Source: Bacilli bacterium | GTDB lineage: Bacteria; Bacillota_I; Bacilli_A; RF39; UBA660 | Length of the DNA stretch: 64,000 nt | Direction: 5' to 3' | NCBI GenBank assembly: GCA_017433415.1 | Contig: JAFRHI010000027.1 | Span: forward strand, 20,615-84,614 | Shown: in pieces, positions 1-64,000 of the stretch | How the letters are laid out: each line of letters opens with the position of its first letter | How positions within the stretch are numbered: position 1 is the stretch's first letter | The notes under the pieces: model-generated | The model's database searches: none | Told to the model about the DNA's origin: nothing | What the model saw: only the letters and a program-made list of their open reading frames with translations | Program-made: the position numbers and the translations under genes

Positions 1-1125
1 TTTAAGGGTAGAACTGGTAATTTTAAAACCATTCTTTTTTATAATAATCTAGATAATAATTTAATATTAGATAAAAGTAATGTTATTACAAAAGAATCTG
101 ATGTAAAAGAAGAAAGATTTGTTCCCAAAAAAGATTTAGAAATGGAAAAGAAAGAAAATTATTTGTTTTCTATAAATCAAGTTTTATTAGTTCCTTCGCT
201 AGAAACTAATACTCATTATTTTGTTAGAATTCCAAATACTGAAGCTAAAGAATATTTTTATGTTCCAAAAGAAGAATGTGAATGGACAGAAAATGGTGAA
301 TTGTTTTATACAAGTTTAAAATATGGCAAGTCATACAAAGTATATGATAAAACTGGTGAATATCTATATGACAAATCTTTTGAAGAATTAAAAAGCAAAT
401 GGGAAGATAAAACAAAGAAGCAATCTTCTCCAAGTAGCGAAGAATTAAAAGAAGTAGTAGACACAAAAGAAGATGAATTCATATATGATAATTCGTATAT
501 ATCTAAGTATAAAGAACCGATAAGCAAAATATATAAATCAAAGATATATTTAGAAACAGAAAAAGGATTTTATATTAAAACAAGTGATTCATCTTCACTA
601 TTATTTGCTACAAGAAAGATATGTTCTTGGACTGATGATAAAAGTTATTTAATTGTATGTCCTAAAAAAGGATTATTTAATTCTGGATTATCAAAGTATT
701 CATTAGATGGATTTAAAAAAACATTTGAAAAAAGAATTAATTATAATGAGATAAATAAATATTTAAAAATGTTTTATCCTAATGAATTAAAAAAGAAAGA
801 TACTTTGTTATTAGATATACCTAAATATAAGTGTAAATTCAATTCTAACTTTATTGAGATACCTTTAAATGTTAATGATATTTCAGGATATATAAATGTA
901 AATATTATTAAGACTAAAATAAATAAGGAATCTGTTGTAGTTGAATTTTCACCGAATGAACAAGTTGGATTTCATAACAAAGAAGGTAAATATATCGATC
1001 ACTATACTGGCAATCAAATATTAGATTTTTATAATCAAATGATTGAGAAAAGTAAAGTAATAGAATTTCCTTCTCCAGAAGTAGATACACAAGATGTTCC
1101 AATATTAGAAAAGGAGGCAGCTTAA
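1..1125 (+). CDS. hypothetical ICE protein, 5' end outside window
   Basis: Frame 1 is open from nt 1 into track ORF 142..1125. The SD of the next gene (aaggagg) is embedded in its last codons. No motif recognised. Confidence 0.5.
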   Translation, partial: FKGRTGNFKTILFYNNLDNNLILDKSNVITKESDVKEERFVPKKDLEMEKKENYLFSINQVLLVPSLETNTHYFVRIPNTEAKEYFYVPKEECEWTENGELFYTSLKYGKSYKVYDKTGEYLYDKSFEELKSKWEDKTKKQSSPSSEELKEVVDTKEDEFIYDNSYISKYKEPISKIYKSKIYLETEKGFYIKTSDSSSLLFATRKICSWTDDKSYLIVCPKKGLFNSGLSKYSLDGFKKTFEKRINYNEINKYLKMFYPNELKKKDTLLLDIPKYKCKFNSNFIEIPLNVNDISGYINVNIIKTKINKESVVVEFSPNEQVGFHNKEGKYIDHYTGNQILDFYNQMIEKSKVIEFPSPEVDTQDVPILEKEAA

Positions 1126-1126
1126 T

Positions 1127-2332
1127 ATGGATGGAAATGCAAAGCATGATTTAGAGCACACAGCAGAGAAAACTGTTGTTGTATCTGAAAAATCAACAAA
1201 AATATTTGCAAGAATTTTTGGAAGGTTTATGAAAAGAGCAAATAGGTATTATCAAAAACATTTTTCGTCTTCCATGAAAGCTCTTAGAAGTGATGGACCT
1301 ACTAAGGAACTTTATGTTTCTCCACCACTTACAAGAGCAGAAGCAAAACAGATTATTACAGCTTGTAGAGAAAATAATGTTTTAATGGGAATTAAGAAGA
1401 TGGATCCGAATGGTGAACAAGGAAGAAATCAATCCCTTCATAAACAAGAAAAACTTGCAAAGAATGAAATTAAATATCATAAATGGGATGATAGAAGGAA
1501 GACATTTAAAAAGATACCTATTATTCATAACTTATGCAAAGGTATGGTTGATAGATACAAAAATTTATCCATTAAAGATGAACAAGATAATTTGGATGAA
1601 AGATATGTTTTAATCTTCAATAAAAGCAAATTATCTTTTTTAAATGAGCAATTAGAAAAAATACCACCTAATAGAGTTAAACAACATGCACAAAATGAAC
1701 TTGCTGATATAAATAAAGATGGTGTAATTGATGAGCGTGATTATGAACCAATGCAACCTAGAGGAATGAATTTAAAAGTATCTGATTTAAGCAAGGTAGG
1801 AGAAGATTTTGGCTCATGTGCTGTAAGAGATTATTTATCAAATTATTGTACACAAAGGATAACAAAAGAACAATACTGTGAAATAAGAGAACAATTATTT
1901 GAATTAAGGAGTCATGGTGCATGTGTATATAATGACAATGAAATGATAATTGCTATTCCTTCAGAAGATTTACAAGAATATAAAACATTTGCTCCACTTG
2001 ATAGACCAATTAAGGAATATGGAACTAATGGTGCAAGGGATATAGAAACAGAAAGCAATTCAAATGATATTATTGAATTAGAATTAAATAATTTTGATGA
2101 TTACAAATTATTTAAAGAAAAATATGAAAAGAAAGATTTTGTTGCTCAACACATGCCAGATGGCAAAACGACAGTTTTGGTTAAAGAAACTGATACGAAG
2201 GAGTTGGTTGAGAATAGTAAAAAAAAATCCAAGACGGCAGATTTAGTAAAAGAGGCAGATGAATTTGCCGAAAAGAATAATCCAATAGAAAAAGTATTAG
2301 ACAAGGAAGAGGAAGTAGAAATTGCTCGTTAA
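1127..2332 (+). CDS. PcfB-like (DUF3801-type) conjugation accessory protein
   Basis: 401 aa. Sits directly 5' of, and overlaps, the coupling-protein gene, as PcfB-type genes do in Gram-positive conjugative elements. Family call is from recall only. Confidence 0.4.
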   Translation: MDGNAKHDLEHTAEKTVVVSEKSTKIFARIFGRFMKRANRYYQKHFSSSMKALRSDGPTKELYVSPPLTRAEAKQIITACRENNVLMGIKKMDPNGEQGRNQSLHKQEKLAKNEIKYHKWDDRRKTFKKIPIIHNLCKGMVDRYKNLSIKDEQDNLDERYVLIFNKSKLSFLNEQLEKIPPNRVKQHAQNELADINKDGVIDERDYEPMQPRGMNLKVSDLSKVGEDFGSCAVRDYLSNYCTQRITKEQYCEIREQLFELRSHGACVYNDNEMIIAIPSEDLQEYKTFAPLDRPIKEYGTNGARDIETESNSNDIIELELNNFDDYKLFKEKYEKKDFVAQHMPDGKTTVLVKETDTKELVENSKKKSKTADLVKEADEFAEKNNPIEKVLDKEEEVEIAR

Positions 2333-4265
2333 GAGAGTTCACAAAGGTAGTAAATGGATTATTTTTATAGTTGTTTTAATTGCCTCGTATTATGCTCTAA
2401 GAGTTAGTAGTCTTGCAGAGATAAATGGTAGTTTTAAATTTGAATATTTAACTGAAGCATTAGATAAACTTCATGTAATTACAACACCAGTTATTTTAAA
2501 TGCTAAAACAATATCTACATCATTATTTGTAGGATTGTTTGTTGCAATGATTGTCTATACTTATTTAATGCAAAATAAAAAGAATATTCAAGAAAATACA
2601 CATGGTAGTGCTGAATGGGAAGATTCGAGCACTACCAAACCATTCAGAGAAAAAGAATTATGTAAGAATCAAATCTTTACATCTACTGAGATGTTTGCAA
2701 AGAATATGCGAATATCCAAAAGAAATAGACATGTGATTTTGGTTGGAAAACCTGGATGTGGGAAAAGTCGTTATTATTTCAAACCTAACATTTTAAATGC
2801 TGATGGTGAAACATTTATAGTAACAGATCCAAAAGGCGAATTACTTCGTGATTGTGGAATGTCATTAATAAATAAAGGTTATGATATTCGTGTTTTGAAT
2901 TTGGTTGATAAATGGAAATCTGATCACTTCAATCCTTTAATGTACATCAAAAAAATCAAAAAGCATAATGCTGATGATAGTGAAGGAGAAGATTGGATAG
3001 CTGAAGATGATGTTATGACACTTATAAATACATTAATGCTTAATACTAAATCCGAAACAATAGAAAGTAATACAGGAGATCCATTTTGGGAAAGATGTGA
3101 ATCTATGTTTCTTCAAGCAATAATCTATTATGTAATTTTTAACTATGATGAAAAAGATAGAAACTTTAAAACTGTACTAGAACTTATTAGATTAGCAGAA
3201 CCAGATAAAGAAGGCAATTCTACTTTAGGCAATATGTTTAAAGCATGGGAATCTAAAGATCCAGATAATATTGGAATTAAGCAATGGAAACATTTTAAAG
3301 TATCTGCTTCATCAACTAAAATGATGAGTACAATTATTATTACAGCATCAGCAAGATTATCTCCGTTTAATATTGCTGAACTTGAAGCTATAACAGTAAA
3401 TGATACTATGGAATTAAATAGAATAGGTGCTAAAGGTGATGAAGGGAAAATTGCATACTTTATTATTAATAGTCCTAATGATTCAACATTTAATTTCTTA
3501 GCAAGTATAATGTATTCGCAAATATTTTCAATAATAGATTATAATGCAAGTCATAACAATGGTTCACTAGCAACCCCAGTACAAATATTTTGCGATGAAT
3601 GGGCACAATTAGGCGTAATACCAAGGTATTTGGAAAATTTGGCTTATGTCCGTGGATTAAATTGTGGTGTAACGACCTGTCTTCAATCCTTATCACAGAT
3701 TAAGAAAGTTTATAAGGAAAATTGGGAAACAGCACTTGACTGTTCAGATTATTTTCTATTCATGGGCTCTGGAAGTAAGGAAACATTGGAATATGTTTCA
3801 TTGATGCTCGGTAAGAAAACATGGTATAAACGATCAACTGGAAGGACTTATGCTAGGCAAGGTTCATCATCGTCCAATTGGGATGTTGTTGGAAGAGAAC
3901 TAGCACAGGTAGATGAGATTTCTAGGATGGAAAAAGGTTATTGTATCTTACTTGTTTCAGGACTTAGACCTTTTTACTCTAAAATGTATGAATTAAAAAA
4001 TCATCCTAGATATAACGAATTGTTTGAAGCGTGGGATGAAAAAAACACGATTCAAAATAGATATGAGCATGTTGAAGAAAGGAGGAAGACAAAGGAAATA
4101 CGAAGAAAGCAGCAATTACTAAATGAATTGGGTTTAAGTTGTGCAAAAGTAAAACCTGAATTTAGAGCAAGAAAACTAACAGCAGATGAAGAGCAAAATA
4201 TTGAAGATAGTGATGTTATGCTATCTACTAAAAGTCTTACTGATGAACTATTAGAATCTATATAG
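2322..4265 (+). CDS. type IV coupling protein, VirD4/TraG/PcfC family
   Basis: 647 aa; N-terminal TM segments; Walker A GKPGCGKS; TDPKGEL motif typical of TraG/VirD4; Walker B-like IFCDEWAQLG. TTG start overlaps the upstream gene. Confidence 0.85.
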   Translation: MLVKRVHKGSKWIIFIVVLIASYYALRVSSLAEINGSFKFEYLTEALDKLHVITTPVILNAKTISTSLFVGLFVAMIVYTYLMQNKKNIQENTHGSAEWEDSSTTKPFREKELCKNQIFTSTEMFAKNMRISKRNRHVILVGKPGCGKSRYYFKPNILNADGETFIVTDPKGELLRDCGMSLINKGYDIRVLNLVDKWKSDHFNPLMYIKKIKKHNADDSEGEDWIAEDDVMTLINTLMLNTKSETIESNTGDPFWERCESMFLQAIIYYVIFNYDEKDRNFKTVLELIRLAEPDKEGNSTLGNMFKAWESKDPDNIGIKQWKHFKVSASSTKMMSTIIITASARLSPFNIAELEAITVNDTMELNRIGAKGDEGKIAYFIINSPNDSTFNFLASIMYSQIFSIIDYNASHNNGSLATPVQIFCDEWAQLGVIPRYLENLAYVRGLNCGVTTCLQSLSQIKKVYKENWETALDCSDYFLFMGSGSKETLEYVSLMLGKKTWYKRSTGRTYARQGSSSSNWDVVGRELAQVDEISRMEKGYCILLVSGLRPFYSKMYELKNHPRYNELFEAWDEKNTIQNRYEHVEERRKTKEIRRKQQLLNELGLSCAKVKPEFRARKLTADEEQNIEDSDVMLSTKSLTDELLESI

Positions 4266-4299
4266 TTCTTTTTTTAATTTAAACAAAGAAAGGGAGAAT

Positions 4300-4629
4300 A
4301 TGATGAAAAAAAATAATGTTTTATTAAAAGTAAAAAATTCATTAAAAAAAGTAGTTAGTGGTTTAAATATAGTATTATGCAGTTTGATTTTAAGTACAAA
4401 TAGCGTATATGCTGCTGGAAGTAATACAAGTAGCATTGACGGATTTATCACATTTGTATGTGATTGGCTATTAAAAATTGGTGGTGTAGTTGCCTTAATT
4501 GGTGCTGTAATGTTTGCACTAGGATGGCAAAGAGATGATGCAGAAGGTAAATCAAGAGGTTTAATGACTATGATGGCTGGATTTATGGTAATAGCTATTA
4601 GTCAATCAAAAGGATTATTTGGTCTATAA
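4300..4629 (+). CDS. small T4SS membrane protein (Maff2/VirB2-like)
   Basis: 109 aa; basic N-terminus plus signal-like TM, two further TM helices; SD agggag upstream; positioned after the coupling protein. Confidence 0.4.
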   Translation: MMKKNNVLLKVKNSLKKVVSGLNIVLCSLILSTNSVYAAGSNTSSIDGFITFVCDWLLKIGGVVALIGAVMFALGWQRDDAEGKSRGLMTMMAGFMVIAISQSKGLFGL

Positions 4630-4652
4630 AATTAATCTAAAGGAGGATACGA

Positions 4653-5471
4653 ATGGCTAAATTGATTGAAAATCTATTTAAAATATCCTTCAAAATATTA
4701 GGATTTAAAATAGATATAAGTGATTTTGTTGGAACTATTCGTAGTCTTTGCAATTGGAATACTATTACTAATACAACAATATGGACACTAGCAACTAAGA
4801 TACATTCTATTATTGTTCCGATAGGACTGAGTTTATTAACTCTGTTCTTCCTGATAGATATAACAAAGAAAGTAATGGATTATGAGAGAATGAGCTGGGA
4901 GCGAATCGTTTTCACATGTATTCGCTTTCTTATCTTTAAAATGCTTATTGAAAATTCATTTGAATTGTTATCATCTATCATGACTATAACAAATGATATA
5001 TTAAATAAAGTAACAGCATCAATATCTTCAACAGGCTCACTTCCTAATTTATCAACTCAAATGGGTGATTTAGTAAGAAATGCAGGAGGATTAATTGACC
5101 GTGGCTTTATGGGTGTTATTATCTTAATCTTATATATTCCGTTTATGGGAACAATGATTGGTGTTCTTGTTCAAGTGTTCTTACGAATAGGAAAGTTAAT
5201 ATTAAGTTTTGCTTTCTCACCAATACCAATTGCTATTGGAACTTGGGAAGATGGTCAAAATGTATGTAAAAGATTTATAATGTCTACCATTGCACTTGGA
5301 ATTGAAGCATCTATGATAGTAGTAGCAACAGCAATTTATTCGCTATCATTATCAACATTATCTGATGCAAGTTCAATAAGTTCTATGATTGCTATTATGT
5401 TCTTAAATGGATTCTTAATGGCAATGATTTCAATGACAAGTAGTATGGCAGAGAAATGGACAGGAGGATAA
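4653..5471 (+). CDS. polytopic T4SS membrane protein (VirB6/TrbL-like)
   Basis: 272 aa with multiple hydrophobic helices; SD aaggagg; lies in the T4SS gene order. Confidence 0.45.
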   Translation: MAKLIENLFKISFKILGFKIDISDFVGTIRSLCNWNTITNTTIWTLATKIHSIIVPIGLSLLTLFFLIDITKKVMDYERMSWERIVFTCIRFLIFKMLIENSFELLSSIMTITNDILNKVTASISSTGSLPNLSTQMGDLVRNAGGLIDRGFMGVIILILYIPFMGTMIGVLVQVFLRIGKLILSFAFSPIPIAIGTWEDGQNVCKRFIMSTIALGIEASMIVVATAIYSLSLSTLSDASSISSMIAIMFLNGFLMAMISMTSSMAEKWTGG

Positions 5472-5472
5472 G

Positions 5473-6099
5473 ATGGATAGAATAGAACCTAGAATTCATG
5501 ATGAGATAAAAGATTATAAAGAAAAGTTTTATAATTTTACTTTAAGACAATGGATATTTGGAATTCTTATTCTTATAACTACTGTGCCTTTATATCTTGT
5601 GTTATCTCCAAAAGTTGGAAGTAATATTGCAGGATGGTTAGTTATATTAATTGCTATTCCTATTGGATTTGTTGGATTCATTCCAATACAAGGACTAAAT
5701 GCAGAAAGAATAATGTTTTTCTGGAAAAGAAACTACATTAATTTTGCTAAACCTATTCTTTATAAAACTGAAGAAGAAATTCTTCAAGAAAAGAATGGTA
5801 AAAAGAAAAAAACAGTAGTTAGTAATTTAAGTAAGAAAGAACAGAAAAATATTCAAAAGTTAGAAAAACAAAAACAAAAAGAACTTCAAAAGGAAAGAAA
5901 AAAACAAAGAGAAATTGCTCGTGCTAAAAAGAAATTTGGAATTAATAATTTAGAGAACACACAAAGTAATTTCTCATTAAGTCAAGAAGAAGCTCAAGTA
6001 TTACTTAAACTTGCAAGACAGGTAGTAGGGAAGGAGGAAAAAGAGATAAATGGTTCAGAAACAAAAGAAGATACGCCAACAGACAAAGAAGAAGCGTAA
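5473..6099 (+). CDS. PrgI-like membrane protein
   Basis: 208 aa; two TM helices after FTLRQW, then a Lys/Glu-rich tail; immediately precedes and overlaps the VirB4 gene. Confidence 0.45.
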   Translation: MDRIEPRIHDEIKDYKEKFYNFTLRQWIFGILILITTVPLYLVLSPKVGSNIAGWLVILIAIPIGFVGFIPIQGLNAERIMFFWKRNYINFAKPILYKTEEEILQEKNGKKKKTVVSNLSKKEQKNIQKLEKQKQKELQKERKKQREIARAKKKFGINNLENTQSNFSLSQEEAQVLLKLARQVVGKEEKEINGSETKEDTPTDKEEA

Positions 6100-8467
6100 T
6101 CTACTTCCTAAAGTATTTACACCTAAAACAAGTCAAGAAGTAATATCATATATGTTTAAAGAAGTTGATGAAAAAACAAATATATTTAAAATAAGTGATG
6201 AAGAATATTCAATATGTATTGAGTATACTGATGTATCATTTGCTAAAGCTAATGATGAGGAAGCAGAAAATATATTCTTTAAATGGTTAGAGTATTTACA
6301 TTCATTTAGAGAGGATACTCATATTGCTGTTATAAATGCAGGAACTCCTATTAAAACAGAAAAGTATAAAGAAAAATTTATATTTGATACTGATAATATA
6401 AAGGATGAAAAACAATTACAAATAGCAGATGAATTAAATACTATTATTACAAATTCACTTGGTTCTAATGAAGAAACATTACAAACAAAAAGATTTATTG
6501 TAATTTCATTAAGAGCCAAAAACTTCCTTGAAGCCAATGCTTTATTTTTAAATATGTTTATAAAAACTGAACAAAAATTTAAAGAACTAAAATCTAAAGT
6601 AACATTAGTTAGTATTAAAGAAAGGTTAAAGTTTTTATATAATTTCTTTAATGTTGAATCTTTAGAAACTAGAGGCATAGAAAATATTATTACTTATGCT
6701 AAAGATAATAATATGTCTATCTTTGATGTAATTGCTCCAAAAAAGATTTCTATGAGAGAATCTGATTTTATAGAAATTGATGATAAGAAATTTTTAAGAG
6801 TATTATATGTATCTAAACTTCCTAAAAGTCTAACACCAAGATTTTATAATCGTTTAACTACATTAGAAGAGATTAATTTAATTACTACATTAAATATTAA
6901 TCCTACTAATTCAGCTAAGATGATTAAACAAGTTGATAAAAGTTTATCAGCAATGGAAACTGAAAGACTTGAGAAAATCAAAAGAGCTGGTAAAAGTAAT
7001 TTAGATTATGAATGGGTTAAAGATAAGAAGTTAGAAACAAGAATTTCAAATGCAGAACAATTACAATATGACCTTCAAAAGAATAACCAAAAGATATTTC
7101 AAAATAATTTTTTAGTTTGTATATCTGCGAATTCATTTGAAGAGTTAGAAGATCAAACAGTAAAGGTTCAAGAAGTAGCTGCTGAAATGTTAGTTGAAAT
7201 GAAACCATTATTATGGCAACAATTAGAAGGATTACAAAATATTCTTCCGTTAGGTCATAATTCATTACAATTTCAAAGAACTTTAACAAGCGAAGCAACA
7301 GCTGTTAATGTTCCTTTTAATAGTAAAGACTTTAATCATGAAAAGTCTTTATTTTATGGAGTAAATTTAGTTAGTAAAAATGCAATATTTTGTGATAGAA
7401 AACAATTAATCAATGGAAATGGATGTGTTCTAGCAACATCTGGAGCAGGAAAATCATTTAATGTAAAAACATTAATTGAACAAATTTTAATTCGTTATCC
7501 TGCCGATGATGTCTGTATAATAGAACCTCAGGACGAATATTCTAATCTTTTAAAAGTATTTGGTGGACAGAAGATATTTATATCTACAACATCAGATACT
7601 CATATAAATCCATTTGATCTGTCATTAAATTATGGTTGTTCTGATACAGGAAAAAGCGAACCAGTAAAAAGTAAAGTAGAATATATTATTGCTTTCTTAG
7701 AAAGTATAGTAGGAGCAAATGCTCTTACAGGTGGACAAAAGACTATCATTGATAGATGTACTAAAATTATTTTTGAGGATTATGAGAAAAGTAATTTTGA
7801 AGATGATAGTTTACTTCCTACTTTACCAGATTTTTATAATATGCTTTTAAAACAACCAGAAGAAGAAGCAAAGGATTTAGCACTTATAATTGAAAGATAT
7901 GTTAAAGGTTCTATGGATTTGTTTTCTAAAAAGACAAATATTGATATACAAAATAGACTTGTATCATTTGATATTAGTAAATTATCGGCATCTTTACAAA
8001 CTACTGGATATTTAGTTGTTTTGGATCATATTCAAAATAGATTAGCAAAGAACAAAGAATTAGGTAAATATACATGGATATTTATTGATGAATTCCATAT
8101 ATTACTTGCAAATCCTTATTCTGCACAATATGTTGCTAATTTCTATAAAACAGGAAGAAAGCTAAATGCTTTAAATACTGTTATATCGCAACAAATTTCT
8201 CATTTATTGAGGTCAGAATCAGGCAAGGATATTTTATCAAATTCAGAGTTTGCTTTAATATTAAAACAAAAACCATTAGATTTACCGTCTATATGCAGTA
8301 TTTTTAATATAAGTGATGAAGAATCAATGTATGTTCAAGGTGATGCTCCGACAGGACAAGGTTTAGTTGTATTTGGTTCTGATGTAATACCATTTACAAA
8401 TAAAGTACCAAAAGATTATTTAATTTACCAAGTTAATAATACAGATAGTATGGTTCAAGCGAGGTAG
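6050..8467 (+). CDS. VirB4/PrgJ-family conjugative T4SS ATPase
   Basis: 805 aa; Walker A TSGAGKSF; Walker B WIFIDEFHILL; size and position typical. Confidence 0.85.
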   Translation: MVQKQKKIRQQTKKKRNLLPKVFTPKTSQEVISYMFKEVDEKTNIFKISDEEYSICIEYTDVSFAKANDEEAENIFFKWLEYLHSFREDTHIAVINAGTPIKTEKYKEKFIFDTDNIKDEKQLQIADELNTIITNSLGSNEETLQTKRFIVISLRAKNFLEANALFLNMFIKTEQKFKELKSKVTLVSIKERLKFLYNFFNVESLETRGIENIITYAKDNNMSIFDVIAPKKISMRESDFIEIDDKKFLRVLYVSKLPKSLTPRFYNRLTTLEEINLITTLNINPTNSAKMIKQVDKSLSAMETERLEKIKRAGKSNLDYEWVKDKKLETRISNAEQLQYDLQKNNQKIFQNNFLVCISANSFEELEDQTVKVQEVAAEMLVEMKPLLWQQLEGLQNILPLGHNSLQFQRTLTSEATAVNVPFNSKDFNHEKSLFYGVNLVSKNAIFCDRKQLINGNGCVLATSGAGKSFNVKTLIEQILIRYPADDVCIIEPQDEYSNLLKVFGGQKIFISTTSDTHINPFDLSLNYGCSDTGKSEPVKSKVEYIIAFLESIVGANALTGGQKTIIDRCTKIIFEDYEKSNFEDDSLLPTLPDFYNMLLKQPEEEAKDLALIIERYVKGSMDLFSKKTNIDIQNRLVSFDISKLSASLQTTGYLVVLDHIQNRLAKNKELGKYTWIFIDEFHILLANPYSAQYVANFYKTGRKLNALNTVISQQISHLLRSESGKDILSNSEFALILKQKPLDLPSICSIFNISDEESMYVQGDAPTGQGLVVFGSDVIPFTNKVPKDYLIYQVNNTDSMVQAR

Positions 8468-8469
8468 AT

Positions 8470-10353
8470 ATGAATAATAATGCTGAAAGAGATACAAAGA
8501 AGGCGATTGATAGATTATCAACCGTTTCTTCTTCAGCATCATCTAATACATTAGATTTAGTAGATAAAGGTGCAAAGAAGTTATCAGATGTACGAGAAGA
8601 ACGAGAATTAAGGGCATTAGAAGGCGAGAATAATGACAATATAGAAGATACAGGTTCACGATTAAAAACTTCTGAAAATGTCCAAGAAACAGTAAATACA
8701 GAAGGTGTAGAAGTATCTGAAGAATCAACAAGTAGAATAAAAACTAATGTTAATGCTTCAGCATCTAAGGTTAATGTTGAAAAGAGTGAAGGAGTGAGCA
8801 AATCCGAAGCTACTCCTAAGACAAGTAAACTAAAAACTTCTGTTTCAAAAGCTGTTCAAAAGACTTTTAAATTTAATGATAATCAGGGAAAAATTTCTAA
8901 AGCAATGACAGTTGTTAGTAAAACTGGAAGCAAAGCTTCAAAAGCAGGTAGAACTGTTACAAGGACATCAAGAGAATTGAATAAAGCAATGAGTAATGAT
9001 GGAACAGGAACAGAGTATATAAATGATAAGATAGGTCGTAAAGTTAAAACTAAGAGTTATAAAATAGCGAAAAAAGGAGCTAAAAAACTACAAAAAAAAT
9101 TTAATCAAACACTTGGTAAAAAATTAGTTCAAGTTGCTAAGACAGTTTTAATTAAACTTTTAAAATTACTTATTTCAATATTTACAGCAGCAGCTGAATT
9201 TATAATTCCAGTTGCCTTAGTGGTTTTGATTATAGTAGCGATATGTTCAATATTTGGTAGTGGTTCATCTAATGATAAATCAATAACTGATTATTCATCT
9301 TATATGAAATCTGTTCAAGCAGAATACAATAAACAAGTGGATGATTGGAAACGAATGAATCCAACAGGTATTGTTGTAGGTGTTAAAGGTGAATATGGTC
9401 AAATTGATTGGAGAATACCACTTGCGATTATGCAATCAACAGGAGCTGAATTAAGTTTTGATTCTGATGAAAAGAGTTTACTTGATACTTTTAAATCAGC
9501 AGGATTATATGAAAAGCATGAAGTGGTATATCAAGAAGTAGAAGGCAGTAGTTCAACTCCAACACAATCAACTACATTTAACACACCGTCAACCACACCA
9601 CAATATAGTACAGAAATAACTCCAGCAAATAATCAAGCAAATACAATTCCTGTTTTAGTAATTACGAATGGTGTTTATGAAGACTATTTAGAATGGTTAA
9701 ATAAAAATTATTCTAAGATAGCAGATTTTAATAAAAAGAAAAAAGTAACAGATGGATCTGATACTTCGCTCTCATATGATCAAAAAGAAATGTTAGAATT
9801 ATTATATCAATCTGATGATTTTGCTGAATTATTAGGAAATGATTTTGTTACTCATACGCCTGTGTATGGTAAAAATGAAACAAAGGCAGATTTAAAGAGT
9901 GATAATTATAATTCTAAAAATACATTAGCAACATCTGGATTTAAAGGTCAATGTACTTGGTATTCATTTGGTAGGGCACTAGAAATATCAGGAATGAAGA
10001 TGCCTACTGGTAATGCTCAGACTTGGCTTACATCAGCCATTGCTATGGGATATAAAACAGGCACACAACCATCAACAAATTCTGTTGTGGTATTGATGGG
10101 ACACAAGTATGGTCATGTTGCTTATGTTGAAGCTTATGATGGAAAAACTATAACAATTAGTGAAGGAAATGTTGGTAATAAGTGTAGTAGTGATGATACT
10201 TGTAGTCAAGTTGAATATGCTAATGAACACGCTGAAGAATTAGTTAGAACCAAAACTTATTCTTCATTTGATGCTTATAGAAAAGCAAGTAAGAATAGTG
10301 GATTAACAGTAGTAGGATTTATATATTTAGATAAAGAAAAGGAGAAACAATGA
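8470..10353 (+). CDS. PrgK-like cell-wall hydrolase with C-terminal CHAP domain
   Basis: 627 aa; central TM; CHAP catalytic Cys (FKGQCTWYSFGRA) and His (GHKYGHVAYVEAYDG). Confidence 0.8.
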   Translation: MNNNAERDTKKAIDRLSTVSSSASSNTLDLVDKGAKKLSDVREERELRALEGENNDNIEDTGSRLKTSENVQETVNTEGVEVSEESTSRIKTNVNASASKVNVEKSEGVSKSEATPKTSKLKTSVSKAVQKTFKFNDNQGKISKAMTVVSKTGSKASKAGRTVTRTSRELNKAMSNDGTGTEYINDKIGRKVKTKSYKIAKKGAKKLQKKFNQTLGKKLVQVAKTVLIKLLKLLISIFTAAAEFIIPVALVVLIIVAICSIFGSGSSNDKSITDYSSYMKSVQAEYNKQVDDWKRMNPTGIVVGVKGEYGQIDWRIPLAIMQSTGAELSFDSDEKSLLDTFKSAGLYEKHEVVYQEVEGSSSTPTQSTTFNTPSTTPQYSTEITPANNQANTIPVLVITNGVYEDYLEWLNKNYSKIADFNKKKKVTDGSDTSLSYDQKEMLELLYQSDDFAELLGNDFVTHTPVYGKNETKADLKSDNYNSKNTLATSGFKGQCTWYSFGRALEISGMKMPTGNAQTWLTSAIAMGYKTGTQPSTNSVVVLMGHKYGHVAYVEAYDGKTITISEGNVGNKCSSDDTCSQVEYANEHAEELVRTKTYSSFDAYRKASKNSGLTVVGFIYLDKEKEKQ

Positions 10354-10766
10354 AAAAAGGAAAAATAATTTTTATAGCTGTTGTTGCAGTAATCTTTTGT
10401 ATAGCAGTTCCAGTAATTCTAAATAGAGGAGCAATTCAAAGAAAATTAGAAGCAATTAGACAAGAAGAAGCAGAAAAAGAAAAATACGAGGAAATGCTTA
10501 AAGCTGATGAAATTGCTCCTATATTAATTCTTTCTCAAGATAAAGTTATTATGTATCAAGGAGATGAACTTAATTATAAATCATTTATTAAAGAAGCATC
10601 TGACAACTTAGAAGGAGATTTAACAGATAAAGTTAAATATAACGAATTAGATATAAATCAAGTTGGTGAATTTGTTGTAGATTATGAAATAAGTGATACA
10701 GCACTTAATATAACAAAAGCAGAGCTTCAAGTAATTATTAAAGAAAAACCAAACTTTAAATACTAA
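10350..10766 (+). CDS. membrane-anchored DUF5011/Ig-like domain protein
   Basis: 138 aa; N-terminal TM; domain ...GDELNY...EGDLTDKVKY...VGEFVVDYEISD... is paralogous to the next gene; ATGA overlap with the upstream gene. Confidence 0.5.
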   Translation: MKKGKIIFIAVVAVIFCIAVPVILNRGAIQRKLEAIRQEEAEKEKYEEMLKADEIAPILILSQDKVIMYQGDELNYKSFIKEASDNLEGDLTDKVKYNELDINQVGEFVVDYEISDTALNITKAELQVIIKEKPNFKY

Positions 10767-10789
10767 AATAATGAAGGGAGAATTTTACT

Positions 10790-11548
10790 ATGAGTGATGA
10801 AGAATTATTGACTAAATATCGTGAATATAAGAAGAAGAGAATGATTATTATTTCAATTATTGTTCTCTTTTTTATATTGATAGCAGGTTTAATTTTATAT
10901 TTTCATTTTAATAATACTTCATCTACTGATTTAGAAGAAAAACCAAAAGAAGATGTAATAGTAAAGGATGAAGAAGCTCCAATTATTAAATTAAAAATAG
11001 AAGAATTAGAAGTTAAGAAAGGGGATGATATAAACTACATTGAATATGTAGAAAGTGTTGAAGACAAAGTTGATGGTGATTTAATAGAAGAATTAAAATA
11101 CGAAGAGATTGATACTTCAAATGTTGGAGAACAATCTATTGTATATAGTGTTAGTGATAAATCAGGAAACACAAGTCAAGCAGTATTAAAGGTTATTGTT
11201 AAAGAACAAGAAGCACCAGAAGAACCTGAAACTCCTGAAGAAAATAAATCTACTGAAAGTAGAAAAACTCCACCAAAAGAAGAATCTAATAATAAAAATA
11301 CAGGCACAACTCAGCAACCACAACAACAACCAAAACAAGAACAACCTAAGCAAGAAGAACCTCCAAAACAAGAAAATAATACTTCTGGAAAAGTGGTAAA
11401 ATATTTTCTTTTTTCTGATGGATATACAATGCTTAATGTAGCTGATGCTTGTGCTTCTGAATTAAAGAAAACAAATAGAACTGGTATGTGTAGTCCTATA
11501 CAGGATGAAAATGGTATCTATTTAGGAATGAAACTAGAAACAAATTAA
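10790..11548 (+). CDS. membrane-anchored DUF5011/Ig-like domain protein with P/Q/E-rich linker
   Basis: 252 aa; N-terminal TM; ...GDDINY...DGDLIEELKY...VGEQSIVYSVSDKSGN...; low-complexity PQ-rich segment. Confidence 0.5.
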   Translation: MSDEELLTKYREYKKKRMIIISIIVLFFILIAGLILYFHFNNTSSTDLEEKPKEDVIVKDEEAPIIKLKIEELEVKKGDDINYIEYVESVEDKVDGDLIEELKYEEIDTSNVGEQSIVYSVSDKSGNTSQAVLKVIVKEQEAPEEPETPEENKSTESRKTPPKEESNNKNTGTTQQPQQQPKQEQPKQEEPPKQENNTSGKVVKYFLFSDGYTMLNVADACASELKKTNRTGMCSPIQDENGIYLGMKLETN

Positions 11549-11566
11549 TATAGAAAAGGAGAGCAA

Positions 11567-11848
11567 ATGAAAGAAATATTTACAGAAAAAGAATATACTG
11601 AAGCTGTTCAAAAAGCTAATGAAAAAGTCATGAATGATTTTTATAGTAATTTAAATAATTATTCACCTTTTGATAATTATGTGGATTTAAATAATTATGA
11701 AATAACAGATGAAGAATTCAGATTGCTATGGAGATGTCAAGAGTTATTACAATACTATGATGCAAATAAAAAAATGCTTGGTAATAATTGTATTAATATT
11801 TTTGATTCGTTAAAAGAAAAATATATGAATTCATTTAAGGAAGATTAA
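11567..11848 (+). CDS. hypothetical protein
   Basis: 93 aa ORF with SD aaaggag. Confidence 0.5.
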   Translation: MKEIFTEKEYTEAVQKANEKVMNDFYSNLNNYSPFDNYVDLNNYEITDEEFRLLWRCQELLQYYDANKKMLGNNCINIFDSLKEKYMNSFKED

Positions 11849-11850
11849 AA

Positions 11851-12066
11851 ATGAATAACGAATATATAAAAAAATTATTTGAAGAGAATAAAGAAAAGTT
11901 TGTTCAAGCAGGTATGGATATATTATCACCTGAGGATCTAAAAGATACAATGATTTCTTATATTACTTCAAATATGCAATATGATTTTGATATTGATGTT
12001 TTAGAAAGTAAATTATTTAATCAAGATACTATTGAGCAAGACTTAGAAGAAGATTTAGAGAAGTAA
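11851..12066 (+). CDS. hypothetical acidic protein (tail EEDLEK)
   Basis: 71 aa ORF, tightly packed after the previous gene. Confidence 0.5.
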   Translation: MNNEYIKKLFEENKEKFVQAGMDILSPEDLKDTMISYITSNMQYDFDIDVLESKLFNQDTIEQDLEEDLEK

Positions 12067-12083
12067 ATTTTTTTAGTTTAAAT

Positions 12084-12111
12084 GTCTACTATTGTGGACA
12101 AAAGAAAGGAT
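12084..12111 (+). promoter_or_regulatory. conserved 28-nt block, copy 1: imperfect palindrome GTCTAC-TATT-GTGGAC plus SD
   Basis: tgtctactattgtggacaaaagaaagga ends 8 nt before the ATG of the XRE gene; 27/28 identical to 15564..15591. Confidence 0.55.
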
Positions 12112-12119
12112 AAAAATTT

Positions 12120-12497
12120 ATGAAAAATAATTATAGTTTTATTGCTGAAGTATTTAGAAAAAGAAGAGTTGAATTAGGTTATAGTAAAAGAAAACTAGCA
12201 GCCATTATTGGAATTAGTGATACAGAAATATCAAGAATTGAACATGGTGAAAGAGAAAACTACAATTTAGTTACATTAATAAAATTATGTGAAGTTTTAA
12301 AAATAGACTTTATTCATTTGCTAGTATTAGCTGGTTATCTTCCATCAGATCAAATTAATAACGAGGATAATATAACAGAAATGGAATCATTGTTAGATGA
12401 TGAATGTGATGATATTAATGATGAAGAATGTGATGCTTGTCCATTATGTGAACCAATAGAAATTATTATAACTTTAGTATCTGGGAGGGATAAATAA
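12120..12497 (+). CDS. XRE-family helix-turn-helix transcriptional regulator
   Basis: 125 aa; HTH signature LGYSKRKLAAIIGISDTEISRIEHGER; acidic C-terminal part with C-x7-C-x2-C-x2-C. Confidence 0.75.
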   Translation: MKNNYSFIAEVFRKRRVELGYSKRKLAAIIGISDTEISRIEHGERENYNLVTLIKLCEVLKIDFIHLLVLAGYLPSDQINNEDNITEMESLLDDECDDINDEECDACPLCEPIEIIITLVSGRDK

Positions 12498-12835
12498 TGG
12501 ATATTTTAATAATTAGTAATGAGAATAATATTCTTCATATTTTTAATGATGGATATAAATGTGATTATACAATCTATAATTCAAAAGGTCATAACATGGA
12601 TGGTGGTGTATTAGATTTTGATGAAAAAGTATCTAATAAAGAATCAACAGATGAGATTATAAAAATGATTCAAGATAGATTTTTATTTAATGCACCATAT
12701 ACTTGTTTATCTGGTGATAAAGCACAAAATTTATTAGAGCTAATTGAAATGGAAGATTATAAAAATTTACAGCACCAAATAGAGAATAAGTCAGTAAATA
12801 ATAAAGAAGTAAATGATATAGAAATTAATATTTAA
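12497..12835 (+). CDS. hypothetical protein (tail NDIEINI)
   Basis: 112 aa; start overlaps the upstream stop (taATG). Confidence 0.5.
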   Translation: MDILIISNENNILHIFNDGYKCDYTIYNSKGHNMDGGVLDFDEKVSNKESTDEIIKMIQDRFLFNAPYTCLSGDKAQNLLELIEMEDYKNLQHQIENKSVNNKEVNDIEINI

Positions 12836-12852
12836 TAGAAAAGGAGAAAAAT

Positions 12853-13434
12853 ATGAGAAAATTTTATGATGATTTTATTCAACAAAAACCAAAAGAAATG
12901 TCAAAGACGCTTGAGGATATAGTTTTTAAATATACTAATCCTGAAACGCATCAACCAACAAAAGTTCCTGCTTCTCACTTTGAAAAAGAATTTGGACAAG
13001 AAGTAGAAAGGGCAATTAGCCAATCAGTTAATAGACAATTTTTAACAATTATGTATGGACAATTAAATGCTTTAAAGAAAGATAATGAACAACTTTTTTA
13101 TCAAGCTTTAATATGTATTGATAACAATTTAAATCCAAAAGATTTAAGACTATCAGAACAAATCGCAATAAATCATACTTATGATTATATTCAAGATAAA
13201 CAAAGAACTGAGAAAAAAGAATTCCATTTCTTCAATCAAGAAATATCTAATGAATATCATAGAGCAATCACAGATCCTAATATTCAAGCAGAGGCAATGG
13301 AAATATCTAATTTTCTTGAAAATCAAGAATCAATTGAATTAAATCGTATAAAACAGGATACTGAACAACAACTTAATTCAAATTCTAATAATGAATATGA
13401 AATGGAAAATGACGATATGGAAATGGATTATTAA
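12853..13434 (+). CDS. hypothetical protein (tail DDMEMDY)
   Basis: 193 aa; SD aaaggag. Confidence 0.5.
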   Translation: MRKFYDDFIQQKPKEMSKTLEDIVFKYTNPETHQPTKVPASHFEKEFGQEVERAISQSVNRQFLTIMYGQLNALKKDNEQLFYQALICIDNNLNPKDLRLSEQIAINHTYDYIQDKQRTEKKEFHFFNQEISNEYHRAITDPNIQAEAMEISNFLENQESIELNRIKQDTEQQLNSNSNNEYEMENDDMEMDY

Positions 13435-13455
13435 TTTATATGAAAGGAGATTTGT

Positions 13456-14472
13456 ATGTATAGTAAAATAGAAAACTTTTTATTAGATGTAAAGGCAAAT
13501 GATGAAGTCTTTGATTATCAACAAAAAGAGTATAAACTTCATAAAGAGCATTATGATGATAGATTTGATCTTTTATATATTAAAGAAAATCAAAACACTT
13601 TAAGACAAAATCGCAGTTATTATAATTTGTGTGGTTATTATGATAACAAAGACCATTGTATATATAATGCTGAAAATTTTTTAACTGATAAAATACAAGA
13701 AAGTGATGTTATAAGGTTTGACAGATTTGATAATTTAAATCAAAAAATTTTAAATGAAGTAAAACAATATATAAATGACTATTGTTTTGCTCACGAAAAA
13801 GATTTAACTAAATTAGCTCAAGAAAAATATGATACAAAGGATGATACAAGATTATTTGAATATAAAAAAGAAATTAATAAACTTTTTATTACTAAGGATA
13901 ATCCAACAGCAGATTTAACAATCTCAATCAGTAATTATGACATTGATTATGATAATAATATTATTTCATATTTAAATAATCCAAAAAAAGCAATAGAAGA
14001 AATATCTAAAAGATTTATTGAAAGAAACGGAAAAAGTTATGGATTAGAATTATTAATTTATCATGATAAGGTAAGCTATTTAAAAGAATTACAAGAGAAT
14101 AAAGATAATGCTTATGACAATATACATTCTTGTAAAAAAATTCTAGATGCTATTAAGTATGTAGATGCTAAAACAGTTAATATTACAATTCAATATGGTG
14201 AGAAGAGTTTAACATTTAAATATGAACTTGATGATTTAAGAAGTGCATTATCAAGTGGTAAAATGGAAACTTCAACTTATAATAATGGATATGGAATAGT
14301 ATCAGAATTTGTTAAAGCAAATGATCCAAATATTACTGATAAGAATCAATGGAGATGTCCATTTTCAATTCCTACAATTAGTTCTATAACAAGTGGTAGA
14401 AACGAAATATATTCCAAAGAAACCCCAAGCATTGAAAAAGAAGTAGAAGAAGATTTGGAAATAGAAATGTAA
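13456..14472 (+). CDS. hypothetical protein, paralog 1 of a tandem pair (tail EEDLEIEM)
   Basis: 338 aa; colinear similarity to 14494..15549, including an identical 19-aa block DAKTVNITIQYGEKSLTFK. Confidence 0.6.
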   Translation: MYSKIENFLLDVKANDEVFDYQQKEYKLHKEHYDDRFDLLYIKENQNTLRQNRSYYNLCGYYDNKDHCIYNAENFLTDKIQESDVIRFDRFDNLNQKILNEVKQYINDYCFAHEKDLTKLAQEKYDTKDDTRLFEYKKEINKLFITKDNPTADLTISISNYDIDYDNNIISYLNNPKKAIEEISKRFIERNGKSYGLELLIYHDKVSYLKELQENKDNAYDNIHSCKKILDAIKYVDAKTVNITIQYGEKSLTFKYELDDLRSALSSGKMETSTYNNGYGIVSEFVKANDPNITDKNQWRCPFSIPTISSITSGRNEIYSKETPSIEKEVEEDLEIEM

Positions 14473-14493
14473 TTTAAGGGGTGATAATTAAAT

Positions 14494-15549
14494 ATGGATA
14501 TAGAAAGATTTCTTTTAAACTCTGATGTTAATGATTTAATTTTTGAAGGTACTTATAATCATCAAAAAATTCATAAAGAAAAATTTGATGATAGATTTGT
14601 AGTTATATATACAAAAACAAATCATAGTTATTTATCACAAGATAATTATGAAGTAGCTGGATATTTGGATACAAAAGATAGAGTATTATATGATTGCACT
14701 TATTATCTAAATGAATTATTACCTAAAGAAAAGAATTTAATTAAACAAAGTTCTTTTGGCGTTTTAGGTGAAAAACTATGGAATGAAATAGAGGATTATA
14801 TTGAAAAATATTCTTTTGCAAATGAAGATAAACTAAAAGAAATCGCTACTGAAAAATATGACAATTTAGAAGATTATAGAAAAGAAGTTTACAAACGAGA
14901 TGTCAGGCAACAATTTGTTCAAGAAATGAAACCAATAATAAAACTTCAAAGATCATATTCCAGTTATGAGTTTACTAATCTTCCAGAGTATAGAGGTCAT
15001 TATATAGATGTGGAATATTTAAATAGTCCTCAAGAAACTGTTGAAAAATATTCTAATAAAATAATAGAAACTATTGATGATTATAGAAATAATAAAGAAA
15101 ATTTAGGATTAGAATTATTAATCTTTCGTGATAAAATCAAATATTTAGATGTTATAAAAGATAATAAAAATAATGAATTCAAGGATCTATATATTAAAAG
15201 AGAAATATATAATTCTATCAAAGATATAGATGCTAAGACAGTTAATATTACAATTCAATACGGTGAGAAGAGTTTAACATTTAAATTTGATTATAGTGCA
15301 TTAAAGAGAGATTTAACAAATGATAGTAAAGGTAGCTGTGGATATGGTAAATCGTATGAAGAAGTATCAAATTTTATTAAGGAGAATTCTGATAAAGAAG
15401 TGAATAGATGGACAGAAGACTTTAATTTTTCAAATATAACTTCTATTACCTATGGAAAGAATGAATTATATCATCACGATTTATCATCTTCAAAAAATAT
15501 GGAAGAAGATATTCAGGAACAAGAGGAAGACATTGAAATAGAAATGTAA
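14494..15549 (+). CDS. hypothetical protein, paralog 2 of a tandem pair (tail EEDIEIEM)
   Basis: 351 aa; see paralog 1. Confidence 0.6.
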   Translation: MDIERFLLNSDVNDLIFEGTYNHQKIHKEKFDDRFVVIYTKTNHSYLSQDNYEVAGYLDTKDRVLYDCTYYLNELLPKEKNLIKQSSFGVLGEKLWNEIEDYIEKYSFANEDKLKEIATEKYDNLEDYRKEVYKRDVRQQFVQEMKPIIKLQRSYSSYEFTNLPEYRGHYIDVEYLNSPQETVEKYSNKIIETIDDYRNNKENLGLELLIFRDKIKYLDVIKDNKNNEFKDLYIKREIYNSIKDIDAKTVNITIQYGEKSLTFKFDYSALKRDLTNDSKGSCGYGKSYEEVSNFIKENSDKEVNRWTEDFNFSNITSITYGKNELYHHDLSSSKNMEEDIQEQEEDIEIEM

Positions 15550-15563
15550 TATTTTACTCAAGG

Positions 15564-15591
15564 TGTCTACTATTGTGGACTAAAGAAAGGA
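15564..15591 (+). promoter_or_regulatory. conserved 28-nt block, copy 2
   Basis: tgtctactattgtggactaaagaaagga ends 7 nt before the TTG start at 15599. Confidence 0.55.
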
Positions 15592-15598
15592 GGATTTA

Positions 15599-15979
15599 TT
15601 GATAAATAAAGAGAATAAGTGGTTAGATTTTATTGCAGGAATAAATACAATCATGGTATCTAATGAAGAAGAATTTAATAAGTTTCGGAAATTCTTAGAT
15701 GATTTGGGTATAGGAAAAATATTAAATGATTATAGAACATTTTCAGATTGGCAGCATTTATCTGAAATAAATAATAAGAATCCAAATTATATTGTTTTTG
15801 AATTTCAAATAACAAAAGGTTTGACATTTGGATATACAAAAGAATCATCTAAAGATTGGTTTGGCGTAGAACCATTAAATGTTAAAGATTTGGAATCGTT
15901 TTATAAGAATAGTAAATTATTAAGTATGAAATTTGAAAAGAAAAATGAATTAGATTTAGATGAAGAAATAGAAAAATAG
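15599..15979 (+). CDS. hypothetical protein (TTG start; tail LDEEIEK)
   Basis: 126 aa; SD aggagga upstream of the TTG. Confidence 0.5.
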   Translation: MINKENKWLDFIAGINTIMVSNEEEFNKFRKFLDDLGIGKILNDYRTFSDWQHLSEINNKNPNYIVFEFQITKGLTFGYTKESSKDWFGVEPLNVKDLESFYKNSKLLSMKFEKKNELDLDEEIEK

Positions 15980-15995
15980 AAAAGGAGAAATTTAT

Positions 15996-16367
15996 ATGTT
16001 TAATCAAACTTTACTTGTAGGTAGAATTGTAGCAAATCCAGAAATAAGACAAACAGAAGCAGGAAAAAATTATGCTAGTATTACAATAGCAGTTCCAAAA
16101 CCATACACCAATGAAGAAGGAGTTCATGAAGCTAATTTTATAGATTTAACAGCGTGGAATGATAGGGTAGTAAAAAAATCAGATCATTTATTAAAGGGTG
16201 ATTTAGTTCTTATCGAAGCATCAATACAAACTAGATTAGTAGAAAAAGATGGACAAAAAATTAAATATACTGATATTGTTGCTGATAATATTAATTATTT
16301 AAATCATAGCAAAAACCAAGACAAAACATTACAAAACGATGAGGTTGAAGAGGAGATGGATATATGA
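15996..16367 (+). CDS. ssb: single-stranded DNA-binding protein
   Basis: 123 aa; OB-fold N-terminus MFNQTLLVGRIVANPEIRQTEAGKNYASITIAV; acidic C-terminal tip EVEEEMDI. Confidence 0.8.
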   Translation: MFNQTLLVGRIVANPEIRQTEAGKNYASITIAVPKPYTNEEGVHEANFIDLTAWNDRVVKKSDHLLKGDLVLIEASIQTRLVEKDGQKIKYTDIVADNINYLNHSKNQDKTLQNDEVEEEMDI

Positions 16368-16567
16368 TAATTAGAGATGATATTGAACTTGAAATAGTAT
16401 ATTCAAAAGAAGAAAAAATTGTTTATATTGGTACACCTTCATCTTCTGGTGCTAAGTATAAATGCGAAACAATTGATGATTTAAAAAAATCAATTGATAG
16501 TTATATTGAAAGCTATGTAGAATATGATAAAATTCCAACACATGAAGATATTGAAATAGATAAATAA
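16364..16567 (+). CDS. hypothetical protein (tail EDIEIDK)
   Basis: 67 aa; ATGA overlap with ssb; GGAG SD lies inside the ssb tail. Confidence 0.5.
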   Translation: MIIRDDIELEIVYSKEEKIVYIGTPSSSGAKYKCETIDDLKKSIDSYIESYVEYDKIPTHEDIEIDK

Positions 16568-16570
16568 TTA

Positions 16571-17128
16571 ATGAAAACTAGAATTTTTATTGATATGGAT
16601 GGTACTCTTGCTGAATGGAGAGATATAAAATCAAATAGTGAACTTTATGAAAAAGGTTATTATGAATCTTTAAAACCTAATAATTTTTTGTTAGAAGAAG
16701 TAAAGAATCTTATTAAAGAGGGAAAGGATATTTATATTCTTTCTTCTTTTTTAAGTGATAGTAATTATGCTCTAAAAGAAAAAAATCTTTGGTTAAATAA
16801 ATATCTTCCAGAGTTACCAATTCAAAAAAGAATTTTTGTTCCTTATGGTGATGTTAAATATAAGTATTTACCAAGTAAGATAACAGCGTTTGATTATTTA
16901 GTTGATGATCATACAAAAAATCTTCTTGATTGGAAAGATGCAGGAGGAACTGGAATAAAGTTTTTAAACGGAATAAATCATATTAAAGGAGTGTGGCAAG
17001 GATTACTTTTAAGAGAAGATGAAGATATATCTAAGAATTTTAACTGGATTCTTGATAATTGTTTTAAAGAACCTATAAAGTCTTTTGAATTTCAAAATTT
17101 AGAAGAAGATTTAGAAGTGGAAATATGA
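16571..17128 (+). CDS. HAD-superfamily 5'(3')-deoxyribonucleotidase (NT5C-like)
   Basis: 185 aa; HAD motif I FIDMDGTLAEW; length and layout resemble NT5C-type enzymes; tail EEDLEVEI. Confidence 0.6.
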   Translation: MKTRIFIDMDGTLAEWRDIKSNSELYEKGYYESLKPNNFLLEEVKNLIKEGKDIYILSSFLSDSNYALKEKNLWLNKYLPELPIQKRIFVPYGDVKYKYLPSKITAFDYLVDDHTKNLLDWKDAGGTGIKFLNGINHIKGVWQGLLLREDEDISKNFNWILDNCFKEPIKSFEFQNLEEDLEVEI

Positions 17129-17340
17129 AAGGAGAATATAAATTGAATAAAGCATTAGAAAAGAAAATTGAAAAATTAGAAGGTTTAAAAAAGAAGGAAT
17201 TAGAAAAAATAGATGCGATTAATGTTGTAATATCTGACTATGATAAGCAATTAAAAGTTTTATATGATTATAAAAAGCAACAAGAAAAAATTTATCAAAT
17301 GCAACAAGATCTTGATACCAAAATTTTAGGAGATAAATAA
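17125..17340 (+). CDS. hypothetical coiled-coil protein
   Basis: 71 aa, Lys/Glu heptad-like sequence; ATGA overlap upstream. An in-frame TTG at 17143 after aaaggag is an alternative start. Confidence 0.45.
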   Translation: MKGEYKLNKALEKKIEKLEGLKKKELEKIDAINVVISDYDKQLKVLYDYKKQQEKIYQMQQDLDTKILGDK

Positions 17341-18284
17341 TGAATTTAGTTCGTGAAAAAATATCTCCGAACGGATATAGAAGATTAAATGTTGATATAA
17401 ATATTCAAGAAAATGAAGAACCTAACCACGATAATGTGTTTTGGTATGGAGGAGAAGTAGCAAGTATAAAGTCTTCAGAAGGAGAATATAAAATTGTTGC
17501 TAGAGGAATAGTATCGTGTAATTTAATTGCAAAAAAAGATTATATAATGCCTGATGGTGAAGAAATAAAAGCAGGTAATATAATAGCTCATGTTAAAGAT
17601 AAAAATGAAGTAGGAGCATTTAAAAAAGAAATGTCATTATATATAAAAAATGACAAAGAATTATCTGATATTATATATAACAAACACAAATTATTTAAAT
17701 TAGAAGTTGATAATAATAATTGGTTTGAATTGTCTTTTTATAATAATGAAGGAGAAATTGAGTATGATGATGTTATGAGTTCATTGTATTTAAAAGATGC
17801 AGTAGAAGAAGTTTTAGATATGATTTGGGAACAAAATAAAGATAATAAATTATATTCAATTTACTGTCGTGTAGCAAATTCAGATGGTGGAACATTAAAT
17901 GCAATAAAAAGCCAAATCGATAAATGTTTATATTCAATCAATCAAAATGCTAAAGGAAATACAGAACTAATTAGAATTTATTTTGATAGATGTTCTGGAT
18001 TAAAGAATCATGAAAAAGCATTTGGAAAAGCATTAGAAGATATAAAGAATAATAAGACACTAGATTTATATTCTGTTAATATTTCACGATTATCAAGAGA
18101 TGTAAAAAGAATGATAGATATAAGGGAAATATTAAAAGATAGTGAATCAGATATATTTGTTGTTAATGAAAATGCTTATGTATATAAAGAATTATTTAAT
18201 CAAATTACCATTCCAATATTTTATGAAATGACAGATAAAGAAATAGCTGAAGAACCTGAAATGGATGAAATAGAATATGAGTAA
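17340..18284 (+). CDS. unknown N-terminal domain fused to a resolvase-like (serine recombinase catalytic) domain lacking the nucleophile Ser
   Basis: 314 aa. The C-terminal half aligns by eye with gamma-delta resolvase: YCRVANSD (vs Y-x-RVS-T), FDRCSG (vs D-K-ASG), ISRLSRD (vs LDRLGRD). The catalytic Ser position is Ala. Confidence 0.6.
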   Translation: MNLVREKISPNGYRRLNVDINIQENEEPNHDNVFWYGGEVASIKSSEGEYKIVARGIVSCNLIAKKDYIMPDGEEIKAGNIIAHVKDKNEVGAFKKEMSLYIKNDKELSDIIYNKHKLFKLEVDNNNWFELSFYNNEGEIEYDDVMSSLYLKDAVEEVLDMIWEQNKDNKLYSIYCRVANSDGGTLNAIKSQIDKCLYSINQNAKGNTELIRIYFDRCSGLKNHEKAFGKALEDIKNNKTLDLYSVNISRLSRDVKRMIDIREILKDSESDIFVVNENAYVYKELFNQITIPIFYEMTDKEIAEEPEMDEIEYE

Positions 18285-19224
18285 ACTTCCTAAAACAAGA
18301 CAAGAATTAATTGATATGTATATCAAAAGTTTAGAGGAAGGAAATATTCCATGGGAGCAAATGTGGAAGACTTCCATTCCTGAAAATGCTATTTCTGGAA
18401 TAAAATATAGAGGTGTAAATAATTTATATTTATCATACATTGCATATAAAAGAGGATATAAAGATAATAGATGGATAACATTTAATCAAATGGGAAAAAA
18501 GCATTGGAAGTTTATTAATTCTGCAAAAGGTCAAGGTGTACCAGTAGAATGGTGGGCAATGAAAAATAAAAGAGATAATAAGATAATTAGTTTTGAAGAA
18601 TATAATAAAATAATAGAAGAAAATCCAGATAAAGAAAAAGAATTTAAAATAAGTAAAATGAGTTATACAGTTTTTAATGGTGATTTAGTTGATGGATTAG
18701 TTAATGATAAAGTAGAACAAAAACAAGAAATTATTAGCAATGATTATATTCAAAATATTATTGATAATATTGGTGTAGGATATAAAGAAGAAGGAGAAGA
18801 AGCTTATTATAGTCCTTCTAAAGATATGGTTGTTTTACCACCATCAAATAGTTTCAAAACAAGCAATTCTTATTATGCTACACAGCTTCATGAACTTGCT
18901 CATTCAACAGGACATGAAACAAGATTAGCAAGAAATCTTAAAGATCATTTTGGAACAGAGGGTTATGCTAAAGAAGAATTAAGAGCAGAGATTAGTTCTT
19001 CTTTTTTAATGCAAAAGTTTCATCTAGAAGAAGATACAAGACATTTAAATAATCATAAAAGTTATGTTAAAAACTGGTTAGAAATATTAAAAAACAATCC
19101 ACAAGAATTATTTAATGCAATAACTGATGCTAATAAAATTGTTGATTATTTAGAAGAAAATAGTATTAAAAAAGAGAAAAATCAAACCATTGATTTAGAA
19201 CAAGAAATGGAGATGGATATATGA
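18277..19224 (+). CDS. ardC: ArdC-like antirestriction protein (ssDNA-binding N-domain + zincin metalloprotease domain)
   Basis: 315 aa; N-terminal ...EEGNIPWEQMW...YRGVNNLYL...; C-terminal HExxH QLHELAHSTGHE. Confidence 0.8.
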   Translation: MSKLPKTRQELIDMYIKSLEEGNIPWEQMWKTSIPENAISGIKYRGVNNLYLSYIAYKRGYKDNRWITFNQMGKKHWKFINSAKGQGVPVEWWAMKNKRDNKIISFEEYNKIIEENPDKEKEFKISKMSYTVFNGDLVDGLVNDKVEQKQEIISNDYIQNIIDNIGVGYKEEGEEAYYSPSKDMVVLPPSNSFKTSNSYYATQLHELAHSTGHETRLARNLKDHFGTEGYAKEELRAEISSSFLMQKFHLEEDTRHLNNHKSYVKNWLEILKNNPQELFNAITDANKIVDYLEENSIKKEKNQTIDLEQEMEMDI

Positions 19225-19562
19225 TTGAAGAATTTAATAAAATAAAAGAATATTCGGCATCATTTAATAATTATAATATTTATGATTATTGTTTCTTCAT
19301 AGGATTAACAAATGTAAAAGAAAATATACCTAATGATGAACTTGAATTATTAATAAAAAAATGTGGAGAAGTTCATAGTGATTATACAGATCCAATTGAA
19401 TTAGGTCAATCACTTGCAAACGAAATATATACAGAAAAAAATATAACAATAGATGATATAAAGTCATTGACGGTGGATGAATTCTATAACTGGTACGATG
19501 ATGGAAGAGAAGTTGGAAATCCAATTGAAATAGATTCTTTAGATGAAAGGGAGATTGATTAA
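19221..19562 (+). CDS. hypothetical protein (tail LDEREID)
   Basis: 113 aa; ATGA overlap with ardC. Confidence 0.5.
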   Translation: MIEEFNKIKEYSASFNNYNIYDYCFFIGLTNVKENIPNDELELLIKKCGEVHSDYTDPIELGQSLANEIYTEKNITIDDIKSLTVDEFYNWYDDGREVGNPIEIDSLDEREID

Positions 19563-19563
19563 T

Positions 19564-19896
19564 ATGAATGTATTCTCTATATATAAAGCAATGCCAGAAG
19601 TTCATAGAAATAATTTAAAATCTTATTATATTCTTGAAGGAATATATGATTGTTTTCCTGATATAGCTGAAGAAGATGCTAAATTTATTCATAACATTTC
19701 ATTAAAAGTTGAAAATGAAAATATAAATCCTTATTCAATTTCGCATTATTTGACAGATCATTATACAAGAGGAAATATAACAAAAGAAGATTTAGAAAAA
19801 GCATCCTCTGGTGAAATTTGTGAAGCAGTATATTTTAATAATTTAGATTATATGAATTTAGAAAAAGAGTTAAATGAGGAGGAAAAAGAGATATGA
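19564..19896 (+). CDS. hypothetical protein (tail EEEKEI)
   Basis: Track ORF starts at 19543. The ATG at 19564 follows SD agggag and sits 1 nt after the upstream stop. Weakly similar to the preceding ORF (NITKEDLEKAS vs NITIDDIKSLT). Confidence 0.5.
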   Translation: MNVFSIYKAMPEVHRNNLKSYYILEGIYDCFPDIAEEDAKFIHNISLKVENENINPYSISHYLTDHYTRGNITKEDLEKASSGEICEAVYFNNLDYMNLEKELNEEEKEI

Positions 19897-20291
19897 AATC
19901 ATATAAATCAGATAGAAAAAATAATAAAAAAGCGATTAGAAAAATTCAAAAATTAATTGATTCTTCAAAATTAAATCCTTTTATTTTATTTCATTATACA
20001 GCTCTAAAAGAATCAGAATTAGAAAGTAATAGAGAATCAATGGTAAGTTTAATTAAATATAATAATAAGGTTATTTCACAATTAAAAGAAGAAATAAAAG
20101 ATAAAAATATTTGCGAAGTTCATAAAGAAATTGTTAAAAAATATATTGATGAATTGGAGTATTCTAATGGAACTTCTAAGGAAGTTATTAGAATAATAAA
20201 TCTTAAAAAAAGAGAATTTTATCATAAAAAATTACAAAAAAATTACAATAAATTTTTCAAAAAAAATACTAAACTGTCAGCGACTATTTAG
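19893..20291 (+). CDS. hypothetical basic protein adjacent to the candidate oriT
   Basis: 132 aa, Lys-rich; ATGA overlap upstream. Confidence 0.5.
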   Translation: MKSYKSDRKNNKKAIRKIQKLIDSSKLNPFILFHYTALKESELESNRESMVSLIKYNNKVISQLKEEIKDKNICEVHKEIVKKYIDELEYSNGTSKEVIRIINLKKREFYHKKLQKNYNKFFKKNTKLSATI

Positions 20292-20406
20292 TGGGTTTTA
20301 GGGATATTCCCTAACAAGCTTAGGGGTGTGTCAACACCATGCTTGATAGATTATATTTCTATACTCTGTAAGGGGTACTTTCTACTGAAGTTAGAAAGGA
20401 GCAAAT
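20292..20406. other. candidate origin of transfer (oriT)
   Basis: 115-nt, relatively GC-richer intergenic region just upstream of the relaxosome genes. Hairpins: ttaggga-tat-tccctaa (20298-20314); aagc..ggtgt-gtca-acacc..gctt (20316-20344); ctttcta-N7-tagaaag (20378-20398). Confidence 0.45.
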
Positions 20407-20967
20407 ATGGAATTTAAAGTTCAGGAAAAGTGGAGAGTACAGCAAAAATTTAATATGAGTGATAAGCAGATAGATATGGCAATAAAAAAGATGATAAAAA
20501 GACATCCGTTAGAAGAATGGATAGATGAGAGAATAGCATCAAATGGTCAAAGAGTTGTATATTTTAAATTAGAGTTTGTTGAATGGTTAAGAGATGTATA
20601 TTCAAATGGAAAAAAGTATTATTTAGATTTGGATATAGAATTTTTCAAAAGACAAATTTTACGATTAGAAAAAGAACTAGGTATCCCTCATAAAGAGCTA
20701 GAGTATAATCCTATGACGGTTAGAGAATTGTCTGTTTTTTTTGATAGAAGCATTAATACAATATATGTAGCATTAATTCGTATGAGAAAAAATAATTTTT
20801 CTCAACAATATTTAGATGATGGAAAAGTTTTAGTTTCAAAAGAAGGAGTTAAATGGTTAAGTGAAAATTATTTTCGTACTTCATATTTAGAAAATTTAGA
20901 ATTATATAAATTAGATCTTCAAGAAAAGAAAAGGATAATGTATGAACAATCAAGACGAAAAATATAA
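20407..20967 (+). CDS. putative DNA-binding protein, possible relaxosome accessory factor
   Basis: 186 aa; two internally similar segments (...GQRVVYFKLEFVEWLRDVY / ...DGKVLVSKEGVKWLSENYF); HTH-like MTVRELSVFFDRSINTIYVALIRMRK; position between oriT and mobC-like gene. Confidence 0.35.
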   Translation: MEFKVQEKWRVQQKFNMSDKQIDMAIKKMIKRHPLEEWIDERIASNGQRVVYFKLEFVEWLRDVYSNGKKYYLDLDIEFFKRQILRLEKELGIPHKELEYNPMTVRELSVFFDRSINTIYVALIRMRKNNFSQQYLDDGKVLVSKEGVKWLSENYFRTSYLENLELYKLDLQEKKRIMYEQSRRKI

Positions 20968-21742
20968 CAAATTAAGAAGACAAAAGATTAATGTGATGCT
21001 TAATGAAGAAGAACGAAAAATAATTAAAGAAAAAGCTATTAAGTATGGCTTTGGAGATTGCTTAGCTGAATATATAAGAGCAGCCTGTATATATGAAAAT
21101 ATTTATATTGAGGATGTTCATGGAAAAGAAAAAGTTTGCAACAAGGTTAGTGAATATATAAAAGAATTGAGAGAAATATTAAATGCTCAAAGAAAATTAA
21201 TGAAAAATGTTTTTCTGACAAAAGATGATATTGATAAAATAAAAAATCAAAATCAACAAATCATAGAAAAGATAGGCAGATTATCAAGAATAATAATTTC
21301 TTCATTGTCTGTTGTTTCGGAAAAGAAAATTCAACAAAGAATTAATATGATAGAAAAATATGATTCAGATAAACTAATACCTAAGATACAAATAGCTGGT
21401 GAATGGGGATTGGTGTTAAGACCTTCTAATTTATATCATCCTAATGAACCAGCTATATATATTGTTTTTCTACCAGAATACTATGATGAAATTGAAATCA
21501 ATAATTTTGATCCAGATAAGTTTAAAGAAAAAATTGATAACTATCGTCATATTGCTATGAAAAAGGAATTATATATTTCTATATATCATTTCAATGACAA
21601 ATTAAGATATGGTATTGTGATGCCTTTTGTAGATAAAGAATCAGCAACAAAATATGCAGAAGAAATGGAAGCAGATTATGTCTATGATTTATATAGTCAG
21701 CAAGTTGAAATGGATGGTGATATTTATTCCAGCAACAGCTAG
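20942..21742 (+). CDS. MobC-like relaxosome protein with long C-terminal extension
   Basis: 266 aa; N-terminal RRQKINVMLNEEERKIIKEKAIKYGFGDCLAEYIRAA resembles the MobC/RHH mobilisation signature; directly upstream of the relaxase. Confidence 0.55.
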   Translation: MNNQDEKYNKLRRQKINVMLNEEERKIIKEKAIKYGFGDCLAEYIRAACIYENIYIEDVHGKEKVCNKVSEYIKELREILNAQRKLMKNVFLTKDDIDKIKNQNQQIIEKIGRLSRIIISSLSVVSEKKIQQRINMIEKYDSDKLIPKIQIAGEWGLVLRPSNLYHPNEPAIYIVFLPEYYDEIEINNFDPDKFKEKIDNYRHIAMKKELYISIYHFNDKLRYGIVMPFVDKESATKYAEEMEADYVYDLYSQQVEMDGDIYSSNS

Positions 21743-23402
21743 ATGGTCAGTGCACGGAGTGAAGGGAAGAATTGATTGTATTAACTATATTAAAAATCCA
21801 GATAAAACAAAAGACGGAACTTTAGTAACTGGAATAAACTGTTCTTCAGAATTTGCAGCTTATGAGATGCAGATAAATAGTCAAAAATTCCGTATTGAAG
21901 AAGACAATGATAGTAGAACTTGCTATCATGCTTATCAATCATTTGATCCGAAAGAGAAAAATTTAACTCCAGAAGAAGTGCATCAAATGGGAATAGAACT
22001 GGCTAAGAGATTATACCCTGATTTTCAAGTAGTAGTATGTACTCATGTAGACCATTTGCATTTGCATAATCACTTTTGCATATCAGCAGTAAATCTAAAA
22101 GGTAGAAAACTAGAAGACAGATTATCAAATCCTATTGAAGGTTTATATGGATTAAGAGATGTAAGTGATCAGATTGCATTAGAACACGGACTTCATATAA
22201 TTAAAGACGCTCCTAAGATTGGACATTATCATAAGAATAAATACTTATATGATATTGCTAACAAATCTTGGAGGCAACAAATTATAGAAATGATTGATAC
22301 ATTAAAAGATAGATGCTATTCATTTGATGAGCTATTAGAACAACTTGCTTTAGAAGGATATTTAATTAAGCATGGTAAAAATATTCGTATAAAACCTTAT
22401 GGCAAAGAAAGATATGTAACAATGAAAATATTAGGTGATGATTATAGTGAAGAAGCATTAAAACTATTTTTTAGAGAAAAGAGAAAAAATCAAAAGGTTA
22501 TTAATTTTGGAGAATATAAATTAAATGTGAATGATAGTGATATTTTAAATATATATGATCAATTAGCAAGACTATCAAAACATTCAGTTTTATATACTAT
22601 GCAAGATTTGGATTTAAATTCAGATTATTACAAATATTATAATTCTCGCTATTTAGAAGTTAAGCGTTATCATCAATTAGTAGATACTATTAATTTTTTA
22701 AATAATCACGAAATATACAATTATGATTCATTAGAAAATCAAATAGACCAAATAAAGAATGAAATTGAAGAAAGGGAAGAAGAATATCATTCTTTATTAT
22801 CTAAACACGAAACATTACAATTAAGAGTTCCATTATGCAATTTATATATTAAATATTTAGATGATTATAATGGATACTTAGAACAACAAGATATATATCC
22901 AGTTGATGCTGAACTACCTAATGAAGTAAAAGCTTTTTTAGATGTAAAAGCAGAATTGAATGTTGATACTCCTGAAGAAGTAGAAGATATTATCTCAGAA
23001 GCGAATAAGATGAAAATTGATATGAATAAAAAATATGCTTATTTATCTTATTTAAAAAACAAAGCTAGTGAATTAGAGAAAATAAAAGGAATTTCATTAG
23101 AGAACGAAAAAGGATATATTAAAAGTATATCTATTAGTAAAAAGATGATTGATGAAAAACGCTCATCATCAGATGAATATTGTGTCCGTATTCCATATAG
23201 TGAATACTTTTTTTATGTTCCTAAAAAAAGTGTTGCATGGATTAGTTATGACACTAGAGGAATTATTTATTTGGTAGATGATAAAGAGTATATATTATAT
23301 GATCAGTATGATAAAGAAGTAGAAAGAGTAAATGGAGAAGAAGTGGAAAAAATATCACAGGAAGAAAAGAAAAAAGTAAACGAATATTATAAAGGAAAAT
23401 AA
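21714..23402 (+). CDS. MobA/VirD2-family conjugative relaxase
   Basis: His-rich motif HVDHLHLHNHFCISAVN; CYHAYQSFDP motif. The track ORF begins at 21654 inside the upstream gene; ATG 21714 (MVIFIPATARW...) is more plausible. Confidence 0.8.
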   Translation: MVIFIPATARWSVHGVKGRIDCINYIKNPDKTKDGTLVTGINCSSEFAAYEMQINSQKFRIEEDNDSRTCYHAYQSFDPKEKNLTPEEVHQMGIELAKRLYPDFQVVVCTHVDHLHLHNHFCISAVNLKGRKLEDRLSNPIEGLYGLRDVSDQIALEHGLHIIKDAPKIGHYHKNKYLYDIANKSWRQQIIEMIDTLKDRCYSFDELLEQLALEGYLIKHGKNIRIKPYGKERYVTMKILGDDYSEEALKLFFREKRKNQKVINFGEYKLNVNDSDILNIYDQLARLSKHSVLYTMQDLDLNSDYYKYYNSRYLEVKRYHQLVDTINFLNNHEIYNYDSLENQIDQIKNEIEEREEEYHSLLSKHETLQLRVPLCNLYIKYLDDYNGYLEQQDIYPVDAELPNEVKAFLDVKAELNVDTPEEVEDIISEANKMKIDMNKKYAYLSYLKNKASELEKIKGISLENEKGYIKSISISKKMIDEKRSSSDEYCVRIPYSEYFFYVPKKSVAWISYDTRGIIYLVDDKEYILYDQYDKEVERVNGEEVEKISQEEKKKVNEYYKGK

Positions 23403-23416
23403 GGAGATGATAAAAA

Positions 23417-24157
23417 TTGAGTATTGCTAAAAAAATGAATTATTATTTTAAAGGATTAAAAGAACCACCAAAGTTTGTATATAACGCTGAAGATAGAAAA
23501 CTATTTGAAGAATACATTAAAGAGAATATAGGCAATTTTGATAAAGTTTATCATGAATTATATTCTCCAGATGTTCATTTAGATATTTTAATCATTCCAC
23601 CAGATTCTAAAAATAATTTTTATAAATTAGTTACAAGAGGATTAGGTGCTTATAAAATGAATGTTCCAGATGTTATAAAGGATGAAAGATTAGATAGAGC
23701 AGAATTAATTTTATATTTACCACCAGATTGGAATTTTGATTTTGAAAAAGAAGAAAATGGATGGGTTATAAGTCAAATAAAGAATATTGCTAGAACTCCT
23801 ATAATGGAAGATTCTTGGATAGGATTTGGTCATACTTTTTCTGAAGATGAGAAGGCAACAATACCATTTGCAAGTAATACAAAGTTTTCTAGTACACTTT
23901 TGCTCAACGCTTTAAATAAAGATTACGAGTTTTTAGATTTAACATTACCTAGTAAAGGTAGAATTAATTTTTATCAAATATTTCCTTTATATAAGGAAGA
24001 AATGCTATATAAACAACAAAATGGTGTAGAAGCATTGATGGAATTATTTTCCGATGAAGATCTTATTCCTGTTGTAAATATTAGTAGGAAAAACTACTGT
24101 GATGACTTAATAAATAAAAATATAGAAAAAGAAGAGGAGAACGAAATAGAGATATGA
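23417..24157 (+). CDS. SUFU-like (suppressor-of-fused family) immunity-type protein
   Basis: 246 aa; TTG start after aaggag; ...YKLVTRGLGAYKMNVP...AELILYLPPDWNFD...WVISQIKNIARTP... resembles bacterial SUFU-like domains; tail EENEIEI. Confidence 0.5.
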   Translation: MSIAKKMNYYFKGLKEPPKFVYNAEDRKLFEEYIKENIGNFDKVYHELYSPDVHLDILIIPPDSKNNFYKLVTRGLGAYKMNVPDVIKDERLDRAELILYLPPDWNFDFEKEENGWVISQIKNIARTPIMEDSWIGFGHTFSEDEKATIPFASNTKFSSTLLLNALNKDYEFLDLTLPSKGRINFYQIFPLYKEEMLYKQQNGVEALMELFSDEDLIPVVNISRKNYCDDLINKNIEKEEENEIEI

Positions 24158-24444
24158 AATATTTAGATAACGAATTAGATTTAATTGATCATATTCTATA
24201 TAAACACAAAATTTATGATATAAATCTAGAATATGATGATGACAATAATATAATTGCTTATGATGAAGATAATAAATGGAAAGGCAAGGAATTCTATGAT
24301 TTCTTATATGATGAAGTCTTTGTTTATAATAGTCATGGCATGGTTGATTTATTAACTAGAGAAGAATTAAGACATTTAGATGAATATAGAAAGAAATATG
24401 AAATATCGAATGAAAAAGAACTAAATGAGGAGATAGAAAAATAA
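24154..24444 (+). CDS. hypothetical protein (tail NEEIEK)
   Basis: 96 aa; ATGA overlap upstream. Confidence 0.5.
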   Translation: MKYLDNELDLIDHILYKHKIYDINLEYDDDNNIIAYDEDNKWKGKEFYDFLYDEVFVYNSHGMVDLLTREELRHLDEYRKKYEISNEKELNEEIEK

Positions 24445-24446
24445 AT

Positions 24447-25187
24447 ATGAAAAAAATAAAAATACTTTTTTTATTAGTATTATTATCTTCCTTGATATAC
24501 TGTGCATTTAGAATATATAAAATATACAAAGAAGAAAAAGATGCAGTAGATATTAAAGAAGAATTAATTGAGTTAATAGATATTCCTGAGATACCACCTG
24601 AAGAACCATCATTTAGTGTTGACTTTACTGAATTAAAAAATATCAACCCAGATGTTGTTGGTTGGATTGTAGTTGAAGGAACACAAATTAATTATCCTAT
24701 TGTTCAAGGAAAAAATAATTCATTTTATTTAAATCATTCCTATGATAAGAAATGGAGTGGATTTGGAAGTATTTTTATGGATTATAAATCCTCATCTGAT
24801 TTTACTGATTACAATACTTTTATATATGGTCATCACACGAAAGATGGTTCAATGTTTGGCGAATTATATAAATATTTGGATGAGGGATTTTATAATGCTC
24901 AGCCATTTTTTTATTTATATACTCCTACTAAAAATTATAGAGTAGAAGTATTTAGTGCTTATGTTAATAAGAGTGACTCCGATTCATATAAAGATAAATT
25001 CTCTTCAATAGATGATTATCAAATGTATTTAAATTATATAATTGATAAAAGTAATTACAAAACAAATACCAAGATTGATGTCAATAAAGATAAAATAATT
25101 ACATTATATTCTTGTTCAAGAGAAGGTAATTGGGCGAAAAATGACAGGTATTTTATACATGGAAAACTCATAGATTTAAACGAGTAG
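24447..25187 (+). CDS. sortase (class B-like), ICE-encoded
   Basis: 246 aa; N-terminal TM; His motif FIYGHH; Cys motif IITLYSCS. Paralogous to the chromosomal ORF 54563..55549. Confidence 0.75.
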   Translation: MKKIKILFLLVLLSSLIYCAFRIYKIYKEEKDAVDIKEELIELIDIPEIPPEEPSFSVDFTELKNINPDVVGWIVVEGTQINYPIVQGKNNSFYLNHSYDKKWSGFGSIFMDYKSSSDFTDYNTFIYGHHTKDGSMFGELYKYLDEGFYNAQPFFYLYTPTKNYRVEVFSAYVNKSDSDSYKDKFSSIDDYQMYLNYIIDKSNYKTNTKIDVNKDKIITLYSCSREGNWAKNDRYFIHGKLIDLNE

Positions 25188-25212
25188 TGCTATTGCAATG
25201 AAAGGAGATTAA

Positions 25213-25332
25213 ATGAATAAACAATTAAATATTAATTTATATTTTGATGATAAAGGTGAAGATATTAAAGAAGTGTTAGCTCGTGATTTTAAAGAGTTTT
25301 TGAATAGCTATATTAAAAAAGTTTTAAAGTAG
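25213..25332 (+). CDS. small ORF (39 aa) upstream of the recombinase, not in the supplied track
   Basis: ATG at 25213 preceded by aaaggag; MNKQLNINLYFDDKGEDIKEVLARDFKEFLNSYIKKVLK; stop TAG 25330-25332. Confidence 0.35.
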   Translation: MNKQLNINLYFDDKGEDIKEVLARDFKEFLNSYIKKVLK

Positions 25333-25372
25333 TTTTAAGAAGTAGAAGTATTTAGAAGTAAATATTCAAATA

Positions 25373-25464
25373 AGGATTCATTTTTATACTTCTCGTGTTA
25401 TAATAATATTGTAACAAGTAGTTATGAGAGATGGTCTTTAAAATGAATCCTCCAATTATGGAGG
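25373..25464 (+). promoter_or_regulatory. recombinase leader: extended -10 promoter flanked by a 12-nt inverted repeat, plus an SD-sequestering hairpin
   Basis: aggattcatttt (25373-25384) / aaaatgaatcct (25440-25451); TGnTATAAT at 25396-25404; cctcca-atta-tggagg (25449-25464) pairs the SD of the recombinase gene. Confidence 0.45.
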
Positions 25465-25473
25465 AGGAATGAT

Positions 25474-27114
25474 ATGAACTTTGATAGTGCTTCATTAAAA
25501 AACTTATTGAGCATTTATTCACCTGAAGAAATAGCTAAATATATAAGACTGTCTTTGGCTGATGAATATAATCAGAATGATGAAAGTGAGAGTGTTGCCA
25601 ATCAAAGAAGATTATTAAATGAATTTATTGATAGGAATGGAAATGTTGGAGAAAAGTGTAAAGAATTTATAGATGATGGATGTTCTGGAACTAACTTTGA
25701 AAGACCTGGATGGCAAGATTTAATGTCAGAAGCTGAAAGTGGTAAGATAAAAGTAATCATCACCAAAAACCTTTCAAGACTTGGAAGAAGTAATTTTGAG
25801 TGTGGATATTTTATAGATTATTACTTTCCTACAAATAACATTAGATATATTGCTGTTCAAGAACAAATAGATACAGCCAATCAAGAAAATTCTAATAATG
25901 AATATGCTGCATTAAATAACTTTATAAATGAAAAGTATTCAAGAGATTTATCAAAGAATATTAAGAAGGTTTATAAGATTAAGCAATATGCTGGTGAATA
26001 TATGGGAGGACATCCTATATTTGGATATGCAAAAGATCCTAATGATAAACACAAGTTAATTATTGATGAAGAAGCAGCAAAAATTGTAAGAAGAATTTTC
26101 TCATTATATTTAGAACACCGTTCTCAAAATAAAATCAGAACTATTTTCAGTAATGAAAAAATACCAATTCCAGAGGTTTATAAAGGTTCGAGAAGAGGAC
26201 TTAAAGCAAAACAACCCTATGAATGGAATTACAGAACTATAAGAGATATTCTAAGAAATGAAATGTATATTGGTAATATGGTACAAAATGTTTTTTCAAA
26301 GAAAAGTTTTAGAGAAAAGAAAATGACAAAAAATAAAAAAGAAGACTGGATAATAGTTGAAGGAACACATGAACCAATTATTGACAAAGAAACATTTTAT
26401 CAAGTTCAAGAATTATTGGATGCGAATTATAGACAACCTGTAAAACCATATCCACACGAATTTGCTGGATTATTATACTGTCATGAATGTGGTCATAAAA
26501 TTGGTATAGGAAATGTTAAAAGGGATAGGGATGAAAGTAAACAATATTTTTACACTTATTGTAATTATTATAGAAAGAATAGTGCTTATAATAAATGTTC
26601 ACCACATTCTTTAAACTATAATAATTTAGAAGCTCAACTATTAGATATTATAGATGACTTATGTAAGAAATTTATTAAGCAATTAGATTACGACACATTG
26701 GTTAATGAAAGAAAGCAAGGTCTTAATACTTATAGCGATACTTTAATAAAGAAAATTAATAAACTTCATATTGATGTAAAAGAAATAGATCTTAAAATTG
26801 AAAAGATCTATATGGACAGACTTGATGATATTATATCAGCAGACACTTATAAAAAAATGAGTGAAAAATTGGAATCAAAAAAAGCAGAATTAATTAGCGA
26901 AACAAACGAATTACAAAAAAGTTATGATGACTATATGGAAGATAATTCCGTAGAAAAAGTTTTGGAAACAACTAAGATTGTAAAAGAGTATATGAAAGCA
27001 AGAAAAAACGAGAAGAGAGATTTGTTGCTAAAAATAGTGGATAGAGTAGAAATATATCAAGACAAAACAATTGATGTTCATTTTAAACTCAAACCACTAG
27101 GAATTACAATGTGA
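25474..27114 (+). CDS. large serine recombinase (ICE integrase/excisionase)
   Basis: 546 aa; resolvase domain YIRLSLADE, DDGCSGTNFERPG, NLSRLGRS; recombinase domain; Cys-rich zinc ribbon CHECGHK...CNYY...C; C-terminal coiled coil. Terminal gene of the element. Confidence 0.9.
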   Translation: MNFDSASLKNLLSIYSPEEIAKYIRLSLADEYNQNDESESVANQRRLLNEFIDRNGNVGEKCKEFIDDGCSGTNFERPGWQDLMSEAESGKIKVIITKNLSRLGRSNFECGYFIDYYFPTNNIRYIAVQEQIDTANQENSNNEYAALNNFINEKYSRDLSKNIKKVYKIKQYAGEYMGGHPIFGYAKDPNDKHKLIIDEEAAKIVRRIFSLYLEHRSQNKIRTIFSNEKIPIPEVYKGSRRGLKAKQPYEWNYRTIRDILRNEMYIGNMVQNVFSKKSFREKKMTKNKKEDWIIVEGTHEPIIDKETFYQVQELLDANYRQPVKPYPHEFAGLLYCHECGHKIGIGNVKRDRDESKQYFYTYCNYYRKNSAYNKCSPHSLNYNNLEAQLLDIIDDLCKKFIKQLDYDTLVNERKQGLNTYSDTLIKKINKLHIDVKEIDLKIEKIYMDRLDDIISADTYKKMSEKLESKKAELISETNELQKSYDDYMEDNSVEKVLETTKIVKEYMKARKNEKRDLLLKIVDRVEIYQDKTIDVHFKLKPLGITM

Positions 27115-27128
27115 TATAGATGATTGCC

Positions 27129-27151
27129 ATGGTGATAATTTTTTTATCACC
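27129..27151. repeat. perfect palindrome TGGTGATAA-TTTTT-TTATCACCA overlapping repeat copy 1
   Basis: Read directly; 15 nt after the recombinase stop. Candidate recombinase binding or att half-sites. Confidence 0.6.
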
Positions 27152-27160
27152 AACGGTAAT
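27139..27160 (+). repeat. 22-nt direct repeat, copy 1 (ttttttatcaccaacggtaatc)
   Basis: Identical to 27199-27220; start-to-start spacing is 60 nt. Confidence 0.9.
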
Positions 27161-27187
27161 CGGTAATGTGCTTACTATTAGTGATAA

Positions 27188-27631
27188 ATAGTAATATATT
27201 TTTTATCACCAACGGTAATCACTCATGATTTTAATGGGACTAAAACTGATAATCAAATAAATATTAATGGTAGTTATGATGTTAATATTTGGTATTCTTA
27301 TGATAATGATACAAAAACAGATGTTGTTAGAGAAACTAATACTTATAATGAAGTAATAAAAATGCATAATCGAGAAGATGTAAGTGGAGAGGAAGTTATT
27401 GTTAGAAGTTTGAGACAACCTAATTGTATAAAAGTAGATATAGATGGTAATAGAATTAATTATGTAGTCGAAAAGGAATTGGGTATAGAATTAGTTGGTG
27501 ATATAAAAGTAAAGATTGAAGCTAATATGGATGAGGATCCATGGGATGAAATTGTTGAAGAAGAAACAGAAAAAAATATAGAAGAAGGCGTTAATTCTGT
27601 TGATGAAAATTTTATTTCTGAGACGTTATAA
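27188..27631 (+). pseudogene. cotE: cotE 3' portion (outer spore coat protein E), split by the ICE; ~35 N-terminal codons missing
   Basis: The translation ...SPTVITHDFNGTKTDNQININGSYDVNIWYSYDNDTKTDVVRETNTYNEVIKM...EVIVRSLRQPNCIKVDIDGNRINYVVEKELGIELVGDIKVKIEAN...acidic tail...ENFI matches B. subtilis CotE from recall. In-frame stop at 27185-27187; no start or SD. Confidence 0.8.
27199..27220 (+). repeat. 22-nt direct repeat, copy 2; lies at the ICE/cotE junction (candidate attR core)
   Basis: In the cotE frame it encodes F-L-S-P-T-V-I, colinear with CotE residues ~35-41. Confidence 0.9.
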
Positions 27632-27660
27632 TTGACAAATTTGACATTTTTTGGTATAAT
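27632..27660 (+). promoter_or_regulatory. consensus sigma-A type promoter TTGACA-17-TATAAT
   Basis: ttgaca 27632-27637, tataat 27655-27660; upstream of ORF 27693. Confidence 0.6.
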
Positions 27661-27692
27661 AACACTCGCTTTAAAAAAAGGGGTGTTATTTT

Positions 27693-28517
27693 ATGTTTAT
27701 GACAAATAATATGGTTGAAGATTTTAATAAAGCAAGTGTTGTAGCAAGTGGTAAAAAGTCAGAAGTAGAATATGATAAGATTTATCATGCTTCAAATGAA
27801 GATTTAAATATGTTATTTAGTAATTTTTCAGTTGAAGGAAAAGATGTATTAACTGTTTGTGGTTCTGGTGATCAAGCATTTTATTCTTGTCTTGGTGCTG
27901 CAAAGGATGTTGATATCTTTGATATTAATAAACTTACGTATTATTATTTTTTACTTCGTAAATGGTTAATTGAGTATTTAGGAGAGTATTATCCACCAAA
28001 GGATATTTCTAAAAATAGAACTTGGCTTAAAAATTTACTTGGACTAGTTCAATGTAAAAATTATGAGGAACAATCTGCATTGCTATTCTGGCATTTGTTT
28101 ATGAAGAGAGCAAGTGAAGATAATAATGCTAATCTATTTTATAATATCTCTAATTATCAGAGAAATAGTATAACAGATGTTCAATCTTTAAGGGAAAGAA
28201 TAGCTGATAAAGATTTTGGGTTTATTAGAGAAGATATTACTGGTGATGTTGAAAAATCTAAAAAATATGATGTTGTTATAGCATCTAATATTTTAGAATA
28301 TTGTCAAAGAAATATTTTAAAACTTATTAGAACTCGTGATAATTTATATTCAATATTAAAACCAGAAGGTATTGTTGTATGTTCTAATTTAATTAGACCA
28401 CAAGACTCTGAATCTGCTACTTGTGAACAAACTTTATTTAGAAGCTTCTTCGATAGATATGATTTTACTGCTGATCAAGATGGTAAATCATGTGGTTATG
28501 TATATCAAAGAAGATAA
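27693..28517 (+). CDS. putative SAM-dependent methyltransferase-fold protein (DUF3419/BtaA-like)
   Basis: 274 aa; Gly-rich loop VLTVCGSGDQAF followed by DIFDIN; later VVIASNILEY; weak recall-based call. Confidence 0.4.
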   Translation: MFMTNNMVEDFNKASVVASGKKSEVEYDKIYHASNEDLNMLFSNFSVEGKDVLTVCGSGDQAFYSCLGAAKDVDIFDINKLTYYYFLLRKWLIEYLGEYYPPKDISKNRTWLKNLLGLVQCKNYEEQSALLFWHLFMKRASEDNNANLFYNISNYQRNSITDVQSLRERIADKDFGFIREDITGDVEKSKKYDVVIASNILEYCQRNILKLIRTRDNLYSILKPEGIVVCSNLIRPQDSESATCEQTLFRSFFDRYDFTADQDGKSCGYVYQRR

Positions 28518-28526
28518 AAAGTATAT

Positions 28527-28565
28527 GATGTCAACAAAAAATAGTTGACATCATTTTATTTTTTT
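28527..28565 (+). terminator. rho-independent terminator
   Basis: gatgtcaac-N8-gttgacatc followed by a T-rich run. Confidence 0.6.
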
Positions 28566-28573
28566 ATTATAAT
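28545..28573 (+). promoter_or_regulatory. promoter TTGACA-17-TATAAT for rpsP
   Basis: ttgaca 28545-28550 (inside the terminator 3' arm), tataat 28568-28573. Confidence 0.55.
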
Positions 28574-28603
28574 ATCTATGTTATTAGAAATGGAGGGAAA
28601 TAA

Positions 28604-28882
28604 ATGGCTGTTAAATTAAGATTAACAAGAATGGGTGCTAAGAAGAAACCTACTTATAGAATTGTTGCTACTGATTCACGTAGTCCTAGAGATGGAGAAT
28701 ATTTAGAATTAATAGGTACTTATGCTCCAGTTGGAGATTGTAAAGTTAATATTAATGAAGAAGTTGCTTTAAAATGGTTAAATAGGGGAGCAATTCCTAC
28801 AGATACTGTTAGAAACTTATTAAGCAAAGAAGGAATCATGAAAAAATTTGCAGATTCTAAAAACGAGAAAAAGGATAAGTAA
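28604..28882 (+). CDS. rpsP: 30S ribosomal protein S16
   Basis: [31 protein letters not shown]... Confidence 0.95.
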
Positions 28883-28884
28883 TT

Positions 28885-29133
28885 ATGAATTTAGTAGAAT
28901 TAACTGAAGAGATAGTTAAGTCACTTGTTACTAATCCTGATAGTGTTAGCGTTAAGGAATTTCCTACAGAAGAAGAAAATGTTATGCTTATTCAAGTTAT
29001 GGTTGAAGAATCTGATATTGGTAAAGTAATAGGAAAAGATGGGCGTACTGCTAATGCAATTAGGACTTTAGTACAAGCAAGTAGTGCTTTAAAAGATAAT
29101 AAATATGTAAAAATTGACATTGATAAATTTTAA
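28885..29133 (+). CDS. KH domain RNA-binding protein (YlqC-like)
   Basis: 82 aa; GKVIGKDGRTANAIRTLV KH motif; conserved position after rpsP. Confidence 0.85.
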   Translation: MNLVELTEEIVKSLVTNPDSVSVKEFPTEEENVMLIQVMVEESDIGKVIGKDGRTANAIRTLVQASSALKDNKYVKIDIDKF

Positions 29134-29156
29134 GAAGTATTAACTTCTTTTTTTTT
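29133..29156 (+). terminator. rho-independent terminator
   Basis: agaagt-atta-acttct followed by T8. Confidence 0.6.
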
Positions 29157-29277
29157 GCAACTTTTTACATGTTAGCTTATAACTAAAAAAATTTTTTTCT
29201 AATTGTAATTGGAATATTTGTAGATATAACTTTTAATTTGTGAAACTTTGTTATATAATTTTGTATGAGGTAGATTT

Positions 29278-29988
29278 ATGGATAAAGATATTATTATACC
29301 TAACCATATTGGAATAATTATGGATGGTAATGGTAGATGGGCACAAGAGCGTGGTCAAATTAGAACTATGGGTCATAAGAAGGCAGTTTCTACTCTGAAA
29401 GATTTATGTATTCATATGGCTGATATAGGTGTTAAATATGTTTCTTTATATGCTTTTTCTACAGAGAATTTTAAAAGAGACATTAAAGAAGTGGACTTTT
29501 TAATGAAGTTGTTTATAAATACTTTTAATAAGGAATTTGATTTTATTAAAAAACGTCATGTTAAAGTTATCTTTTCAGGTCGTAGAGATCCTTTGCCTGA
29601 AGGGGTTTTGAAAGCAATGGATGCCTTAGTAGATGAGACTAAAAATAATGATAAATTAGTTCTTAATATTTGTCTTAATTATGGTAGTCATGCTGAGATA
29701 GTAGATATGACAAAAAAAGTATGTTCTTTGTATAAATCGGGTAAAATAGATTTGAATGATATAGATGAAGAATTTATTCAAAGAAATTTGTATAATGATT
29801 TGCCACCACTTGATTTTGTAATTCGTACTAGTGGTGAATATCGTTTAAGTAATTTTATGATGTATCAAGCAAGTTATGCTGAGTTCTATTTTCCAAAAAT
29901 TTATTTTCCAGATTTTACAGTGGAAGAGTTTGATAAAGCTATTTTGGAATTTAATAAAAGAAATAGAAGATTTGGAGGAGTAAAATGA
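29278..29988 (+). CDS. uppS: undecaprenyl diphosphate synthase (isoprenyl transferase)
   Basis: IIMDGNGRWA, ...LYAFSTENFKR..., RTSGEYRLSNF. Confidence 0.95.
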   Translation: MDKDIIIPNHIGIIMDGNGRWAQERGQIRTMGHKKAVSTLKDLCIHMADIGVKYVSLYAFSTENFKRDIKEVDFLMKLFINTFNKEFDFIKKRHVKVIFSGRRDPLPEGVLKAMDALVDETKNNDKLVLNICLNYGSHAEIVDMTKKVCSLYKSGKIDLNDIDEEFIQRNLYNDLPPLDFVIRTSGEYRLSNFMMYQASYAEFYFPKIYFPDFTVEEFDKAILEFNKRNRRFGGVK

Positions 29989-30788
29989 AAACTAGAGTAA
30001 TTAGTGCAATTATTATAATAGCTATATTTGTACCATTTTTGTTGATTGGTGGTATTCCTTTTGCGGCATTTATGTCTTGTATGAGTGTTTGTGGCCTTTA
30101 TGAGTTGTTTAAAGTTAGAGAGGTGCAAAAACCGTTTCCAACATTTCTTAAGCTAATAGCTTATATAATGGTTGTTCTTTTCTGTCTGAATAATTTTACT
30201 TCCTTGGAATTTAAAACTAGCTTTGAGTATAAGACTATGGCATTTATAATATTTATATTTTTATCACCTATGGTATTTATTAATGATTTAAAAAGATATA
30301 GATTTAATGATGCATTATTTTTAATTGGTTCAGTATTGTTTATTGGACTTAGTTTTAATTTGATTATTATTACACGTAATTTTGATCTTAGTTATGTCAT
30401 ATATTTATTATTGATAACAGTTATTAGTGATACTTTTGCTCTTGTTACAGGAATGCTAATTGGTAAAAATAAATTGTGTCCGAAGATTAGTCCAAATAAG
30501 ACAGTAGAAGGTCTTATTGGTGGATTGGCTATGGGAACTTTTGTATCTACGGCGTTTTATATTACAGTTATTAATTCGCAAATATCATTGGTTTTAATTG
30601 CATTTATTTCATTAATATTATGTTTAGTTGCAGAGCTTGGTGATCTTGTGTTCTCTGCTATAAAGAGAGATTATGCAATTAAAGATTTTTCAAAGTTAAT
30701 TCCTGGACATGGAGGGATACTTGATAGATTTGATAGTTTGATTTTTGTTACTTTAGCATTTATTGTAATAATGCAAGTGCTTTTATAG
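29985..30788 (+). CDS. cdsA: phosphatidate cytidylyltransferase
   Basis: Polytopic; C-terminal signature KRDYAIKDFSKLIPGHGGILDRFDS. Confidence 0.9.
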   Translation: MKTRVISAIIIIAIFVPFLLIGGIPFAAFMSCMSVCGLYELFKVREVQKPFPTFLKLIAYIMVVLFCLNNFTSLEFKTSFEYKTMAFIIFIFLSPMVFINDLKRYRFNDALFLIGSVLFIGLSFNLIIITRNFDLSYVIYLLLITVISDTFALVTGMLIGKNKLCPKISPNKTVEGLIGGLAMGTFVSTAFYITVINSQISLVLIAFISLILCLVAELGDLVFSAIKRDYAIKDFSKLIPGHGGILDRFDSLIFVTLAFIVIMQVLL

Positions 30789-30797
30789 GAGGATAAA

Positions 30798-31847
30798 ATG
30801 AGTGTTATTGTAAATTTATTGATATTTGTTCTTGTTCTTGGTGTAATAGTTTTTATTCATGAATTAGGACATTTTACCTGGGCAAAATTGACAGGTGTAT
30901 ATGTTTATGAATTTGCACTTGGAATGGGACCTAAATTATTTAGCAAAAAAGGGAAAGAAACTGAGTATACTATCAGGGCTATTCCAATTGGTGGTTTTTG
31001 TCAAATGGCTGGTGAAGATCTTGATGATGATGACTTGAAGAAAATACCAAAGAAGAAAAGATTACAAAATAAAACAGCTTGGCAAAGATTTTTAATAATG
31101 GTATTTGGTCCAGTTAATAACTTTTTATTAGCAATTGTTTTACTTTTCTTTATTGCTTTGATCTGGGGTGGTTCTACAATGAGCCCTACAATTACAGCAT
31201 TAAGTGATGGTAGTGCTGCTGAAAAAGCAGGATTACTTGCTGGAGATAAGATAGTACAAATAAATAGACACAAGATTTCTACTAGTGATGATATTTCACT
31301 TTATTTAGCAATAGCTGATCCTAAAGTGAAAAATGATATATTAATTCTACGTGATAATAAAGAAATTTTATATCAAATAAAACCAGATAAGATTGGTAGT
31401 GGTGATAAAGCTACTTATAGATATGGTATAGAAATTAAACAGGAAAAGACTAGAGGATTGTTAGCAGCCTGTGCTTATACGTATAAGAAGACTAAATCAA
31501 TTTTTAAACAGATGTTTATTACAGTAGGTTATTTGTTTTCAGGAGGAATTAAAGTTACACAATTATCTGGACCAGTAGGAATATATTCAATAGTAGGGGA
31601 ACAGAGTAAGGGTGGATTAGCAAATATTTTATATTTGACAGCATTCTTAAGTATTAATGTTGGATTTATTAATTTATTACCAATTCCTGCTTTTGATGGA
31701 GGTCATATTTTATTTATAGTAATTGAAAAAATAAAGGGTTCTCCAGTAAATCCAGAACTAGAAAATAAGATTCATATGATATTTTTAATACTCTTAATGC
31801 TTTTAATGGTTGTTATTACATTTAACGATATTTTACGTTTATTCTAA
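30798..31847 (+). CDS. rseP: RIP metalloprotease RseP/RasP (site-2 protease)
   Basis: HELGH at the N-terminus, central PDZ-like segment, NLLPIPAFDGGH. Confidence 0.9.
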   Translation: MSVIVNLLIFVLVLGVIVFIHELGHFTWAKLTGVYVYEFALGMGPKLFSKKGKETEYTIRAIPIGGFCQMAGEDLDDDDLKKIPKKKRLQNKTAWQRFLIMVFGPVNNFLLAIVLLFFIALIWGGSTMSPTITALSDGSAAEKAGLLAGDKIVQINRHKISTSDDISLYLAIADPKVKNDILILRDNKEILYQIKPDKIGSGDKATYRYGIEIKQEKTRGLLAACAYTYKKTKSIFKQMFITVGYLFSGGIKVTQLSGPVGIYSIVGEQSKGGLANILYLTAFLSINVGFINLLPIPAFDGGHILFIVIEKIKGSPVNPELENKIHMIFLILLMLLMVVITFNDILRLF

Positions 31848-31876
31848 AGAAAAAGTTTTTCTTTTTCTTTTTTTTG
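31847..31876 (+). terminator. rho-independent terminator
   Basis: aagaaaaag-ttttt-ctttttctt followed by a T-run. Confidence 0.6.
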
Positions 31877-31916
31877 TTATACTATAATATTAGAAGATAG
31901 AAAAAGAGGAATGTTT

Positions 31917-32192
31917 ATGGATTTAATATATATAATTTTAATATCTATAGCAGTTGTTTCATTTATAACAGGATCTATTATTAGAGCTGTTCAAAAGAAA
32001 TATGGTATTGTTGAAGCTGTTAATGGGTTGGAAAATAGTGGTAATCCAGAATTAAGTAATTTAGAAAAAACGCTTAATCCAGAGAATACATTAAGTGTTA
32101 ATATTGATAGTAATAATAAGGCTGTTACTTTTGATGAGCCAGTTATAGTGAGTAGTGTTGTTTTAGACTCTTATGATGATGAAATATTGTAA
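31917..32192 (+). CDS. small membrane-anchored hypothetical protein
   Basis: N-terminal TM. ATG 31917 has better SD spacing than the track start 31911. Confidence 0.45.
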   Translation: MDLIYIILISIAVVSFITGSIIRAVQKKYGIVEAVNGLENSGNPELSNLEKTLNPENTLSVNIDSNNKAVTFDEPVIVSSVVLDSYDDEIL

Positions 32193-32236
32193 AATATTTC
32201 TTTTTTTTTGTATAATAATAGTGATGAGGTGATAAT

Positions 32237-34411
32237 TTGATAGCTGGAGTTTTGGTTGAAATATCTAATAAAAATGTTGATAGAATATTTGAATATATAG
32301 TACCTCAAAAATTTATTGAAAATATCAAAATAGGTATTAGAGTCTTGGTACCATTTGGAAATATGGTTTTAGAGGGATTTGTACTTACAATTAGCAATAA
32401 TAAAACAACTGACAAAGAGCTAAGAGAAATAATGGATGTAGTTGATTCAGAAGTTGTTTTAAATAAGGAATTATTAGAATTGGGTAAGGTAATGCAGAAA
32501 GAAACTCTTTCTACATTGATTAGTTGCTATCAAGTTATGTTACCTAAAGCCTTAAAAGCTAAGAATGGTTCTTCTGTAAGTATAAAATATGATTATTTTT
32601 ATACCTTTAATAATAAGAAAGATAATTTAAAAAGAGTTGGTGCTAAGCAACAAGAAATAATTGATTTAGTGAGGAAAAAAGGTACTGTCTCTCGTCAAGA
32701 ATTAACTGACATATCTTTAGCTAGTTTGAAACGATTAATAGAACTTGATGTTTTAATTGAGAGTAAGAAGGAGCATTATAGACTTGATTATGATGACGTT
32801 GAATATGAAAAGAAGGATTTAACATTTGAGCAACAAAATGTAGTTAATCAAGTAATAAATAATTTTTGTAATACTTTTTTACTATATGGTGTAACTGGTT
32901 CTGGTAAAACAGAAGTTTATATGGAAATAATAGATTATTATTTAAAACTTGGTAAAACAAGTATTGTACTTGTTCCAGAAATAAGTTTAACTCCTCAAAT
33001 GATAAATCGTTTTCAAAGAAGATTTGGGAAGAGAATAGCTGCTATTCATTCGGGATTGAGTGTAAGTGAAAAGTATGATGAGTGGCGAAGAATTTGTAAA
33101 GCAGAAGCAGAAATTGTAATTGGAGCTCGCAGTGCTATTTTTGCACCTCTTAAAAATATTGGGATAATTATTATTGATGAAGAACATAGTGATTCGTATA
33201 AGCAAAGTGATCCTAATCCAAGATATAATGCTAAAGATATTGCGCTTATTAGAGCAAAGTATCATGGTGCATCTGTTTTAATGGGTAGTGCAACTCCTTC
33301 TTTAGAGTCAATGGCTAGAGCAAAAAAAGGAGTTTATAAACTGTTAGAATTATCACATCGTGTTAATGGCAAAGCATTACCTGATGTTAATATTGTTGAT
33401 ATGAATAAGGCAATGAAAAGGAGTAAGGGTCATTTTTCGGAGGAGCTCTTAGATAGTATCAGTGATTGTTTGAATAAAAAGGAACAAATAATTTTGCTTT
33501 TAAATAGACGTGGATATGCTTCTTTTGTTTCTTGCAAAAATTGTGGATATACTTTTAAATGTCCTAATTGTGATATTACATTAACTTATCATAAGAGTAG
33601 TAATACTTTAAGGTGTCATTATTGTGGATATGGTGATCGTAATCCTGTTATGTGTCCTAGTTGTAAAGAAGCAAGTTTAAATAGTTTGGGTTTAGGAACA
33701 GAAAAAGTAGAGGAAGAATTAAAAAGTATTTATCCACATGCCAAAATACTTAGAATGGATTATGATACTACTAGTAGAAAAGGTATGCATAAAAAAATAA
33801 TTGAGCAATTTCGTATGGGTGAATATGATATTTTGCTTGGGACTCGGATGGTTGCGAAAGGACTTGATTTTGACAATGTTACTTTAGTTGGAGTAATAAA
33901 TGCGGATACATCACTTAATATTCCGGATTTTAGAAGTAGTGAAAATACTTTTTCTTTACTTAGTCAAGTTGCGGGTAGGAGTGGTAGAAATAGTAAAGAA
34001 GGTCATGTTGTTATTCAAACGTTTAATCCGGATCATTATGCAATAAAATTAGCTAGTAAGCATGATTATTTATCTTTTTATAATGAAGAGATGGCAATAA
34101 GGAAGAAACTTAGTTATCCACCATATTATTATTTATGTTCTCTAAGAATAAGTGGGAAAGATTCTAGTTATATTTATAATGAAGCGTTAAAGATTAAGCG
34201 TAGTCTTATGAGAAATCTAAAGACAGTAAGTGTTTTAGGACCTAGTAGTGCGACTATTTTTAAGCTTAATAATATTTATAGGTATAATATAATTTTGAAG
34301 TATAAAAATATTCAAGAAATATATAATCTATTAGTTAAAATAGTTGATCATTATAAGGTAGATAATAAAATAAAAATAGATATTGATTTTAATCCTAGTC
34401 AAATGGTGTAA
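32237..34411 (+). CDS. priA: primosomal protein N' (replication restart helicase PriA)
   Basis: Walker A GVTGSGKTEVY; IIIDEEHSDSYKQ; Cys-rich zinc fingers CKNCGY..CPNC..CHYCGY..CPSC; TTG start. Confidence 0.95.
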   Translation: MIAGVLVEISNKNVDRIFEYIVPQKFIENIKIGIRVLVPFGNMVLEGFVLTISNNKTTDKELREIMDVVDSEVVLNKELLELGKVMQKETLSTLISCYQVMLPKALKAKNGSSVSIKYDYFYTFNNKKDNLKRVGAKQQEIIDLVRKKGTVSRQELTDISLASLKRLIELDVLIESKKEHYRLDYDDVEYEKKDLTFEQQNVVNQVINNFCNTFLLYGVTGSGKTEVYMEIIDYYLKLGKTSIVLVPEISLTPQMINRFQRRFGKRIAAIHSGLSVSEKYDEWRRICKAEAEIVIGARSAIFAPLKNIGIIIIDEEHSDSYKQSDPNPRYNAKDIALIRAKYHGASVLMGSATPSLESMARAKKGVYKLLELSHRVNGKALPDVNIVDMNKAMKRSKGHFSEELLDSISDCLNKKEQIILLLNRRGYASFVSCKNCGYTFKCPNCDITLTYHKSSNTLRCHYCGYGDRNPVMCPSCKEASLNSLGLGTEKVEEELKSIYPHAKILRMDYDTTSRKGMHKKIIEQFRMGEYDILLGTRMVAKGLDFDNVTLVGVINADTSLNIPDFRSSENTFSLLSQVAGRSGRNSKEGHVVIQTFNPDHYAIKLASKHDYLSFYNEEMAIRKKLSYPPYYYLCSLRISGKDSSYIYNEALKIKRSLMRNLKTVSVLGPSSATIFKLNNIYRYNIILKYKNIQEIYNLLVKIVDHYKVDNKIKIDIDFNPSQMV

Positions 34412-34448
34412 AATATGATATTCTTATAGTTAGAATAGAGGTGTTTGT

Positions 34449-34652
34449 ATGGATAATAAGAACAATCAAGAATTAGAAGTTAATAAAAAAAATAGAGAAG
34501 ATTATGAAAATCTTATGGAAAAATCTTCTACACAATTAGATGGTTATTGGGATAAGAATAATGCTTTTGTTAAATTGCTTCTTTTAGTTCTTGGAGCAAT
34601 TATAGTACTTGGCGTTATTTATTATGCTGGGGTATATTTTGGTAATAAATAG
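34449..34652 (+). CDS. small membrane protein
   Basis: 67 aa; C-terminal TM. Confidence 0.45.
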   Translation: MDNKNNQELEVNKKNREDYENLMEKSSTQLDGYWDKNNAFVKLLLLVLGAIIVLGVIYYAGVYFGNK

Positions 34653-34680
34653 ATAATCTAAAGAATAGGAGGTGTCAGTG

Positions 34681-35847
34681 ATGTTAGATGATATATTAGA
34701 AAATAGTAGTGTTGTTAATTTAATTAAAGAGATTAAGTCTAATGACCGATATTTTAATAAAAATCGCGATAAATTTGTTATACCTGATTTATATGTATCT
34801 AATGAATTGGCACTTTATGTTTTGTATGATGCTTTATTAAAATATAAAATAATATTAGATGATATTTATTTGTTTGATGAGTTTTTAGAGCAAATAGAAA
34901 AGCTTTATAAAAAAATAGATAATATTGAAGATATAGCTGTTGGAATAAATAAACTAATATGTAGGATGGTTTCAATAAAATTAGATTTGAAGGATGTTAA
35001 TAGTCCTGAATCAAAAGTAAAAATTGTTGAATATGTATATGATAAATATGTTGTTTCAGGATATTATGTACACGGATTTAATTATAGTTATGTTGATAGC
35101 ATAAAAAAAGATGGCTATGTACCAGAAGTTTATGAAAACTATTATTCAAGATTTTTAAAAGTTAATGAAATATTTAAGAGACATAATAAGAAGTATTCTT
35201 TAGATAAGGATTTTTCTAATAGTAGTAGTTTCTTTACAGATGATTTTGTAATGGGGTGCTATTACTCAGCATATGCACCATTATTTTTTAGTAAGTTTTT
35301 ACTTGGGAATGATTTGTTTAAAGCAAGTCATAAAGATGCTTATTTGATAGATGATTATGATTTGTTAGTTGGACCATTGAAAAGGTTTTTGAATGATTCG
35401 TTTGATAGTAAAGAAAGTAAATATATCTTGGAACTTGTTAAAGATGAATGGGATTTGTTGCATAGAAAAGATAAAAAGATTAGTTTGTTATTGGTGAAGA
35501 GAGATATTATTGATAATGAGGTAATAGATATTAATGAGTATTTAAATGATTCCGATGATGTTTATACTGTTATTGATCGATTACTTAGTTCTAAGTATAA
35601 TAAAATTCCTTGTGCTAATGCAATTAAAGCAGAAGATATGGAAATTGTTGTTTTTGATTGCTACTACGATAATAGTAAAAGAAAACGTGAGGAAGCAGTG
35701 GAAGAAGAATTAACTAAGTATCGAAGAAGAGAAGCAAATAATGAATTTTTAGATAAATATGGAACAGCATCAATATTTATGTTGCTGGGATCATTGTTAA
35801 TTAGTTTGGGGGTTATTATTAGTATATTTATGCTTTTTAGGGGGTAA
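34681..35847 (+). CDS. hypothetical protein with C-terminal TM anchor
   Basis: The track ORF starts at GTG 34672, inside the SD; ATG 34681 is 8 nt after aggagg. No motif recognised. Confidence 0.55.
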   Translation: MLDDILENSSVVNLIKEIKSNDRYFNKNRDKFVIPDLYVSNELALYVLYDALLKYKIILDDIYLFDEFLEQIEKLYKKIDNIEDIAVGINKLICRMVSIKLDLKDVNSPESKVKIVEYVYDKYVVSGYYVHGFNYSYVDSIKKDGYVPEVYENYYSRFLKVNEIFKRHNKKYSLDKDFSNSSSFFTDDFVMGCYYSAYAPLFFSKFLLGNDLFKASHKDAYLIDDYDLLVGPLKRFLNDSFDSKESKYILELVKDEWDLLHRKDKKISLLLVKRDIIDNEVIDINEYLNDSDDVYTVIDRLLSSKYNKIPCANAIKAEDMEIVVFDCYYDNSKRKREEAVEEELTKYRRREANNEFLDKYGTASIFMLLGSLLISLGVIISIFMLFRG

Positions 35848-35851
35848 TAAA

Positions 35852-36778
35852 ATGAAAATTGTTTTTATGGGAACACCTGATTTTGCTGTTAATGTTTTAC
35901 AAGGATTGATTGATAATTATGAAGTTTCTTTAGTAGTTAGTCAACCGGATAAAATGGTTGGTAGACATAGAGAACTTGTTAATACGCCAGTTAAAGAATT
36001 GGCGATTAAATATAATATTGATGTTTTTCAACCAGAGAAAATTAAAGATAATTATAAAACTATATTGGACTATAAACCAGATTTAATAATTACTTGTGCA
36101 TATGGGCAAATAATACCTAAAGAATTACTTGATTATCCAAAATATGGATGTATTAATGTTCATGCTTCATTACTTCCTAAGTTAAGAGGAGGAGCACCTA
36201 TTCATAAAGCTTTAATTGATGGTTATGAAAAGACGGGTATAACTATTATGTATATGGATGAAAAGATGGATAGTGGAGATATTATTAAACAAGAAGAGGT
36301 AATTATAGAAGATAGTGATAATTTAGAATCTTTGTATAATAAACTTAGTTTGCTTGGTAGTAAGTTGTTAATTGATACTCTTCCTAGTATAATTGCTGGT
36401 ACTAATGATAGAATTAAGCAAGATGAAAAAGAAGTTACCTATGCCTTTAATATTAAACGGGAGGAAGAAAGAATAAATTTTAATTTAGAAAGTCGAGCTA
36501 TTTTTAATTTGGTTCGTGGACTTTCTCCTATTCCGGCTGCTAATGCATTGTTTGATGATAAAGAAATGAAGATTTATAATTGTACTATCTTAGATAAAAA
36601 ATATAGTGGGCAATGTGGAGAAATAGTTGATGTTATAAAAACTGGTATTGTTGTTAAAACTTTAGATGGCGCAATTGTATTAGGTGATATTAAACCATTT
36701 GGTAAAAAGAGAATGGATAGTTATAGTTTTGTTAATGGTATAGGAAAAGATAAAATAATTGGTAAGGTGTTTGAGTAA
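35852..36778 (+). CDS. fmt: methionyl-tRNA formyltransferase
   Basis: MKIVFMGTPDFA..., HASLLPKLRGGAPI. Confidence 0.95.
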   Translation: MKIVFMGTPDFAVNVLQGLIDNYEVSLVVSQPDKMVGRHRELVNTPVKELAIKYNIDVFQPEKIKDNYKTILDYKPDLIITCAYGQIIPKELLDYPKYGCINVHASLLPKLRGGAPIHKALIDGYEKTGITIMYMDEKMDSGDIIKQEEVIIEDSDNLESLYNKLSLLGSKLLIDTLPSIIAGTNDRIKQDEKEVTYAFNIKREEERINFNLESRAIFNLVRGLSPIPAANALFDDKEMKIYNCTILDKKYSGQCGEIVDVIKTGIVVKTLDGAIVLGDIKPFGKKRMDSYSFVNGIGKDKIIGKVFE

Positions 36779-37482
36779 TGAAGGATTTAATTGAAAAACT
36801 TAAAGAAATTAGGAATTCTCCAAAAGGAGGGGCTATCTTTTTCTTTGGTTTTTATTTTTTCTTTTTTGTTTTGGTTTTTTTACTAATGAATGTTGGACAA
36901 CGTAAACCATTATTATTGAAAAACTATGATGATAATAAGAAAAATAGTTTTAATGTTGGTTATTTAACTAATAAGAATTATAATTTTACTTATAATATTT
37001 ATTTGGATAATATTTTATATCAATATGTTGGTAAACAGAATGGTGATAAAGTCTTATTTGATTTTAATGGTAAGAATTATTATGTTGAGGATAATAATTA
37101 TTATGTTTATGAGAATGGTACGTGGACAAACACAGATAATCCATATGTAGTAGATTCTTCTTTTTTTGATGTAGATAAGCTTGTTGATTTGATTACTCTA
37201 TCTAGTTTTGAAGCTAAAACAGAATATGAAAGTGGTAAAGTAGTATATAATTTTTTAATTTCAAGTAATACAATAAATCAATATATGTATAATGTTGATA
37301 GTGATTTTTTAGAAAATCCTAATAAATTAATTGTTAGTGTTGAAAATAATTCTGTTAATAATATTGTGTTTTATTTAGATAGTTTTTGTACTTTAAATAA
37401 TATTTGTAGAGAATCACTTAAAATTGAACTTGATTATAATAATTATGGAGAAATAGAAGAAATTAACAATCCTATTGGCTAG
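36778..37482 (+). CDS. hypothetical membrane-anchored protein
   Basis: 234 aa; N-terminal TM; Asn/Tyr-rich. Confidence 0.5.
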   Translation: MKDLIEKLKEIRNSPKGGAIFFFGFYFFFFVLVFLLMNVGQRKPLLLKNYDDNKKNSFNVGYLTNKNYNFTYNIYLDNILYQYVGKQNGDKVLFDFNGKNYYVEDNNYYVYENGTWTNTDNPYVVDSSFFDVDKLVDLITLSSFEAKTEYESGKVVYNFLISSNTINQYMYNVDSDFLENPNKLIVSVENNSVNNIVFYLDSFCTLNNICRESLKIELDYNNYGEIEEINNPIG

Positions 37483-37533
37483 TTGTTAGTTTTTTTTATT
37501 TTAGTGTTATAATATTGTAAATAGGTGATTATT

Positions 37534-38556
37534 ATGAAAAATATATATGGGTTAACGTTAGATGATATGGAAAAATACTTTTTAGATATTGGCTCTAAAA
37601 AGTTTCATGCTTTACAATTATTTAGTTGGTTGTATGAAAAAAGAATTGAAAATTATGAACAGATTACTGATATTAAGAAAGAAGTACTTGAAAAGATTAG
37701 AAATGATTATTCTATTGATAGATTAAAGATTGTTGATATTCAAGAAGATGTTGATGTTTGTAAATACTTATTTGAACTTTTTGATGGAGAACATATAGAA
37801 GCTGTTTTGATGCGTCATGATTATGGAAATAGTGTTTGTATTTCTAGTCAAGTTGGCTGCAATATGGGATGTAAGTTTTGTGAGTCTGGAAGACGAAAAA
37901 AAGTTAGAAATTTAGAGACATACGAGATGGTTTTACAACTGTTAATGATCGAAGAATTACTTAATGAAAGAATAAGTCATGTTGTTGTTATGGGCATTGG
38001 TGAACCATTTGATAATTATGATAATTTGATTAAGTTTTTTAAGATAATTAATCATCCTAAAGGATTGGCAATAGGAGCTCGTCATATTACAGTATCTACT
38101 TGTGGAGTTGTTCCTAAAATATTAGAGTTTAGTGAATTCCCATTACAAATAAATTTGGCAATAAGTTTGCATGCTCCTAATAATGAAATAAGAAATAAGA
38201 TTATGCCAATTAATAAAGCTTATCCTTTAGATGTTTTAATACCAGCAATAAAAAAATATTTAGAAAAAACAAACAGGAGAGTAACATTTGAGTATATATT
38301 ATTAGATGGTATTAATGATAGTGAACAGTGTGCTCTAGAATTAGCTAAATTAGTATCTAATATTAATTGTTATATTAATCTGATTCCTTATAATGAGACT
38401 AATAATTTAGATTTTAAAAGAACAAAGACTATTCAAATTATGCGGTTTTATGATATACTTAAAAAGAATAATATTAATGTGACAATAAGAAGAGAATTTG
38501 GTGGCAAGATAAGTGCTGCATGTGGACAACTTAGAAGTAAGAAGGAGGAGTTATGA
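37534..38556 (+). CDS. rlmN: 23S rRNA/tRNA (adenine-C2)-methyltransferase RlmN (radical SAM)
   Basis: GCNMGCKFCES radical-SAM cluster motif; C-terminal ...AACGQLR. ATG 37534 follows SD aggtga. Confidence 0.9.
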   Translation: MKNIYGLTLDDMEKYFLDIGSKKFHALQLFSWLYEKRIENYEQITDIKKEVLEKIRNDYSIDRLKIVDIQEDVDVCKYLFELFDGEHIEAVLMRHDYGNSVCISSQVGCNMGCKFCESGRRKKVRNLETYEMVLQLLMIEELLNERISHVVVMGIGEPFDNYDNLIKFFKIINHPKGLAIGARHITVSTCGVVPKILEFSEFPLQINLAISLHAPNNEIRNKIMPINKAYPLDVLIPAIKKYLEKTNRRVTFEYILLDGINDSEQCALELAKLVSNINCYINLIPYNETNNLDFKRTKTIQIMRFYDILKKNNINVTIRREFGGKISAACGQLRSKKEEL

Positions 38557-39296
38557 AATCTTTTTATCTAACAGATTCTGGAAAAGTAAGGGATCATAAT
38601 GAAGATAGTGTTATTATTGTAAAAAATGCTAATAATGATTATTTAATGGCAATTGCTGATGGAATGGGTGGACATTCTGCTGGTGAAGTTGCTTCTTCAA
38701 TAGCAATTAATTATTTAGATAAGCATTTTAATGAGACGTTTAAGGAAATGTCTAAAGTTGAAGCGGTTAATTGGATTAGAGATGCTGTTGATGAAATTAA
38801 TACTTCTATTTTTCAGTATGAAAAAAATCATCCTGAGAGTAAAGGAATGGGGACAACTTTAGTAATGGCAATTTTAACTAAAGAGTACTTACTTTTTGGT
38901 AACGTTGGTGATTCTAGTGGATTTGTTATGAAAGATGATAAACTTCATAAGGTTACGTATGATCATACATTAGTAAATTTGCTTGTTAGTGCAGGCGAAC
39001 TTACTAAAGAAGAAGCTAGTGTTCATCCAAAGAAGAATGTACTTATGAAGGCTTTAGGAGCCTCATTGGAGATTGATGTTGATATTTTTGATTGTGATAT
39101 GGATGTTACAGAAATACTTTTATCTAGTGATGGGCTTACAGGAATGCTTGATAAGGAAAGTATTGAAAAAGTTCTTCTTGGAGAAGGCAGTGTAGAAGAA
39201 AAGGTTTCTAAACTGATTCAGAAGGCTAATAATAGGGGTGGAACAGATAATATTTCGGTTGCTTATTTAGTTCGCGAAGAAGGTGAAGATAAGTGA
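38553..39296 (+). CDS. prpC: PP2C-family Ser/Thr phosphatase (Stp/PrpC)
   Basis: TDSGKVRDHNEDS, ADGMGGH, GGTDNISV. Confidence 0.9.
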   Translation: MKSFYLTDSGKVRDHNEDSVIIVKNANNDYLMAIADGMGGHSAGEVASSIAINYLDKHFNETFKEMSKVEAVNWIRDAVDEINTSIFQYEKNHPESKGMGTTLVMAILTKEYLLFGNVGDSSGFVMKDDKLHKVTYDHTLVNLLVSAGELTKEEASVHPKKNVLMKALGASLEIDVDIFDCDMDVTEILLSSDGLTGMLDKESIEKVLLGEGSVEEKVSKLIQKANNRGGTDNISVAYLVREEGEDK

Positions 39297-41104
39297 TTAC
39301 AAAGGGGCAAAAAATAAATGATCGTTATGAGATAATAAGAGCTATTGGTGAAGGTGGAATGGCTAATGTTTATCTTGGCCATGATACGATTTTAGATAGA
39401 AATGTTGCGATTAAAGTGCTACGTGGTGATTTAGCTAATGATGAGAAGTTTGTTAGAAGATTTCAAAGAGAAGCGTTATCAGCATCATCTCTTGCTCATC
39501 CTAATATTGTTGAAATGTATGATGTTGGTGAAGATGATGGAACATACTATATAGTAATGGAGTATGTTGATGGTAAAACATTAAAGCAATTACTAAAGAA
39601 ACGCGGTACTTTGACACTTAGTGAGGCAATTGATATTATGAGTCAACTTACTGATGGAATGGCTCATGCTCACGATTCATATATTATTCATAGGGATTTA
39701 AAACCACAAAATATTATGATTAAAGATGATGGGCAAATTAAGATTACTGATTTTGGTATTGCTATGGCGCTTAATTCTACACAGCTTACACAAACTAATT
39801 CAGTAATGGGAAGTGTACATTATTTACCACCAGAACAAGCAAGTGGAAAAGGATGTACTATAAAAAGTGATATATACTCTATGGGAATTATTTTCTATGA
39901 GTTATTGAGTGGTTCTTTACCTTTTAGGGGGGAAAATGCAGTTGAAATAGCTTTAAAGCACATGCGTGATCCGCTTCCAAGTTTGAGGGATGAAAATCCA
40001 GCAATACCACAAAGTATTGAAAATATTATCAGGAGAGCTACTGCTAAAAATCCTAAAAACAGATATGAATCAGCGAGAGAAATGCATGAAGATCTACTTA
40101 CAGCTCTTAATGATGAAAGAATGAATGAAGAAGTTTATCAATATAAGTATCCAGAAAATGAAAATGATGGTAAAAAAATTAAAAAGGTAAAAGAAGAGAG
40201 CGAAGAGGAACCATTTTTGGATGAAGAAGAAAAAACTTCTACTGATGAAATTGCGACTAAGATAGAAGATGTTAGTGAAAAGAAAAATAAAAAATTAATT
40301 ATTATTTTATCAATTGTATTTGGGGTAATATTCTTAGCTTTAGTATTTATTTTCTTTATTATGCCAGCACTTTCTAATAAGAAGGCGGTTACAGTTCCTG
40401 ATTGTCAAAATTTAAAAGTAAGTCAATGTGAGAAAAAATTACAGAAATTAGGATTTGAAGTTAATACACAGATAAAGACTGTTAATTCAACGAAAGTTAA
40501 GAAAAATTTAGTAGTTAAAACTGATCCGGCTAAAGGAAGAAGTATTAAAAAAGGTAGTAAAGTTACTATTTATAAGTCTGTTGGAGAAGAGACATTTAAA
40601 TTAGAAGATTATACTGGAATGAACTCTATTGAAGTTAAAACACGTTTAGAAGAAAAAGTAGGTCTTGTTGTTACAATAGAGAAAAAAGAACCAGCCGATA
40701 ATACTAAAGAATATGACGATGATGAAATAATTGGTCAGTCTTTAGCTGAAGGTAGTGAGGTTAAAAAGGGTGATGCTTTAATTCTTTATATACCTAATAT
40801 TGTTGATACTTTCCCAAATATGGCAGAGGAAGGTTGGAGTTTAAGTGATGTAGAAACGTTCTGTAATAAATATGGATTGATTCTTGAGAAAGTTGAACAA
40901 GAGACTAGTGCTTATGCAGAAGGAACAATAATTGGTCAATCTAGAACTGTTGGAAGTACAATAATTAAAGGGACAACATTACGGGTAACTGTTGCGGTTA
41001 AACCAAAAGAAAAACCAAAACCTGTTGTTCCTGATAAAGAGAAGGAACAACCTAGTGATGATTCTTCAGAAGATGATAATGAGGATGATAGTAATACAAA
41101 TTAA
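39293..41104 (+). CDS. prkC: Ser/Thr protein kinase with extracellular PASTA repeats (PrkC)
   Basis: GEGGMANVY, HRDLKPQN, DFGIA; a TM, then three PASTA-like repeats; GTG start overlaps stp. Confidence 0.9.
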   Translation: MITKGQKINDRYEIIRAIGEGGMANVYLGHDTILDRNVAIKVLRGDLANDEKFVRRFQREALSASSLAHPNIVEMYDVGEDDGTYYIVMEYVDGKTLKQLLKKRGTLTLSEAIDIMSQLTDGMAHAHDSYIIHRDLKPQNIMIKDDGQIKITDFGIAMALNSTQLTQTNSVMGSVHYLPPEQASGKGCTIKSDIYSMGIIFYELLSGSLPFRGENAVEIALKHMRDPLPSLRDENPAIPQSIENIIRRATAKNPKNRYESAREMHEDLLTALNDERMNEEVYQYKYPENENDGKKIKKVKEESEEEPFLDEEEKTSTDEIATKIEDVSEKKNKKLIIILSIVFGVIFLALVFIFFIMPALSNKKAVTVPDCQNLKVSQCEKKLQKLGFEVNTQIKTVNSTKVKKNLVVKTDPAKGRSIKKGSKVTIYKSVGEETFKLEDYTGMNSIEVKTRLEEKVGLVVTIEKKEPADNTKEYDDDEIIGQSLAEGSEVKKGDALILYIPNIVDTFPNMAEEGWSLSDVETFCNKYGLILEKVEQETSAYAEGTIIGQSRTVGSTIIKGTTLRVTVAVKPKEKPKPVVPDKEKEQPSDDSSEDDNEDDSNTN

Positions 41105-41113
41105 AGGAGATTT

Positions 41114-41953
41114 ATGAGAGGACAAATTATTAAAATTAGTAGTGATTTATATTTTGTTAGTGCTGAAGGTGAAGTCTATCCTTGTAAATGTCGTGGTATA
41201 TTTAGAAAAGAACATATTACTCCTGTAGTGGGAGATTATGTTCTTTTCAGTAAAGAAAAAAAATTAATTGAAAATATTTTAGAGAGAAAAAATATATTTG
41301 ATAGACCTAAAGTTAGTAATATAGATCAAGCTTTTTTAGTAACTAGTTTAAAATTACCAGATTTTTCACTTAATCTATTAGATAAATTTATTAGTTTGAT
41401 GGAAATTAATAATGTTGAACCTATAATATGTATAACTAAAAGAGATTTACTTAGTAATGATGAGTTTAATAATATTTTGGAAATATTAAAATATTATCGA
41501 AAGATAGGGTATAAAGTTGTTTATAATACTGATCTTGATAAAATAAAAAGTTTACTTAAAAATAAAACTAGTGTTTTTACGGGTCAAACAGGTGCAGGTA
41601 AGAGTACTTTACTTAATAAACTTAATCCTTCTTGGAATCTTGAAACTGGTGAAGTTTCTTTAGCATTAGGTAGAGGTAAACATACTACTAGGACAGTAGA
41701 ACTTTTTGAGATTATGGGTGGTAAAGTTATGGATACACCAGGTTTTTCTGCACTTGATCTTAATAATTATTCAAAAGAAGAAATTAGAAATTCTTTTGTG
41801 GAGTTTTCTTTATATCCATGTCCTTTTAAAGATTGTAGTCATACAAAAGAAGAGGAATGTTTTGTAAAACGGGAAGTTTTAGCGAATAATATATTAGAAA
41901 GCAGATATTTAAATTATCTTAATTTTATAGGAGGTAATAATGAGAAAAGTTAG
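41114..41953 (+). CDS. rsgA: ribosome small-subunit-dependent GTPase A
   Basis: GQTGAGKSTLLN; C-terminal Cys/His cluster CPFKDCSHTKEEEC. Confidence 0.9.
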   Translation: MRGQIIKISSDLYFVSAEGEVYPCKCRGIFRKEHITPVVGDYVLFSKEKKLIENILERKNIFDRPKVSNIDQAFLVTSLKLPDFSLNLLDKFISLMEINNVEPIICITKRDLLSNDEFNNILEILKYYRKIGYKVVYNTDLDKIKSLLKNKTSVFTGQTGAGKSTLLNKLNPSWNLETGEVSLALGRGKHTTRTVELFEIMGGKVMDTPGFSALDLNNYSKEEIRNSFVEFSLYPCPFKDCSHTKEEECFVKREVLANNILESRYLNYLNFIGGNNEKS

Positions 41954-42569
41954 TGCAACATTTTTAAGTAGTAAGAATATACCTAGGGATTTAACTAAGC
42001 TTAATGAAACTGATGTTGATTATATTCATGTTGATGTCATGGATGGAAAATTTGTTGAAAATAAGACGTTACAGTTTAATGAATTAAAGTATATTTATAA
42101 ATATACTTCTAAGAGATTAGATGTTCATTTAATGGTGGAAAATCCTTCTAAGTATATTCCTTTATATGCGGAATTAAATACTGAGTATATTACTTTTCAT
42201 GTTGAGGTTCTAGAAGATATTGTTAAGGATTTAGAACTTATTAAAAGTTATTCAATTAAATGTGGTTTAGCGATTAATCCAGAAACAAAGGTAAGTGACT
42301 TAGTTCCTTATTTGCCATATTTGGATTTAATCTTAGTGATGGGAGTACATCCTGGTATGGGTGGACAAGAATTTATACCAGAAACAGTGGATAAAGTTAA
42401 AGAAGTTAGAGAATTAATTAAATCATATAATAGTAAAGCTTTAATTAGTGTTGATGGTGGTGTTAATGATAAAGTTAAAGATTTACTTTTAGATGTTGAT
42501 ATTCTTACGTCTGGAAGTTATATTGTTTTGAGTGATAACTTTCAAGAAAAAATTACTAGTTTAAGATAA
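41940..42569 (+). CDS. rpe: ribulose-phosphate 3-epimerase
   Basis: IHVDVMDGKFV..., VMGVHPGMGGQEF, VDGGVN. Confidence 0.85.
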   Translation: MRKVSATFLSSKNIPRDLTKLNETDVDYIHVDVMDGKFVENKTLQFNELKYIYKYTSKRLDVHLMVENPSKYIPLYAELNTEYITFHVEVLEDIVKDLELIKSYSIKCGLAINPETKVSDLVPYLPYLDLILVMGVHPGMGGQEFIPETVDKVKEVRELIKSYNSKALISVDGGVNDKVKDLLLDVDILTSGSYIVLSDNFQEKITSLR

Positions 42570-42611
42570 TATATTATGATATAATTTATTTTAGAATAGG
42601 AGTTGGTAGAT

Positions 42612-43463
42612 GTGAATGAAAATAATTTAGATAATACAAATACTATACCAGATGTTAATCCTAATCCTGATAATACTAATGTGGAGGGTGCTGCTGGTAA
42701 TGATACTGGTGTAAATATGGTTAATCCAGAGAGTATTATTGGTGAAGTGCCTGCTAGTAGTGAAGTAGTTCCTAGGGAAGAAATTGCAAGAATAGATATT
42801 GCTGGAGCTGATAATACGGTTAATATTAATTTAATGCAACAACCAGCGGAAGAGAAAAAAGAAAATAGTGCTTTTAAGGAAAAAATGAAACAAGCAGAAC
42901 TTAATTATAAACCACCAAGTAAATATAGAATGTTTTTATTAGTTGTGTTTTTTGTTTTTTTAATAGCTTTTGTTTTGTTCTTACCAGATATTAATAAGAT
43001 GGTTGTTAAATATAAATCTGGTGAAAAAGAAACTCAAGAAGAAAATATTACTTCAGGTACACTTACTTGTGCTTTATCTTCTGCTAATGCTGATTTAAAT
43101 TTTGATTATACTAATGTATTTACTTTTTCTGATAATAAACTTAAGAAAACACAACTTACTACTATTATTCGTGGAGATATTACATTAGATGAAAAAACTC
43201 TTGATGAAATGAATGAAGAATGTAATTCAATAGATGCAAATTCTAAAGGAATTGAAGGAGTTAGCATTAAATGTGATTATACTGGTGATAAATTAACAAA
43301 GAAACAGATATTTGATCTTTCTGTGCTTGATATTGAGAAAATTACAACGGCTTTTACAGAAGCAGGTGGTCAATATCCTAAGTATTTATATGATCAAGAT
43401 ATAAGAGAGATTGAAAAAGATATGTATGCTAGTGGATTTAGTTGTAAAAAAGAGGCAAGCTAA
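42612..43463 (+). CDS. hypothetical membrane-anchored protein
   Basis: Central TM. The track start TTG 42603 abuts the SD; in-frame GTG 42612 has better spacing. Confidence 0.5.
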   Translation: MNENNLDNTNTIPDVNPNPDNTNVEGAAGNDTGVNMVNPESIIGEVPASSEVVPREEIARIDIAGADNTVNINLMQQPAEEKKENSAFKEKMKQAELNYKPPSKYRMFLLVVFFVFLIAFVLFLPDINKMVVKYKSGEKETQEENITSGTLTCALSSANADLNFDYTNVFTFSDNKLKKTQLTTIIRGDITLDEKTLDEMNEECNSIDANSKGIEGVSIKCDYTGDKLTKKQIFDLSVLDIEKITTAFTEAGGQYPKYLYDQDIREIEKDMYASGFSCKKEAS

Positions 43464-43522
43464 TGCTTCTTTTCTTTTTTTTAGAGATAATTTTTGTTAT
43501 TATATAAAATGAGGTGTTAGTA

Positions 43523-45679
43523 ATGAATGATTTAATTATAGTGGAAATAGCTAATAATTTAGGAATAGATGAGAGAAAAGTTAGAGTTGTTTTAAATTTA
43601 CTTAGTGAAGGTAATACAATACCTTTTATTGCTAGATATAGAAAAGAAGCAACAGGTGCTTTATCAGAAGAAGTAATTAAAAGTATTAATGATGTTTATG
43701 AATATCAAGTTAATCTATTAAAAAGAAAAGAAGATGTAATTAGACTTATTGATGAAAAAGGAATGTTAACTGATGAGATAAGAAACAATATTATGGCTTG
43801 TGTAAAATTAGTAGAAGTTGAAGATATTTATAGACCATATAAGGAAAAGAAGAAAAGTAAAGCAACAGAAGCAATTGCTTTAGGTCTTGAAGGACTTGCG
43901 AAGATTATGATGTCATATCCAGTTAATGGCAATATGGAAGAAATTAGTAAGAAGTTTATTACGGATAAAGTAAAGACAGTTGAACAAGCAATTGAAGGAG
44001 CTTGTTATATAATAGCTGAATGGATAAGTGATAATGCCTTTTATCGCAAGTGGATTAGAAGTTATTTTTATAAGAATGGTATTATTAATTCTAAGATAAA
44101 GAAAGATGCTAAAGATGAAGGAAATATTTATGAGATTTATTATGATTATAATGAACCAGTTAAATATATAAAACCGCATCGTATTTTGGCTTTGAATAGA
44201 GGAGAAAAAGAAAAAATATTAAGTGTTAGTATTGATGTTAATAAGGATGAAATACTTGCTTATTTAGAAAAAAAAGTTATAAAAAATGATAAGAGTTTTG
44301 TTACTAAATATGTTAAGGAAGCTATAGCTGATTCTTATAAAAGACTTATTTGTCCTTCTGTTACTAGAGAGGTTAGAAGTGAACTTACAGAGAAGGGAGA
44401 AGAGGCTGCTATTAATAATTTTGGTAAGAATTTAGAGGCACTTTTACTTACTCCTCCAATTAAAGAAAAGGTTGTTTTAGCGTTTGATCCAGGCTATGTC
44501 AATGGGTGTAAATTGGCAGTTGTTGATAAAAATGGTAAATATCTTGATAGTTGTGTAATTAAGCCTTTTTTGAAAGGTGATGAAGAAAAGAGAATTAAGA
44601 TTTCTAAGGATGAGGTCCTTAAATTAATAAAAAAATATAATGTTGATATAATAGCAATAGGTAATGGTACAGCATCTCGAGAAAGTGAAAAATTGTGTGC
44701 AGAATTGATAAGAGAGAATAATTTGAATTGTAAATATGTAATTGTTAGTGAAGCAGGAGCATCTATTTATTCAGCATCTCCTCAGGCTATTGAAGAATTT
44801 CCTGATTTAGCTGTTGAAAAGCGAAGTGCTGTAAGTATTGGAAGAAGGTTACAAGATCCTCTTGCAGAACTTGTAAAAATTCCACCAGAAGGAATAGGAG
44901 TTGGCTTATATCAACATGATGTTAGTACTACTAAATTGGCAAATTCTTTAGATTTTGTTGTTGAAAAATGTGTTAATAATGTAGGTGTTAATGTAAATAC
45001 GGCATCAGCTTCACTTCTTTCTTATGTATCTGGTATTACAAAAGCTGCAATAAAGAAAATAATAGATTATCGTGAAAATGCTGGAAGAATTTCGTCTAGA
45101 GATGAAATAAAAAAGAAAAAATTATTATCTGATAAAGCTTATGAACAAGCAATTGGATTCTTGAGAATTACTGAAGGAGATAACATTTTAGATACAACAG
45201 CAATTCATCCAGAAAGTTATCAAGTTGCGATTAATTTACTTAAATCTTTAGGTATGACAATAAATGATGTTGGTAAAAAAAGTTTAATAGATGCATTAGA
45301 TAAAATTGATTTAAATATTTATAAAGATATGCTTAATACTGATATTTATACTCTTCAGGATGTTGTTAATTCATTAAAAAAGCCAAATCTTGATCCAAGA
45401 GATGAATATCCACAGCCAATGTTAAGGAGTGATATTTTAGATATAAAAGATTTAACTGTAGGAATGAAGTTACAAGGTACTGTTAGAAATGTTGTTGATT
45501 TTGGACTGTTTATTGACATTGGTTTACATGATGATGGCTTGGCACACATATCAAAACTTTCTAATCAATATGTTAAACATCCATCAGATTTGTTTAGTGT
45601 TGGTGATATAGTAGATTGCTATGTAGATGATATTTCTTTAGAAAAGAATAAAGTAAGTTTAAGCTTGCTTCCTAGATAG
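43523..45679 (+). CDS. tex: Tex-like transcription accessory protein (YqgF + S1 domains)
   Basis: ...TIPFIARYRKEATG..., C-terminal S1 domain GTVRNVVDFGLFIDIG. ATG 43523 follows SD gaggtg. Confidence 0.9.
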   Translation: MNDLIIVEIANNLGIDERKVRVVLNLLSEGNTIPFIARYRKEATGALSEEVIKSINDVYEYQVNLLKRKEDVIRLIDEKGMLTDEIRNNIMACVKLVEVEDIYRPYKEKKKSKATEAIALGLEGLAKIMMSYPVNGNMEEISKKFITDKVKTVEQAIEGACYIIAEWISDNAFYRKWIRSYFYKNGIINSKIKKDAKDEGNIYEIYYDYNEPVKYIKPHRILALNRGEKEKILSVSIDVNKDEILAYLEKKVIKNDKSFVTKYVKEAIADSYKRLICPSVTREVRSELTEKGEEAAINNFGKNLEALLLTPPIKEKVVLAFDPGYVNGCKLAVVDKNGKYLDSCVIKPFLKGDEEKRIKISKDEVLKLIKKYNVDIIAIGNGTASRESEKLCAELIRENNLNCKYVIVSEAGASIYSASPQAIEEFPDLAVEKRSAVSIGRRLQDPLAELVKIPPEGIGVGLYQHDVSTTKLANSLDFVVEKCVNNVGVNVNTASASLLSYVSGITKAAIKKIIDYRENAGRISSRDEIKKKKLLSDKAYEQAIGFLRITEGDNILDTTAIHPESYQVAINLLKSLGMTINDVGKKSLIDALDKIDLNIYKDMLNTDIYTLQDVVNSLKKPNLDPRDEYPQPMLRSDILDIKDLTVGMKLQGTVRNVVDFGLFIDIGLHDDGLAHISKLSNQYVKHPSDLFSVGDIVDCYVDDISLEKNKVSLSLLPR

Positions 45680-45713
45680 TATATTAGTATAATGTTATCA
45701 TAGGAGATAGTAT

Positions 45714-46196
45714 ATGAAAGTTATTAAGTTTATTTTAAAAATTATTAAGAGTATTCTTGGGTTGTTTTCAGATATTTGTTTTATTTTATTATTTGTCTAT
45801 GGAGTTACTTTTCTACCATTTATAATGGGATATAAAGCAGATACAGTTACTTCTAATGATACAGTTTATAAGGATGGAACACTTATCTATTATAAGCATG
45901 TTGATTTGGAAGAATTAAGAGTATCTGATAGATTGTTAGAGAAAAAAGACGCTCAAAATAAAATTTATACAATCACTGACTTGGTTGATGATAATGTGTT
46001 TGTTGGTGATGATAAAATTGTATATGATGAAAATGTTTATAAAATAGCTTCAATTAGTATTCCATATCTTGGTAAATATGTATATTTTATGAATCATAAT
46101 AAGATGGTTTTCTTCTTCTTATTAGCTATAATTGTTGGAGATCTTGTTTTAAGTGGTATTTTTAATAAAATAAAAAGTAGTATTCAAAAAAAGTAA
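45714..46196 (+). CDS. hypothetical membrane protein
   Basis: 160 aa; N- and C-terminal TM. Confidence 0.5.
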   Translation: MKVIKFILKIIKSILGLFSDICFILLFVYGVTFLPFIMGYKADTVTSNDTVYKDGTLIYYKHVDLEELRVSDRLLEKKDAQNKIYTITDLVDDNVFVGDDKIVYDENVYKIASISIPYLGKYVYFMNHNKMVFFFLLAIIVGDLVLSGIFNKIKSSIQKK

Positions 46197-46221
46197 ATCT
46201 TTAGTGATTTAATAAAGTGAA

Positions 46222-46791
46222 GTGATATTTATTTTATATATAGTATTATTTTTGATAGTTGTACCAGCAATTTTCTTGTTTCTTATGCCAGAACTTTTAT
46301 CGGTGGTATCTTTTGCTTGGCTGCCATCTCTTATAATTTATTTTATTAATAATGAAAAGTTTCGAAAAAAAGCTTTTCTTGTGTATCTTGGCTTGTTTCT
46401 GTTGGTAATAGTTTTGGAACTGATACTTGGTAATTATACTGCTTGGGATGGTGAATGTCTTTTTGGATGCTATGATCGTGGATATGCTGTTCCAGAAATT
46501 TTCTATTATTTACTTTCTATACTTATTGGGTCAGTGATTTCTTTAGTATTTTGGCTTTTAAGTTTTATAGATAGTAATATGACTAGTGAAGTGAAAAAGA
46601 AGAAAATATTTTATATTATTTTATTCTTATTAGGTGCAATACCAGAATACAGTGTTTTATATTATTGTATTTTGGTTGGTGATGGTTTTAAAGATCCTTG
46701 GCGGCTTATTGTTTTATTCTTATTTGCCGCACCATTTATACTAGTTGGAATTCTTTTTAAGATTATTGCTTATGTAAAATTAAAAAAGTAA
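46222..46791 (+). CDS. hypothetical polytopic membrane protein
   Basis: 189 aa; GTG start, weak SD. Confidence 0.45.
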   Translation: MIFILYIVLFLIVVPAIFLFLMPELLSVVSFAWLPSLIIYFINNEKFRKKAFLVYLGLFLLVIVLELILGNYTAWDGECLFGCYDRGYAVPEIFYYLLSILIGSVISLVFWLLSFIDSNMTSEVKKKKIFYIILFLLGAIPEYSVLYYCILVGDGFKDPWRLIVLFLFAAPFILVGILFKIIAYVKLKK

Positions 46792-46808
46792 TGTTAACAT
46801 TACTTTTT

Positions 46809-47438
46809 TTAGTATAAAAGAGTAATTCTTCGACCATTGGTTTTGATAAAGCCTTCTTTTTTTAAGCTACTTATTTCTCTAGTCATGGCACTTCTATCAA
46901 CAGATAAATAATTAGCTAATTCTGTATATGATAGAGGAATAGTAAATATTTTACTTCCTTTACTTTGTGATTGAATTTTAAAATACTCTAAGATTTTATC
47001 ACGAGTAGTTTTTTTTGTTAGAATCTCGATTCTATTATTTTTTGCTTCTAATTGTTCACTTAATAATTTAATTAGATTTTTTATGAAAATGATGTAAAAG
47101 TCATTTTTAAATATTTCATCATTTGTAATTTCTGTATACTCAATGAAGGTTATTTGTGTTGGTTCTTTAGTGATGCAACTTACTTCTTCATTTTTAATGT
47201 AGGATGTTAAACTACCAAATATTTCACCGCTACTAAGTTCATCAATAATAGTTTTATTACCTTCATAATCACTAAAAGTTAGTTGGACACTACCAGTGTC
47301 AATTAAAGCAATAAAGTTATCTTGATTTACATTTGACAGTACATTGACATTTTTACGATAATTTATGGTGTTAGCTTTTAAAATTCGTTTTAATTTCTCT
47401 ATATTTTTGTCATTAATATTTTCAAATAAATTAGTCAT
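46809..47438 (-). CDS. Crp/Fnr-family transcriptional regulator
   Basis: cNMP-binding-like N-domain; C-terminal HTH SYTELANYLSVDRSAMTREISSLKKEGFI. ATG at 47438 (MTNLFENI...) is preceded by agaggtg; the track start 47495 is probably too long. Confidence 0.8.
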   Translation of the reverse strand: MTNLFENINDKNIEKLKRILKANTINYRKNVNVLSNVNQDNFIALIDTGSVQLTFSDYEGNKTIIDELSSGEIFGSLTSYIKNEEVSCITKEPTQITFIEYTEITNDEIFKNDFYIIFIKNLIKLLSEQLEAKNNRIEILTKKTTRDKILEYFKIQSQSKGSKIFTIPLSYTELANYLSVDRSAMTREISSLKKEGFIKTNGRRITLLY

Positions 47439-47479
47439 TTTTACACCTCTAAAAATTATTTTATCAAATTCTGTAAAAT

Positions 47480-47493
47480 GTTGCAAATGCAAC
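47480..47493. promoter_or_regulatory. perfect 14-bp palindrome GTTGCA-AA-TGCAAC in the crp-like/nrdD divergent region
   Basis: Read directly; candidate operator. Confidence 0.3.
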
Positions 47494-47557
47494 AAATATA
47501 ATTATAATTAATGTTCTATAATCAAATTGTAATTTAAAGATAGGGAGAATTTAGATT

Positions 47558-49747
47558 ATGAAAGTAATAAAAAGAGATGGGCATATTGTCGATTGGTGTC
47601 CTGAGAAAATTGAGGAGGCTATTAATAGAGCTAATTTAGAGGTTGAAGAAGAAGAAAAGGCATCTTCAATCCAAATAAAAAATATTATTAAGTATATTGA
47701 GGGTTTAGGTAAAAAAAGAATTTTAGTTGAAGATATTCAAGATATTATTGAAATTAAATTAATGGCTATTGGAAAGTATAGCTTGGCTAAAAAGTATATT
47801 ACATATCGCTATACTAGAGAATTAGTCAGACGTAGTAATACTACTGACCAATCTATTAAGGAATTAATTGATGGAGAAAATGAGTATTGGAATACTGAGA
47901 ATTCTAATAAAGATGCTAAAGTAGTTACTACGCAGAGGGATTATTTAGCAGGTATTACTAGTACGGATATTACAAGACGTTTTTTATTACCTGAAGATAT
48001 AGTTATGGCTCATGATGATGGAATTATACATTTCCATGATGCGGATTATTTTGCTCAAAACGCATTACATAATTGTGATTTAATTAATTTAGATGACATG
48101 TTACAAAACGGTACTAATATGAATGGGGTAATGATTGAAAAACCGCATAGGTTTTTGACTGCTATGACAATTGCAACGCAATTAATTACAGCTGTTACTT
48201 CTTCACAGTATGGTGGAGCAACTATTACCCTTACGCATTTGGCTCCATTTGTAAGATTAAGTCGGGAATTTTATGAGAAGAGGTATAAAAGACGTAAACT
48301 TACTAAAGCGCAAGTTGAAAAATTTGTAAAAGAAGATTTACAGAAGGAAATAACTGATGGTGTTCAAACTTTTCAATATCAGATTAATTCACTAACAAAT
48401 ACTAATGGGCAAGCTCCGTTTTTAAGTGTTAATATGTATTTAGGTGAGACGGAAGAATATAAAGAAGAACTTGCGATGATTATTGAAGAGTTTTTAAAGC
48501 AAAGAATCCAAGGAATGAAAAATGAAAAGGGAGTTTATGTTACTCCAGCTTTTCCTAAGCTTTTATATGTCTTAGAAGAGGATAATATTAAAGAAGGATC
48601 AAAATATTATTATTTAACTAAATTAGCAGCAGAGTGTACGGCAAAAAGAATGGTTCCTGATTATATTTCTGAAAAAGTAATGTTGGAATTAAAGAAAAAT
48701 GAATTTGGTGAAGGAGAATGTTATCCATGTATGGGATGCCGGTCATTTTTGACACCAGATAGAAGTATTAGTTTAGGAAATATTGCTAAGGCAAAGAATT
48801 ATGTTCCTGGTAAGGGTAAATATTATGGTAGATTTAATCAGGGTGTTGTGACAATAAATTTAGTCGATGTTGCTTTGACTAGTGACAAAGATATGGAGCT
48901 TTTTTGGAAGATTTTTGATGAGCGATTGGAGCTTTGTCATCGGGCGTTAAAGATTCGTCATAAACGTCTTTCAAAGGTTACTAGTGATGTGGCACCAATA
49001 CTTTGGCAACATGGTGCACTTGCAAGATTAGAAAAAGGTCAATCAATACATGAATTATTACATCATGGATATTCAACACTTTCTTTGGGCTATGCTGGTC
49101 TTTATGAATGTGTTAAGTATATGACAGGACATTCACATACTGATAATGGTCAAGGTAAAGAATTTGGTCTTCAAGTTATGCAGCACTTAAATGATGCTTG
49201 TAAAAATTGGAAAGAAGATGAAGATATTGATTATTCGGTATATGGTACTCCTATTGAATCTACTACTTATAAATTTGCAAAATGTTTGAAAGAGAGATTT
49301 GGTGTTATTAAAGGAATTACAGATAGGGATTATATTACTAATAGTTATCATGTACCTGTATTTGAGGAAATAGATGCTTTTACTAAATTAAAGCTAGAAA
49401 GTGAATTTCAAAAATTATCTCCAGGTGGGGCTATTTCATATATTGAAACAGCTGATTTACAAAGCAATTTAGATTCTGTATTAGAAGTAATTAAATTTAT
49501 TTATGATAATATTATGTATGCTGAACTTAATACAAAGTCTGATTATTGTCAAGAATGTGGTTATGATGGAGAGATATTAATTGATGAAAATTTAGAATGG
49601 TATTGTCCTAATTGTGGCAATAGGGATCATGATAAGTTAAATGTTGCTCGTCGTACTTGTGGTTATATTGGATCTAATTTCTGGAATAAAGGTCGAACTC
49701 AAGAAATTAAAGAAAGAGTAATTCATTTGGATAATAAGGATTTATAA
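47558..49747 (+). CDS. nrdD: anaerobic ribonucleoside-triphosphate reductase
   Basis: ATP-cone N-terminus; Cys4 CQECGY..CPNCG; glycyl-radical motif RRTCGYIG. Confidence 0.95.
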   Translation: MKVIKRDGHIVDWCPEKIEEAINRANLEVEEEEKASSIQIKNIIKYIEGLGKKRILVEDIQDIIEIKLMAIGKYSLAKKYITYRYTRELVRRSNTTDQSIKELIDGENEYWNTENSNKDAKVVTTQRDYLAGITSTDITRRFLLPEDIVMAHDDGIIHFHDADYFAQNALHNCDLINLDDMLQNGTNMNGVMIEKPHRFLTAMTIATQLITAVTSSQYGGATITLTHLAPFVRLSREFYEKRYKRRKLTKAQVEKFVKEDLQKEITDGVQTFQYQINSLTNTNGQAPFLSVNMYLGETEEYKEELAMIIEEFLKQRIQGMKNEKGVYVTPAFPKLLYVLEEDNIKEGSKYYYLTKLAAECTAKRMVPDYISEKVMLELKKNEFGEGECYPCMGCRSFLTPDRSISLGNIAKAKNYVPGKGKYYGRFNQGVVTINLVDVALTSDKDMELFWKIFDERLELCHRALKIRHKRLSKVTSDVAPILWQHGALARLEKGQSIHELLHHGYSTLSLGYAGLYECVKYMTGHSHTDNGQGKEFGLQVMQHLNDACKNWKEDEDIDYSVYGTPIESTTYKFAKCLKERFGVIKGITDRDYITNSYHVPVFEEIDAFTKLKLESEFQKLSPGGAISYIETADLQSNLDSVLEVIKFIYDNIMYAELNTKSDYCQECGYDGEILIDENLEWYCPNCGNRDHDKLNVARRTCGYIGSNFWNKGRTQEIKERVIHLDNKDL

Positions 49748-50241
49748 TGAATTATAATAAAATTAGGAAAATGGATATTTCAAATGGACCTGGTGTAAGA
49801 GTATCTGTTTTCTTTCAAGGGTGTGCTTTTCACTGTAAGAATTGTTTTAATAAGGAAACATGGGATTTTGAAGCTGGGAACTCTTTTGGTGATGAGCAAA
49901 TAGAAGAAATAATTAAATTAGCAGAACCAGGGCATATTAGTGGTTTATCAATATTAGGTGGTGAACCAATGCATCCTAAAAATATTGAAAATACTACTAA
50001 ACTTGTAAAAAGATTTAAAAAAAGTTATCCAAATAAAACTATTTGGGCTTGGTCAGGATTTTTGTTTGATGATTATTTAAAGGATAAAGAAGTTGTTAAT
50101 TATTTGGATGTTTTGGTGGATGGTCAATTTGTAGATGAGCTTCGTGATCCTAGACTTAAATGGAGAGGGTCTGCTAATCAAAGAGTTATTAATGTTCCAG
50201 AATCGTTGAAGAAAAAAGAAATTATACTTTATTGTGATTAA
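49747..50241 (+). CDS. nrdG: anaerobic RNR activating protein (radical SAM)
   Basis: GCAFHCKNCFN cluster motif; ATGA-type overlap with nrdD. Confidence 0.9.
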   Translation: MNYNKIRKMDISNGPGVRVSVFFQGCAFHCKNCFNKETWDFEAGNSFGDEQIEEIIKLAEPGHISGLSILGGEPMHPKNIENTTKLVKRFKKSYPNKTIWAWSGFLFDDYLKDKEVVNYLDVLVDGQFVDELRDPRLKWRGSANQRVINVPESLKKKEIILYCD

Positions 50242-50253
50242 TAGGAGGTAGTT

Positions 50254-50712
50254 ATGAAAGTTAGGGGATTTGAAATTGCAAAAGACTGGGAAGATAAAGA
50301 TATTCATCTTCCTGTTAGAAAGACTAAGTATTCTGCAGGATATGATTTTGAAGCAGCAGAGGATATTGTTATTCCTAGTTTTAAAAAGGGTACTAATCCC
50401 GTTTTAATCCCAACAGGGATAAAAGCTTATATGGCTGATGATGAGGTTCTATATATTTATAATAGAAGTTCTAATCCAAAGAAAAAGGGATTAATTCTGG
50501 CTAATTCTGTTGGGGTAATTGATAAGGATTATTATGGTAATCCTGATAATGATGGTCATATTATGTTTGCTTTTTTTAATATAAAAGATGAAGATATTAC
50601 TATAAAAAAGGGAGAAGCAATAGGTCAAGGAATATTTTCAAAGTATTTAGTTATTGATAGTGATATGGCTAGTGGTGAAAGAAAAGGTGGTTTTGGATCT
50701 ACTGATAAGTAG
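50254..50712 (+). CDS. dut: dUTP diphosphatase
   Basis: SAGYDF..., IPTGIK..., SVGVIDKDYYG..., GGFGSTDK. Confidence 0.85.
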   Translation: MKVRGFEIAKDWEDKDIHLPVRKTKYSAGYDFEAAEDIVIPSFKKGTNPVLIPTGIKAYMADDEVLYIYNRSSNPKKKGLILANSVGVIDKDYYGNPDNDGHIMFAFFNIKDEDITIKKGEAIGQGIFSKYLVIDSDMASGERKGGFGSTDK

Positions 50713-50774
50713 GTCCTTTTAGTTGCAATTTCTTTTAAAATATGATATAATATGCTTCGCAAAGAGGGGATAGT

Positions 50775-51779
50775 ATGAAGAAAATATTTAATACTAAATT
50801 AATTGCTGGTTTGCTTGCTGCTGGACTTACTTTTACCTTATCTGGTTGTAAAGCTGGAAGTATTAAGGATTGGTTTCCAACTGAAGTAACTTCAGAAGAG
50901 ACAACTTATGATTTACCTGAAGTTAGTGCAGAAATTATTTATGAAACACCAGAACCAGAGGTTGAAGTTACAGAAGTGCCTGTACTAGTTGAACCAGTAG
51001 AGACACCATTTGAAATCAAGGACAATTATTTAGTCCCAGCAGTTAGAACTACTACTTCTGTTAATGTACGTAGTGCTAGTAATACTGAATCAGAAGTATA
51101 TACAACTTTAAATCCTGGAGAAATTTTACCTATTTTTTCTAAATTAGATAATGGTTGGTATGCTGTTAGTTATAATGACCAAGTAGGGTTTGTTTGTGGC
51201 GACTATGTTAATGAGACTTATATTATTAATAAAGATGTGTTATATAATGCTTGTTTAAATAGAGATACATATATTTATGATGAAGTTGGTAATGTTGTTG
51301 CAAATGTGCCATGGTTAGAATTTATAAAAATATATGATGAAGATGATAATAGATATTTTGTTCAATGTGCAGATAATATTGGTTATTTATCTAAAGAAGA
51401 TGTTACTGTTTTAACTGGTACTTATGCAGTTGTTGATATTAGTGATCAAAGACTTGATTTATATAATAATACTAATAAAATATTAAGTACTCCTGTAGTT
51501 ACTGGGAAGGATTCTACGCCATCTGATCTTGGTTTATTTGATATAGATCTTAAGGGTATTGATGTAATACTTAGAGGTGCTGACTATGAATCACATGTTA
51601 ATTATTGGATGCCTTATAATGGTGGAGAAGGACTTCATGATGCAACATGGCGTGATTCTTTTGGTGGAGATATTTATCACTATGGTGGTAGTCATGGTTG
51701 TATAAATATGCCTCTTGAAAAAGTAGCTGAGGCTTATGGTTATCTAAATGTTGGAGATAAAGTTTTAGTAAAGAGATAG
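50775..51779 (+). CDS. L,D-transpeptidase lipoprotein with SH3b-like domain
   Basis: Lipobox LTFTLSGC; SH3b-like VNVRSASNTESEVYTTLNPGEILPI...GWYAV; YkuD motif GGSHGCINMP. Confidence 0.85.
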   Translation: MKKIFNTKLIAGLLAAGLTFTLSGCKAGSIKDWFPTEVTSEETTYDLPEVSAEIIYETPEPEVEVTEVPVLVEPVETPFEIKDNYLVPAVRTTTSVNVRSASNTESEVYTTLNPGEILPIFSKLDNGWYAVSYNDQVGFVCGDYVNETYIINKDVLYNACLNRDTYIYDEVGNVVANVPWLEFIKIYDEDDNRYFVQCADNIGYLSKEDVTVLTGTYAVVDISDQRLDLYNNTNKILSTPVVTGKDSTPSDLGLFDIDLKGIDVILRGADYESHVNYWMPYNGGEGLHDATWRDSFGGDIYHYGGSHGCINMPLEKVAEAYGYLNVGDKVLVKR

Positions 51780-51800
51780 TTCTAGTTTTTGGAACTTTTG

Positions 51801-51828
51801 TCGAATGAGTAGACTCATTCGATTTTTT
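51801..51828 (+). terminator. rho-independent terminator; its 5' arm contains a TGTCGAA (Spo0A-box-like) heptamer at 51799-51805
   Basis: tcgaatgagt-ag-actcattcga followed by T6. Confidence 0.65.
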
Positions 51829-51856
51829 GTTTTATTCTTTTTTTGAAAGGAGGAGA

Positions 51857-52477
51857 ATGGAAGAAGTTTTAGACTATGAAGGGTTAATATATAGTATTAT
51901 AAGTAAATATCCTAAAAGATTTGATAGAGATGATTTATATCAAGTTGGAATGTTGGGCTTAATCGATGCTTATAAGCATTTTGATAGTAGTTATGAAACT
52001 AAATTTTCTACATTTGCTTATTACTATATAGTAGGAGAGGTCAACAAGTATATACGAGAAAGTAGTAGTTTAAAAGTTAGTAAGAATTTAATTGATTTGA
52101 AGAAAAAAATTATTTCTGCTAAAGAAATAATGGCACAAAGATTAGGAAGGGAGCCTACTAATTTAGAAATTTCTTTATATTTAGAAGTGGATGAAGAAAT
52201 GATTGATATGGCTATTCTTGCGACAGATGAAGTTGATTCTCTGGAGAATAGTATATATGATGTAGGAAAAACTTATGATAATACGAGTGCAGAAGTATTA
52301 GATTTAAAAAATGAAATTATGAAGCTTCCTTTAGAAGAGAGAAAACTAATTATTGCAAGATATTTTGATGAACTTACGCAAAGTGAAACATCTAATATTT
52401 TAGGTATTAGTCAAGTACAAGTTTCTAGGAGTGAAGCTAAAGTATTAAAGAAACTTAAGGATAATTTAATTGCTTAA
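51857..52477 (+). CDS. sporulation-type sigma-70 family factor (SigF/SigG-like), N-terminally short
   Basis: DDLYQVGMLGLIDAYKHFD, FSTFAYYYIVGEVNKYIRE, C-terminal HTH TQSETSNILGISQVQVSRSEAKVLKKL. ATG 51857 follows aaaggagg; lies directly upstream of spoVAC-AD-AE, as sigF does in clostridia. Confidence 0.7.
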   Translation: MEEVLDYEGLIYSIISKYPKRFDRDDLYQVGMLGLIDAYKHFDSSYETKFSTFAYYYIVGEVNKYIRESSSLKVSKNLIDLKKKIISAKEIMAQRLGREPTNLEISLYLEVDEEMIDMAILATDEVDSLENSIYDVGKTYDNTSAEVLDLKNEIMKLPLEERKLIIARYFDELTQSETSNILGISQVQVSRSEAKVLKKLKDNLIA

Positions 52478-52529
52478 GTTTTTTTGTATGGTATTTTTTA
52501 TTTTGGATAAACTATTTTTAGGTGATGAA

Positions 52530-52973
52530 ATGAGAAATACTAAATATGACAAAATAGCTAATTTACATAAGGCACCAGAGAATAGATTAAAAAATGCTAT
52601 TATTGCATTTTTTTCTGGTGGAGTAATGGGGTTTTTAGCAGAATTAATAATAGAAGTTTTTTGTATGTATTTACATATTTCAAGAATAGATTCAGCTACT
52701 TTAATGATAATGTTTTTTATTTTTATGGCGGCTTTTTTAACAGCTATAGGTATTTTTGATAAGCTTGTTCAAGTGTTTAAATGTGGTCTTTTAATACCAA
52801 TAACAGGATTTGCTCATTCAATTACTAGTAGTTGTTTAGATAGTAAGAGTGAGGGTTTAATTTATGGAATTGGTTCTAATGCTTTTAAATTAGCTGGTTC
52901 GGTGATTTTATATGGAGTAGTTTCGGCTTGGTTTTTTGGAATGATAAGATTTATTGTTGGAGGGGTAGGATGA
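52530..52973 (+). CDS. spoVAC: stage V sporulation protein AC
   Basis: Four-TM protein of ~147 aa, with a basic N-terminus. Context with spoVAD/AE; ATG 52530 preferred over the track start. Confidence 0.75.
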   Translation: MRNTKYDKIANLHKAPENRLKNAIIAFFSGGVMGFLAELIIEVFCMYLHISRIDSATLMIMFFIFMAAFLTAIGIFDKLVQVFKCGLLIPITGFAHSITSSCLDSKSEGLIYGIGSNAFKLAGSVILYGVVSAWFFGMIRFIVGGVG

Positions 52974-53962
52974 CTTTTTATTATAAACATGTTTATTTAG
53001 ATGATACAGCAACTATAGTTGGACCTTATGAAAAGAAGGGACCTCTTCATAAGTATTTTGATAAGACTTATAATGATTTATATTTTGGGAAATCTTCTTT
53101 CGAAAAAGCAGAAGTGAAATTAGTTAGAGATGCTCTTGTGATGTTAATGAAAAAGACTGGTTTAAAAAAAGAGGAAATTGATTTAGTTATTGGTAGTGAT
53201 TTACTTAATCAAATAACGGCTTCTACTTATGGTTGTAGTGGTGTTGGAAAAAGTTTTATTGGTGTATATGGTGCTTGTAGTAGTAGTGTGTTAGGAATGA
53301 TTATTGCGGCTAATTTTATTGAAGCAAGATTTATAAATAATGCTTTTTGTATAGTGTCATCACACAATATGACAAGTGAAAAGCAATTTAGGTATCCGAC
53401 AGAATATGGAGCATTAAGACCTAATAGTGCAACATTTACTGCGACTGGGGCAGCTGCTAGTTGTTTAACTTATGAAAAAACTAAAGTTAGGATAGAAGCG
53501 GCTACTTTAGGAAGAATTATTGATTATGAACAAAATGATCCAAATGATATGGGTAGAGTAATGGCTCCAAGTGCTATAGATACTCTTGTTACGCATTTTA
53601 ATGATACAGGAAGAACTCCAGAGTATTATGATTTAATTCTTACTGGTGATTTAGGAAAGTATGGGATGGAAATTGTAAAAGATTATTTAAAAGAACTTTA
53701 TCAGATTGATATTTCTAATAATTACAATGATTGTGGAGTTATGCTATATAATCTTAGAGAAGAAAAAGAGGTTAAAGCAGGAGGTAGTGGCCCAGTATGT
53801 AGTGCTTTAGTTGCTTATGGTTATGTTTTTGATTTATTAAAAAAGAAAAGAGTAAAACGTGTTTTACTCTTGGCAACAGGAGCTTTGTTTTCACCATTAT
53901 TTGTTTATCAAAAAGAAAATATTAATTCTATTTGTCATGCGATTAGTTTGGAGGCGATTTAG
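52970..53962 (+). CDS. spoVAD: stage V sporulation protein AD (thiolase-like fold)
   Basis: ...IGVYGACSSS...; ~330 aa. ATG 52970 follows ggagg and makes an ATGA overlap with spoVAC. Confidence 0.8.
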   Translation: MTFYYKHVYLDDTATIVGPYEKKGPLHKYFDKTYNDLYFGKSSFEKAEVKLVRDALVMLMKKTGLKKEEIDLVIGSDLLNQITASTYGCSGVGKSFIGVYGACSSSVLGMIIAANFIEARFINNAFCIVSSHNMTSEKQFRYPTEYGALRPNSATFTATGAAASCLTYEKTKVRIEAATLGRIIDYEQNDPNDMGRVMAPSAIDTLVTHFNDTGRTPEYYDLILTGDLGKYGMEIVKDYLKELYQIDISNNYNDCGVMLYNLREEKEVKAGGSGPVCSALVAYGYVFDLLKKKRVKRVLLLATGALFSPLFVYQKENINSICHAISLEAI

Positions 53963-54313
53963 ATGCTTTTATTAAATTCCTTTTTGTTTTGTGGATTTAT
54001 TTGTTTAATATCACAGATAATACTTGATAATAGTAAATTAACACCTGGTCATATAACATCAATACTAGTTGTAATCGGTGCCTTTTTGGATTCTTTTGGT
54101 ATTTATGATTTTTTAATAAAAAAAATTGGCGGTGGAGCACAATTACCAATATTAAGTTTTGGACATTCTTTAGTGCATGGTGCTTTAGCAAAAGCTAATA
54201 ATGTTGGTTTTTTAGGATTGTTTACTGGTATGTTTGATTTATGTGCAGCTGGAATAGCTGCAGCTATTATTTTTGCTTTTATTTTTACTATTATTTTGCG
54301 CCCAAAAAATTGA
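53963..54313 (+). CDS. spoVAE: stage V sporulation protein AE (SpoVAEb-type)
   Basis: 116 aa membrane protein; GGGAQLPILSFGHSLVHG. Confidence 0.75.
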   Translation: MLLLNSFLFCGFICLISQIILDNSKLTPGHITSILVVIGAFLDSFGIYDFLIKKIGGGAQLPILSFGHSLVHGALAKANNVGFLGLFTGMFDLCAAGIAAAIIFAFIFTIILRPKN

Positions 54314-54377
54314 TTATTTTGACTATACAAAAAAGCTCTTTTTGGTTTATAATATTAGTTAGAATAGAGGTGAGTTT

Positions 54378-54566
54378 ATGTATTTAGTATATAGAATATT
54401 AATTATTATACTTATTATTTCTTTTATTACTGGTATTTTAAATATTATATATGAACATAAACATCGCCTGAAGAAAGAATCTAATAATCTTGATGATGTT
54501 GAGCAACTATCTTTAGAAGATAATTCTATAAATGAGGTTGTAGTAGATGATGAGGAAGTTATATGA
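54378..54566 (+). CDS. small membrane protein
   Basis: 62 aa; SD agaggtg; TM; ATATGA overlap with the sortase gene. The overlapping minus-strand ORF 54359..54613 is rejected. Confidence 0.45.
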   Translation: MYLVYRILIIILIISFITGILNIIYEHKHRLKKESNNLDDVEQLSLEDNSINEVVVDDEEVI

Positions 54567-55549
54567 TAAAAAGAATTGTTAATTTCTTCAAATATATTTA
54601 TGAAACAACGCAACTTGGTTTTTATTATATATGTTTAGTTTTATCTAAAGGATTCTTCTTCTATTTCTATTTATTATTCTATTTATTTGAAAAAATATTT
54701 CATATTAGATTTTTTGAAAATATTAAAAACTTTTTTAAAAGAATACAAAATGAACCTCTTTATTTTTTGGTATTAGTATTTATTTGTACTTCATTTATTT
54801 TTTATCAAAATTATTTATATGTTGATAATAATGATATTACTTATGTTGATACTGATATTGTTAATAAGGATGGTGAAGAAAAAACTGATTCTCCGCCACA
54901 AGAATATATGGATGAACCAGGTAGAGATCCAAATGGTGGATACAGCAATAATGAAACAAATTTATATCGTAAATATGGTAAATATGATATAAATAATCTT
55001 AATTTTGATGAACTTAAGGCAACTAATGGTGATGTTGTTTGTTGGATTACTGTTGATGGTACTAATGTTAATTATCCTGTTGTTCAGACAGCAGATAATG
55101 ATTATTATTTAAAGCATGATATTTTAAAGAATTATCGTTCTAGTGGTTGGGTATTTATGGATTTTAGAAATGAAATAGATCTTACTGATAGTAATACAAT
55201 CTTTTATGGACATAATTTACTTAATAAAACTTCTTTTGGTAGTTTGCAAACTTTATTTACTGATAAATGGTTTAATAATTCTAATCATTATATTGTTGTT
55301 ACAACACCTACAGGGAAATATGTGTATGAAGTATTTTCTGTTTATACGATAGAACCAGAGGTTTATTATTTACAAAATAATTTTTATCTTGATGAAGACT
55401 ATCAGAATTTTCTTAATACGTTAAAATCTAGATCTAAATATAACTTTAATGTTGATTTAAATATAAATGATAGAATAATTACTTTATCTACTTGTACAGA
55501 TGATAATTTAGGTAGAAAAGTATTTCATGCTAAATTAATTAGTAGTTAA
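54563..55549 (+). CDS. sortase (class B-like), chromosomal
   Basis: 328 aa; N-terminal TMs; NTIFYGHN; IITLSTCTDD. Confidence 0.75.
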   Translation: MIKRIVNFFKYIYETTQLGFYYICLVLSKGFFFYFYLLFYLFEKIFHIRFFENIKNFFKRIQNEPLYFLVLVFICTSFIFYQNYLYVDNNDITYVDTDIVNKDGEEKTDSPPQEYMDEPGRDPNGGYSNNETNLYRKYGKYDINNLNFDELKATNGDVVCWITVDGTNVNYPVVQTADNDYYLKHDILKNYRSSGWVFMDFRNEIDLTDSNTIFYGHNLLNKTSFGSLQTLFTDKWFNNSNHYIVVTTPTGKYVYEVFSVYTIEPEVYYLQNNFYLDEDYQNFLNTLKSRSKYNFNVDLNINDRIITLSTCTDDNLGRKVFHAKLISS

Positions 55550-55551
55550 AA

Positions 55552-55578
55552 AAATATCCACAATTTCTGTGGATATTT
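55552..55578. terminator. bidirectional terminator between convergent genes
   Basis: aaatatccaca-atttc-tgtggatattt. Confidence 0.6.
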
Positions 55579-55880
55579 TAATTTATTTTAGATATTTCAA
55601 TAATTTTTTCCATATCATCGTCTTTGGCGATGATGTTTTTATGTTCTTGCTTACATGTTTCACATTTATAAATAATTTTAAAAGTATCCTTGTATTTTTC
55701 AATACCTATAGGTTTTAGTAATCCAAGACAAGTATTTTGTCTATCTCCGGGATTTATATCAACATGTTTTGAATAAAGGCAATAAGGGCAATGATCACGA
55801 GATGAATATATTAATGGTTCTACTTTTTTATGACAGTTTTCACAAATAAAGCCTTCATCTAATTCATTAAATCTTTTCAT
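55578..55880 (-). CDS. RNHCP domain-containing protein
   Basis: 100 aa; CENC...SRDHCPYC...HVD...C..C zinc-binding pattern. Confidence 0.7.
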   Translation of the reverse strand: MKRFNELDEGFICENCHKKVEPLIYSSRDHCPYCLYSKHVDINPGDRQNTCLGLLKPIGIEKYKDTFKIIYKCETCKQEHKNIIAKDDDMEKIIEISKIN

Positions 55881-55973
55881 AAACTCACCAAATTCATTAT
55901 AGCATTATAGTTTGGATTTGACAAAAGTAACACATTTTGTTAGGATGTTGTTTAGTGAGGAGATATAAATAAT

Positions 55974-56061
55974 TTGTTTTATGAGCTATCTCGGGTATAA
56001 TAATACTTACACAAAGCAATTTGGAGTCACGAGAATAGATTCGTGATTTTTTTTGTCACGA
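55974..56061 (+). promoter_or_regulatory. promoter plus short attenuator-like leader
   Basis: ttgttt-16-tataat (55974-56001). tcacga (56027-32) / tcgtga (56041-46) hairpin + T8. A second tcacga (56056-61) could pair alternatively with tcgtga. Confidence 0.3.
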
Positions 56062-56082
56062 ATTATGAAAGGAGGTTTATTT

Positions 56083-56694
56083 ATGCTTAAAGCTATTTCT
56101 GATTATTCAGAGAATGAAAAACTTTTATTGGTTTTACAGGGTTGTGATTATGCTACTTATGAAGCTAACGATGATATTAAAAAATTTAATAGGTATCAAA
56201 ATAATCAAATAGATGGTTTTTCAGAAAGAACTTTACAGGATATGGAAATATTAGTTATGTTAAAAGATCTTGGTTTTCCTATGCATGAATTAGGTACATA
56301 TTTATATAAAGATTTAATATCAGAAATATGTGAAGTTTTGAAAAAATTATCTGATAGAAGGGATGATATTAATGTTTGTCGTGAATTGTTAGGTAAACTA
56401 AATGATGCATATTCGTCATTTTATCATGCGATAGGTAGAGAGTGGAAAGAATTAGGTATTTCATCATTTCATTTGTATATCATTGACGCATTGGAAAGTA
56501 TTGATTATGATAGTGTTGATCAAGAATTATCTAGTAAAATAAATGGTAATGATTTTTATGATATAAGTTATGGGACACAGGCGTTTATGTTAGCGGCTTA
56601 TGCATTAAAGAAATACTCTTTTAGTGATGCTGAATACAAAAAACCATTGCTGAAAAAATTAAATAATGGTCCAAAGCCTCGTGAATATTGGTAA
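56083..56694 (+). CDS. hypothetical protein, weakly Spo0A C-terminal-domain-like
   Basis: ATG 56083 follows aaaggagg. LKDLGFPMHELGTYLYKDLI resembles the Spo0A_C helix region; low certainty. Confidence 0.3.
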   Translation: MLKAISDYSENEKLLLVLQGCDYATYEANDDIKKFNRYQNNQIDGFSERTLQDMEILVMLKDLGFPMHELGTYLYKDLISEICEVLKKLSDRRDDINVCRELLGKLNDAYSSFYHAIGREWKELGISSFHLYIIDALESIDYDSVDQELSSKINGNDFYDISYGTQAFMLAAYALKKYSFSDAEYKKPLLKKLNNGPKPREYW

Positions 56695-56783
56695 AAAAGA
56701 AGAATGTTTTTATTCTTCTTTTTTACATATAATGAAAAAATAGTGTATAATGATTAAAAGAGTATAGTAAAGGAGTAAAGGAA

Positions 56784-58739
56784 ATGAAGAAAAATTTAAA
56801 GTTATGTATTGTTTTAATTTTACTATTATTAGTGACAGGTGTTGTTTTAATAAATACTAATAAAAGTGAATTAAAAGCAGTAAAGAATGAGAAAGAATTA
56901 TTAAGACTTTGTAATGATTCTAGTTATTCAGAAATGAATTTTTTTGAAAAGATGTTGACGTTACCATTTAGTGTGTTTTTTGATTTAGATCATCACAGAT
57001 ATTATACAAATGGCGCTTGGACAAATGTTGCTGATACTAAAGGTGAATTTTCAATAAATGAAGCAAATAATGATACATCATCAGGATTTAAAGATTATTC
57101 GAAGACAAATATTCAAGTTGAAGGTGTAGATGAAGCTGATATTATTAAAACAGATGGAGATTATATTTATTCAATATCTGGAAATAATGTTGTAATAACT
57201 AATGTAGAAAATCCGGATAATGTAGTGATAGAATCTACTATTTCTAATGAAGCTGTTCCAATGGATTTATTATTGTATAAAGATAATTTAGTTGTGGTTT
57301 TATCAGCTGATTCTAATACTGGACATAGGAAAAATACATTAATAAATATTTATAGTATTAGTGATAAGAAAAAGCCTAGAAAACTTAAAAGTTTTGAATT
57401 ATATCAAGAATATAATACTACAAGATCTATCGATGGAAAGTTGTATGTATTTTCTAATGGCTGGCTAAGAAAAGATGGTGATAAGGTATTAAGAGAATAT
57501 AAAGAAGATTATGATACTCATGAGATACCATTTAAAGATATTAAATATTTAAAAAATAGTCCTACGGATATTCAAACTTTAATTGCTGAAGTAGACTTAA
57601 ATAATCCTAGTAAAGATGTTAGAGTATCAGCATATTTAATCGATATAGCAAATGCCTATATATCTAAAAATAGTATTTATTTACTTGATGATGATTATTA
57701 TACTGATAAGATAAAAATAAGTTCTTTATTTTCTTTAAAAGGGGTAATTGGTGTAATTGAAGAAATAAATGATTATGATTATCAATCAAGGACAAAAATA
57801 TATAAATTTAATATGGATAAAAAGAAAGGTGTAACTTATAAAACTAGTACTACTGTAGAAGGTAATACAATTAATCAGTATTCATTAGATGAAAAAGATA
57901 ATAATTTAAGAGTAGCATTATATGAAGATGATGGTACGAGAGTTGTAGTTTTGAATGATAATTTAAAACTTCTTGGAGAGACGAGTAAAGTTGCGAAGGG
58001 TGAAAGAATGTATGCTTCTAGATTTATGGGTGATAAAGCATACTTAGTAACTTATAAAAATACTGATCCATTATTTGTAATAGATTTAGCTGATTCTAAA
58101 AATCCAAAAGTATTAGGAGAATTAAAAATACCAGGTTATAGTACTTATTTACATCCATATGATGAAACGCATTTAATTGGTATAGGGATGGATAGTGATG
58201 AAGTAATTAATAGAGATATAAATGGTAAAGTTATAAGTACTTGGTCCACTATAACAAGTATGAAAATGTCATTATTTGATGTAAGTGATTTAGAAAATCC
58301 AAAAGAAATAGACAATACAAAAATAGGAGATGATAGAACAGTATCGGCAATTTTATCTAATCCAAAAGCTTTGTTATTTTCTAAAGAAAAGAATTTATTA
58401 GCTATACCAGTAAATGATTATCAAAGTGACTTTCAAACTTCTGTTAATGGAGTTGATGAAGAAGAAGATTTTACTACTTTTATGAATGAGAATCGTACGG
58501 GAGAAGGTTATCTAGTATATAATGTTGATTTAAACGGGTTTAAACTAAAGGGACAAATAATTCATAGTAATACTAGTCAAGATAAATATTATTACTATTC
58601 ATATGATTCTAAATTATTAAGAGGTGTCTATATTAATAATAATTTATTTACGGTCTCTGAGGATATGATAAAAGTTAATGCATTAGATGATTTAAAAGAA
58701 ATAAGTAGTATAAATATAAATGATAAAGGAGTAAATTAA
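56784..58739 (+). CDS. secreted beta-propeller domain-containing protein
   Basis: 651 aa; N-terminal signal/TM; YSKTNIQVEGVDEADIIKTDGDYIY, typical of the bacterial/archaeal Beta_propel family. Confidence 0.7.
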   Translation: MKKNLKLCIVLILLLLVTGVVLINTNKSELKAVKNEKELLRLCNDSSYSEMNFFEKMLTLPFSVFFDLDHHRYYTNGAWTNVADTKGEFSINEANNDTSSGFKDYSKTNIQVEGVDEADIIKTDGDYIYSISGNNVVITNVENPDNVVIESTISNEAVPMDLLLYKDNLVVVLSADSNTGHRKNTLINIYSISDKKKPRKLKSFELYQEYNTTRSIDGKLYVFSNGWLRKDGDKVLREYKEDYDTHEIPFKDIKYLKNSPTDIQTLIAEVDLNNPSKDVRVSAYLIDIANAYISKNSIYLLDDDYYTDKIKISSLFSLKGVIGVIEEINDYDYQSRTKIYKFNMDKKKGVTYKTSTTVEGNTINQYSLDEKDNNLRVALYEDDGTRVVVLNDNLKLLGETSKVAKGERMYASRFMGDKAYLVTYKNTDPLFVIDLADSKNPKVLGELKIPGYSTYLHPYDETHLIGIGMDSDEVINRDINGKVISTWSTITSMKMSLFDVSDLENPKEIDNTKIGDDRTVSAILSNPKALLFSKEKNLLAIPVNDYQSDFQTSVNGVDEEEDFTTFMNENRTGEGYLVYNVDLNGFKLKGQIIHSNTSQDKYYYYSYDSKLLRGVYINNNLFTVSEDMIKVNALDDLKEISSININDKGVN

Positions 58740-58740
58740 A

Positions 58741-59004
58741 ATGAAGAATGATAAAGAAAATAAAACAGTAATTCATGTTGTATCTTTAGTATTAGGTATT
58801 ATATCAGTTTTAACAACATTTTTTTGGTATATATCATGGCCAACAGGAATAGTTGCTATTGTACTAGGTGCAAAATCTTATAAGAAGATAAAATCTAAAT
58901 TAGGAATGGCAGGATTAATATTAGGTATAGTAGGTTTAGCAATATCATTATTAATTTATATTACTTTACTAATAATATTAATTTTACATAATGTAACTGT
59001 TTAA
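58741..59004 (+). CDS. small membrane protein (DUF4190-like)
   Basis: 87 aa; two to three TM helices. Confidence 0.5.
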   Translation: MKNDKENKTVIHVVSLVLGIISVLTTFFWYISWPTGIVAIVLGAKSYKKIKSKLGMAGLILGIVGLAISLLIYITLLIILILHNVTV

Positions 59005-59073
59005 CTCTTTTAGAAGAATATTTTTATTCTTCTTTTTTTATGTTATAATTATTATAGTTCGGAGTGATACTTA

Positions 59074-59796
59074 ATGGAGATAGAATTTAGAATTAATGAT
59101 TTTGAAGGTCCACTTGATTTGTTATTACATTTAATAAAAGAAGCTAAGATGGATATTATGAATATTGAAATAGAATCTATTACTAAGCAATATATGGATT
59201 TTTTAGATAAACAAGAGAAAATGAATTTAGAGGTATCTTCAGAATATTTAGTTTTAGCATCAGAATTAATAGAAATTAAATCAAAATTACTTTTACCAAG
59301 TAATAAAAATGCTTTAGAAGAAGAGGAAAAAGATCCAAGAGAAGATTTAGTTAATAGATTATTAGAATATCAAGCTTATAAGGATATTACAGCTATGTTA
59401 CATGAAAAGGAAGCTCTTAGAAAAGATATTTATACTAAATCTCCAGAAAATATAAAACAATATATTGATGAGGTTAAAGAAATTCATGCAGATGTTTCTT
59501 TAGATGATTTAATCAGTGCTTTTCAAAAATATTATCAAAGAAAGATTGATAATAAGCCTTTAAATACTAAAGTTACTGTCAAAGAAATTAGTATTTCATC
59601 AAGAAGGAGAGATATAAAAAAAATATTAAAAAATAAAAAGAAAGTATCTTTCTTTGAATTATTCGAAACTTTTTCTAAGGAATATGTAGTTGCGACTTTT
59701 TTAGCAATACTAGAAATGGCTAAAGATAAGGAATTAGTAATAATCCAGAAAGAAGCATTTGAAGATATAGTTTGTGAGGTGGCAAAAAATGAATAA
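59074..59796 (+). CDS. scpA: segregation and condensation protein A
   Basis: FEGPLDLLLHLI... Confidence 0.9.
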   Translation: MEIEFRINDFEGPLDLLLHLIKEAKMDIMNIEIESITKQYMDFLDKQEKMNLEVSSEYLVLASELIEIKSKLLLPSNKNALEEEEKDPREDLVNRLLEYQAYKDITAMLHEKEALRKDIYTKSPENIKQYIDEVKEIHADVSLDDLISAFQKYYQRKIDNKPLNTKVTVKEISISSRRRDIKKILKNKKKVSFFELFETFSKEYVVATFLAILEMAKDKELVIIQKEAFEDIVCEVAKNE

Positions 59797-60373
59797 GGCA
59801 GTTTTAGAAGGGCTATTATTTGTAGTTGGAGAAGATGGTTTAACTATTGAGCAAATTTGTGATGTTCTAAGTATTAATGAGGAAGAAGCTAAAGGCGTAG
59901 TAATGGAATTGAAGAAAGATTATGAAGATGAGTCTCGGGGACTTAGAATAGATTTTTTAGGAAATAGATTTAAATTAACTACAAAGTTTGAACATAAAGA
60001 ATATTATCAAAAATTAATTGAAAATCCGGAAACAAATTTTTTATCACAAGCAGCACTTGAGACACTTGCCATAATTGCTTATAATGAACCAATAACAAGA
60101 GTACAAGTAGATGCGATAAGAGGAGTTGGGACAACTCAAATAATTAGGAAATTAGTAGCAAAGGGATTTATTAAAGAAAGTGGAAGAAGTGATATGCCAG
60201 GTAGGCCAATTTTATATGAGACAACACATGAGTTTTTAGATTATTTTGGTTTATCTTCAATAGAAGATTTACCTAATATAGAAGAAATTATTGAAGTACA
60301 GGAAAAAGAAGAAGATAAGAATATAGATTTATATTCTTCAAAGTATAGTGAAGAAGAATTTTTAGAAAATTAA
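59789..60373 (+). CDS. scpB: segregation and condensation protein B
   Basis: MNKAVLEGLLFVVGEDGL..., ...LETLAIIAYNEPITR... ATG 59789 preferred over track 59774. Confidence 0.9.
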   Translation: MNKAVLEGLLFVVGEDGLTIEQICDVLSINEEEAKGVVMELKKDYEDESRGLRIDFLGNRFKLTTKFEHKEYYQKLIENPETNFLSQAALETLAIIAYNEPITRVQVDAIRGVGTTQIIRKLVAKGFIKESGRSDMPGRPILYETTHEFLDYFGLSSIEDLPNIEEIIEVQEKEEDKNIDLYSSKYSEEEFLEN

Positions 60374-60377
60374 GTTA

Positions 60378-60405
60378 TTGATTTTAAATTATTTTATGGT
60401 ATAAT
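60378..60405 (+). promoter_or_regulatory. promoter for tRNA-Leu (TTGATT-16-TGgTATAAT)
   Basis: ttgatt 60378-83; extended -10 with tataat at 60400-05. Confidence 0.5.
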
Positions 60406-60418
60406 CTTTCTATACCTT

Positions 60419-60505
60419 GCTTCCATGGCGGAATTGGTAGACGCGGCAGACTCAAAATCTGCTTCTAGTGATAGAGTTCCGGTTCAAGTCCGGATGGAAG
60501 CACCA
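60419..60505 (+). tRNA. tRNA-Leu (anticodon CAA), CCA encoded
   Basis: Acceptor gcttcca/tggaagc; anticodon stem gcaga/tctgc with loop ctCAAaa; long variable arm; T-arm tccgg-ttcaagt-ccgga. Confidence 0.9.
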
Positions 60506-60514
60506 ATTGTTTAT

Positions 60515-60545
60515 AAAATCCAAGTTGAGCTTGGATTTTTATTTT
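60515..60545 (+). terminator. rho-independent terminator
   Basis: aaaatccaag-ttgag-cttggatttt followed by T-rich sequence. Confidence 0.7.
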
Positions 60546-60616
60546 ATGAAAATAGTTGCTTTTGAAAAATCTTTATAGTAGAATATTGATAAAGTTTTGG
60601 AGGAGGTAGGTAGTAT

Positions 60617-61174
60617 ATGTTAAAAATATACAATGCAAGTTACTTTTATGGAGATATAAAATTAGTTGATTACATTGATTTTCATGTTGGAAGATTTGAT
60701 ACTGACTATTTAGGTAATGGTTATGGATATGTAAAATCTGCTACTAATAATGTTAATCGTGCTAATTTTGAATTGACAAAAATGGATGCTTTTTTGGAAT
60801 ATTTATCTAATGTTGATGTTAATGATGGATGGGTTCAAGACTTTAAATTATGGAATCCTCAAAGTTATGAAACGCTTGGGAAAAAGTTGCAGGGTATCGA
60901 GAAAACAGAAGAAAACTATGAACGTTTTGGTTTAAACGAAGAAGCTGTTTTATTCTTTATGGAAGGTCTTATGTTAAGTAATTATGATGAGAAATTAGTA
61001 AAGAGATATTTTGGTAGGAGACCTCTTACGGGTATGTATATATTAAAGCCAGGAGCTAGATTTTCTTTAGCAACTGGTCCATTTGATGAAGATAGAGAAG
61101 ACTATGAAGTGTTTCAAAGTGAAAGCTTAGGTAAACAGCTAGTTCTTACTAAATTGGATAGGAAAATATTTTAA
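60617..61174 (+). CDS. hypothetical protein
   Basis: 185 aa; SD ggaggagg; no motif recognised. Confidence 0.55.
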   Translation: MLKIYNASYFYGDIKLVDYIDFHVGRFDTDYLGNGYGYVKSATNNVNRANFELTKMDAFLEYLSNVDVNDGWVQDFKLWNPQSYETLGKKLQGIEKTEENYERFGLNEEAVLFFMEGLMLSNYDEKLVKRYFGRRPLTGMYILKPGARFSLATGPFDEDREDYEVFQSESLGKQLVLTKLDRKIF

Positions 61175-61229
61175 TCTTTACTATTTTAAATATTAGTGTT
61201 ATAATATGAACTACTTTTGAGGTGATATT

Positions 61230-61760
61230 GTGCTTAAATTAGTTCATGCTGTGGATGTTAATATTGAAAGTGTTAGAGAATATTATGACTGTTTTGATGG
61301 ATTAAAAGATTTAAATTGTTTTACAATAGTTAATGCAAAATTAAATCCAGAAAATTATTTTACTGAAATATCTAATCCTGATAGACCACTATATTACTTG
61401 ATAGATGATGATAACCCAAATTATATTATAGGTTTTGGAAGTATAAATTCTTTTTTCGATTGTCATCAGTATATTGACATAGGTAATATAGGTTATGGTG
61501 TTAGACCTAGTGAAAGATGCAAAGGTTATGGTAGCTTGATACTAAAGCTGTTGCTTTTAGAATGTGAAAAATTAGGTATGCGTGATGTATGTGTTTCATG
61601 TTCTCCTGATAATGTTGCTTCGCAAAAAATAATACTAAAAAATGGTGGTATGTTTGAAAAAGCCTTTTCTGATGATTGGGAAGGGGAAGGACTAAAATAT
61701 TGGATTAAGTTAAGGCCAAGAATAGTGGTTAAAGTTTTAAACTTATTAGGAATAAATTAA
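61230..61760 (+). CDS. GNAT-family N-acetyltransferase
   Basis: GYGVRPSERCKGYGSLILKLLLLECEKLG acetyl-CoA binding-type motif; GTG start after gaggtg. Confidence 0.75.
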   Translation: MLKLVHAVDVNIESVREYYDCFDGLKDLNCFTIVNAKLNPENYFTEISNPDRPLYYLIDDDNPNYIIGFGSINSFFDCHQYIDIGNIGYGVRPSERCKGYGSLILKLLLLECEKLGMRDVCVSCSPDNVASQKIILKNGGMFEKAFSDDWEGEGLKYWIKLRPRIVVKVLNLLGIN

Positions 61761-61783
61761 AAAATAACTGTTTATGTATACAG

Positions 61784-62488
61784 TTATTTTTTAAATGGTA
61801 AGTTATTACAAATATATATTAACTTGTCATTTTTTATTTCTTTATTATCTTTTATTGTCCAAACAAGTATTGGATATTTTTTAGATAGTTTTTGAAATCT
61901 TTTTGTTTTTAATAGTTTTTTAGATATTGCCAGAAAATCTGGTTTGCAATAGTTGATTATTAAAGTTGATTTTAATAAATAACCTAGAAATTTATTAGGA
62001 TATTTATTATGGATTAAGTATCCTACTTCTGTTTTTGGATAATTTGTATTTATATATTTTACTATTTTAGGATTAAATGATTTGATAACATAATTTTTAT
62101 ATTCATTTAATTCATTCATTAATACTTCACAAGTTTCTTTAATTTTTTTAGTATCTTTTATTTCGATATCTATTAGTATTTTATCATTTATTAATTTTAA
62201 TACATCTTCAAATTTAGGTATTGTTTCTTTTGTATCTAGAAGTTTTATTTTTTTTAGTTCAGCATAATCTAAATCTTTTATTTTTTCATCTCTATTAGCC
62301 ATTCTTTTTAAATCTTCATCATGAAAAACTATTAGGATATTATCTTTTGTTAATTGAACATCTAATTCGATTGGATAATTTAATTCTAATGCTTTTTTAA
62401 AAGCTGGCATTGTATTTTCTGGAACTAATTTATTATCAAATACTCCTCGATGAGCAATAATATTATTTTTTATTTTCAAGTTAATCAC
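61784..62488 (-). CDS. glycerophosphodiester phosphodiesterase
   Basis: IAHRG...PENTMPAFKKALE...ELDVQLTKD...VFHD. Confidence 0.85.
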   Translation of the reverse strand: MINLKIKNNIIAHRGVFDNKLVPENTMPAFKKALELNYPIELDVQLTKDNILIVFHDEDLKRMANRDEKIKDLDYAELKKIKLLDTKETIPKFEDVLKLINDKILIDIEIKDTKKIKETCEVLMNELNEYKNYVIKSFNPKIVKYINTNYPKTEVGYLIHNKYPNKFLGYLLKSTLIINYCKPDFLAISKKLLKTKRFQKLSKKYPILVWTIKDNKEIKNDKLIYICNNLPFKK

Positions 62489-62585
62489 CTCATACTAAAA
62501 ATATTATACTACAGATTAAAGTATGTGTAAAAATATAATTAATTATTGGTATTTATTGGTTTTTATGATATATTTTACTAGAGAT

Positions 62586-62660
62586 GCCGATTTAGCTCAG
62601 TGGTAGAGCAACTCTCTCGTAAAGAGTAGGTCGAAGGTTCAAGTCCTTTAATCGGCACCA
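62586..62660 (+). tRNA. tRNA-Thr (anticodon CGU), CCA encoded
   Basis: Acceptor gccgatt/aatcggc; anticodon stem actct/agagt with loop ctCGTaa. Confidence 0.85.
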
Positions 62661-62664
62661 TTTT

Positions 62665-62738
62665 GCCGATATAGTTTAGTGGTAAAACAGGTCCTTGGTA
62701 AGGATCAGAGGTAAGTTCAATTCTCACTATCGGCACCA
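62665..62738 (+). tRNA. tRNA-Thr (anticodon GGU), CCA encoded
   Basis: Acceptor gccgata/tatcggc; anticodon stem ggtcc/ggatc with loop ttGGTaa; one A-C mismatch in the T-stem. Confidence 0.75.
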
Positions 62739-62788
62739 GTGAAGATGATATTGAACTTTGAGTCAATTTAAGTATAAATAATATTGGT

Positions 62789-62812
62789 AGATAGGTAGTC
62801 CTATCTTTTTTT
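62789..62812 (+). terminator. rho-independent terminator after the tRNA pair
   Basis: agatagg-tagt-cctatct followed by T7. Confidence 0.65.
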
Positions 62813-62888
62813 GTGTTTAATTAAAAAAATGCTTGTATTATTAAATCTGTCTGTTATAATATATAACTAAATATTGGAGGTTTGAAAA

Positions 62889-63764
62889 ATGAGGAGAGAA
62901 TTAAATATGGATGGAGATCAATATCGTGATTTACTAAGAATGTTAAATGAAGCTATATATAAATACGCTGAACAACAAGGAATAGACTTAAATGATACAG
63001 AAAAATTAATTCAATATTGTAATACTATGGAAAAAATAAAATTAGGAAAGGAAACTACAGAGATTCTTTTAGATGGTATTATGCATTATGATGTTGGAGA
63101 TCAACGTGTATTAAAGTTTATTGATTTAGAAGGAATTTCTTTTGCAGGTAGAAATGTACGTAGAGTTGATTTTCGTGGAACAAATGCTGATGTAGATCCT
63201 CAAACTGTTGAAGATAAAAATATAGAAGGAGCAAACTTCGAAGGTATTGATATGAGCGATAAATGCTTTGATGGTTGTGTTATATGTCATACTAATTTAG
63301 GTTATACAAATGCAAAAATCAATCCACAAAAAGTTTATGAAAAGGACTTAAATATAACAATATGCGACGGACTTGATTTATCAGATGCAGATTTTACTGA
63401 TGTTTATGTTCAAAGAGCAAGTTTTAAAAATGCTAAGATTAACTTGGATCCTCAAAAAGTTAGCGGTAAATGTTTAGAATGGACAAATCTAGAAAATGTT
63501 GATATGAGTGGAAAAGATTTTAGTGGTTGTGAACTTATGGGTTGCAATTTAACAAATAGTCATGCTGTTTTAGATTTAAATTCACTAGATGTTGCTAGAT
63601 TATGGGGGTGTAAGTTACATGGAACAACACTTATAGTTGGCGAAGATTTTAGTGTTGAGCAATTAGAAAAGCAACGTGTTGAATTAGGTGAAATTAGATT
63701 AGATGATTATAGTGTAGCTAAGAAAAAAATTAAATCTATTTTTGAAAAGATAAATGGTCAATAA
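62889..63764 (+). CDS. pentapeptide repeat-containing protein
   Basis: Repeated A(D/N)LxG-type pentads (FAGRNVRRVDFRGTNADV..., EGANFEGIDMSD..., LSDADFTDVYVQRASFKNAKI...). Confidence 0.75.
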   Translation: MRRELNMDGDQYRDLLRMLNEAIYKYAEQQGIDLNDTEKLIQYCNTMEKIKLGKETTEILLDGIMHYDVGDQRVLKFIDLEGISFAGRNVRRVDFRGTNADVDPQTVEDKNIEGANFEGIDMSDKCFDGCVICHTNLGYTNAKINPQKVYEKDLNITICDGLDLSDADFTDVYVQRASFKNAKINLDPQKVSGKCLEWTNLENVDMSGKDFSGCELMGCNLTNSHAVLDLNSLDVARLWGCKLHGTTLIVGEDFSVEQLEKQRVELGEIRLDDYSVAKKKIKSIFEKINGQ

Positions 63765-63803
63765 ATATTTAATAATATGTTTATTCTTTATGTGACAAAT
63801 TAT

Positions 63804-63835
63804 AAAAAAGTCTCTTGAAATTATTGAGACTTTTT
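63804..63835. terminator. bidirectional terminator
   Basis: aaaaagtctc-N11-gagacttttt between convergent genes. Confidence 0.6.
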
Positions 63836-63847
63836 AATTTAATGTAA

Positions 63848-64000
63848 TTATTGTTTTATTTTAACTTTAGCAGAATTAATAATTTTAAGACTTTCTGCAA
63901 TTTGAGGTTCTAGTTCTTTTATTTCATCAAGTGAATAATAATCTTTACCAGTATGTCCTTCTACGTAGTCACATACATCTTTAAGACAAACATGATAATT
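63848..64000 (-). CDS. 3' end of an unidentified minus-strand gene (runs out of the window)
   Basis: The reverse complement reads ...NYHVCLKDVCDYVEGHTGKDYYSLDEIKELEPQIAESLKIINSAKVKIKQ*. Not in the supplied track because it is truncated by the window edge. Confidence 0.5.
   Translation of the reverse strand, partial: NYHVCLKDVCDYVEGHTGKDYYSLDEIKELEPQIAESLKIINSAKVKIKQ

Follow-up and report, generated by a model that had tools for sequence, protein, structure and literature searches.

Among the programmed DNA rearrangements of bacteria, a classic one is the rejoining, by a recombinase, of a split sporulation gene. Targets described so far are sigK, spsM, spoVFB, spoVR, gerE, kamA and yabG, and the described carriers are phages, phage remnants and one small non-viral element. 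In B. subtilis, cotE is expressed in the mother cell and is dispensable for spore viability, since cotE mutants still form viable spores. We found no report in the literature of an element that splits cotE, nor of a natural integrative conjugative element (ICE) in such a role. In the C. difficile element skin, the large serine recombinase (LSR) is driven by sigma-A, and a small recombination directionality factor (RDF) controlled by sigma-E and SpoIIID confines excision to the mother cell (PMC5025042). In the SPbeta gene sprB, a -10 box of the sigma-E/K type is paired with a -35 that is imperfect (PMC4191935). The initial annotation of the locus presented here described the known intervening elements, naming skin and SPbeta, as phages or their remnants. 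This was too narrow, since gin, which splits gerE, is non-viral (PMC5595907). Nor are such units confined to phages, since an engineered ICEBs1 that carries the SPbeta unit inserts itself into the SPbeta attB; phages and ICEs can exchange their recombination units (PMC6957869).

The window, that is, the whole stretch analyzed, comprises 64,000 nucleotides of a Bacilli bacterium of the UBA660 lineage (contig JAFRHI010000027.1). An ICE of about 67 kb has integrated at the His43 codon of cotE by means of its own LSR, and we propose, with moderate confidence, that it is excised in the mother cell to rejoin the gene. Signs of a spore former are present in the window (a sigF-like gene and spoVAC/AD/AE), and in a relative the gerA operon adjoins cotE. 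The features at the junction are as follows.

25474-27114, forward strand: large serine recombinase, 546 aa (Pfam Resolvase, Recombinase and Zn_ribbon_recom, all above cutoff; PHROG integrase, E=1.7e-101)
27133-27198: complete attP-like pseudo-site, tandemly placed 59 nt upstream of the actual junction (49 of 66 positions identical to the reconstructed attP)
27192-27225: attR, consisting of the P arm (TTTATCACCAACGGTAATCACT) and the crossover dinucleotide CA at 27224-27225 (attL and attR set against the intact site; palindromic reconstructed attP)
27224-27631, forward strand: 3' part of cotE, codons 43-177 plus stop (Pfam CotE, E=2e-30; alignment to the intact homologues P0002-P0006; in-frame join)

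The translation of 27185-27631 (IVIYFLSPTVITHDFNG...DVNIWYSYDNDTKTDVV...LRQPNCIKVDI...VVEKELGIELVGDIKVKIEAN...ENFISETL) opens with the stop codon TAA at 27185-27187, just as the initial annotation had described. Its assignment of 27188-27631 to CotE, from about residue 35 to the C-terminus, was right as to the gene, the product matching Pfam CotE (PF10628) with E=2e-30 over profile positions 37-176 of 177, but not as to the start. The cotE-derived sequence begins at the His43 codon (CAT, 27224-27226), and the 12 codons that precede it are element DNA (P arm), so that 42 cotE codons are missing and not about 35. The 5' part is absent from the window, as judged by tblastn. Exact look-ups of P0001 and of the first reading frame in the window returned no contig. 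It was found where the annotation had set its test, at the other end of the element: ENA scaffold_150, from an independent assembly of the same strain, holds a stretch 100% identical to window positions 15474-37114 and, about 67 kb upstream of the 3' part, the 5' fragment P0121, which consists of 51 aa (43 CotE codons followed by LITFSDKL*) and matches PF10628. Joined in silico at the 4-bp overlap TCAT, the two halves give an uninterrupted, in-frame CotE of 177 aa, one residue off the intact homologue P0002 (99% identical). Downstream of cotE lie a methyltransferase-like gene, rpsP, KH, uppS, cdsA, rseP and priA, and the same gene order follows the uninterrupted cotE of a related species (L001), the comparison with an element-free relative that had been called for. 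All three tests by which the annotation could have failed (the 5' fragment, the profile match and the frame of the join) favour it. The element interrupts cotE at codon 43, and the reverse reaction would restore an intact 177-aa cotE.

The TCAT overlap between attL and attR has CA at its centre. The attB junction reads GGGTAATTAATCATGATTTTAATGGG and the attP junction GGTAATCACTCATCTCATTACC; the reconstructed attP, TTTATCACCAAC-GGTAAT-CACT-CA-TCTC-ATTACC-TTTAGTGATAAA, is palindromic at 20 of 32 symmetric positions. A 22-nt direct repeat (27140-27161 and 27199-27220) had been taken for the crossover core, but this had to be abandoned, since the two copies are element sequence and attL and attR truly share TCAT. 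The repeat is the P arm, which recurs in the tandem pseudo-site. In the latter both arms are conserved, whereas the centre is CGGT-AA-TGTG rather than CACT-CA-TCTC. The direct repeat family D4 is part of the evidence for the pseudo-site, which is absent from the related elements examined.

Upstream of the recombinase lie the genes of the ICE; the AT skew shifts at about 28 kb.

1-27225, forward strand: right-hand 27.2 kb of the ICE (about 67.3 kb), by gene content, with the size from the attL/attR positions; left end and attL outside the window
2322-4265, forward strand: type IV secretion coupling protein, VirD4/TraG-like (Pfam T4SS-DNA_transf, E=1.7e-48, and TraG-D_C)
4653-5471: TrbL_2-like gene, just upstream of the VirB4-like gene (Pfam TrbL_2, identical gene in L005)
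5473-6099: PrgI-like gene, just upstream of the VirB4-like gene (Pfam PrgI, identical gene in L005)
6050-8467, forward strand: VirB4-like conjugation ATPase (Pfam DUF87 and P-loop_TraG, matches of identical genes in L005)
8470-10353: CHAP hydrolase, just downstream of the VirB4-like gene (Pfam CHAP, identical gene in L005)
20942-21742: NikA-like accessory gene before the relaxase (NikA-like match)
21654-23402, forward strand: MobA/VirD2-type relaxase (Pfam Relaxase, E=1.1e-27)
24447-25187, forward strand: sortase, last gene of the ICE backbone (Pfam Sortase)

The element size was obtained from the positions of attL (L011) and attR (L009) on ENA scaffold_150, which is 100% identical to the window. 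In the part of the element that was seen (all but about 21 kb), the genes between the att sites include those for an integrase, a relaxase, a coupling protein and a VirB4-type ATPase, and the conjugation genes are full-length open reading frames. The visible genes are conjugation and cargo genes, and do not qualify the element as a prophage. A scan of IMG/VR for phage carriers returned no relative of the LSR, and the best phage LSR is only 32% identical. The conjugation gene content and the lack of phage relatives of the LSR in these searches bear out the annotation of the intervening DNA as an ICE. Different host species carry backbones that are 84-91% identical (L034) and LSRs that are 96-97% identical (L004, L021, L025). 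The LSR gene ends 74 nt before 27188, as annotated, at the end of the element that encodes the type IV secretion and relaxase genes, and 110 nt before the crossover. Among solved structures, those of TnpX and SPbeta SprA/YokA come nearest to it (E about 1e-24), the catalytic domain of TnpX being the best; from the position of the YIRLS motif, invariant in a two-sequence alignment, the catalytic serine is expected to be Ser27.

A search for a sigma-E/sigma-K promoter or an RDF gene, which the initial annotation had recommended, yielded a candidate for each.

25169-25177, forward strand: conserved CATAGATTT box, candidate mother-cell (sigma-E/sigma-K type) -10, 44 nt upstream of the 39-aa reading frame
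25213-25332, forward strand: conserved 39-aa reading frame (MNKQLNINLYFDDKGEDIKEVLARDFKEFLNSYIKKVLK), candidate RDF or small RHH-like regulator
25374-25473, forward strand: LSR leader region, read from the sequence and conserved in related units
25374-25379 and 25445-25450: inverted repeat in the LSR leader, GGATTC and GAATCC
25396-25404, forward strand: extended -10 TGtTATAAT in the LSR leader, by sequence reading
25410-25418, forward strand: SpoIIID-box-like TGTAACAAG in the LSR leader (consensus KRTAACARK from PMC5025042)

In each of the 24 loci tested, and also in L039-L043, the LSR is immediately preceded by a homologue of the 39-aa frame. Sequence and fold searches with the protein gave only sub-threshold hints of an RHH-like protein (Pfam RHH_7, E=0.014), and a search of solved-structure sequences with E up to 10 gave no match to SprB/YotN; a single-sequence AF2 model has a helix at residues 16-38 (pLDDT 82). 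Instead of an RDF, the protein could be a regulator of transcription. All 18 cotE-type units have the motif CATAnnnT[TA] at -58 to -30, against a background of 0.045 per 30 nt, although these cases are not independent, because the box is conserved among homologous sequences. The box resembles the host's own cotE promoter, AC-N17-CATATATTA, which fits a sigma-K type, and no such box was found in units that target valS. One of these units is carried by the sister ICE L034, whose high identity to the window stops at about 25162 (84-91% before this point, 66% across the LSR, by blastn). The module boundary coincides exactly with the CATA-box promoter. The recombination unit is modular, composed of CATA-box promoter, 39-aa frame, LSR and att site, and the cotE-type unit has been exchanged for a different one in the sister ICE, a natural swap.

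Recombinases at least 65% identical to the LSR adjoin 3' cotE in 18 of 19 loci, carried by at least two ICE backbones and by islands of 4-12 kb that are without transfer genes and retain an intact LSR and small reading frame. In five more species the two halves likewise join in frame, across elements that measure 4.0-9.7 kb and lack transfer genes, and the joined CotE proteins of these species and the window strain measure 172-179 aa. Of 68 clusters of N-terminal cotE fragments, 48 end in a tail encoded by the P' arm directly after His43, and a single 5' allele (P0182) recurs in 47 blocks of the collection, with different elements. In many species of uncultured gut Bacilli with AT-rich DNA, the unit is specific for the same site in cotE. 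More distant LSRs, 44-55% identical, have valS as their target; as valS is no sporulation gene, the wider LSR family is not tied to sporulation; the 5' half of valS was not found within 10 kb upstream of the valS-type LSRs.

The divergence of the LSR is uncorrelated with that of CotE (rho = 0.008), and LSRs that are 96-97% identical occur in hosts whose CotE proteins are only 46-54% identical. The insertions must therefore be recent, and intact cotE halves are for this reason weak evidence of selection. The same lack of correlation rules out a vertical, ancient inheritance of the small elements and led us to set aside dN/dS as an argument that the split halves are under selection.

The initial annotation had left a choice between spores without CotE and developmental excision, and the comparative evidence leans towards the latter. 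Plain insertional inactivation would make the conserved cotE stretch no more than a safe landing site, dispensable in growth, which the ICE leaves only when induced for transfer, while its carriers tolerate spores with no CotE or a defective outer coat. Because cotE is dispensable for spore viability in B. subtilis, where the mutants form viable spores, the disruption could indeed simply be tolerated, and the valS-targeting sister LSRs, the recent horizontal spread of the LSR and the possible RHH-type nature of the small protein all agree with such a tolerated insertion. So does the failure to find the excised form: an exact scan of JGI metagenomes gave no attP junction, an exact look-up did not return the rejoined CotE protein, and there is no assembled empty site for the exact allele. 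However, the occupancy of the same site in 48 fragment clusters, with one allele in 47 blocks, is hard to square with a costly knock-out in gut bacteria that are transmitted as spores, and the islands without transfer genes keep an intact LSR and small reading frame. Moreover, the CATA-type box is specific to cotE-type units, and in the papers cited here every LSR element in a mother-cell gene that was tested experimentally excises at sporulation or in a growth-phase-dependent manner (PMC4191935, PMC5025042, PMC5595907, PMC10747680). We therefore regard inactivation as a possible but rather unlikely account.

The element might also be a frozen relic that is unable to excise, leaving cotE permanently dead in the window strain. 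The attP-like pseudo-site beside attR hints at a past rearrangement, and at one locus, L038, both LSR and cotE are frameshifted; but the dense frameshifts of L038 resemble long-read sequencing errors, which also disqualified it as a natural control, and the window strain has an intact LSR, small reading frame, pair of cotE halves and pair of att arms, and full-length conjugation genes, which makes a relic very improbable. The source is a metagenome-assembled genome and the left junction is not on the window's contig, so the ICE-cotE junction could in principle be a binning or assembly chimera. Its chance is close to nil, given identical junctions in independent ENA, Logan and NCBI assemblies and homologous junctions in more than 15 other loci.

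We infer that excision in the mother cell is the best-supported mechanism; the presence of the same recombinase unit at the same cotE codon in many species suggests that the gene is rejoined at sporulation. The element would stay integrated in vegetative cells and in the forespore, and the spore would thus hand it on. A promoter of the sigma-E/sigma-K type would, in the mother cell, drive the 39-aa protein, which would turn the constitutively made LSR towards attL x attR excision, although certain LSRs from transposons that are conjugative or mobilisable (TnpX, TndX) are reported to need no RDF. Excision would rejoin cotE and so allow assembly of the outer coat, after the pattern of skin/sigK, SPbeta/spsM and gin/gerE. 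When the ICE is induced for transfer, the same excision could be triggered by transcription that reads through from the conjugation operon, which has the same orientation, and such double triggering would resemble the dual control of SPbeta sprB. A bolder version, which we consider improbable, is that by excising the ICE the mother cell would both repair cotE and become a disposable conjugative donor, while the forespore copy stays integrated; conjugation would be coupled to sporulation, and the cotE site would be a shared dock with fast turnover for ICEs and for cargo islands that modify sugars.

What is new here is the target, the coat morphogenetic gene cotE, the natural conjugative elements as carriers, and the portability of the recombination unit, which travels among ICE backbones and small cargo islands in many uncultured gut species. 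If excision is developmental, conjugative transfer could be linked to sporulation, by which these gut bacteria are transmitted. With its attB and attP precisely defined, the LSR is also a new site-specific integrase that could serve as a tool.

Among the known systems, SPbeta in spsM of B. subtilis (SprA integrase, SprB RDF) shares with the cotE element an LSR-bearing mobile element in a mother-cell spore-envelope gene and a small gene directly upstream of the integrase, beside attR. SPbeta is still mobile, as the cotE element appears to be, and is under dual control by induction and sporulation, which our model predicts for the cotE element. SprA is among the closest solved homologues of the cotE LSR, yet distant (phmmer, E about 5e-24); SPbeta is a phage that targets spsM, whereas the cotE element is an ICE that targets cotE and whose excision is predicted. 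The Tn4451/Tn5397-type clostridial elements resemble the cotE element in that an LSR (TnpX/TndX) is the integrase of a conjugative or mobilisable element of Firmicutes, but they have no link to a sporulation gene. TnpX and TndX differ in their targets or are relaxed in target choice, and are not known to require an RDF. Skin in sigK (SpoIVCA in B. subtilis; CD1231 with the RDF CD1234 in C. difficile) likewise has an LSR at the junction of a split mother-cell gene, and its logic, a constitutive LSR with a small RDF under a mother-cell sigma factor, is the one proposed here (PMC5025042); skin is a vertically inherited, defective prophage, whereas cotE units are now spreading horizontally, some of them on ICEs that look competent for transfer. 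The 4-12 kb cotE islands are similar to gin in gerE of Bacillus cereus (GirC/GirX), which is non-viral and has as its essential content an LSR and an RDF (PMC5595907), but gin, unlike the cotE element, lacks conjugation genes and has a different target. Finally, the engineered ICEBs1 with the SPbeta recombination unit is an ICE run by an LSR unit specific for a sporulation gene, and shows that the combination is workable (Suzuki et al. 2020, PMC6957869); it is a laboratory construct, whereas the cotE element is natural and widespread.

In the window, a conjugative element with a large serine recombinase (LSR) lies next to a truncated cotE gene. The frame at 27188-27631, which starts after a TAA and reads from IVIYFLSPTVITHDFNG... 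to ...ENFISETL and a stop codon, matches the Pfam CotE profile (E=2e-30, profile positions 37-176 of 177), and the ORF beside this remnant (25474-27114) shows the domain architecture of an LSR; both features had been proposed by the initial annotation. A tblastn search did not find the first 42 cotE codons in the window. Queried against protein collections, the C-terminal part of CotE retrieved P0002, a protein of 177 aa with 99% identity, and many other full-length relatives, and the N-terminal 42 residues retrieved 68 clusters of short proteins. P0121 (51 aa), the best match among them, reads MTNY...CWVINH, followed by LITFSDKL and a stop, and is located on ENA scaffold_150 (109,168 bp), which also holds the LSR and 21.6 kb with 100% identity to window positions 15474-37114. 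The 5' fragment of cotE anticipated at the other end of the element is thus present. Joined at the dinucleotide CA, the halves give 534 nt in frame for a CotE of 177 aa whose sole difference from P0002 is N160S, so that the expected uninterrupted gene is recovered. DNA identical to the window stretch occurs also on one Logan contig and several ENA contigs, and it is unlikely that the arrangement is an assembly artefact. We regard the structural conclusions as secure, with high confidence. The public annotation lists P0001 as "outer spore coat protein CotE" of 147 aa, beginning at an ATA codon that directly follows the stop. Element DNA encodes the first 12 of these residues, and the truncated gene has therefore been annotated as though it were complete.

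The left junction, attL, reads ...GGTTGTTGGGTAATTAATCA followed by TCTCATTACCTTTAGTGATAAACTC, and the right junction, attR, reads ...TTTATCACCAACGGTAATCACTCA followed by TGATTTTAATGGGACT, with the CA at 27224-27225. Only TCAT is common to both, and the 22-nt repeat initially taken for the att core is not the core. The attP as reconstructed has good palindromic symmetry about the central CA (20/32 positions); the reconstructed attB is GGGTAATTAAT-CA-TGATTTTAATGG. One copy of the rejected repeat lies in a second attP-like site (27133-27198), which forms a tandem with the real P arm, spaced by 59 nt. This site is complete, identical to attP at 49/66 positions and retains both arms, with AA instead of CA at its centre and different inner flanks. 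Among the related elements examined it has no counterpart and is unique to the window element. It may be left over from an alternative or tandem att site, or it may bind the LSR as a decoy or for regulation.

In scaffold_150 coordinates, attL and attR are ~67.3 kb apart, and the window therefore contains the right 27.2 kb of a ~67-kb element, whose gene content was read over all but ~21 kb. The genes upstream of the LSR listed here are all on the + strand:

2322-4265, +, coupling protein
upstream of the LSR, +, TrbL_2-like and PrgI-like proteins
6050-8467, +, VirB4-like ATPase
upstream of the LSR, +, CHAP hydrolase
upstream of the LSR, +, SSB and ArdC
upstream of the LSR, +, NikA-like protein
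21654-23402, +, MobA/VirD2 relaxase
upstream of the LSR, +, sortase
25474-27114, +, LSR, 546 aa (Resolvase, Recombinase, Zn_ribbon_recom)
element left end, 241-aa methyltransferase-like protein
element left end, HTH_36 replication-initiator-like protein
element left end, PemK toxin
element left end, sigma-70-like protein
further inward from the left end, primase, N6_N4 DNA methylase and LPXTG-type adhesins
downstream of cotE, methyltransferase-like gene, rpsP, KH protein, uppS, cdsA, rseP, priA

NCBIfam matches of the LSR to CcrC, XisF and CcrB are all below cutoff, placing it outside these named families. Adjoining ArdC is a 314-aa protein (17340-18284) with a resolvase catalytic domain in its C-terminal half (residues 174-293) and no domain assignment for its N-terminal 170 residues; it is kept in L034, a sister element inserted in valS, with 82% identity, and would be a second serine recombinase. 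Two neighbouring paralogues (13456-14472 and 14494-15549; 338 and 351 aa) have DNA stretches 72-73% identical (repeat families D1 and D3) and no significant Pfam assignment. AT skew is 0.11-0.18 over the element part (1-28000) but ranges from -0.07 to 0.08 over the chromosomal remainder (28001-64000), so that the element boundary shows in base composition; G+C content is alike in both.

The MAGs concerned are labelled just "Bacilli bacterium", stem from rabbit, goat and Hadza human gut samples, and have a G+C content of 24-31%. Gene order downstream of cotE is the same as beside the uninterrupted cotE of a related species (L001), a gerA operon adjoins cotE in a relative, and window positions 51827-54313 hold a sigF-like gene, spoVAC, spoVAD and spoVAE. 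Judged by its genes, the host is a predicted spore former with the sporulation programme kept. A class B sortase follows spoVAE; the stretch from the sigF-like gene to this sortase spans 51827-55549.

Scanning one genome per species with an LSR alignment yielded 22 loci, and a scan of metagenome contigs five further close LSR loci. By LSR identity, they group as follows:

at least 65%: window, L004, L017-L027, L038, L039-L043; 3' cotE in 18/19, the exception being L023, whose sequence ends ~100 nt past the LSR
55%: L028-L033, L036, L037 (eight Clostridia MAGs with one and the same LSR); C-terminal 580-660 codons of valS
52%: L034; same valS fragment
44%: L035; same valS fragment

Every cotE junction lies at the same CAT codon, and the P arms fall into two classes, TATCACYAACGGTAATCAC and TATCACCAAAAACCATGACA. 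The carriers are of three kinds: the window's backbone, also in L039; a second backbone that carries a coupling protein, a sortase and the LSR (L004, L041-L043); and islands of 4.0-9.7 kb (L017, L020, L022, L025, L026) or ~4.2 kb (L040), which lack transfer genes and carry glycosyltransferases, an MBOAT-like protein, kinases and similar cargo. In the five 4.0-9.7-kb islands the joined cotE is in frame throughout (172-179 aa). At L038 (CP091726.1, a 1.46-Mb chromosome; 9930-12200), LSR, small upstream ORF and 3' cotE all have frameshifts or stops; with some four of them in 1.6 kb, errors of long-read sequencing are a likelier cause than decay.

A terminal tail encoded by the P' arm (LITFSDK-, LLVVGDN- or VLVSGDN-type) directly follows His43 in 48 of the 68 N-terminal fragment clusters. 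For one 5' allele, P0182, the collection lists 47 blocks, and identical 5' alleles (P0182, P0144; L119-L126) are joined to differing elements in different samples. The cotE site resembles a docking site with fast turnover. Cargo at L119-L126 is rich in sugar-modifying enzymes (glycosyl-, methyl-, acetyl- and carbamoyltransferases and an epimerase) and might modify surface polysaccharide. The window element and P0182-type elements share a homologous left-end pair, the 241-aa protein (38% identity) and the HTH_36 protein (59%). Pairwise LSR and CotE identities are uncorrelated (Spearman rho 0.008; the LSRs of L004 and L021 are 97% identical, their CotE proteins just 46%), so the unit is spreading horizontally now.

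Immediately before the LSR lies a 39-aa ORF (25213-25332) with a homologue in every family locus, including the valS type. Its similarity to RHH proteins is below threshold in Pfam (RHH_7, E=0.014) and non-significant in the PDB, PHROGs gave no match, and a single-sequence AF2 model has an extended N-terminus and one helix. A CATAnnnT[TA] box (background 0.045 per 30 nt) precedes this ORF by 30-58 nt in all 18 cotE-type units, which are related by descent, within otherwise diverged sequence; the three valS-type lineages lack it. Upstream of the 5' fragment, the host cotE promoter reads AC-N17-CATATATTA, which fits the B. subtilis sigma-K pattern. The LSR's own leader (25374-25473) has an extended -10, TGtTATAAT, bracketed by a conserved inverted repeat (GGATTC, 25374; GAATCC, 25445); a sigma-70 scan listed no site there. 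Within it, TGTAACAAG (25410-25418) fits the C. difficile SpoIIID consensus KRTAACARK (PMC5025042), with a chance expectation of ~0.04 in the 141-nt spacer. From these promoters and boxes we infer a control scheme at motif level only.

What, then, is the split for? Probably, the element would be excised in the mother cell, linked to sporulation. We favor this because the element targets a mother-cell gene, the split can be undone exactly, the unit stays intact in small islands that have no other mobility genes, occupation of the site is very common, the mother-cell-type box marks cotE-type units only, and experimentally studied analogues excise in this way. A tolerated cotE knock-out, with excision only for transfer, is the main rival and has a smaller but real chance of being correct: LSR relatives target valS, horizontal spread is recent, neither an attB nor an attP form was detected, and the nature of the 39-aa protein is uncertain. 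A frozen relic is unlikely. valS is an essential gene. At L028-L037 the LSR (44-55% identity) and a homologous small ORF lie directly upstream of its C-terminal part (GVVKITPAHD...; for example L034 11669-13411, L031 11593-13566). The L034 junction shows no in-frame start codon, and no 5' valS half lies within 10 kb; either the element supplies a replacement valS part or a second valS copy exists.

Sporulation-linked excision has precedents. Sporulation-gene targets on record are sigK, spsM, spoVFB or spoIVFB, spoVR, gerE, kamA and yabG; the elements recorded as carriers comprise prophages, remnants of prophages and the non-viral gin. In the literature, as far as we covered it, we found neither a cotE-intervening element nor a natural ICE as intervening element of a sporulation gene; what would be new here are the target gene cotE and the carrier class ICE, together with a well-defined, portable recombination unit. 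L034 is 84-91% identical in nucleotides to window positions 15486-25162 and then 66% across the LSR. The swap boundary falls shortly before the small ORF, and this pair is a naturally occurring case of the recombination units that Suzuki et al. showed experimentally to be exchangeable (PMC6957869). The layout of small ORF and LSR parallels C. difficile skin, with its sigma-A-driven LSR and small sigma-E/SpoIIID-driven recombination directionality factor (PMC5025042), and SPbeta sprB-sprA, where the -10 matches sigma-E/K and the -35 is poor (PMC4191935).

Follow-up and report, generated by a model that had tools for sequence, protein, structure and literature searches.

The two identical 22-nt sequences at the right end of the integrated element are probably the element-side arms of two successive attachment sites of its large serine recombinase: the second copy would be the P half of the true attR, whereas the first copy, together with an AA centre and the diverged arm at 27167-27189, would be a fossil attP lying in tandem inside the element. 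The repeat was analysed in the window, by which we mean the whole stretch of 64,000 nucleotides (contig C22:20615-84614 of a 1.2-Mb MAG, 27% G+C), and the features of its right-end region are collected in Table 1.

Exact matches to the 22-mer (TTTTTTATCACCAACGGTAATC) occurred twice in the window, both on the + strand, at 27140-27161 and 27199-27220, and none of 100 dinucleotide shuffles contained any match to it with three or fewer mismatches. A third copy was absent from the whole 1.2-Mb assembly. These searches confirmed the pair of identical copies that a preliminary description of this DNA had reported at the element right end; copy 2 had been placed correctly, whereas copy 1 had been started one base low, at 27139, and the spacing had been given as 60 nt instead of the measured 59 nt. 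It is highly improbable that the duplication is an artefact of the MAG assembly, since a 22-nt repeat 59 nt apart fits in a single short read, and independent assemblies from other samples (L074 and L072) show the two-site layout with variants of their own.

Table 1. Features at the right end of the element, in window coordinates.
Feature	Positions	Strand	Remarks
39-aa ORF MNKQLNINLYFDDKGEDIKEVLARDFKEFLNSYIKKVLK	25213..25332	+	conserved; just upstream of the recombinase gene
Large serine recombinase gene, 546 aa	25474..27114	+	element right end; Pfam Resolvase, Recombinase, Zn_ribbon_recom
Older P'-like remnant GATTGCCATGGTGATAAT	27122..27139	+	resembles the P' relic GATTGCTATTGGTGATAAT of L080 and L078
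Copy 1, putative P arm of the fossil attP-like site	27140..27164	+	22-mer 27140-27161, then GGT; exact match, colinear with working P arms
Centre AA of the fossil site	27165..27166	+	from symmetry alignment; CA in working sites, AA also in L074
Diverged P' arm TGTGCTTACTATTAGTGATAAAT of the fossil site	27167..27189	+	18/23 identical to the G063 attL P' arm
Hairpin TTACTATT / AATAGTAA and T-run	27172..27204	+	paired part 27172-27194; the T-run is the first six bases of copy 2
Copy 2, putative P arm of the true attR	27199..27223	+	22-mer 27199-27220, then ACT; same arm joined to cotE in all relatives
Inferred crossover dinucleotide CA	27224..27225	+	first two bases of the CotE His codon; attP symmetry centre
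B' arm and cotE 3' part to the stop codon	27226..27631	+	Pfam CotE positions 37-176

A split cotE gene with a recombinase at the junction

The architecture found in the window was a split cotE with a recombinase gene at the junction. The gene product matched PF00239, PF07508 and PF13408 (Pfam), the resolvase, recombinase and zinc-ribbon architecture of large serine recombinases. The C-terminal three quarters of CotE were encoded downstream (Pfam CotE positions 37-176, E 1.8e-30), with 85% amino-acid identity to the intact CotE of a congener from V-I-T-H onward, and the cotE frame was closed upstream by a TAA at 27185-27187. Relatives were drawn from a large protein collection and from the contigs of its members, and their recombinase homologues (82-91% identity) adjoined a 3' fragment of cotE, except in L071, where the protein designated P0014 was found at a non-cotE site. 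A close homologue was absent from the species representatives of the same genus, in which identity reached at most 42% over the full length and 43% over a partial match. A second large serine recombinase gene of the same genome (contig C16:25366-26898) was 34% identical to the one adjoining cotE.

An equivalent of the 39-aa gene upstream of the recombinase was called in every related element, including the minimal ones of 3-5 kb with almost no other genes (the sequences were aligned by eye), and this ORF may be a candidate directionality factor or regulator of the element.

Neither the left end of the element nor the 5' part of cotE was found in the assembly, either by tblastn/blastn with the CotE N-terminus and upstream region of the closest congener or by searching for the pattern of the P' arm. 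Upstream of the window, the contig (C22:1-300, G000) starts inside the gene of a highly repetitive, acidic protein rich in Ser, Gln and Glu, and attL was not assembled because the contig begins within this repeat gene.

The repeat is mostly element sequence

Intact cotE was carried by 18 of the 24 sampled congeners, and all 13 CotE sequences that were read out contained the motif ...ST-I/V-LGCW-V/I-INH-x-F.... The corresponding DNA of the congeners reads ...TGTTGGGTAATAAATCAT... (TTGGGGTGTTGGGTAATAAATCATAATTTTAATGG at the motif in the closest congener) and shares only GGTAAT with the 22-mer. Nucleotide homology between the window and intact cotE began at this GGTAAT, at position 27214, and only the last seven bases of the 22-mer, GGTAAT(C), resemble cotE. 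The left 15 nt of the 22-mer were identical across hosts with different cotE alleles, and the exact 22-mer was found once each in two other MAGs of uncultured Bacilli, between the end of the recombinase gene and the 3' part of cotE.

The preliminary description had regarded the 22-mer as the cotE target sequence, with copy 2 continuous with the cotE reading frame. The continuity was borne out, as copy 2 runs in frame into the C-terminal part of CotE; the identity of the sequence was not, as F-L-S-P-T-V-I takes the place of I-L-G-C-W-V-I in the intact protein. Because the homology to cotE starts only at GGTAAT, F-L-S-P-T-V-I is, by this alignment, a chance open frame across element DNA. We give almost no credence to the reading in which the two copies are a cotE target duplicated at integration: the in-frame position of copy 2 would favour it, but the intact cotE of 13 congeners encodes ILGCWVINH with quite different DNA, and the left 15 nt belong to the element, being the same in hosts with different alleles. 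With 15 of the 22 bases being element DNA (the P arm of attP and attR), the premise of that reading falls, and there is no target duplication by a serine recombinase to explain.

The working attachment site and the predicted crossover

Left junctions were available from small elements with both ends on one contig (L061, L072 and L081), where they read B arm-CA-TCTCATTACCGTTGGTGATAAA, and from one of the two other MAGs with the 22-mer, where the junction read ...GGTTGTTGGGTAATTAAT-CA-TCTGATTACACTTGGTGATAAATT.... The preliminary description had proposed the left end as a check; there, the element side of the relatives' attL has TCTCATTACCGTTGGTGATAAA, the 22-mer in inverted complement, the form that a P' arm should take, rather than an unrelated crossover site. 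The attP rebuilt from the element halves of attL and attR (L061, L072, L081 and G063 were taken in) is TTTATCACCAACGGTAAT-CACT[CA]TCTC-ATTACCGTTGGTGATAAA, a near-perfect palindrome of about 50 bp centred on CA. Its arms match at 18-19 of 22 positions about the CA, giving an inverted repeat around a 2-bp centre, with one P-type and one B-type arm in each attL and attR. Symmetry of attP around the central dinucleotide is a general rule for large serine recombinases (PMC5595907). Because the reconstructed attP is a palindrome about CA, the 22-mer is assigned as the P arm, the element-side half-site, of the attP of this recombinase.

The attP symmetry and the junctions of the relatives lead us to predict that strands are exchanged at 27224-27225, the CA with which the His codon of W-V-I-N/T-H begins. 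An identical recombinase (P0014) was found in all of L062-L070, nine sampled cotE contexts whose downstream cotE sequences differ; these elements were invariant through ...GGTAATCACACA (...CACACA) and host-variable beyond it. The P0014 element end at the non-cotE site (L071) switched from element to host at the same base, right after ...GGTAATCACACA. When the flanks of L061, L072 and L081 were joined in silico at CA, full CotE ORFs of 179-186 aa with the consensus motif resulted, consistent with a conservative exchange that would restore cotE on excision. Only copy 2 had been expected to restore the gene, which agrees with all the relatives, where an arm of the copy-2 type is joined to cotE and flanks joined at CA restore CotE; by comparison with them, copy 2 would be the working junction arm in the window.

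The palindromic site lies in a coding frame, and for this reason both attL and attR carry peptide tails: in the cotE frame, the P arm encodes F-L-S-P-T-V-I-T, and the P' arm (in the attL of L059, L061, L072 and L081) adds L-I-T-V/L-G-D-K plus one residue to the truncated N-terminal fragment of CotE, followed by a stop. The genes flanking the nine cotE contexts of the P0014 elements (L062-L070) were mostly different, and the available sequences point to a recent horizontal spread of this element. The element end of L071 adjoins Lon/PDZ and mutS genes.

A second attP-like site inside the element

Aligned on the working attP sites, the segment 27140-27189 was colinear with no indel. It had the exact attP spacing and a perfect P arm; its P' arm agreed with working arms at 16-18/23 positions (5-7 mismatches). 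A score of 18/23 for the P' arm was reached by only 5 of the 2.4 million 23-mers of the genome (~2e-6 per position), two of which were complements of P arms and one the fossil P' arm itself. On this alignment, copy 1 supplies the P half of a complete attP-like site, which sits within the element at a distance of 59 bp from the crossover and would therefore travel with it. The order in the window, P-O-P' / 9 nt / P-O-B', fits a tandem layout in which only about 9 nt are left between the sites.

Copies 1 and 2 are identical at 22 of 22 positions, whereas the rest of the fossil has diverged (19/28). The core of the fossil is 42/46 identical between the window and L074, compared with 82.5% DNA identity for the recombinase gene. 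The identity of copy 1 and the conservation of the fossil core could reflect gene conversion between the repeats, or selection on a binding site.

Serine recombinases require the central dinucleotides of the two partner sites to match. The copy-1 site carries AA, against the CA of attR, attL and cotE, so that it lacks the matching centre of a functional attP; because centres must match, it should not recombine with CA sites. A working second attP with an AA centre, giving the element a second integration target, is very unlikely, even with its full attP geometry, both arms present and a case of secondary-site integration in the family (L071). The junction of L071 uses a CA site and not AA, a centre of the copy-1 type was joined to host DNA in none of the relatives, the P' arm differs from the working arms at 5-7 positions, and the spacing in L072 is off by one.

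Palindrome, older remnant and putative terminator

The perfect palindrome TGGTGATAA-TTTTT-TTATCACCA of the preliminary description exists, one base above the 27129-27151 given for it (27130-27152), and the GTGATAA arm had been correctly located at 27181-27187. The palindrome arises because a P'-like remnant (GATTGCCATGGTGATAAT) abuts copy 1 back to back: the two together form a palindrome at 27122-27161, with the perfect core at 27130-27152, and RNA folding paired 27122-27138 with 27144-27161. The earlier suggestion of an autoregulatory binding site for the recombinase found no support, as the perfect palindrome is unique to the window element, lies downstream of the gene and has its half-sites back to back, unlike the geometry of att sites.

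The TTACTATT / AATAGTAA hairpin forms by pairing of the fossil P' arm, in its inner half, with the bases after it. This hairpin was kept in nine lineages with a consensus fold of 7 pairs, one of which varies in a compensatory way, being AU in five of them and GC in the other four. A strict terminator scan, which demands three G-C pairs, found none. The hairpin and the T-run are probably an intrinsic terminator of the recombinase gene, and the persisting part of the fossil overlaps this putative terminator. A terminator hairpin alone, with no P' arm, was ruled out as the sole explanation of the spacer because chance can hardly account for the match to real P' arms at exactly the attP spacing; the P' arm reading and the terminator reading of the spacer hold simultaneously.

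The extra site in related elements

The spacer between recombinase and cotE was read in 13 lineages with recombinases 82-91% identical to that of the window, and the distal arm was the one joined to cotE in every lineage read. The two-site layout with an AA centre was present in this window and in L074, and L072 had a two-site layout short of one base. In L060, L078, L080 and L083 the extra site had a decayed P arm but kept its P' remnant, a vestige consisting of AATTGTG and the hairpin was left in the P0014 lineage, and L061, L079, L081 and L084 had no extra site. A metagenome scan for the two-copy pattern matched only an unrelated gene with Thr/Pro repeats.

The recombinase tree placed L081, which has a single arm, within the tandem lineages L074 and L072, and this nesting was strongly supported. 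In the P arm of L081, the left part is that of copy 1 of L074 and the right part that of copy 2, and L081 has a simple attL, which fits better with an origin of L081 by collapse through recombination between the two direct repeats. An origin of single-arm elements such as L081 from integration through copy 1 was rejected, as it would leave a spare attP in attL, whereas the attL of L081 is simple. Given the distribution of the extra site in relatives and the nesting of L081, the site is judged to be old, heritable with the element, dispensable and mostly decaying.

This decay bears on another reading, which we regard as unlikely: selection would maintain the copy-1 site for accessory or decoy use, binding a recombinase dimer 59 bp from attR with no exchange (AA) and in that way tuning excision or integration, or sequestering the enzyme. 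In favour of it, copy 1 reproduces the binding arm perfectly, and the AA centre and exact attP spacing are common to two lineages whose recombinase genes are only ~82% identical in DNA. Nevertheless, L060, L078, L080 and L083 have lost or scrambled the P arm of their extra site, and L061, L079, L081 and L084 have no such site, yet all eight occupy cotE and keep their recombinase genes intact. Moreover, no large serine recombinase is known to depend on accessory sites, which also counts against selection. It is likewise unlikely that P-AA-P' is a deliberately disarmed attP, acting as a decoy or brake that holds the recombinase beside attR and sets how readily the element leaves cotE; if it were, the disarmed attP might restrict excision, for example to the sporulating mother cell or to conjugation.

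The members of the family ranged in size from the ICE of the window, of >47 kb, to elements of 3.1-4.7 kb (L061, L072, L080 and L081). Apart from the recombinase and the 39-aa ORF, the small elements have no more than a few genes, which are small or encode cargo (AAA ATPase, MBOAT); each of these elements is inserted at the same CA in cotE. In one genome (G064; L056 and L058) an interrupted cotE was accompanied by an intact one of clearly different sequence, which probably reflects a mixed bin and not a subpopulation with the element excised.

Origin and fate of the probable fossil site

Two origins can be proposed for the fossil tandem attP. A short (59-nt) tandem duplication of attP could have occurred in the excised circle, or a second element could have been integrated in tandem and its body deleted; the 59-nt duplication would explain the layout equally well as the deleted second unit. 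Two of the options in the preliminary description, the scar of a tandem copy and an element-borne pseudo-att site, come close to these data, in that a complete P-AA-P' site lies inside the element beside the true attR and is common to relatives in varied states of decay; the cotE target premise attached to them does not stand.

The fossil site is probably dead, its AA centre and diverged P' arm blocking productive recombination with attL or cotE. Excised circles would read ...ATCACCAACGGTAATCACT-CA-TCTCATTACC... and empty sites ...TGGGTAATnAAT-CA-TGATTTTAATGG, while no junction would be expected at GGTAATCGGT-AA, the copy-1 site.

Comparison with known systems and significance

The working site resembles the att sites of phiC31, Bxb1, SprA of SPbeta and GirC of gin (PMC5595907) in having an attP of ~50 bp, an inverted repeat about a central dinucleotide, attL and attR with one element arm and one host arm each, a recombinase gene abutting the site, and a target inside a mother-cell sporulation gene (gerE in the case of gin, PMC5595907). 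It differs from them in its target, cotE, in being carried by a conjugative element with small relatives, and in the second attP-like site 59 bp inside attR. Sporulation-gene intervening elements such as skin, SPbeta, vfbin and gin rebuild the gene by excision timed in the mother cell; the element of the window is likened to them by its architecture alone. Within the library searched, no paper was found that names cotE as the target of an intervening element or ICE.

Tandem accretion and decayed CIMEs beside ICEs and IMEs have been described, for example for ICESt1/ICESt3 of Streptococcus thermophilus (reviewed in PMC5704250). As in those composites, an inner att site parts the working element from the remains of a second unit, and the whole is inherited together and resolvable through the repeated sites (PMC5704250); however, the classic cases use tyrosine integrases and their decayed unit keeps kilobases, whereas the "second unit" of the window amounts to ~9 nt between the P' and P arms. 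Composite SCC/SCCmec islands and pseudo-SCC, which depend on Ccr large serine recombinases, likewise show att copies in direct order at one chromosomal target. Their repeats, however, bound real cassettes and stay recombination-proficient, whereas the window has no cassette and the centre of its inner site is changed.

The feature would thus be a familiar kind of evolutionary scar rather than a new mechanism, its novelty being its occurrence in an undescribed family of cotE-splitting elements; the repeat would count as a new mechanism only if the disarmed site proves functional. Fossils of att sites can pass for target duplications, which matters for delimiting elements and for using a recombinase/att pair as a tool. 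For the widespread, previously undescribed cotE-splitting elements of uncultured gut Bacilli, the analysis fixes the att anatomy, namely the arms, the predicted CA crossover and which of the two repeats would be the working one.
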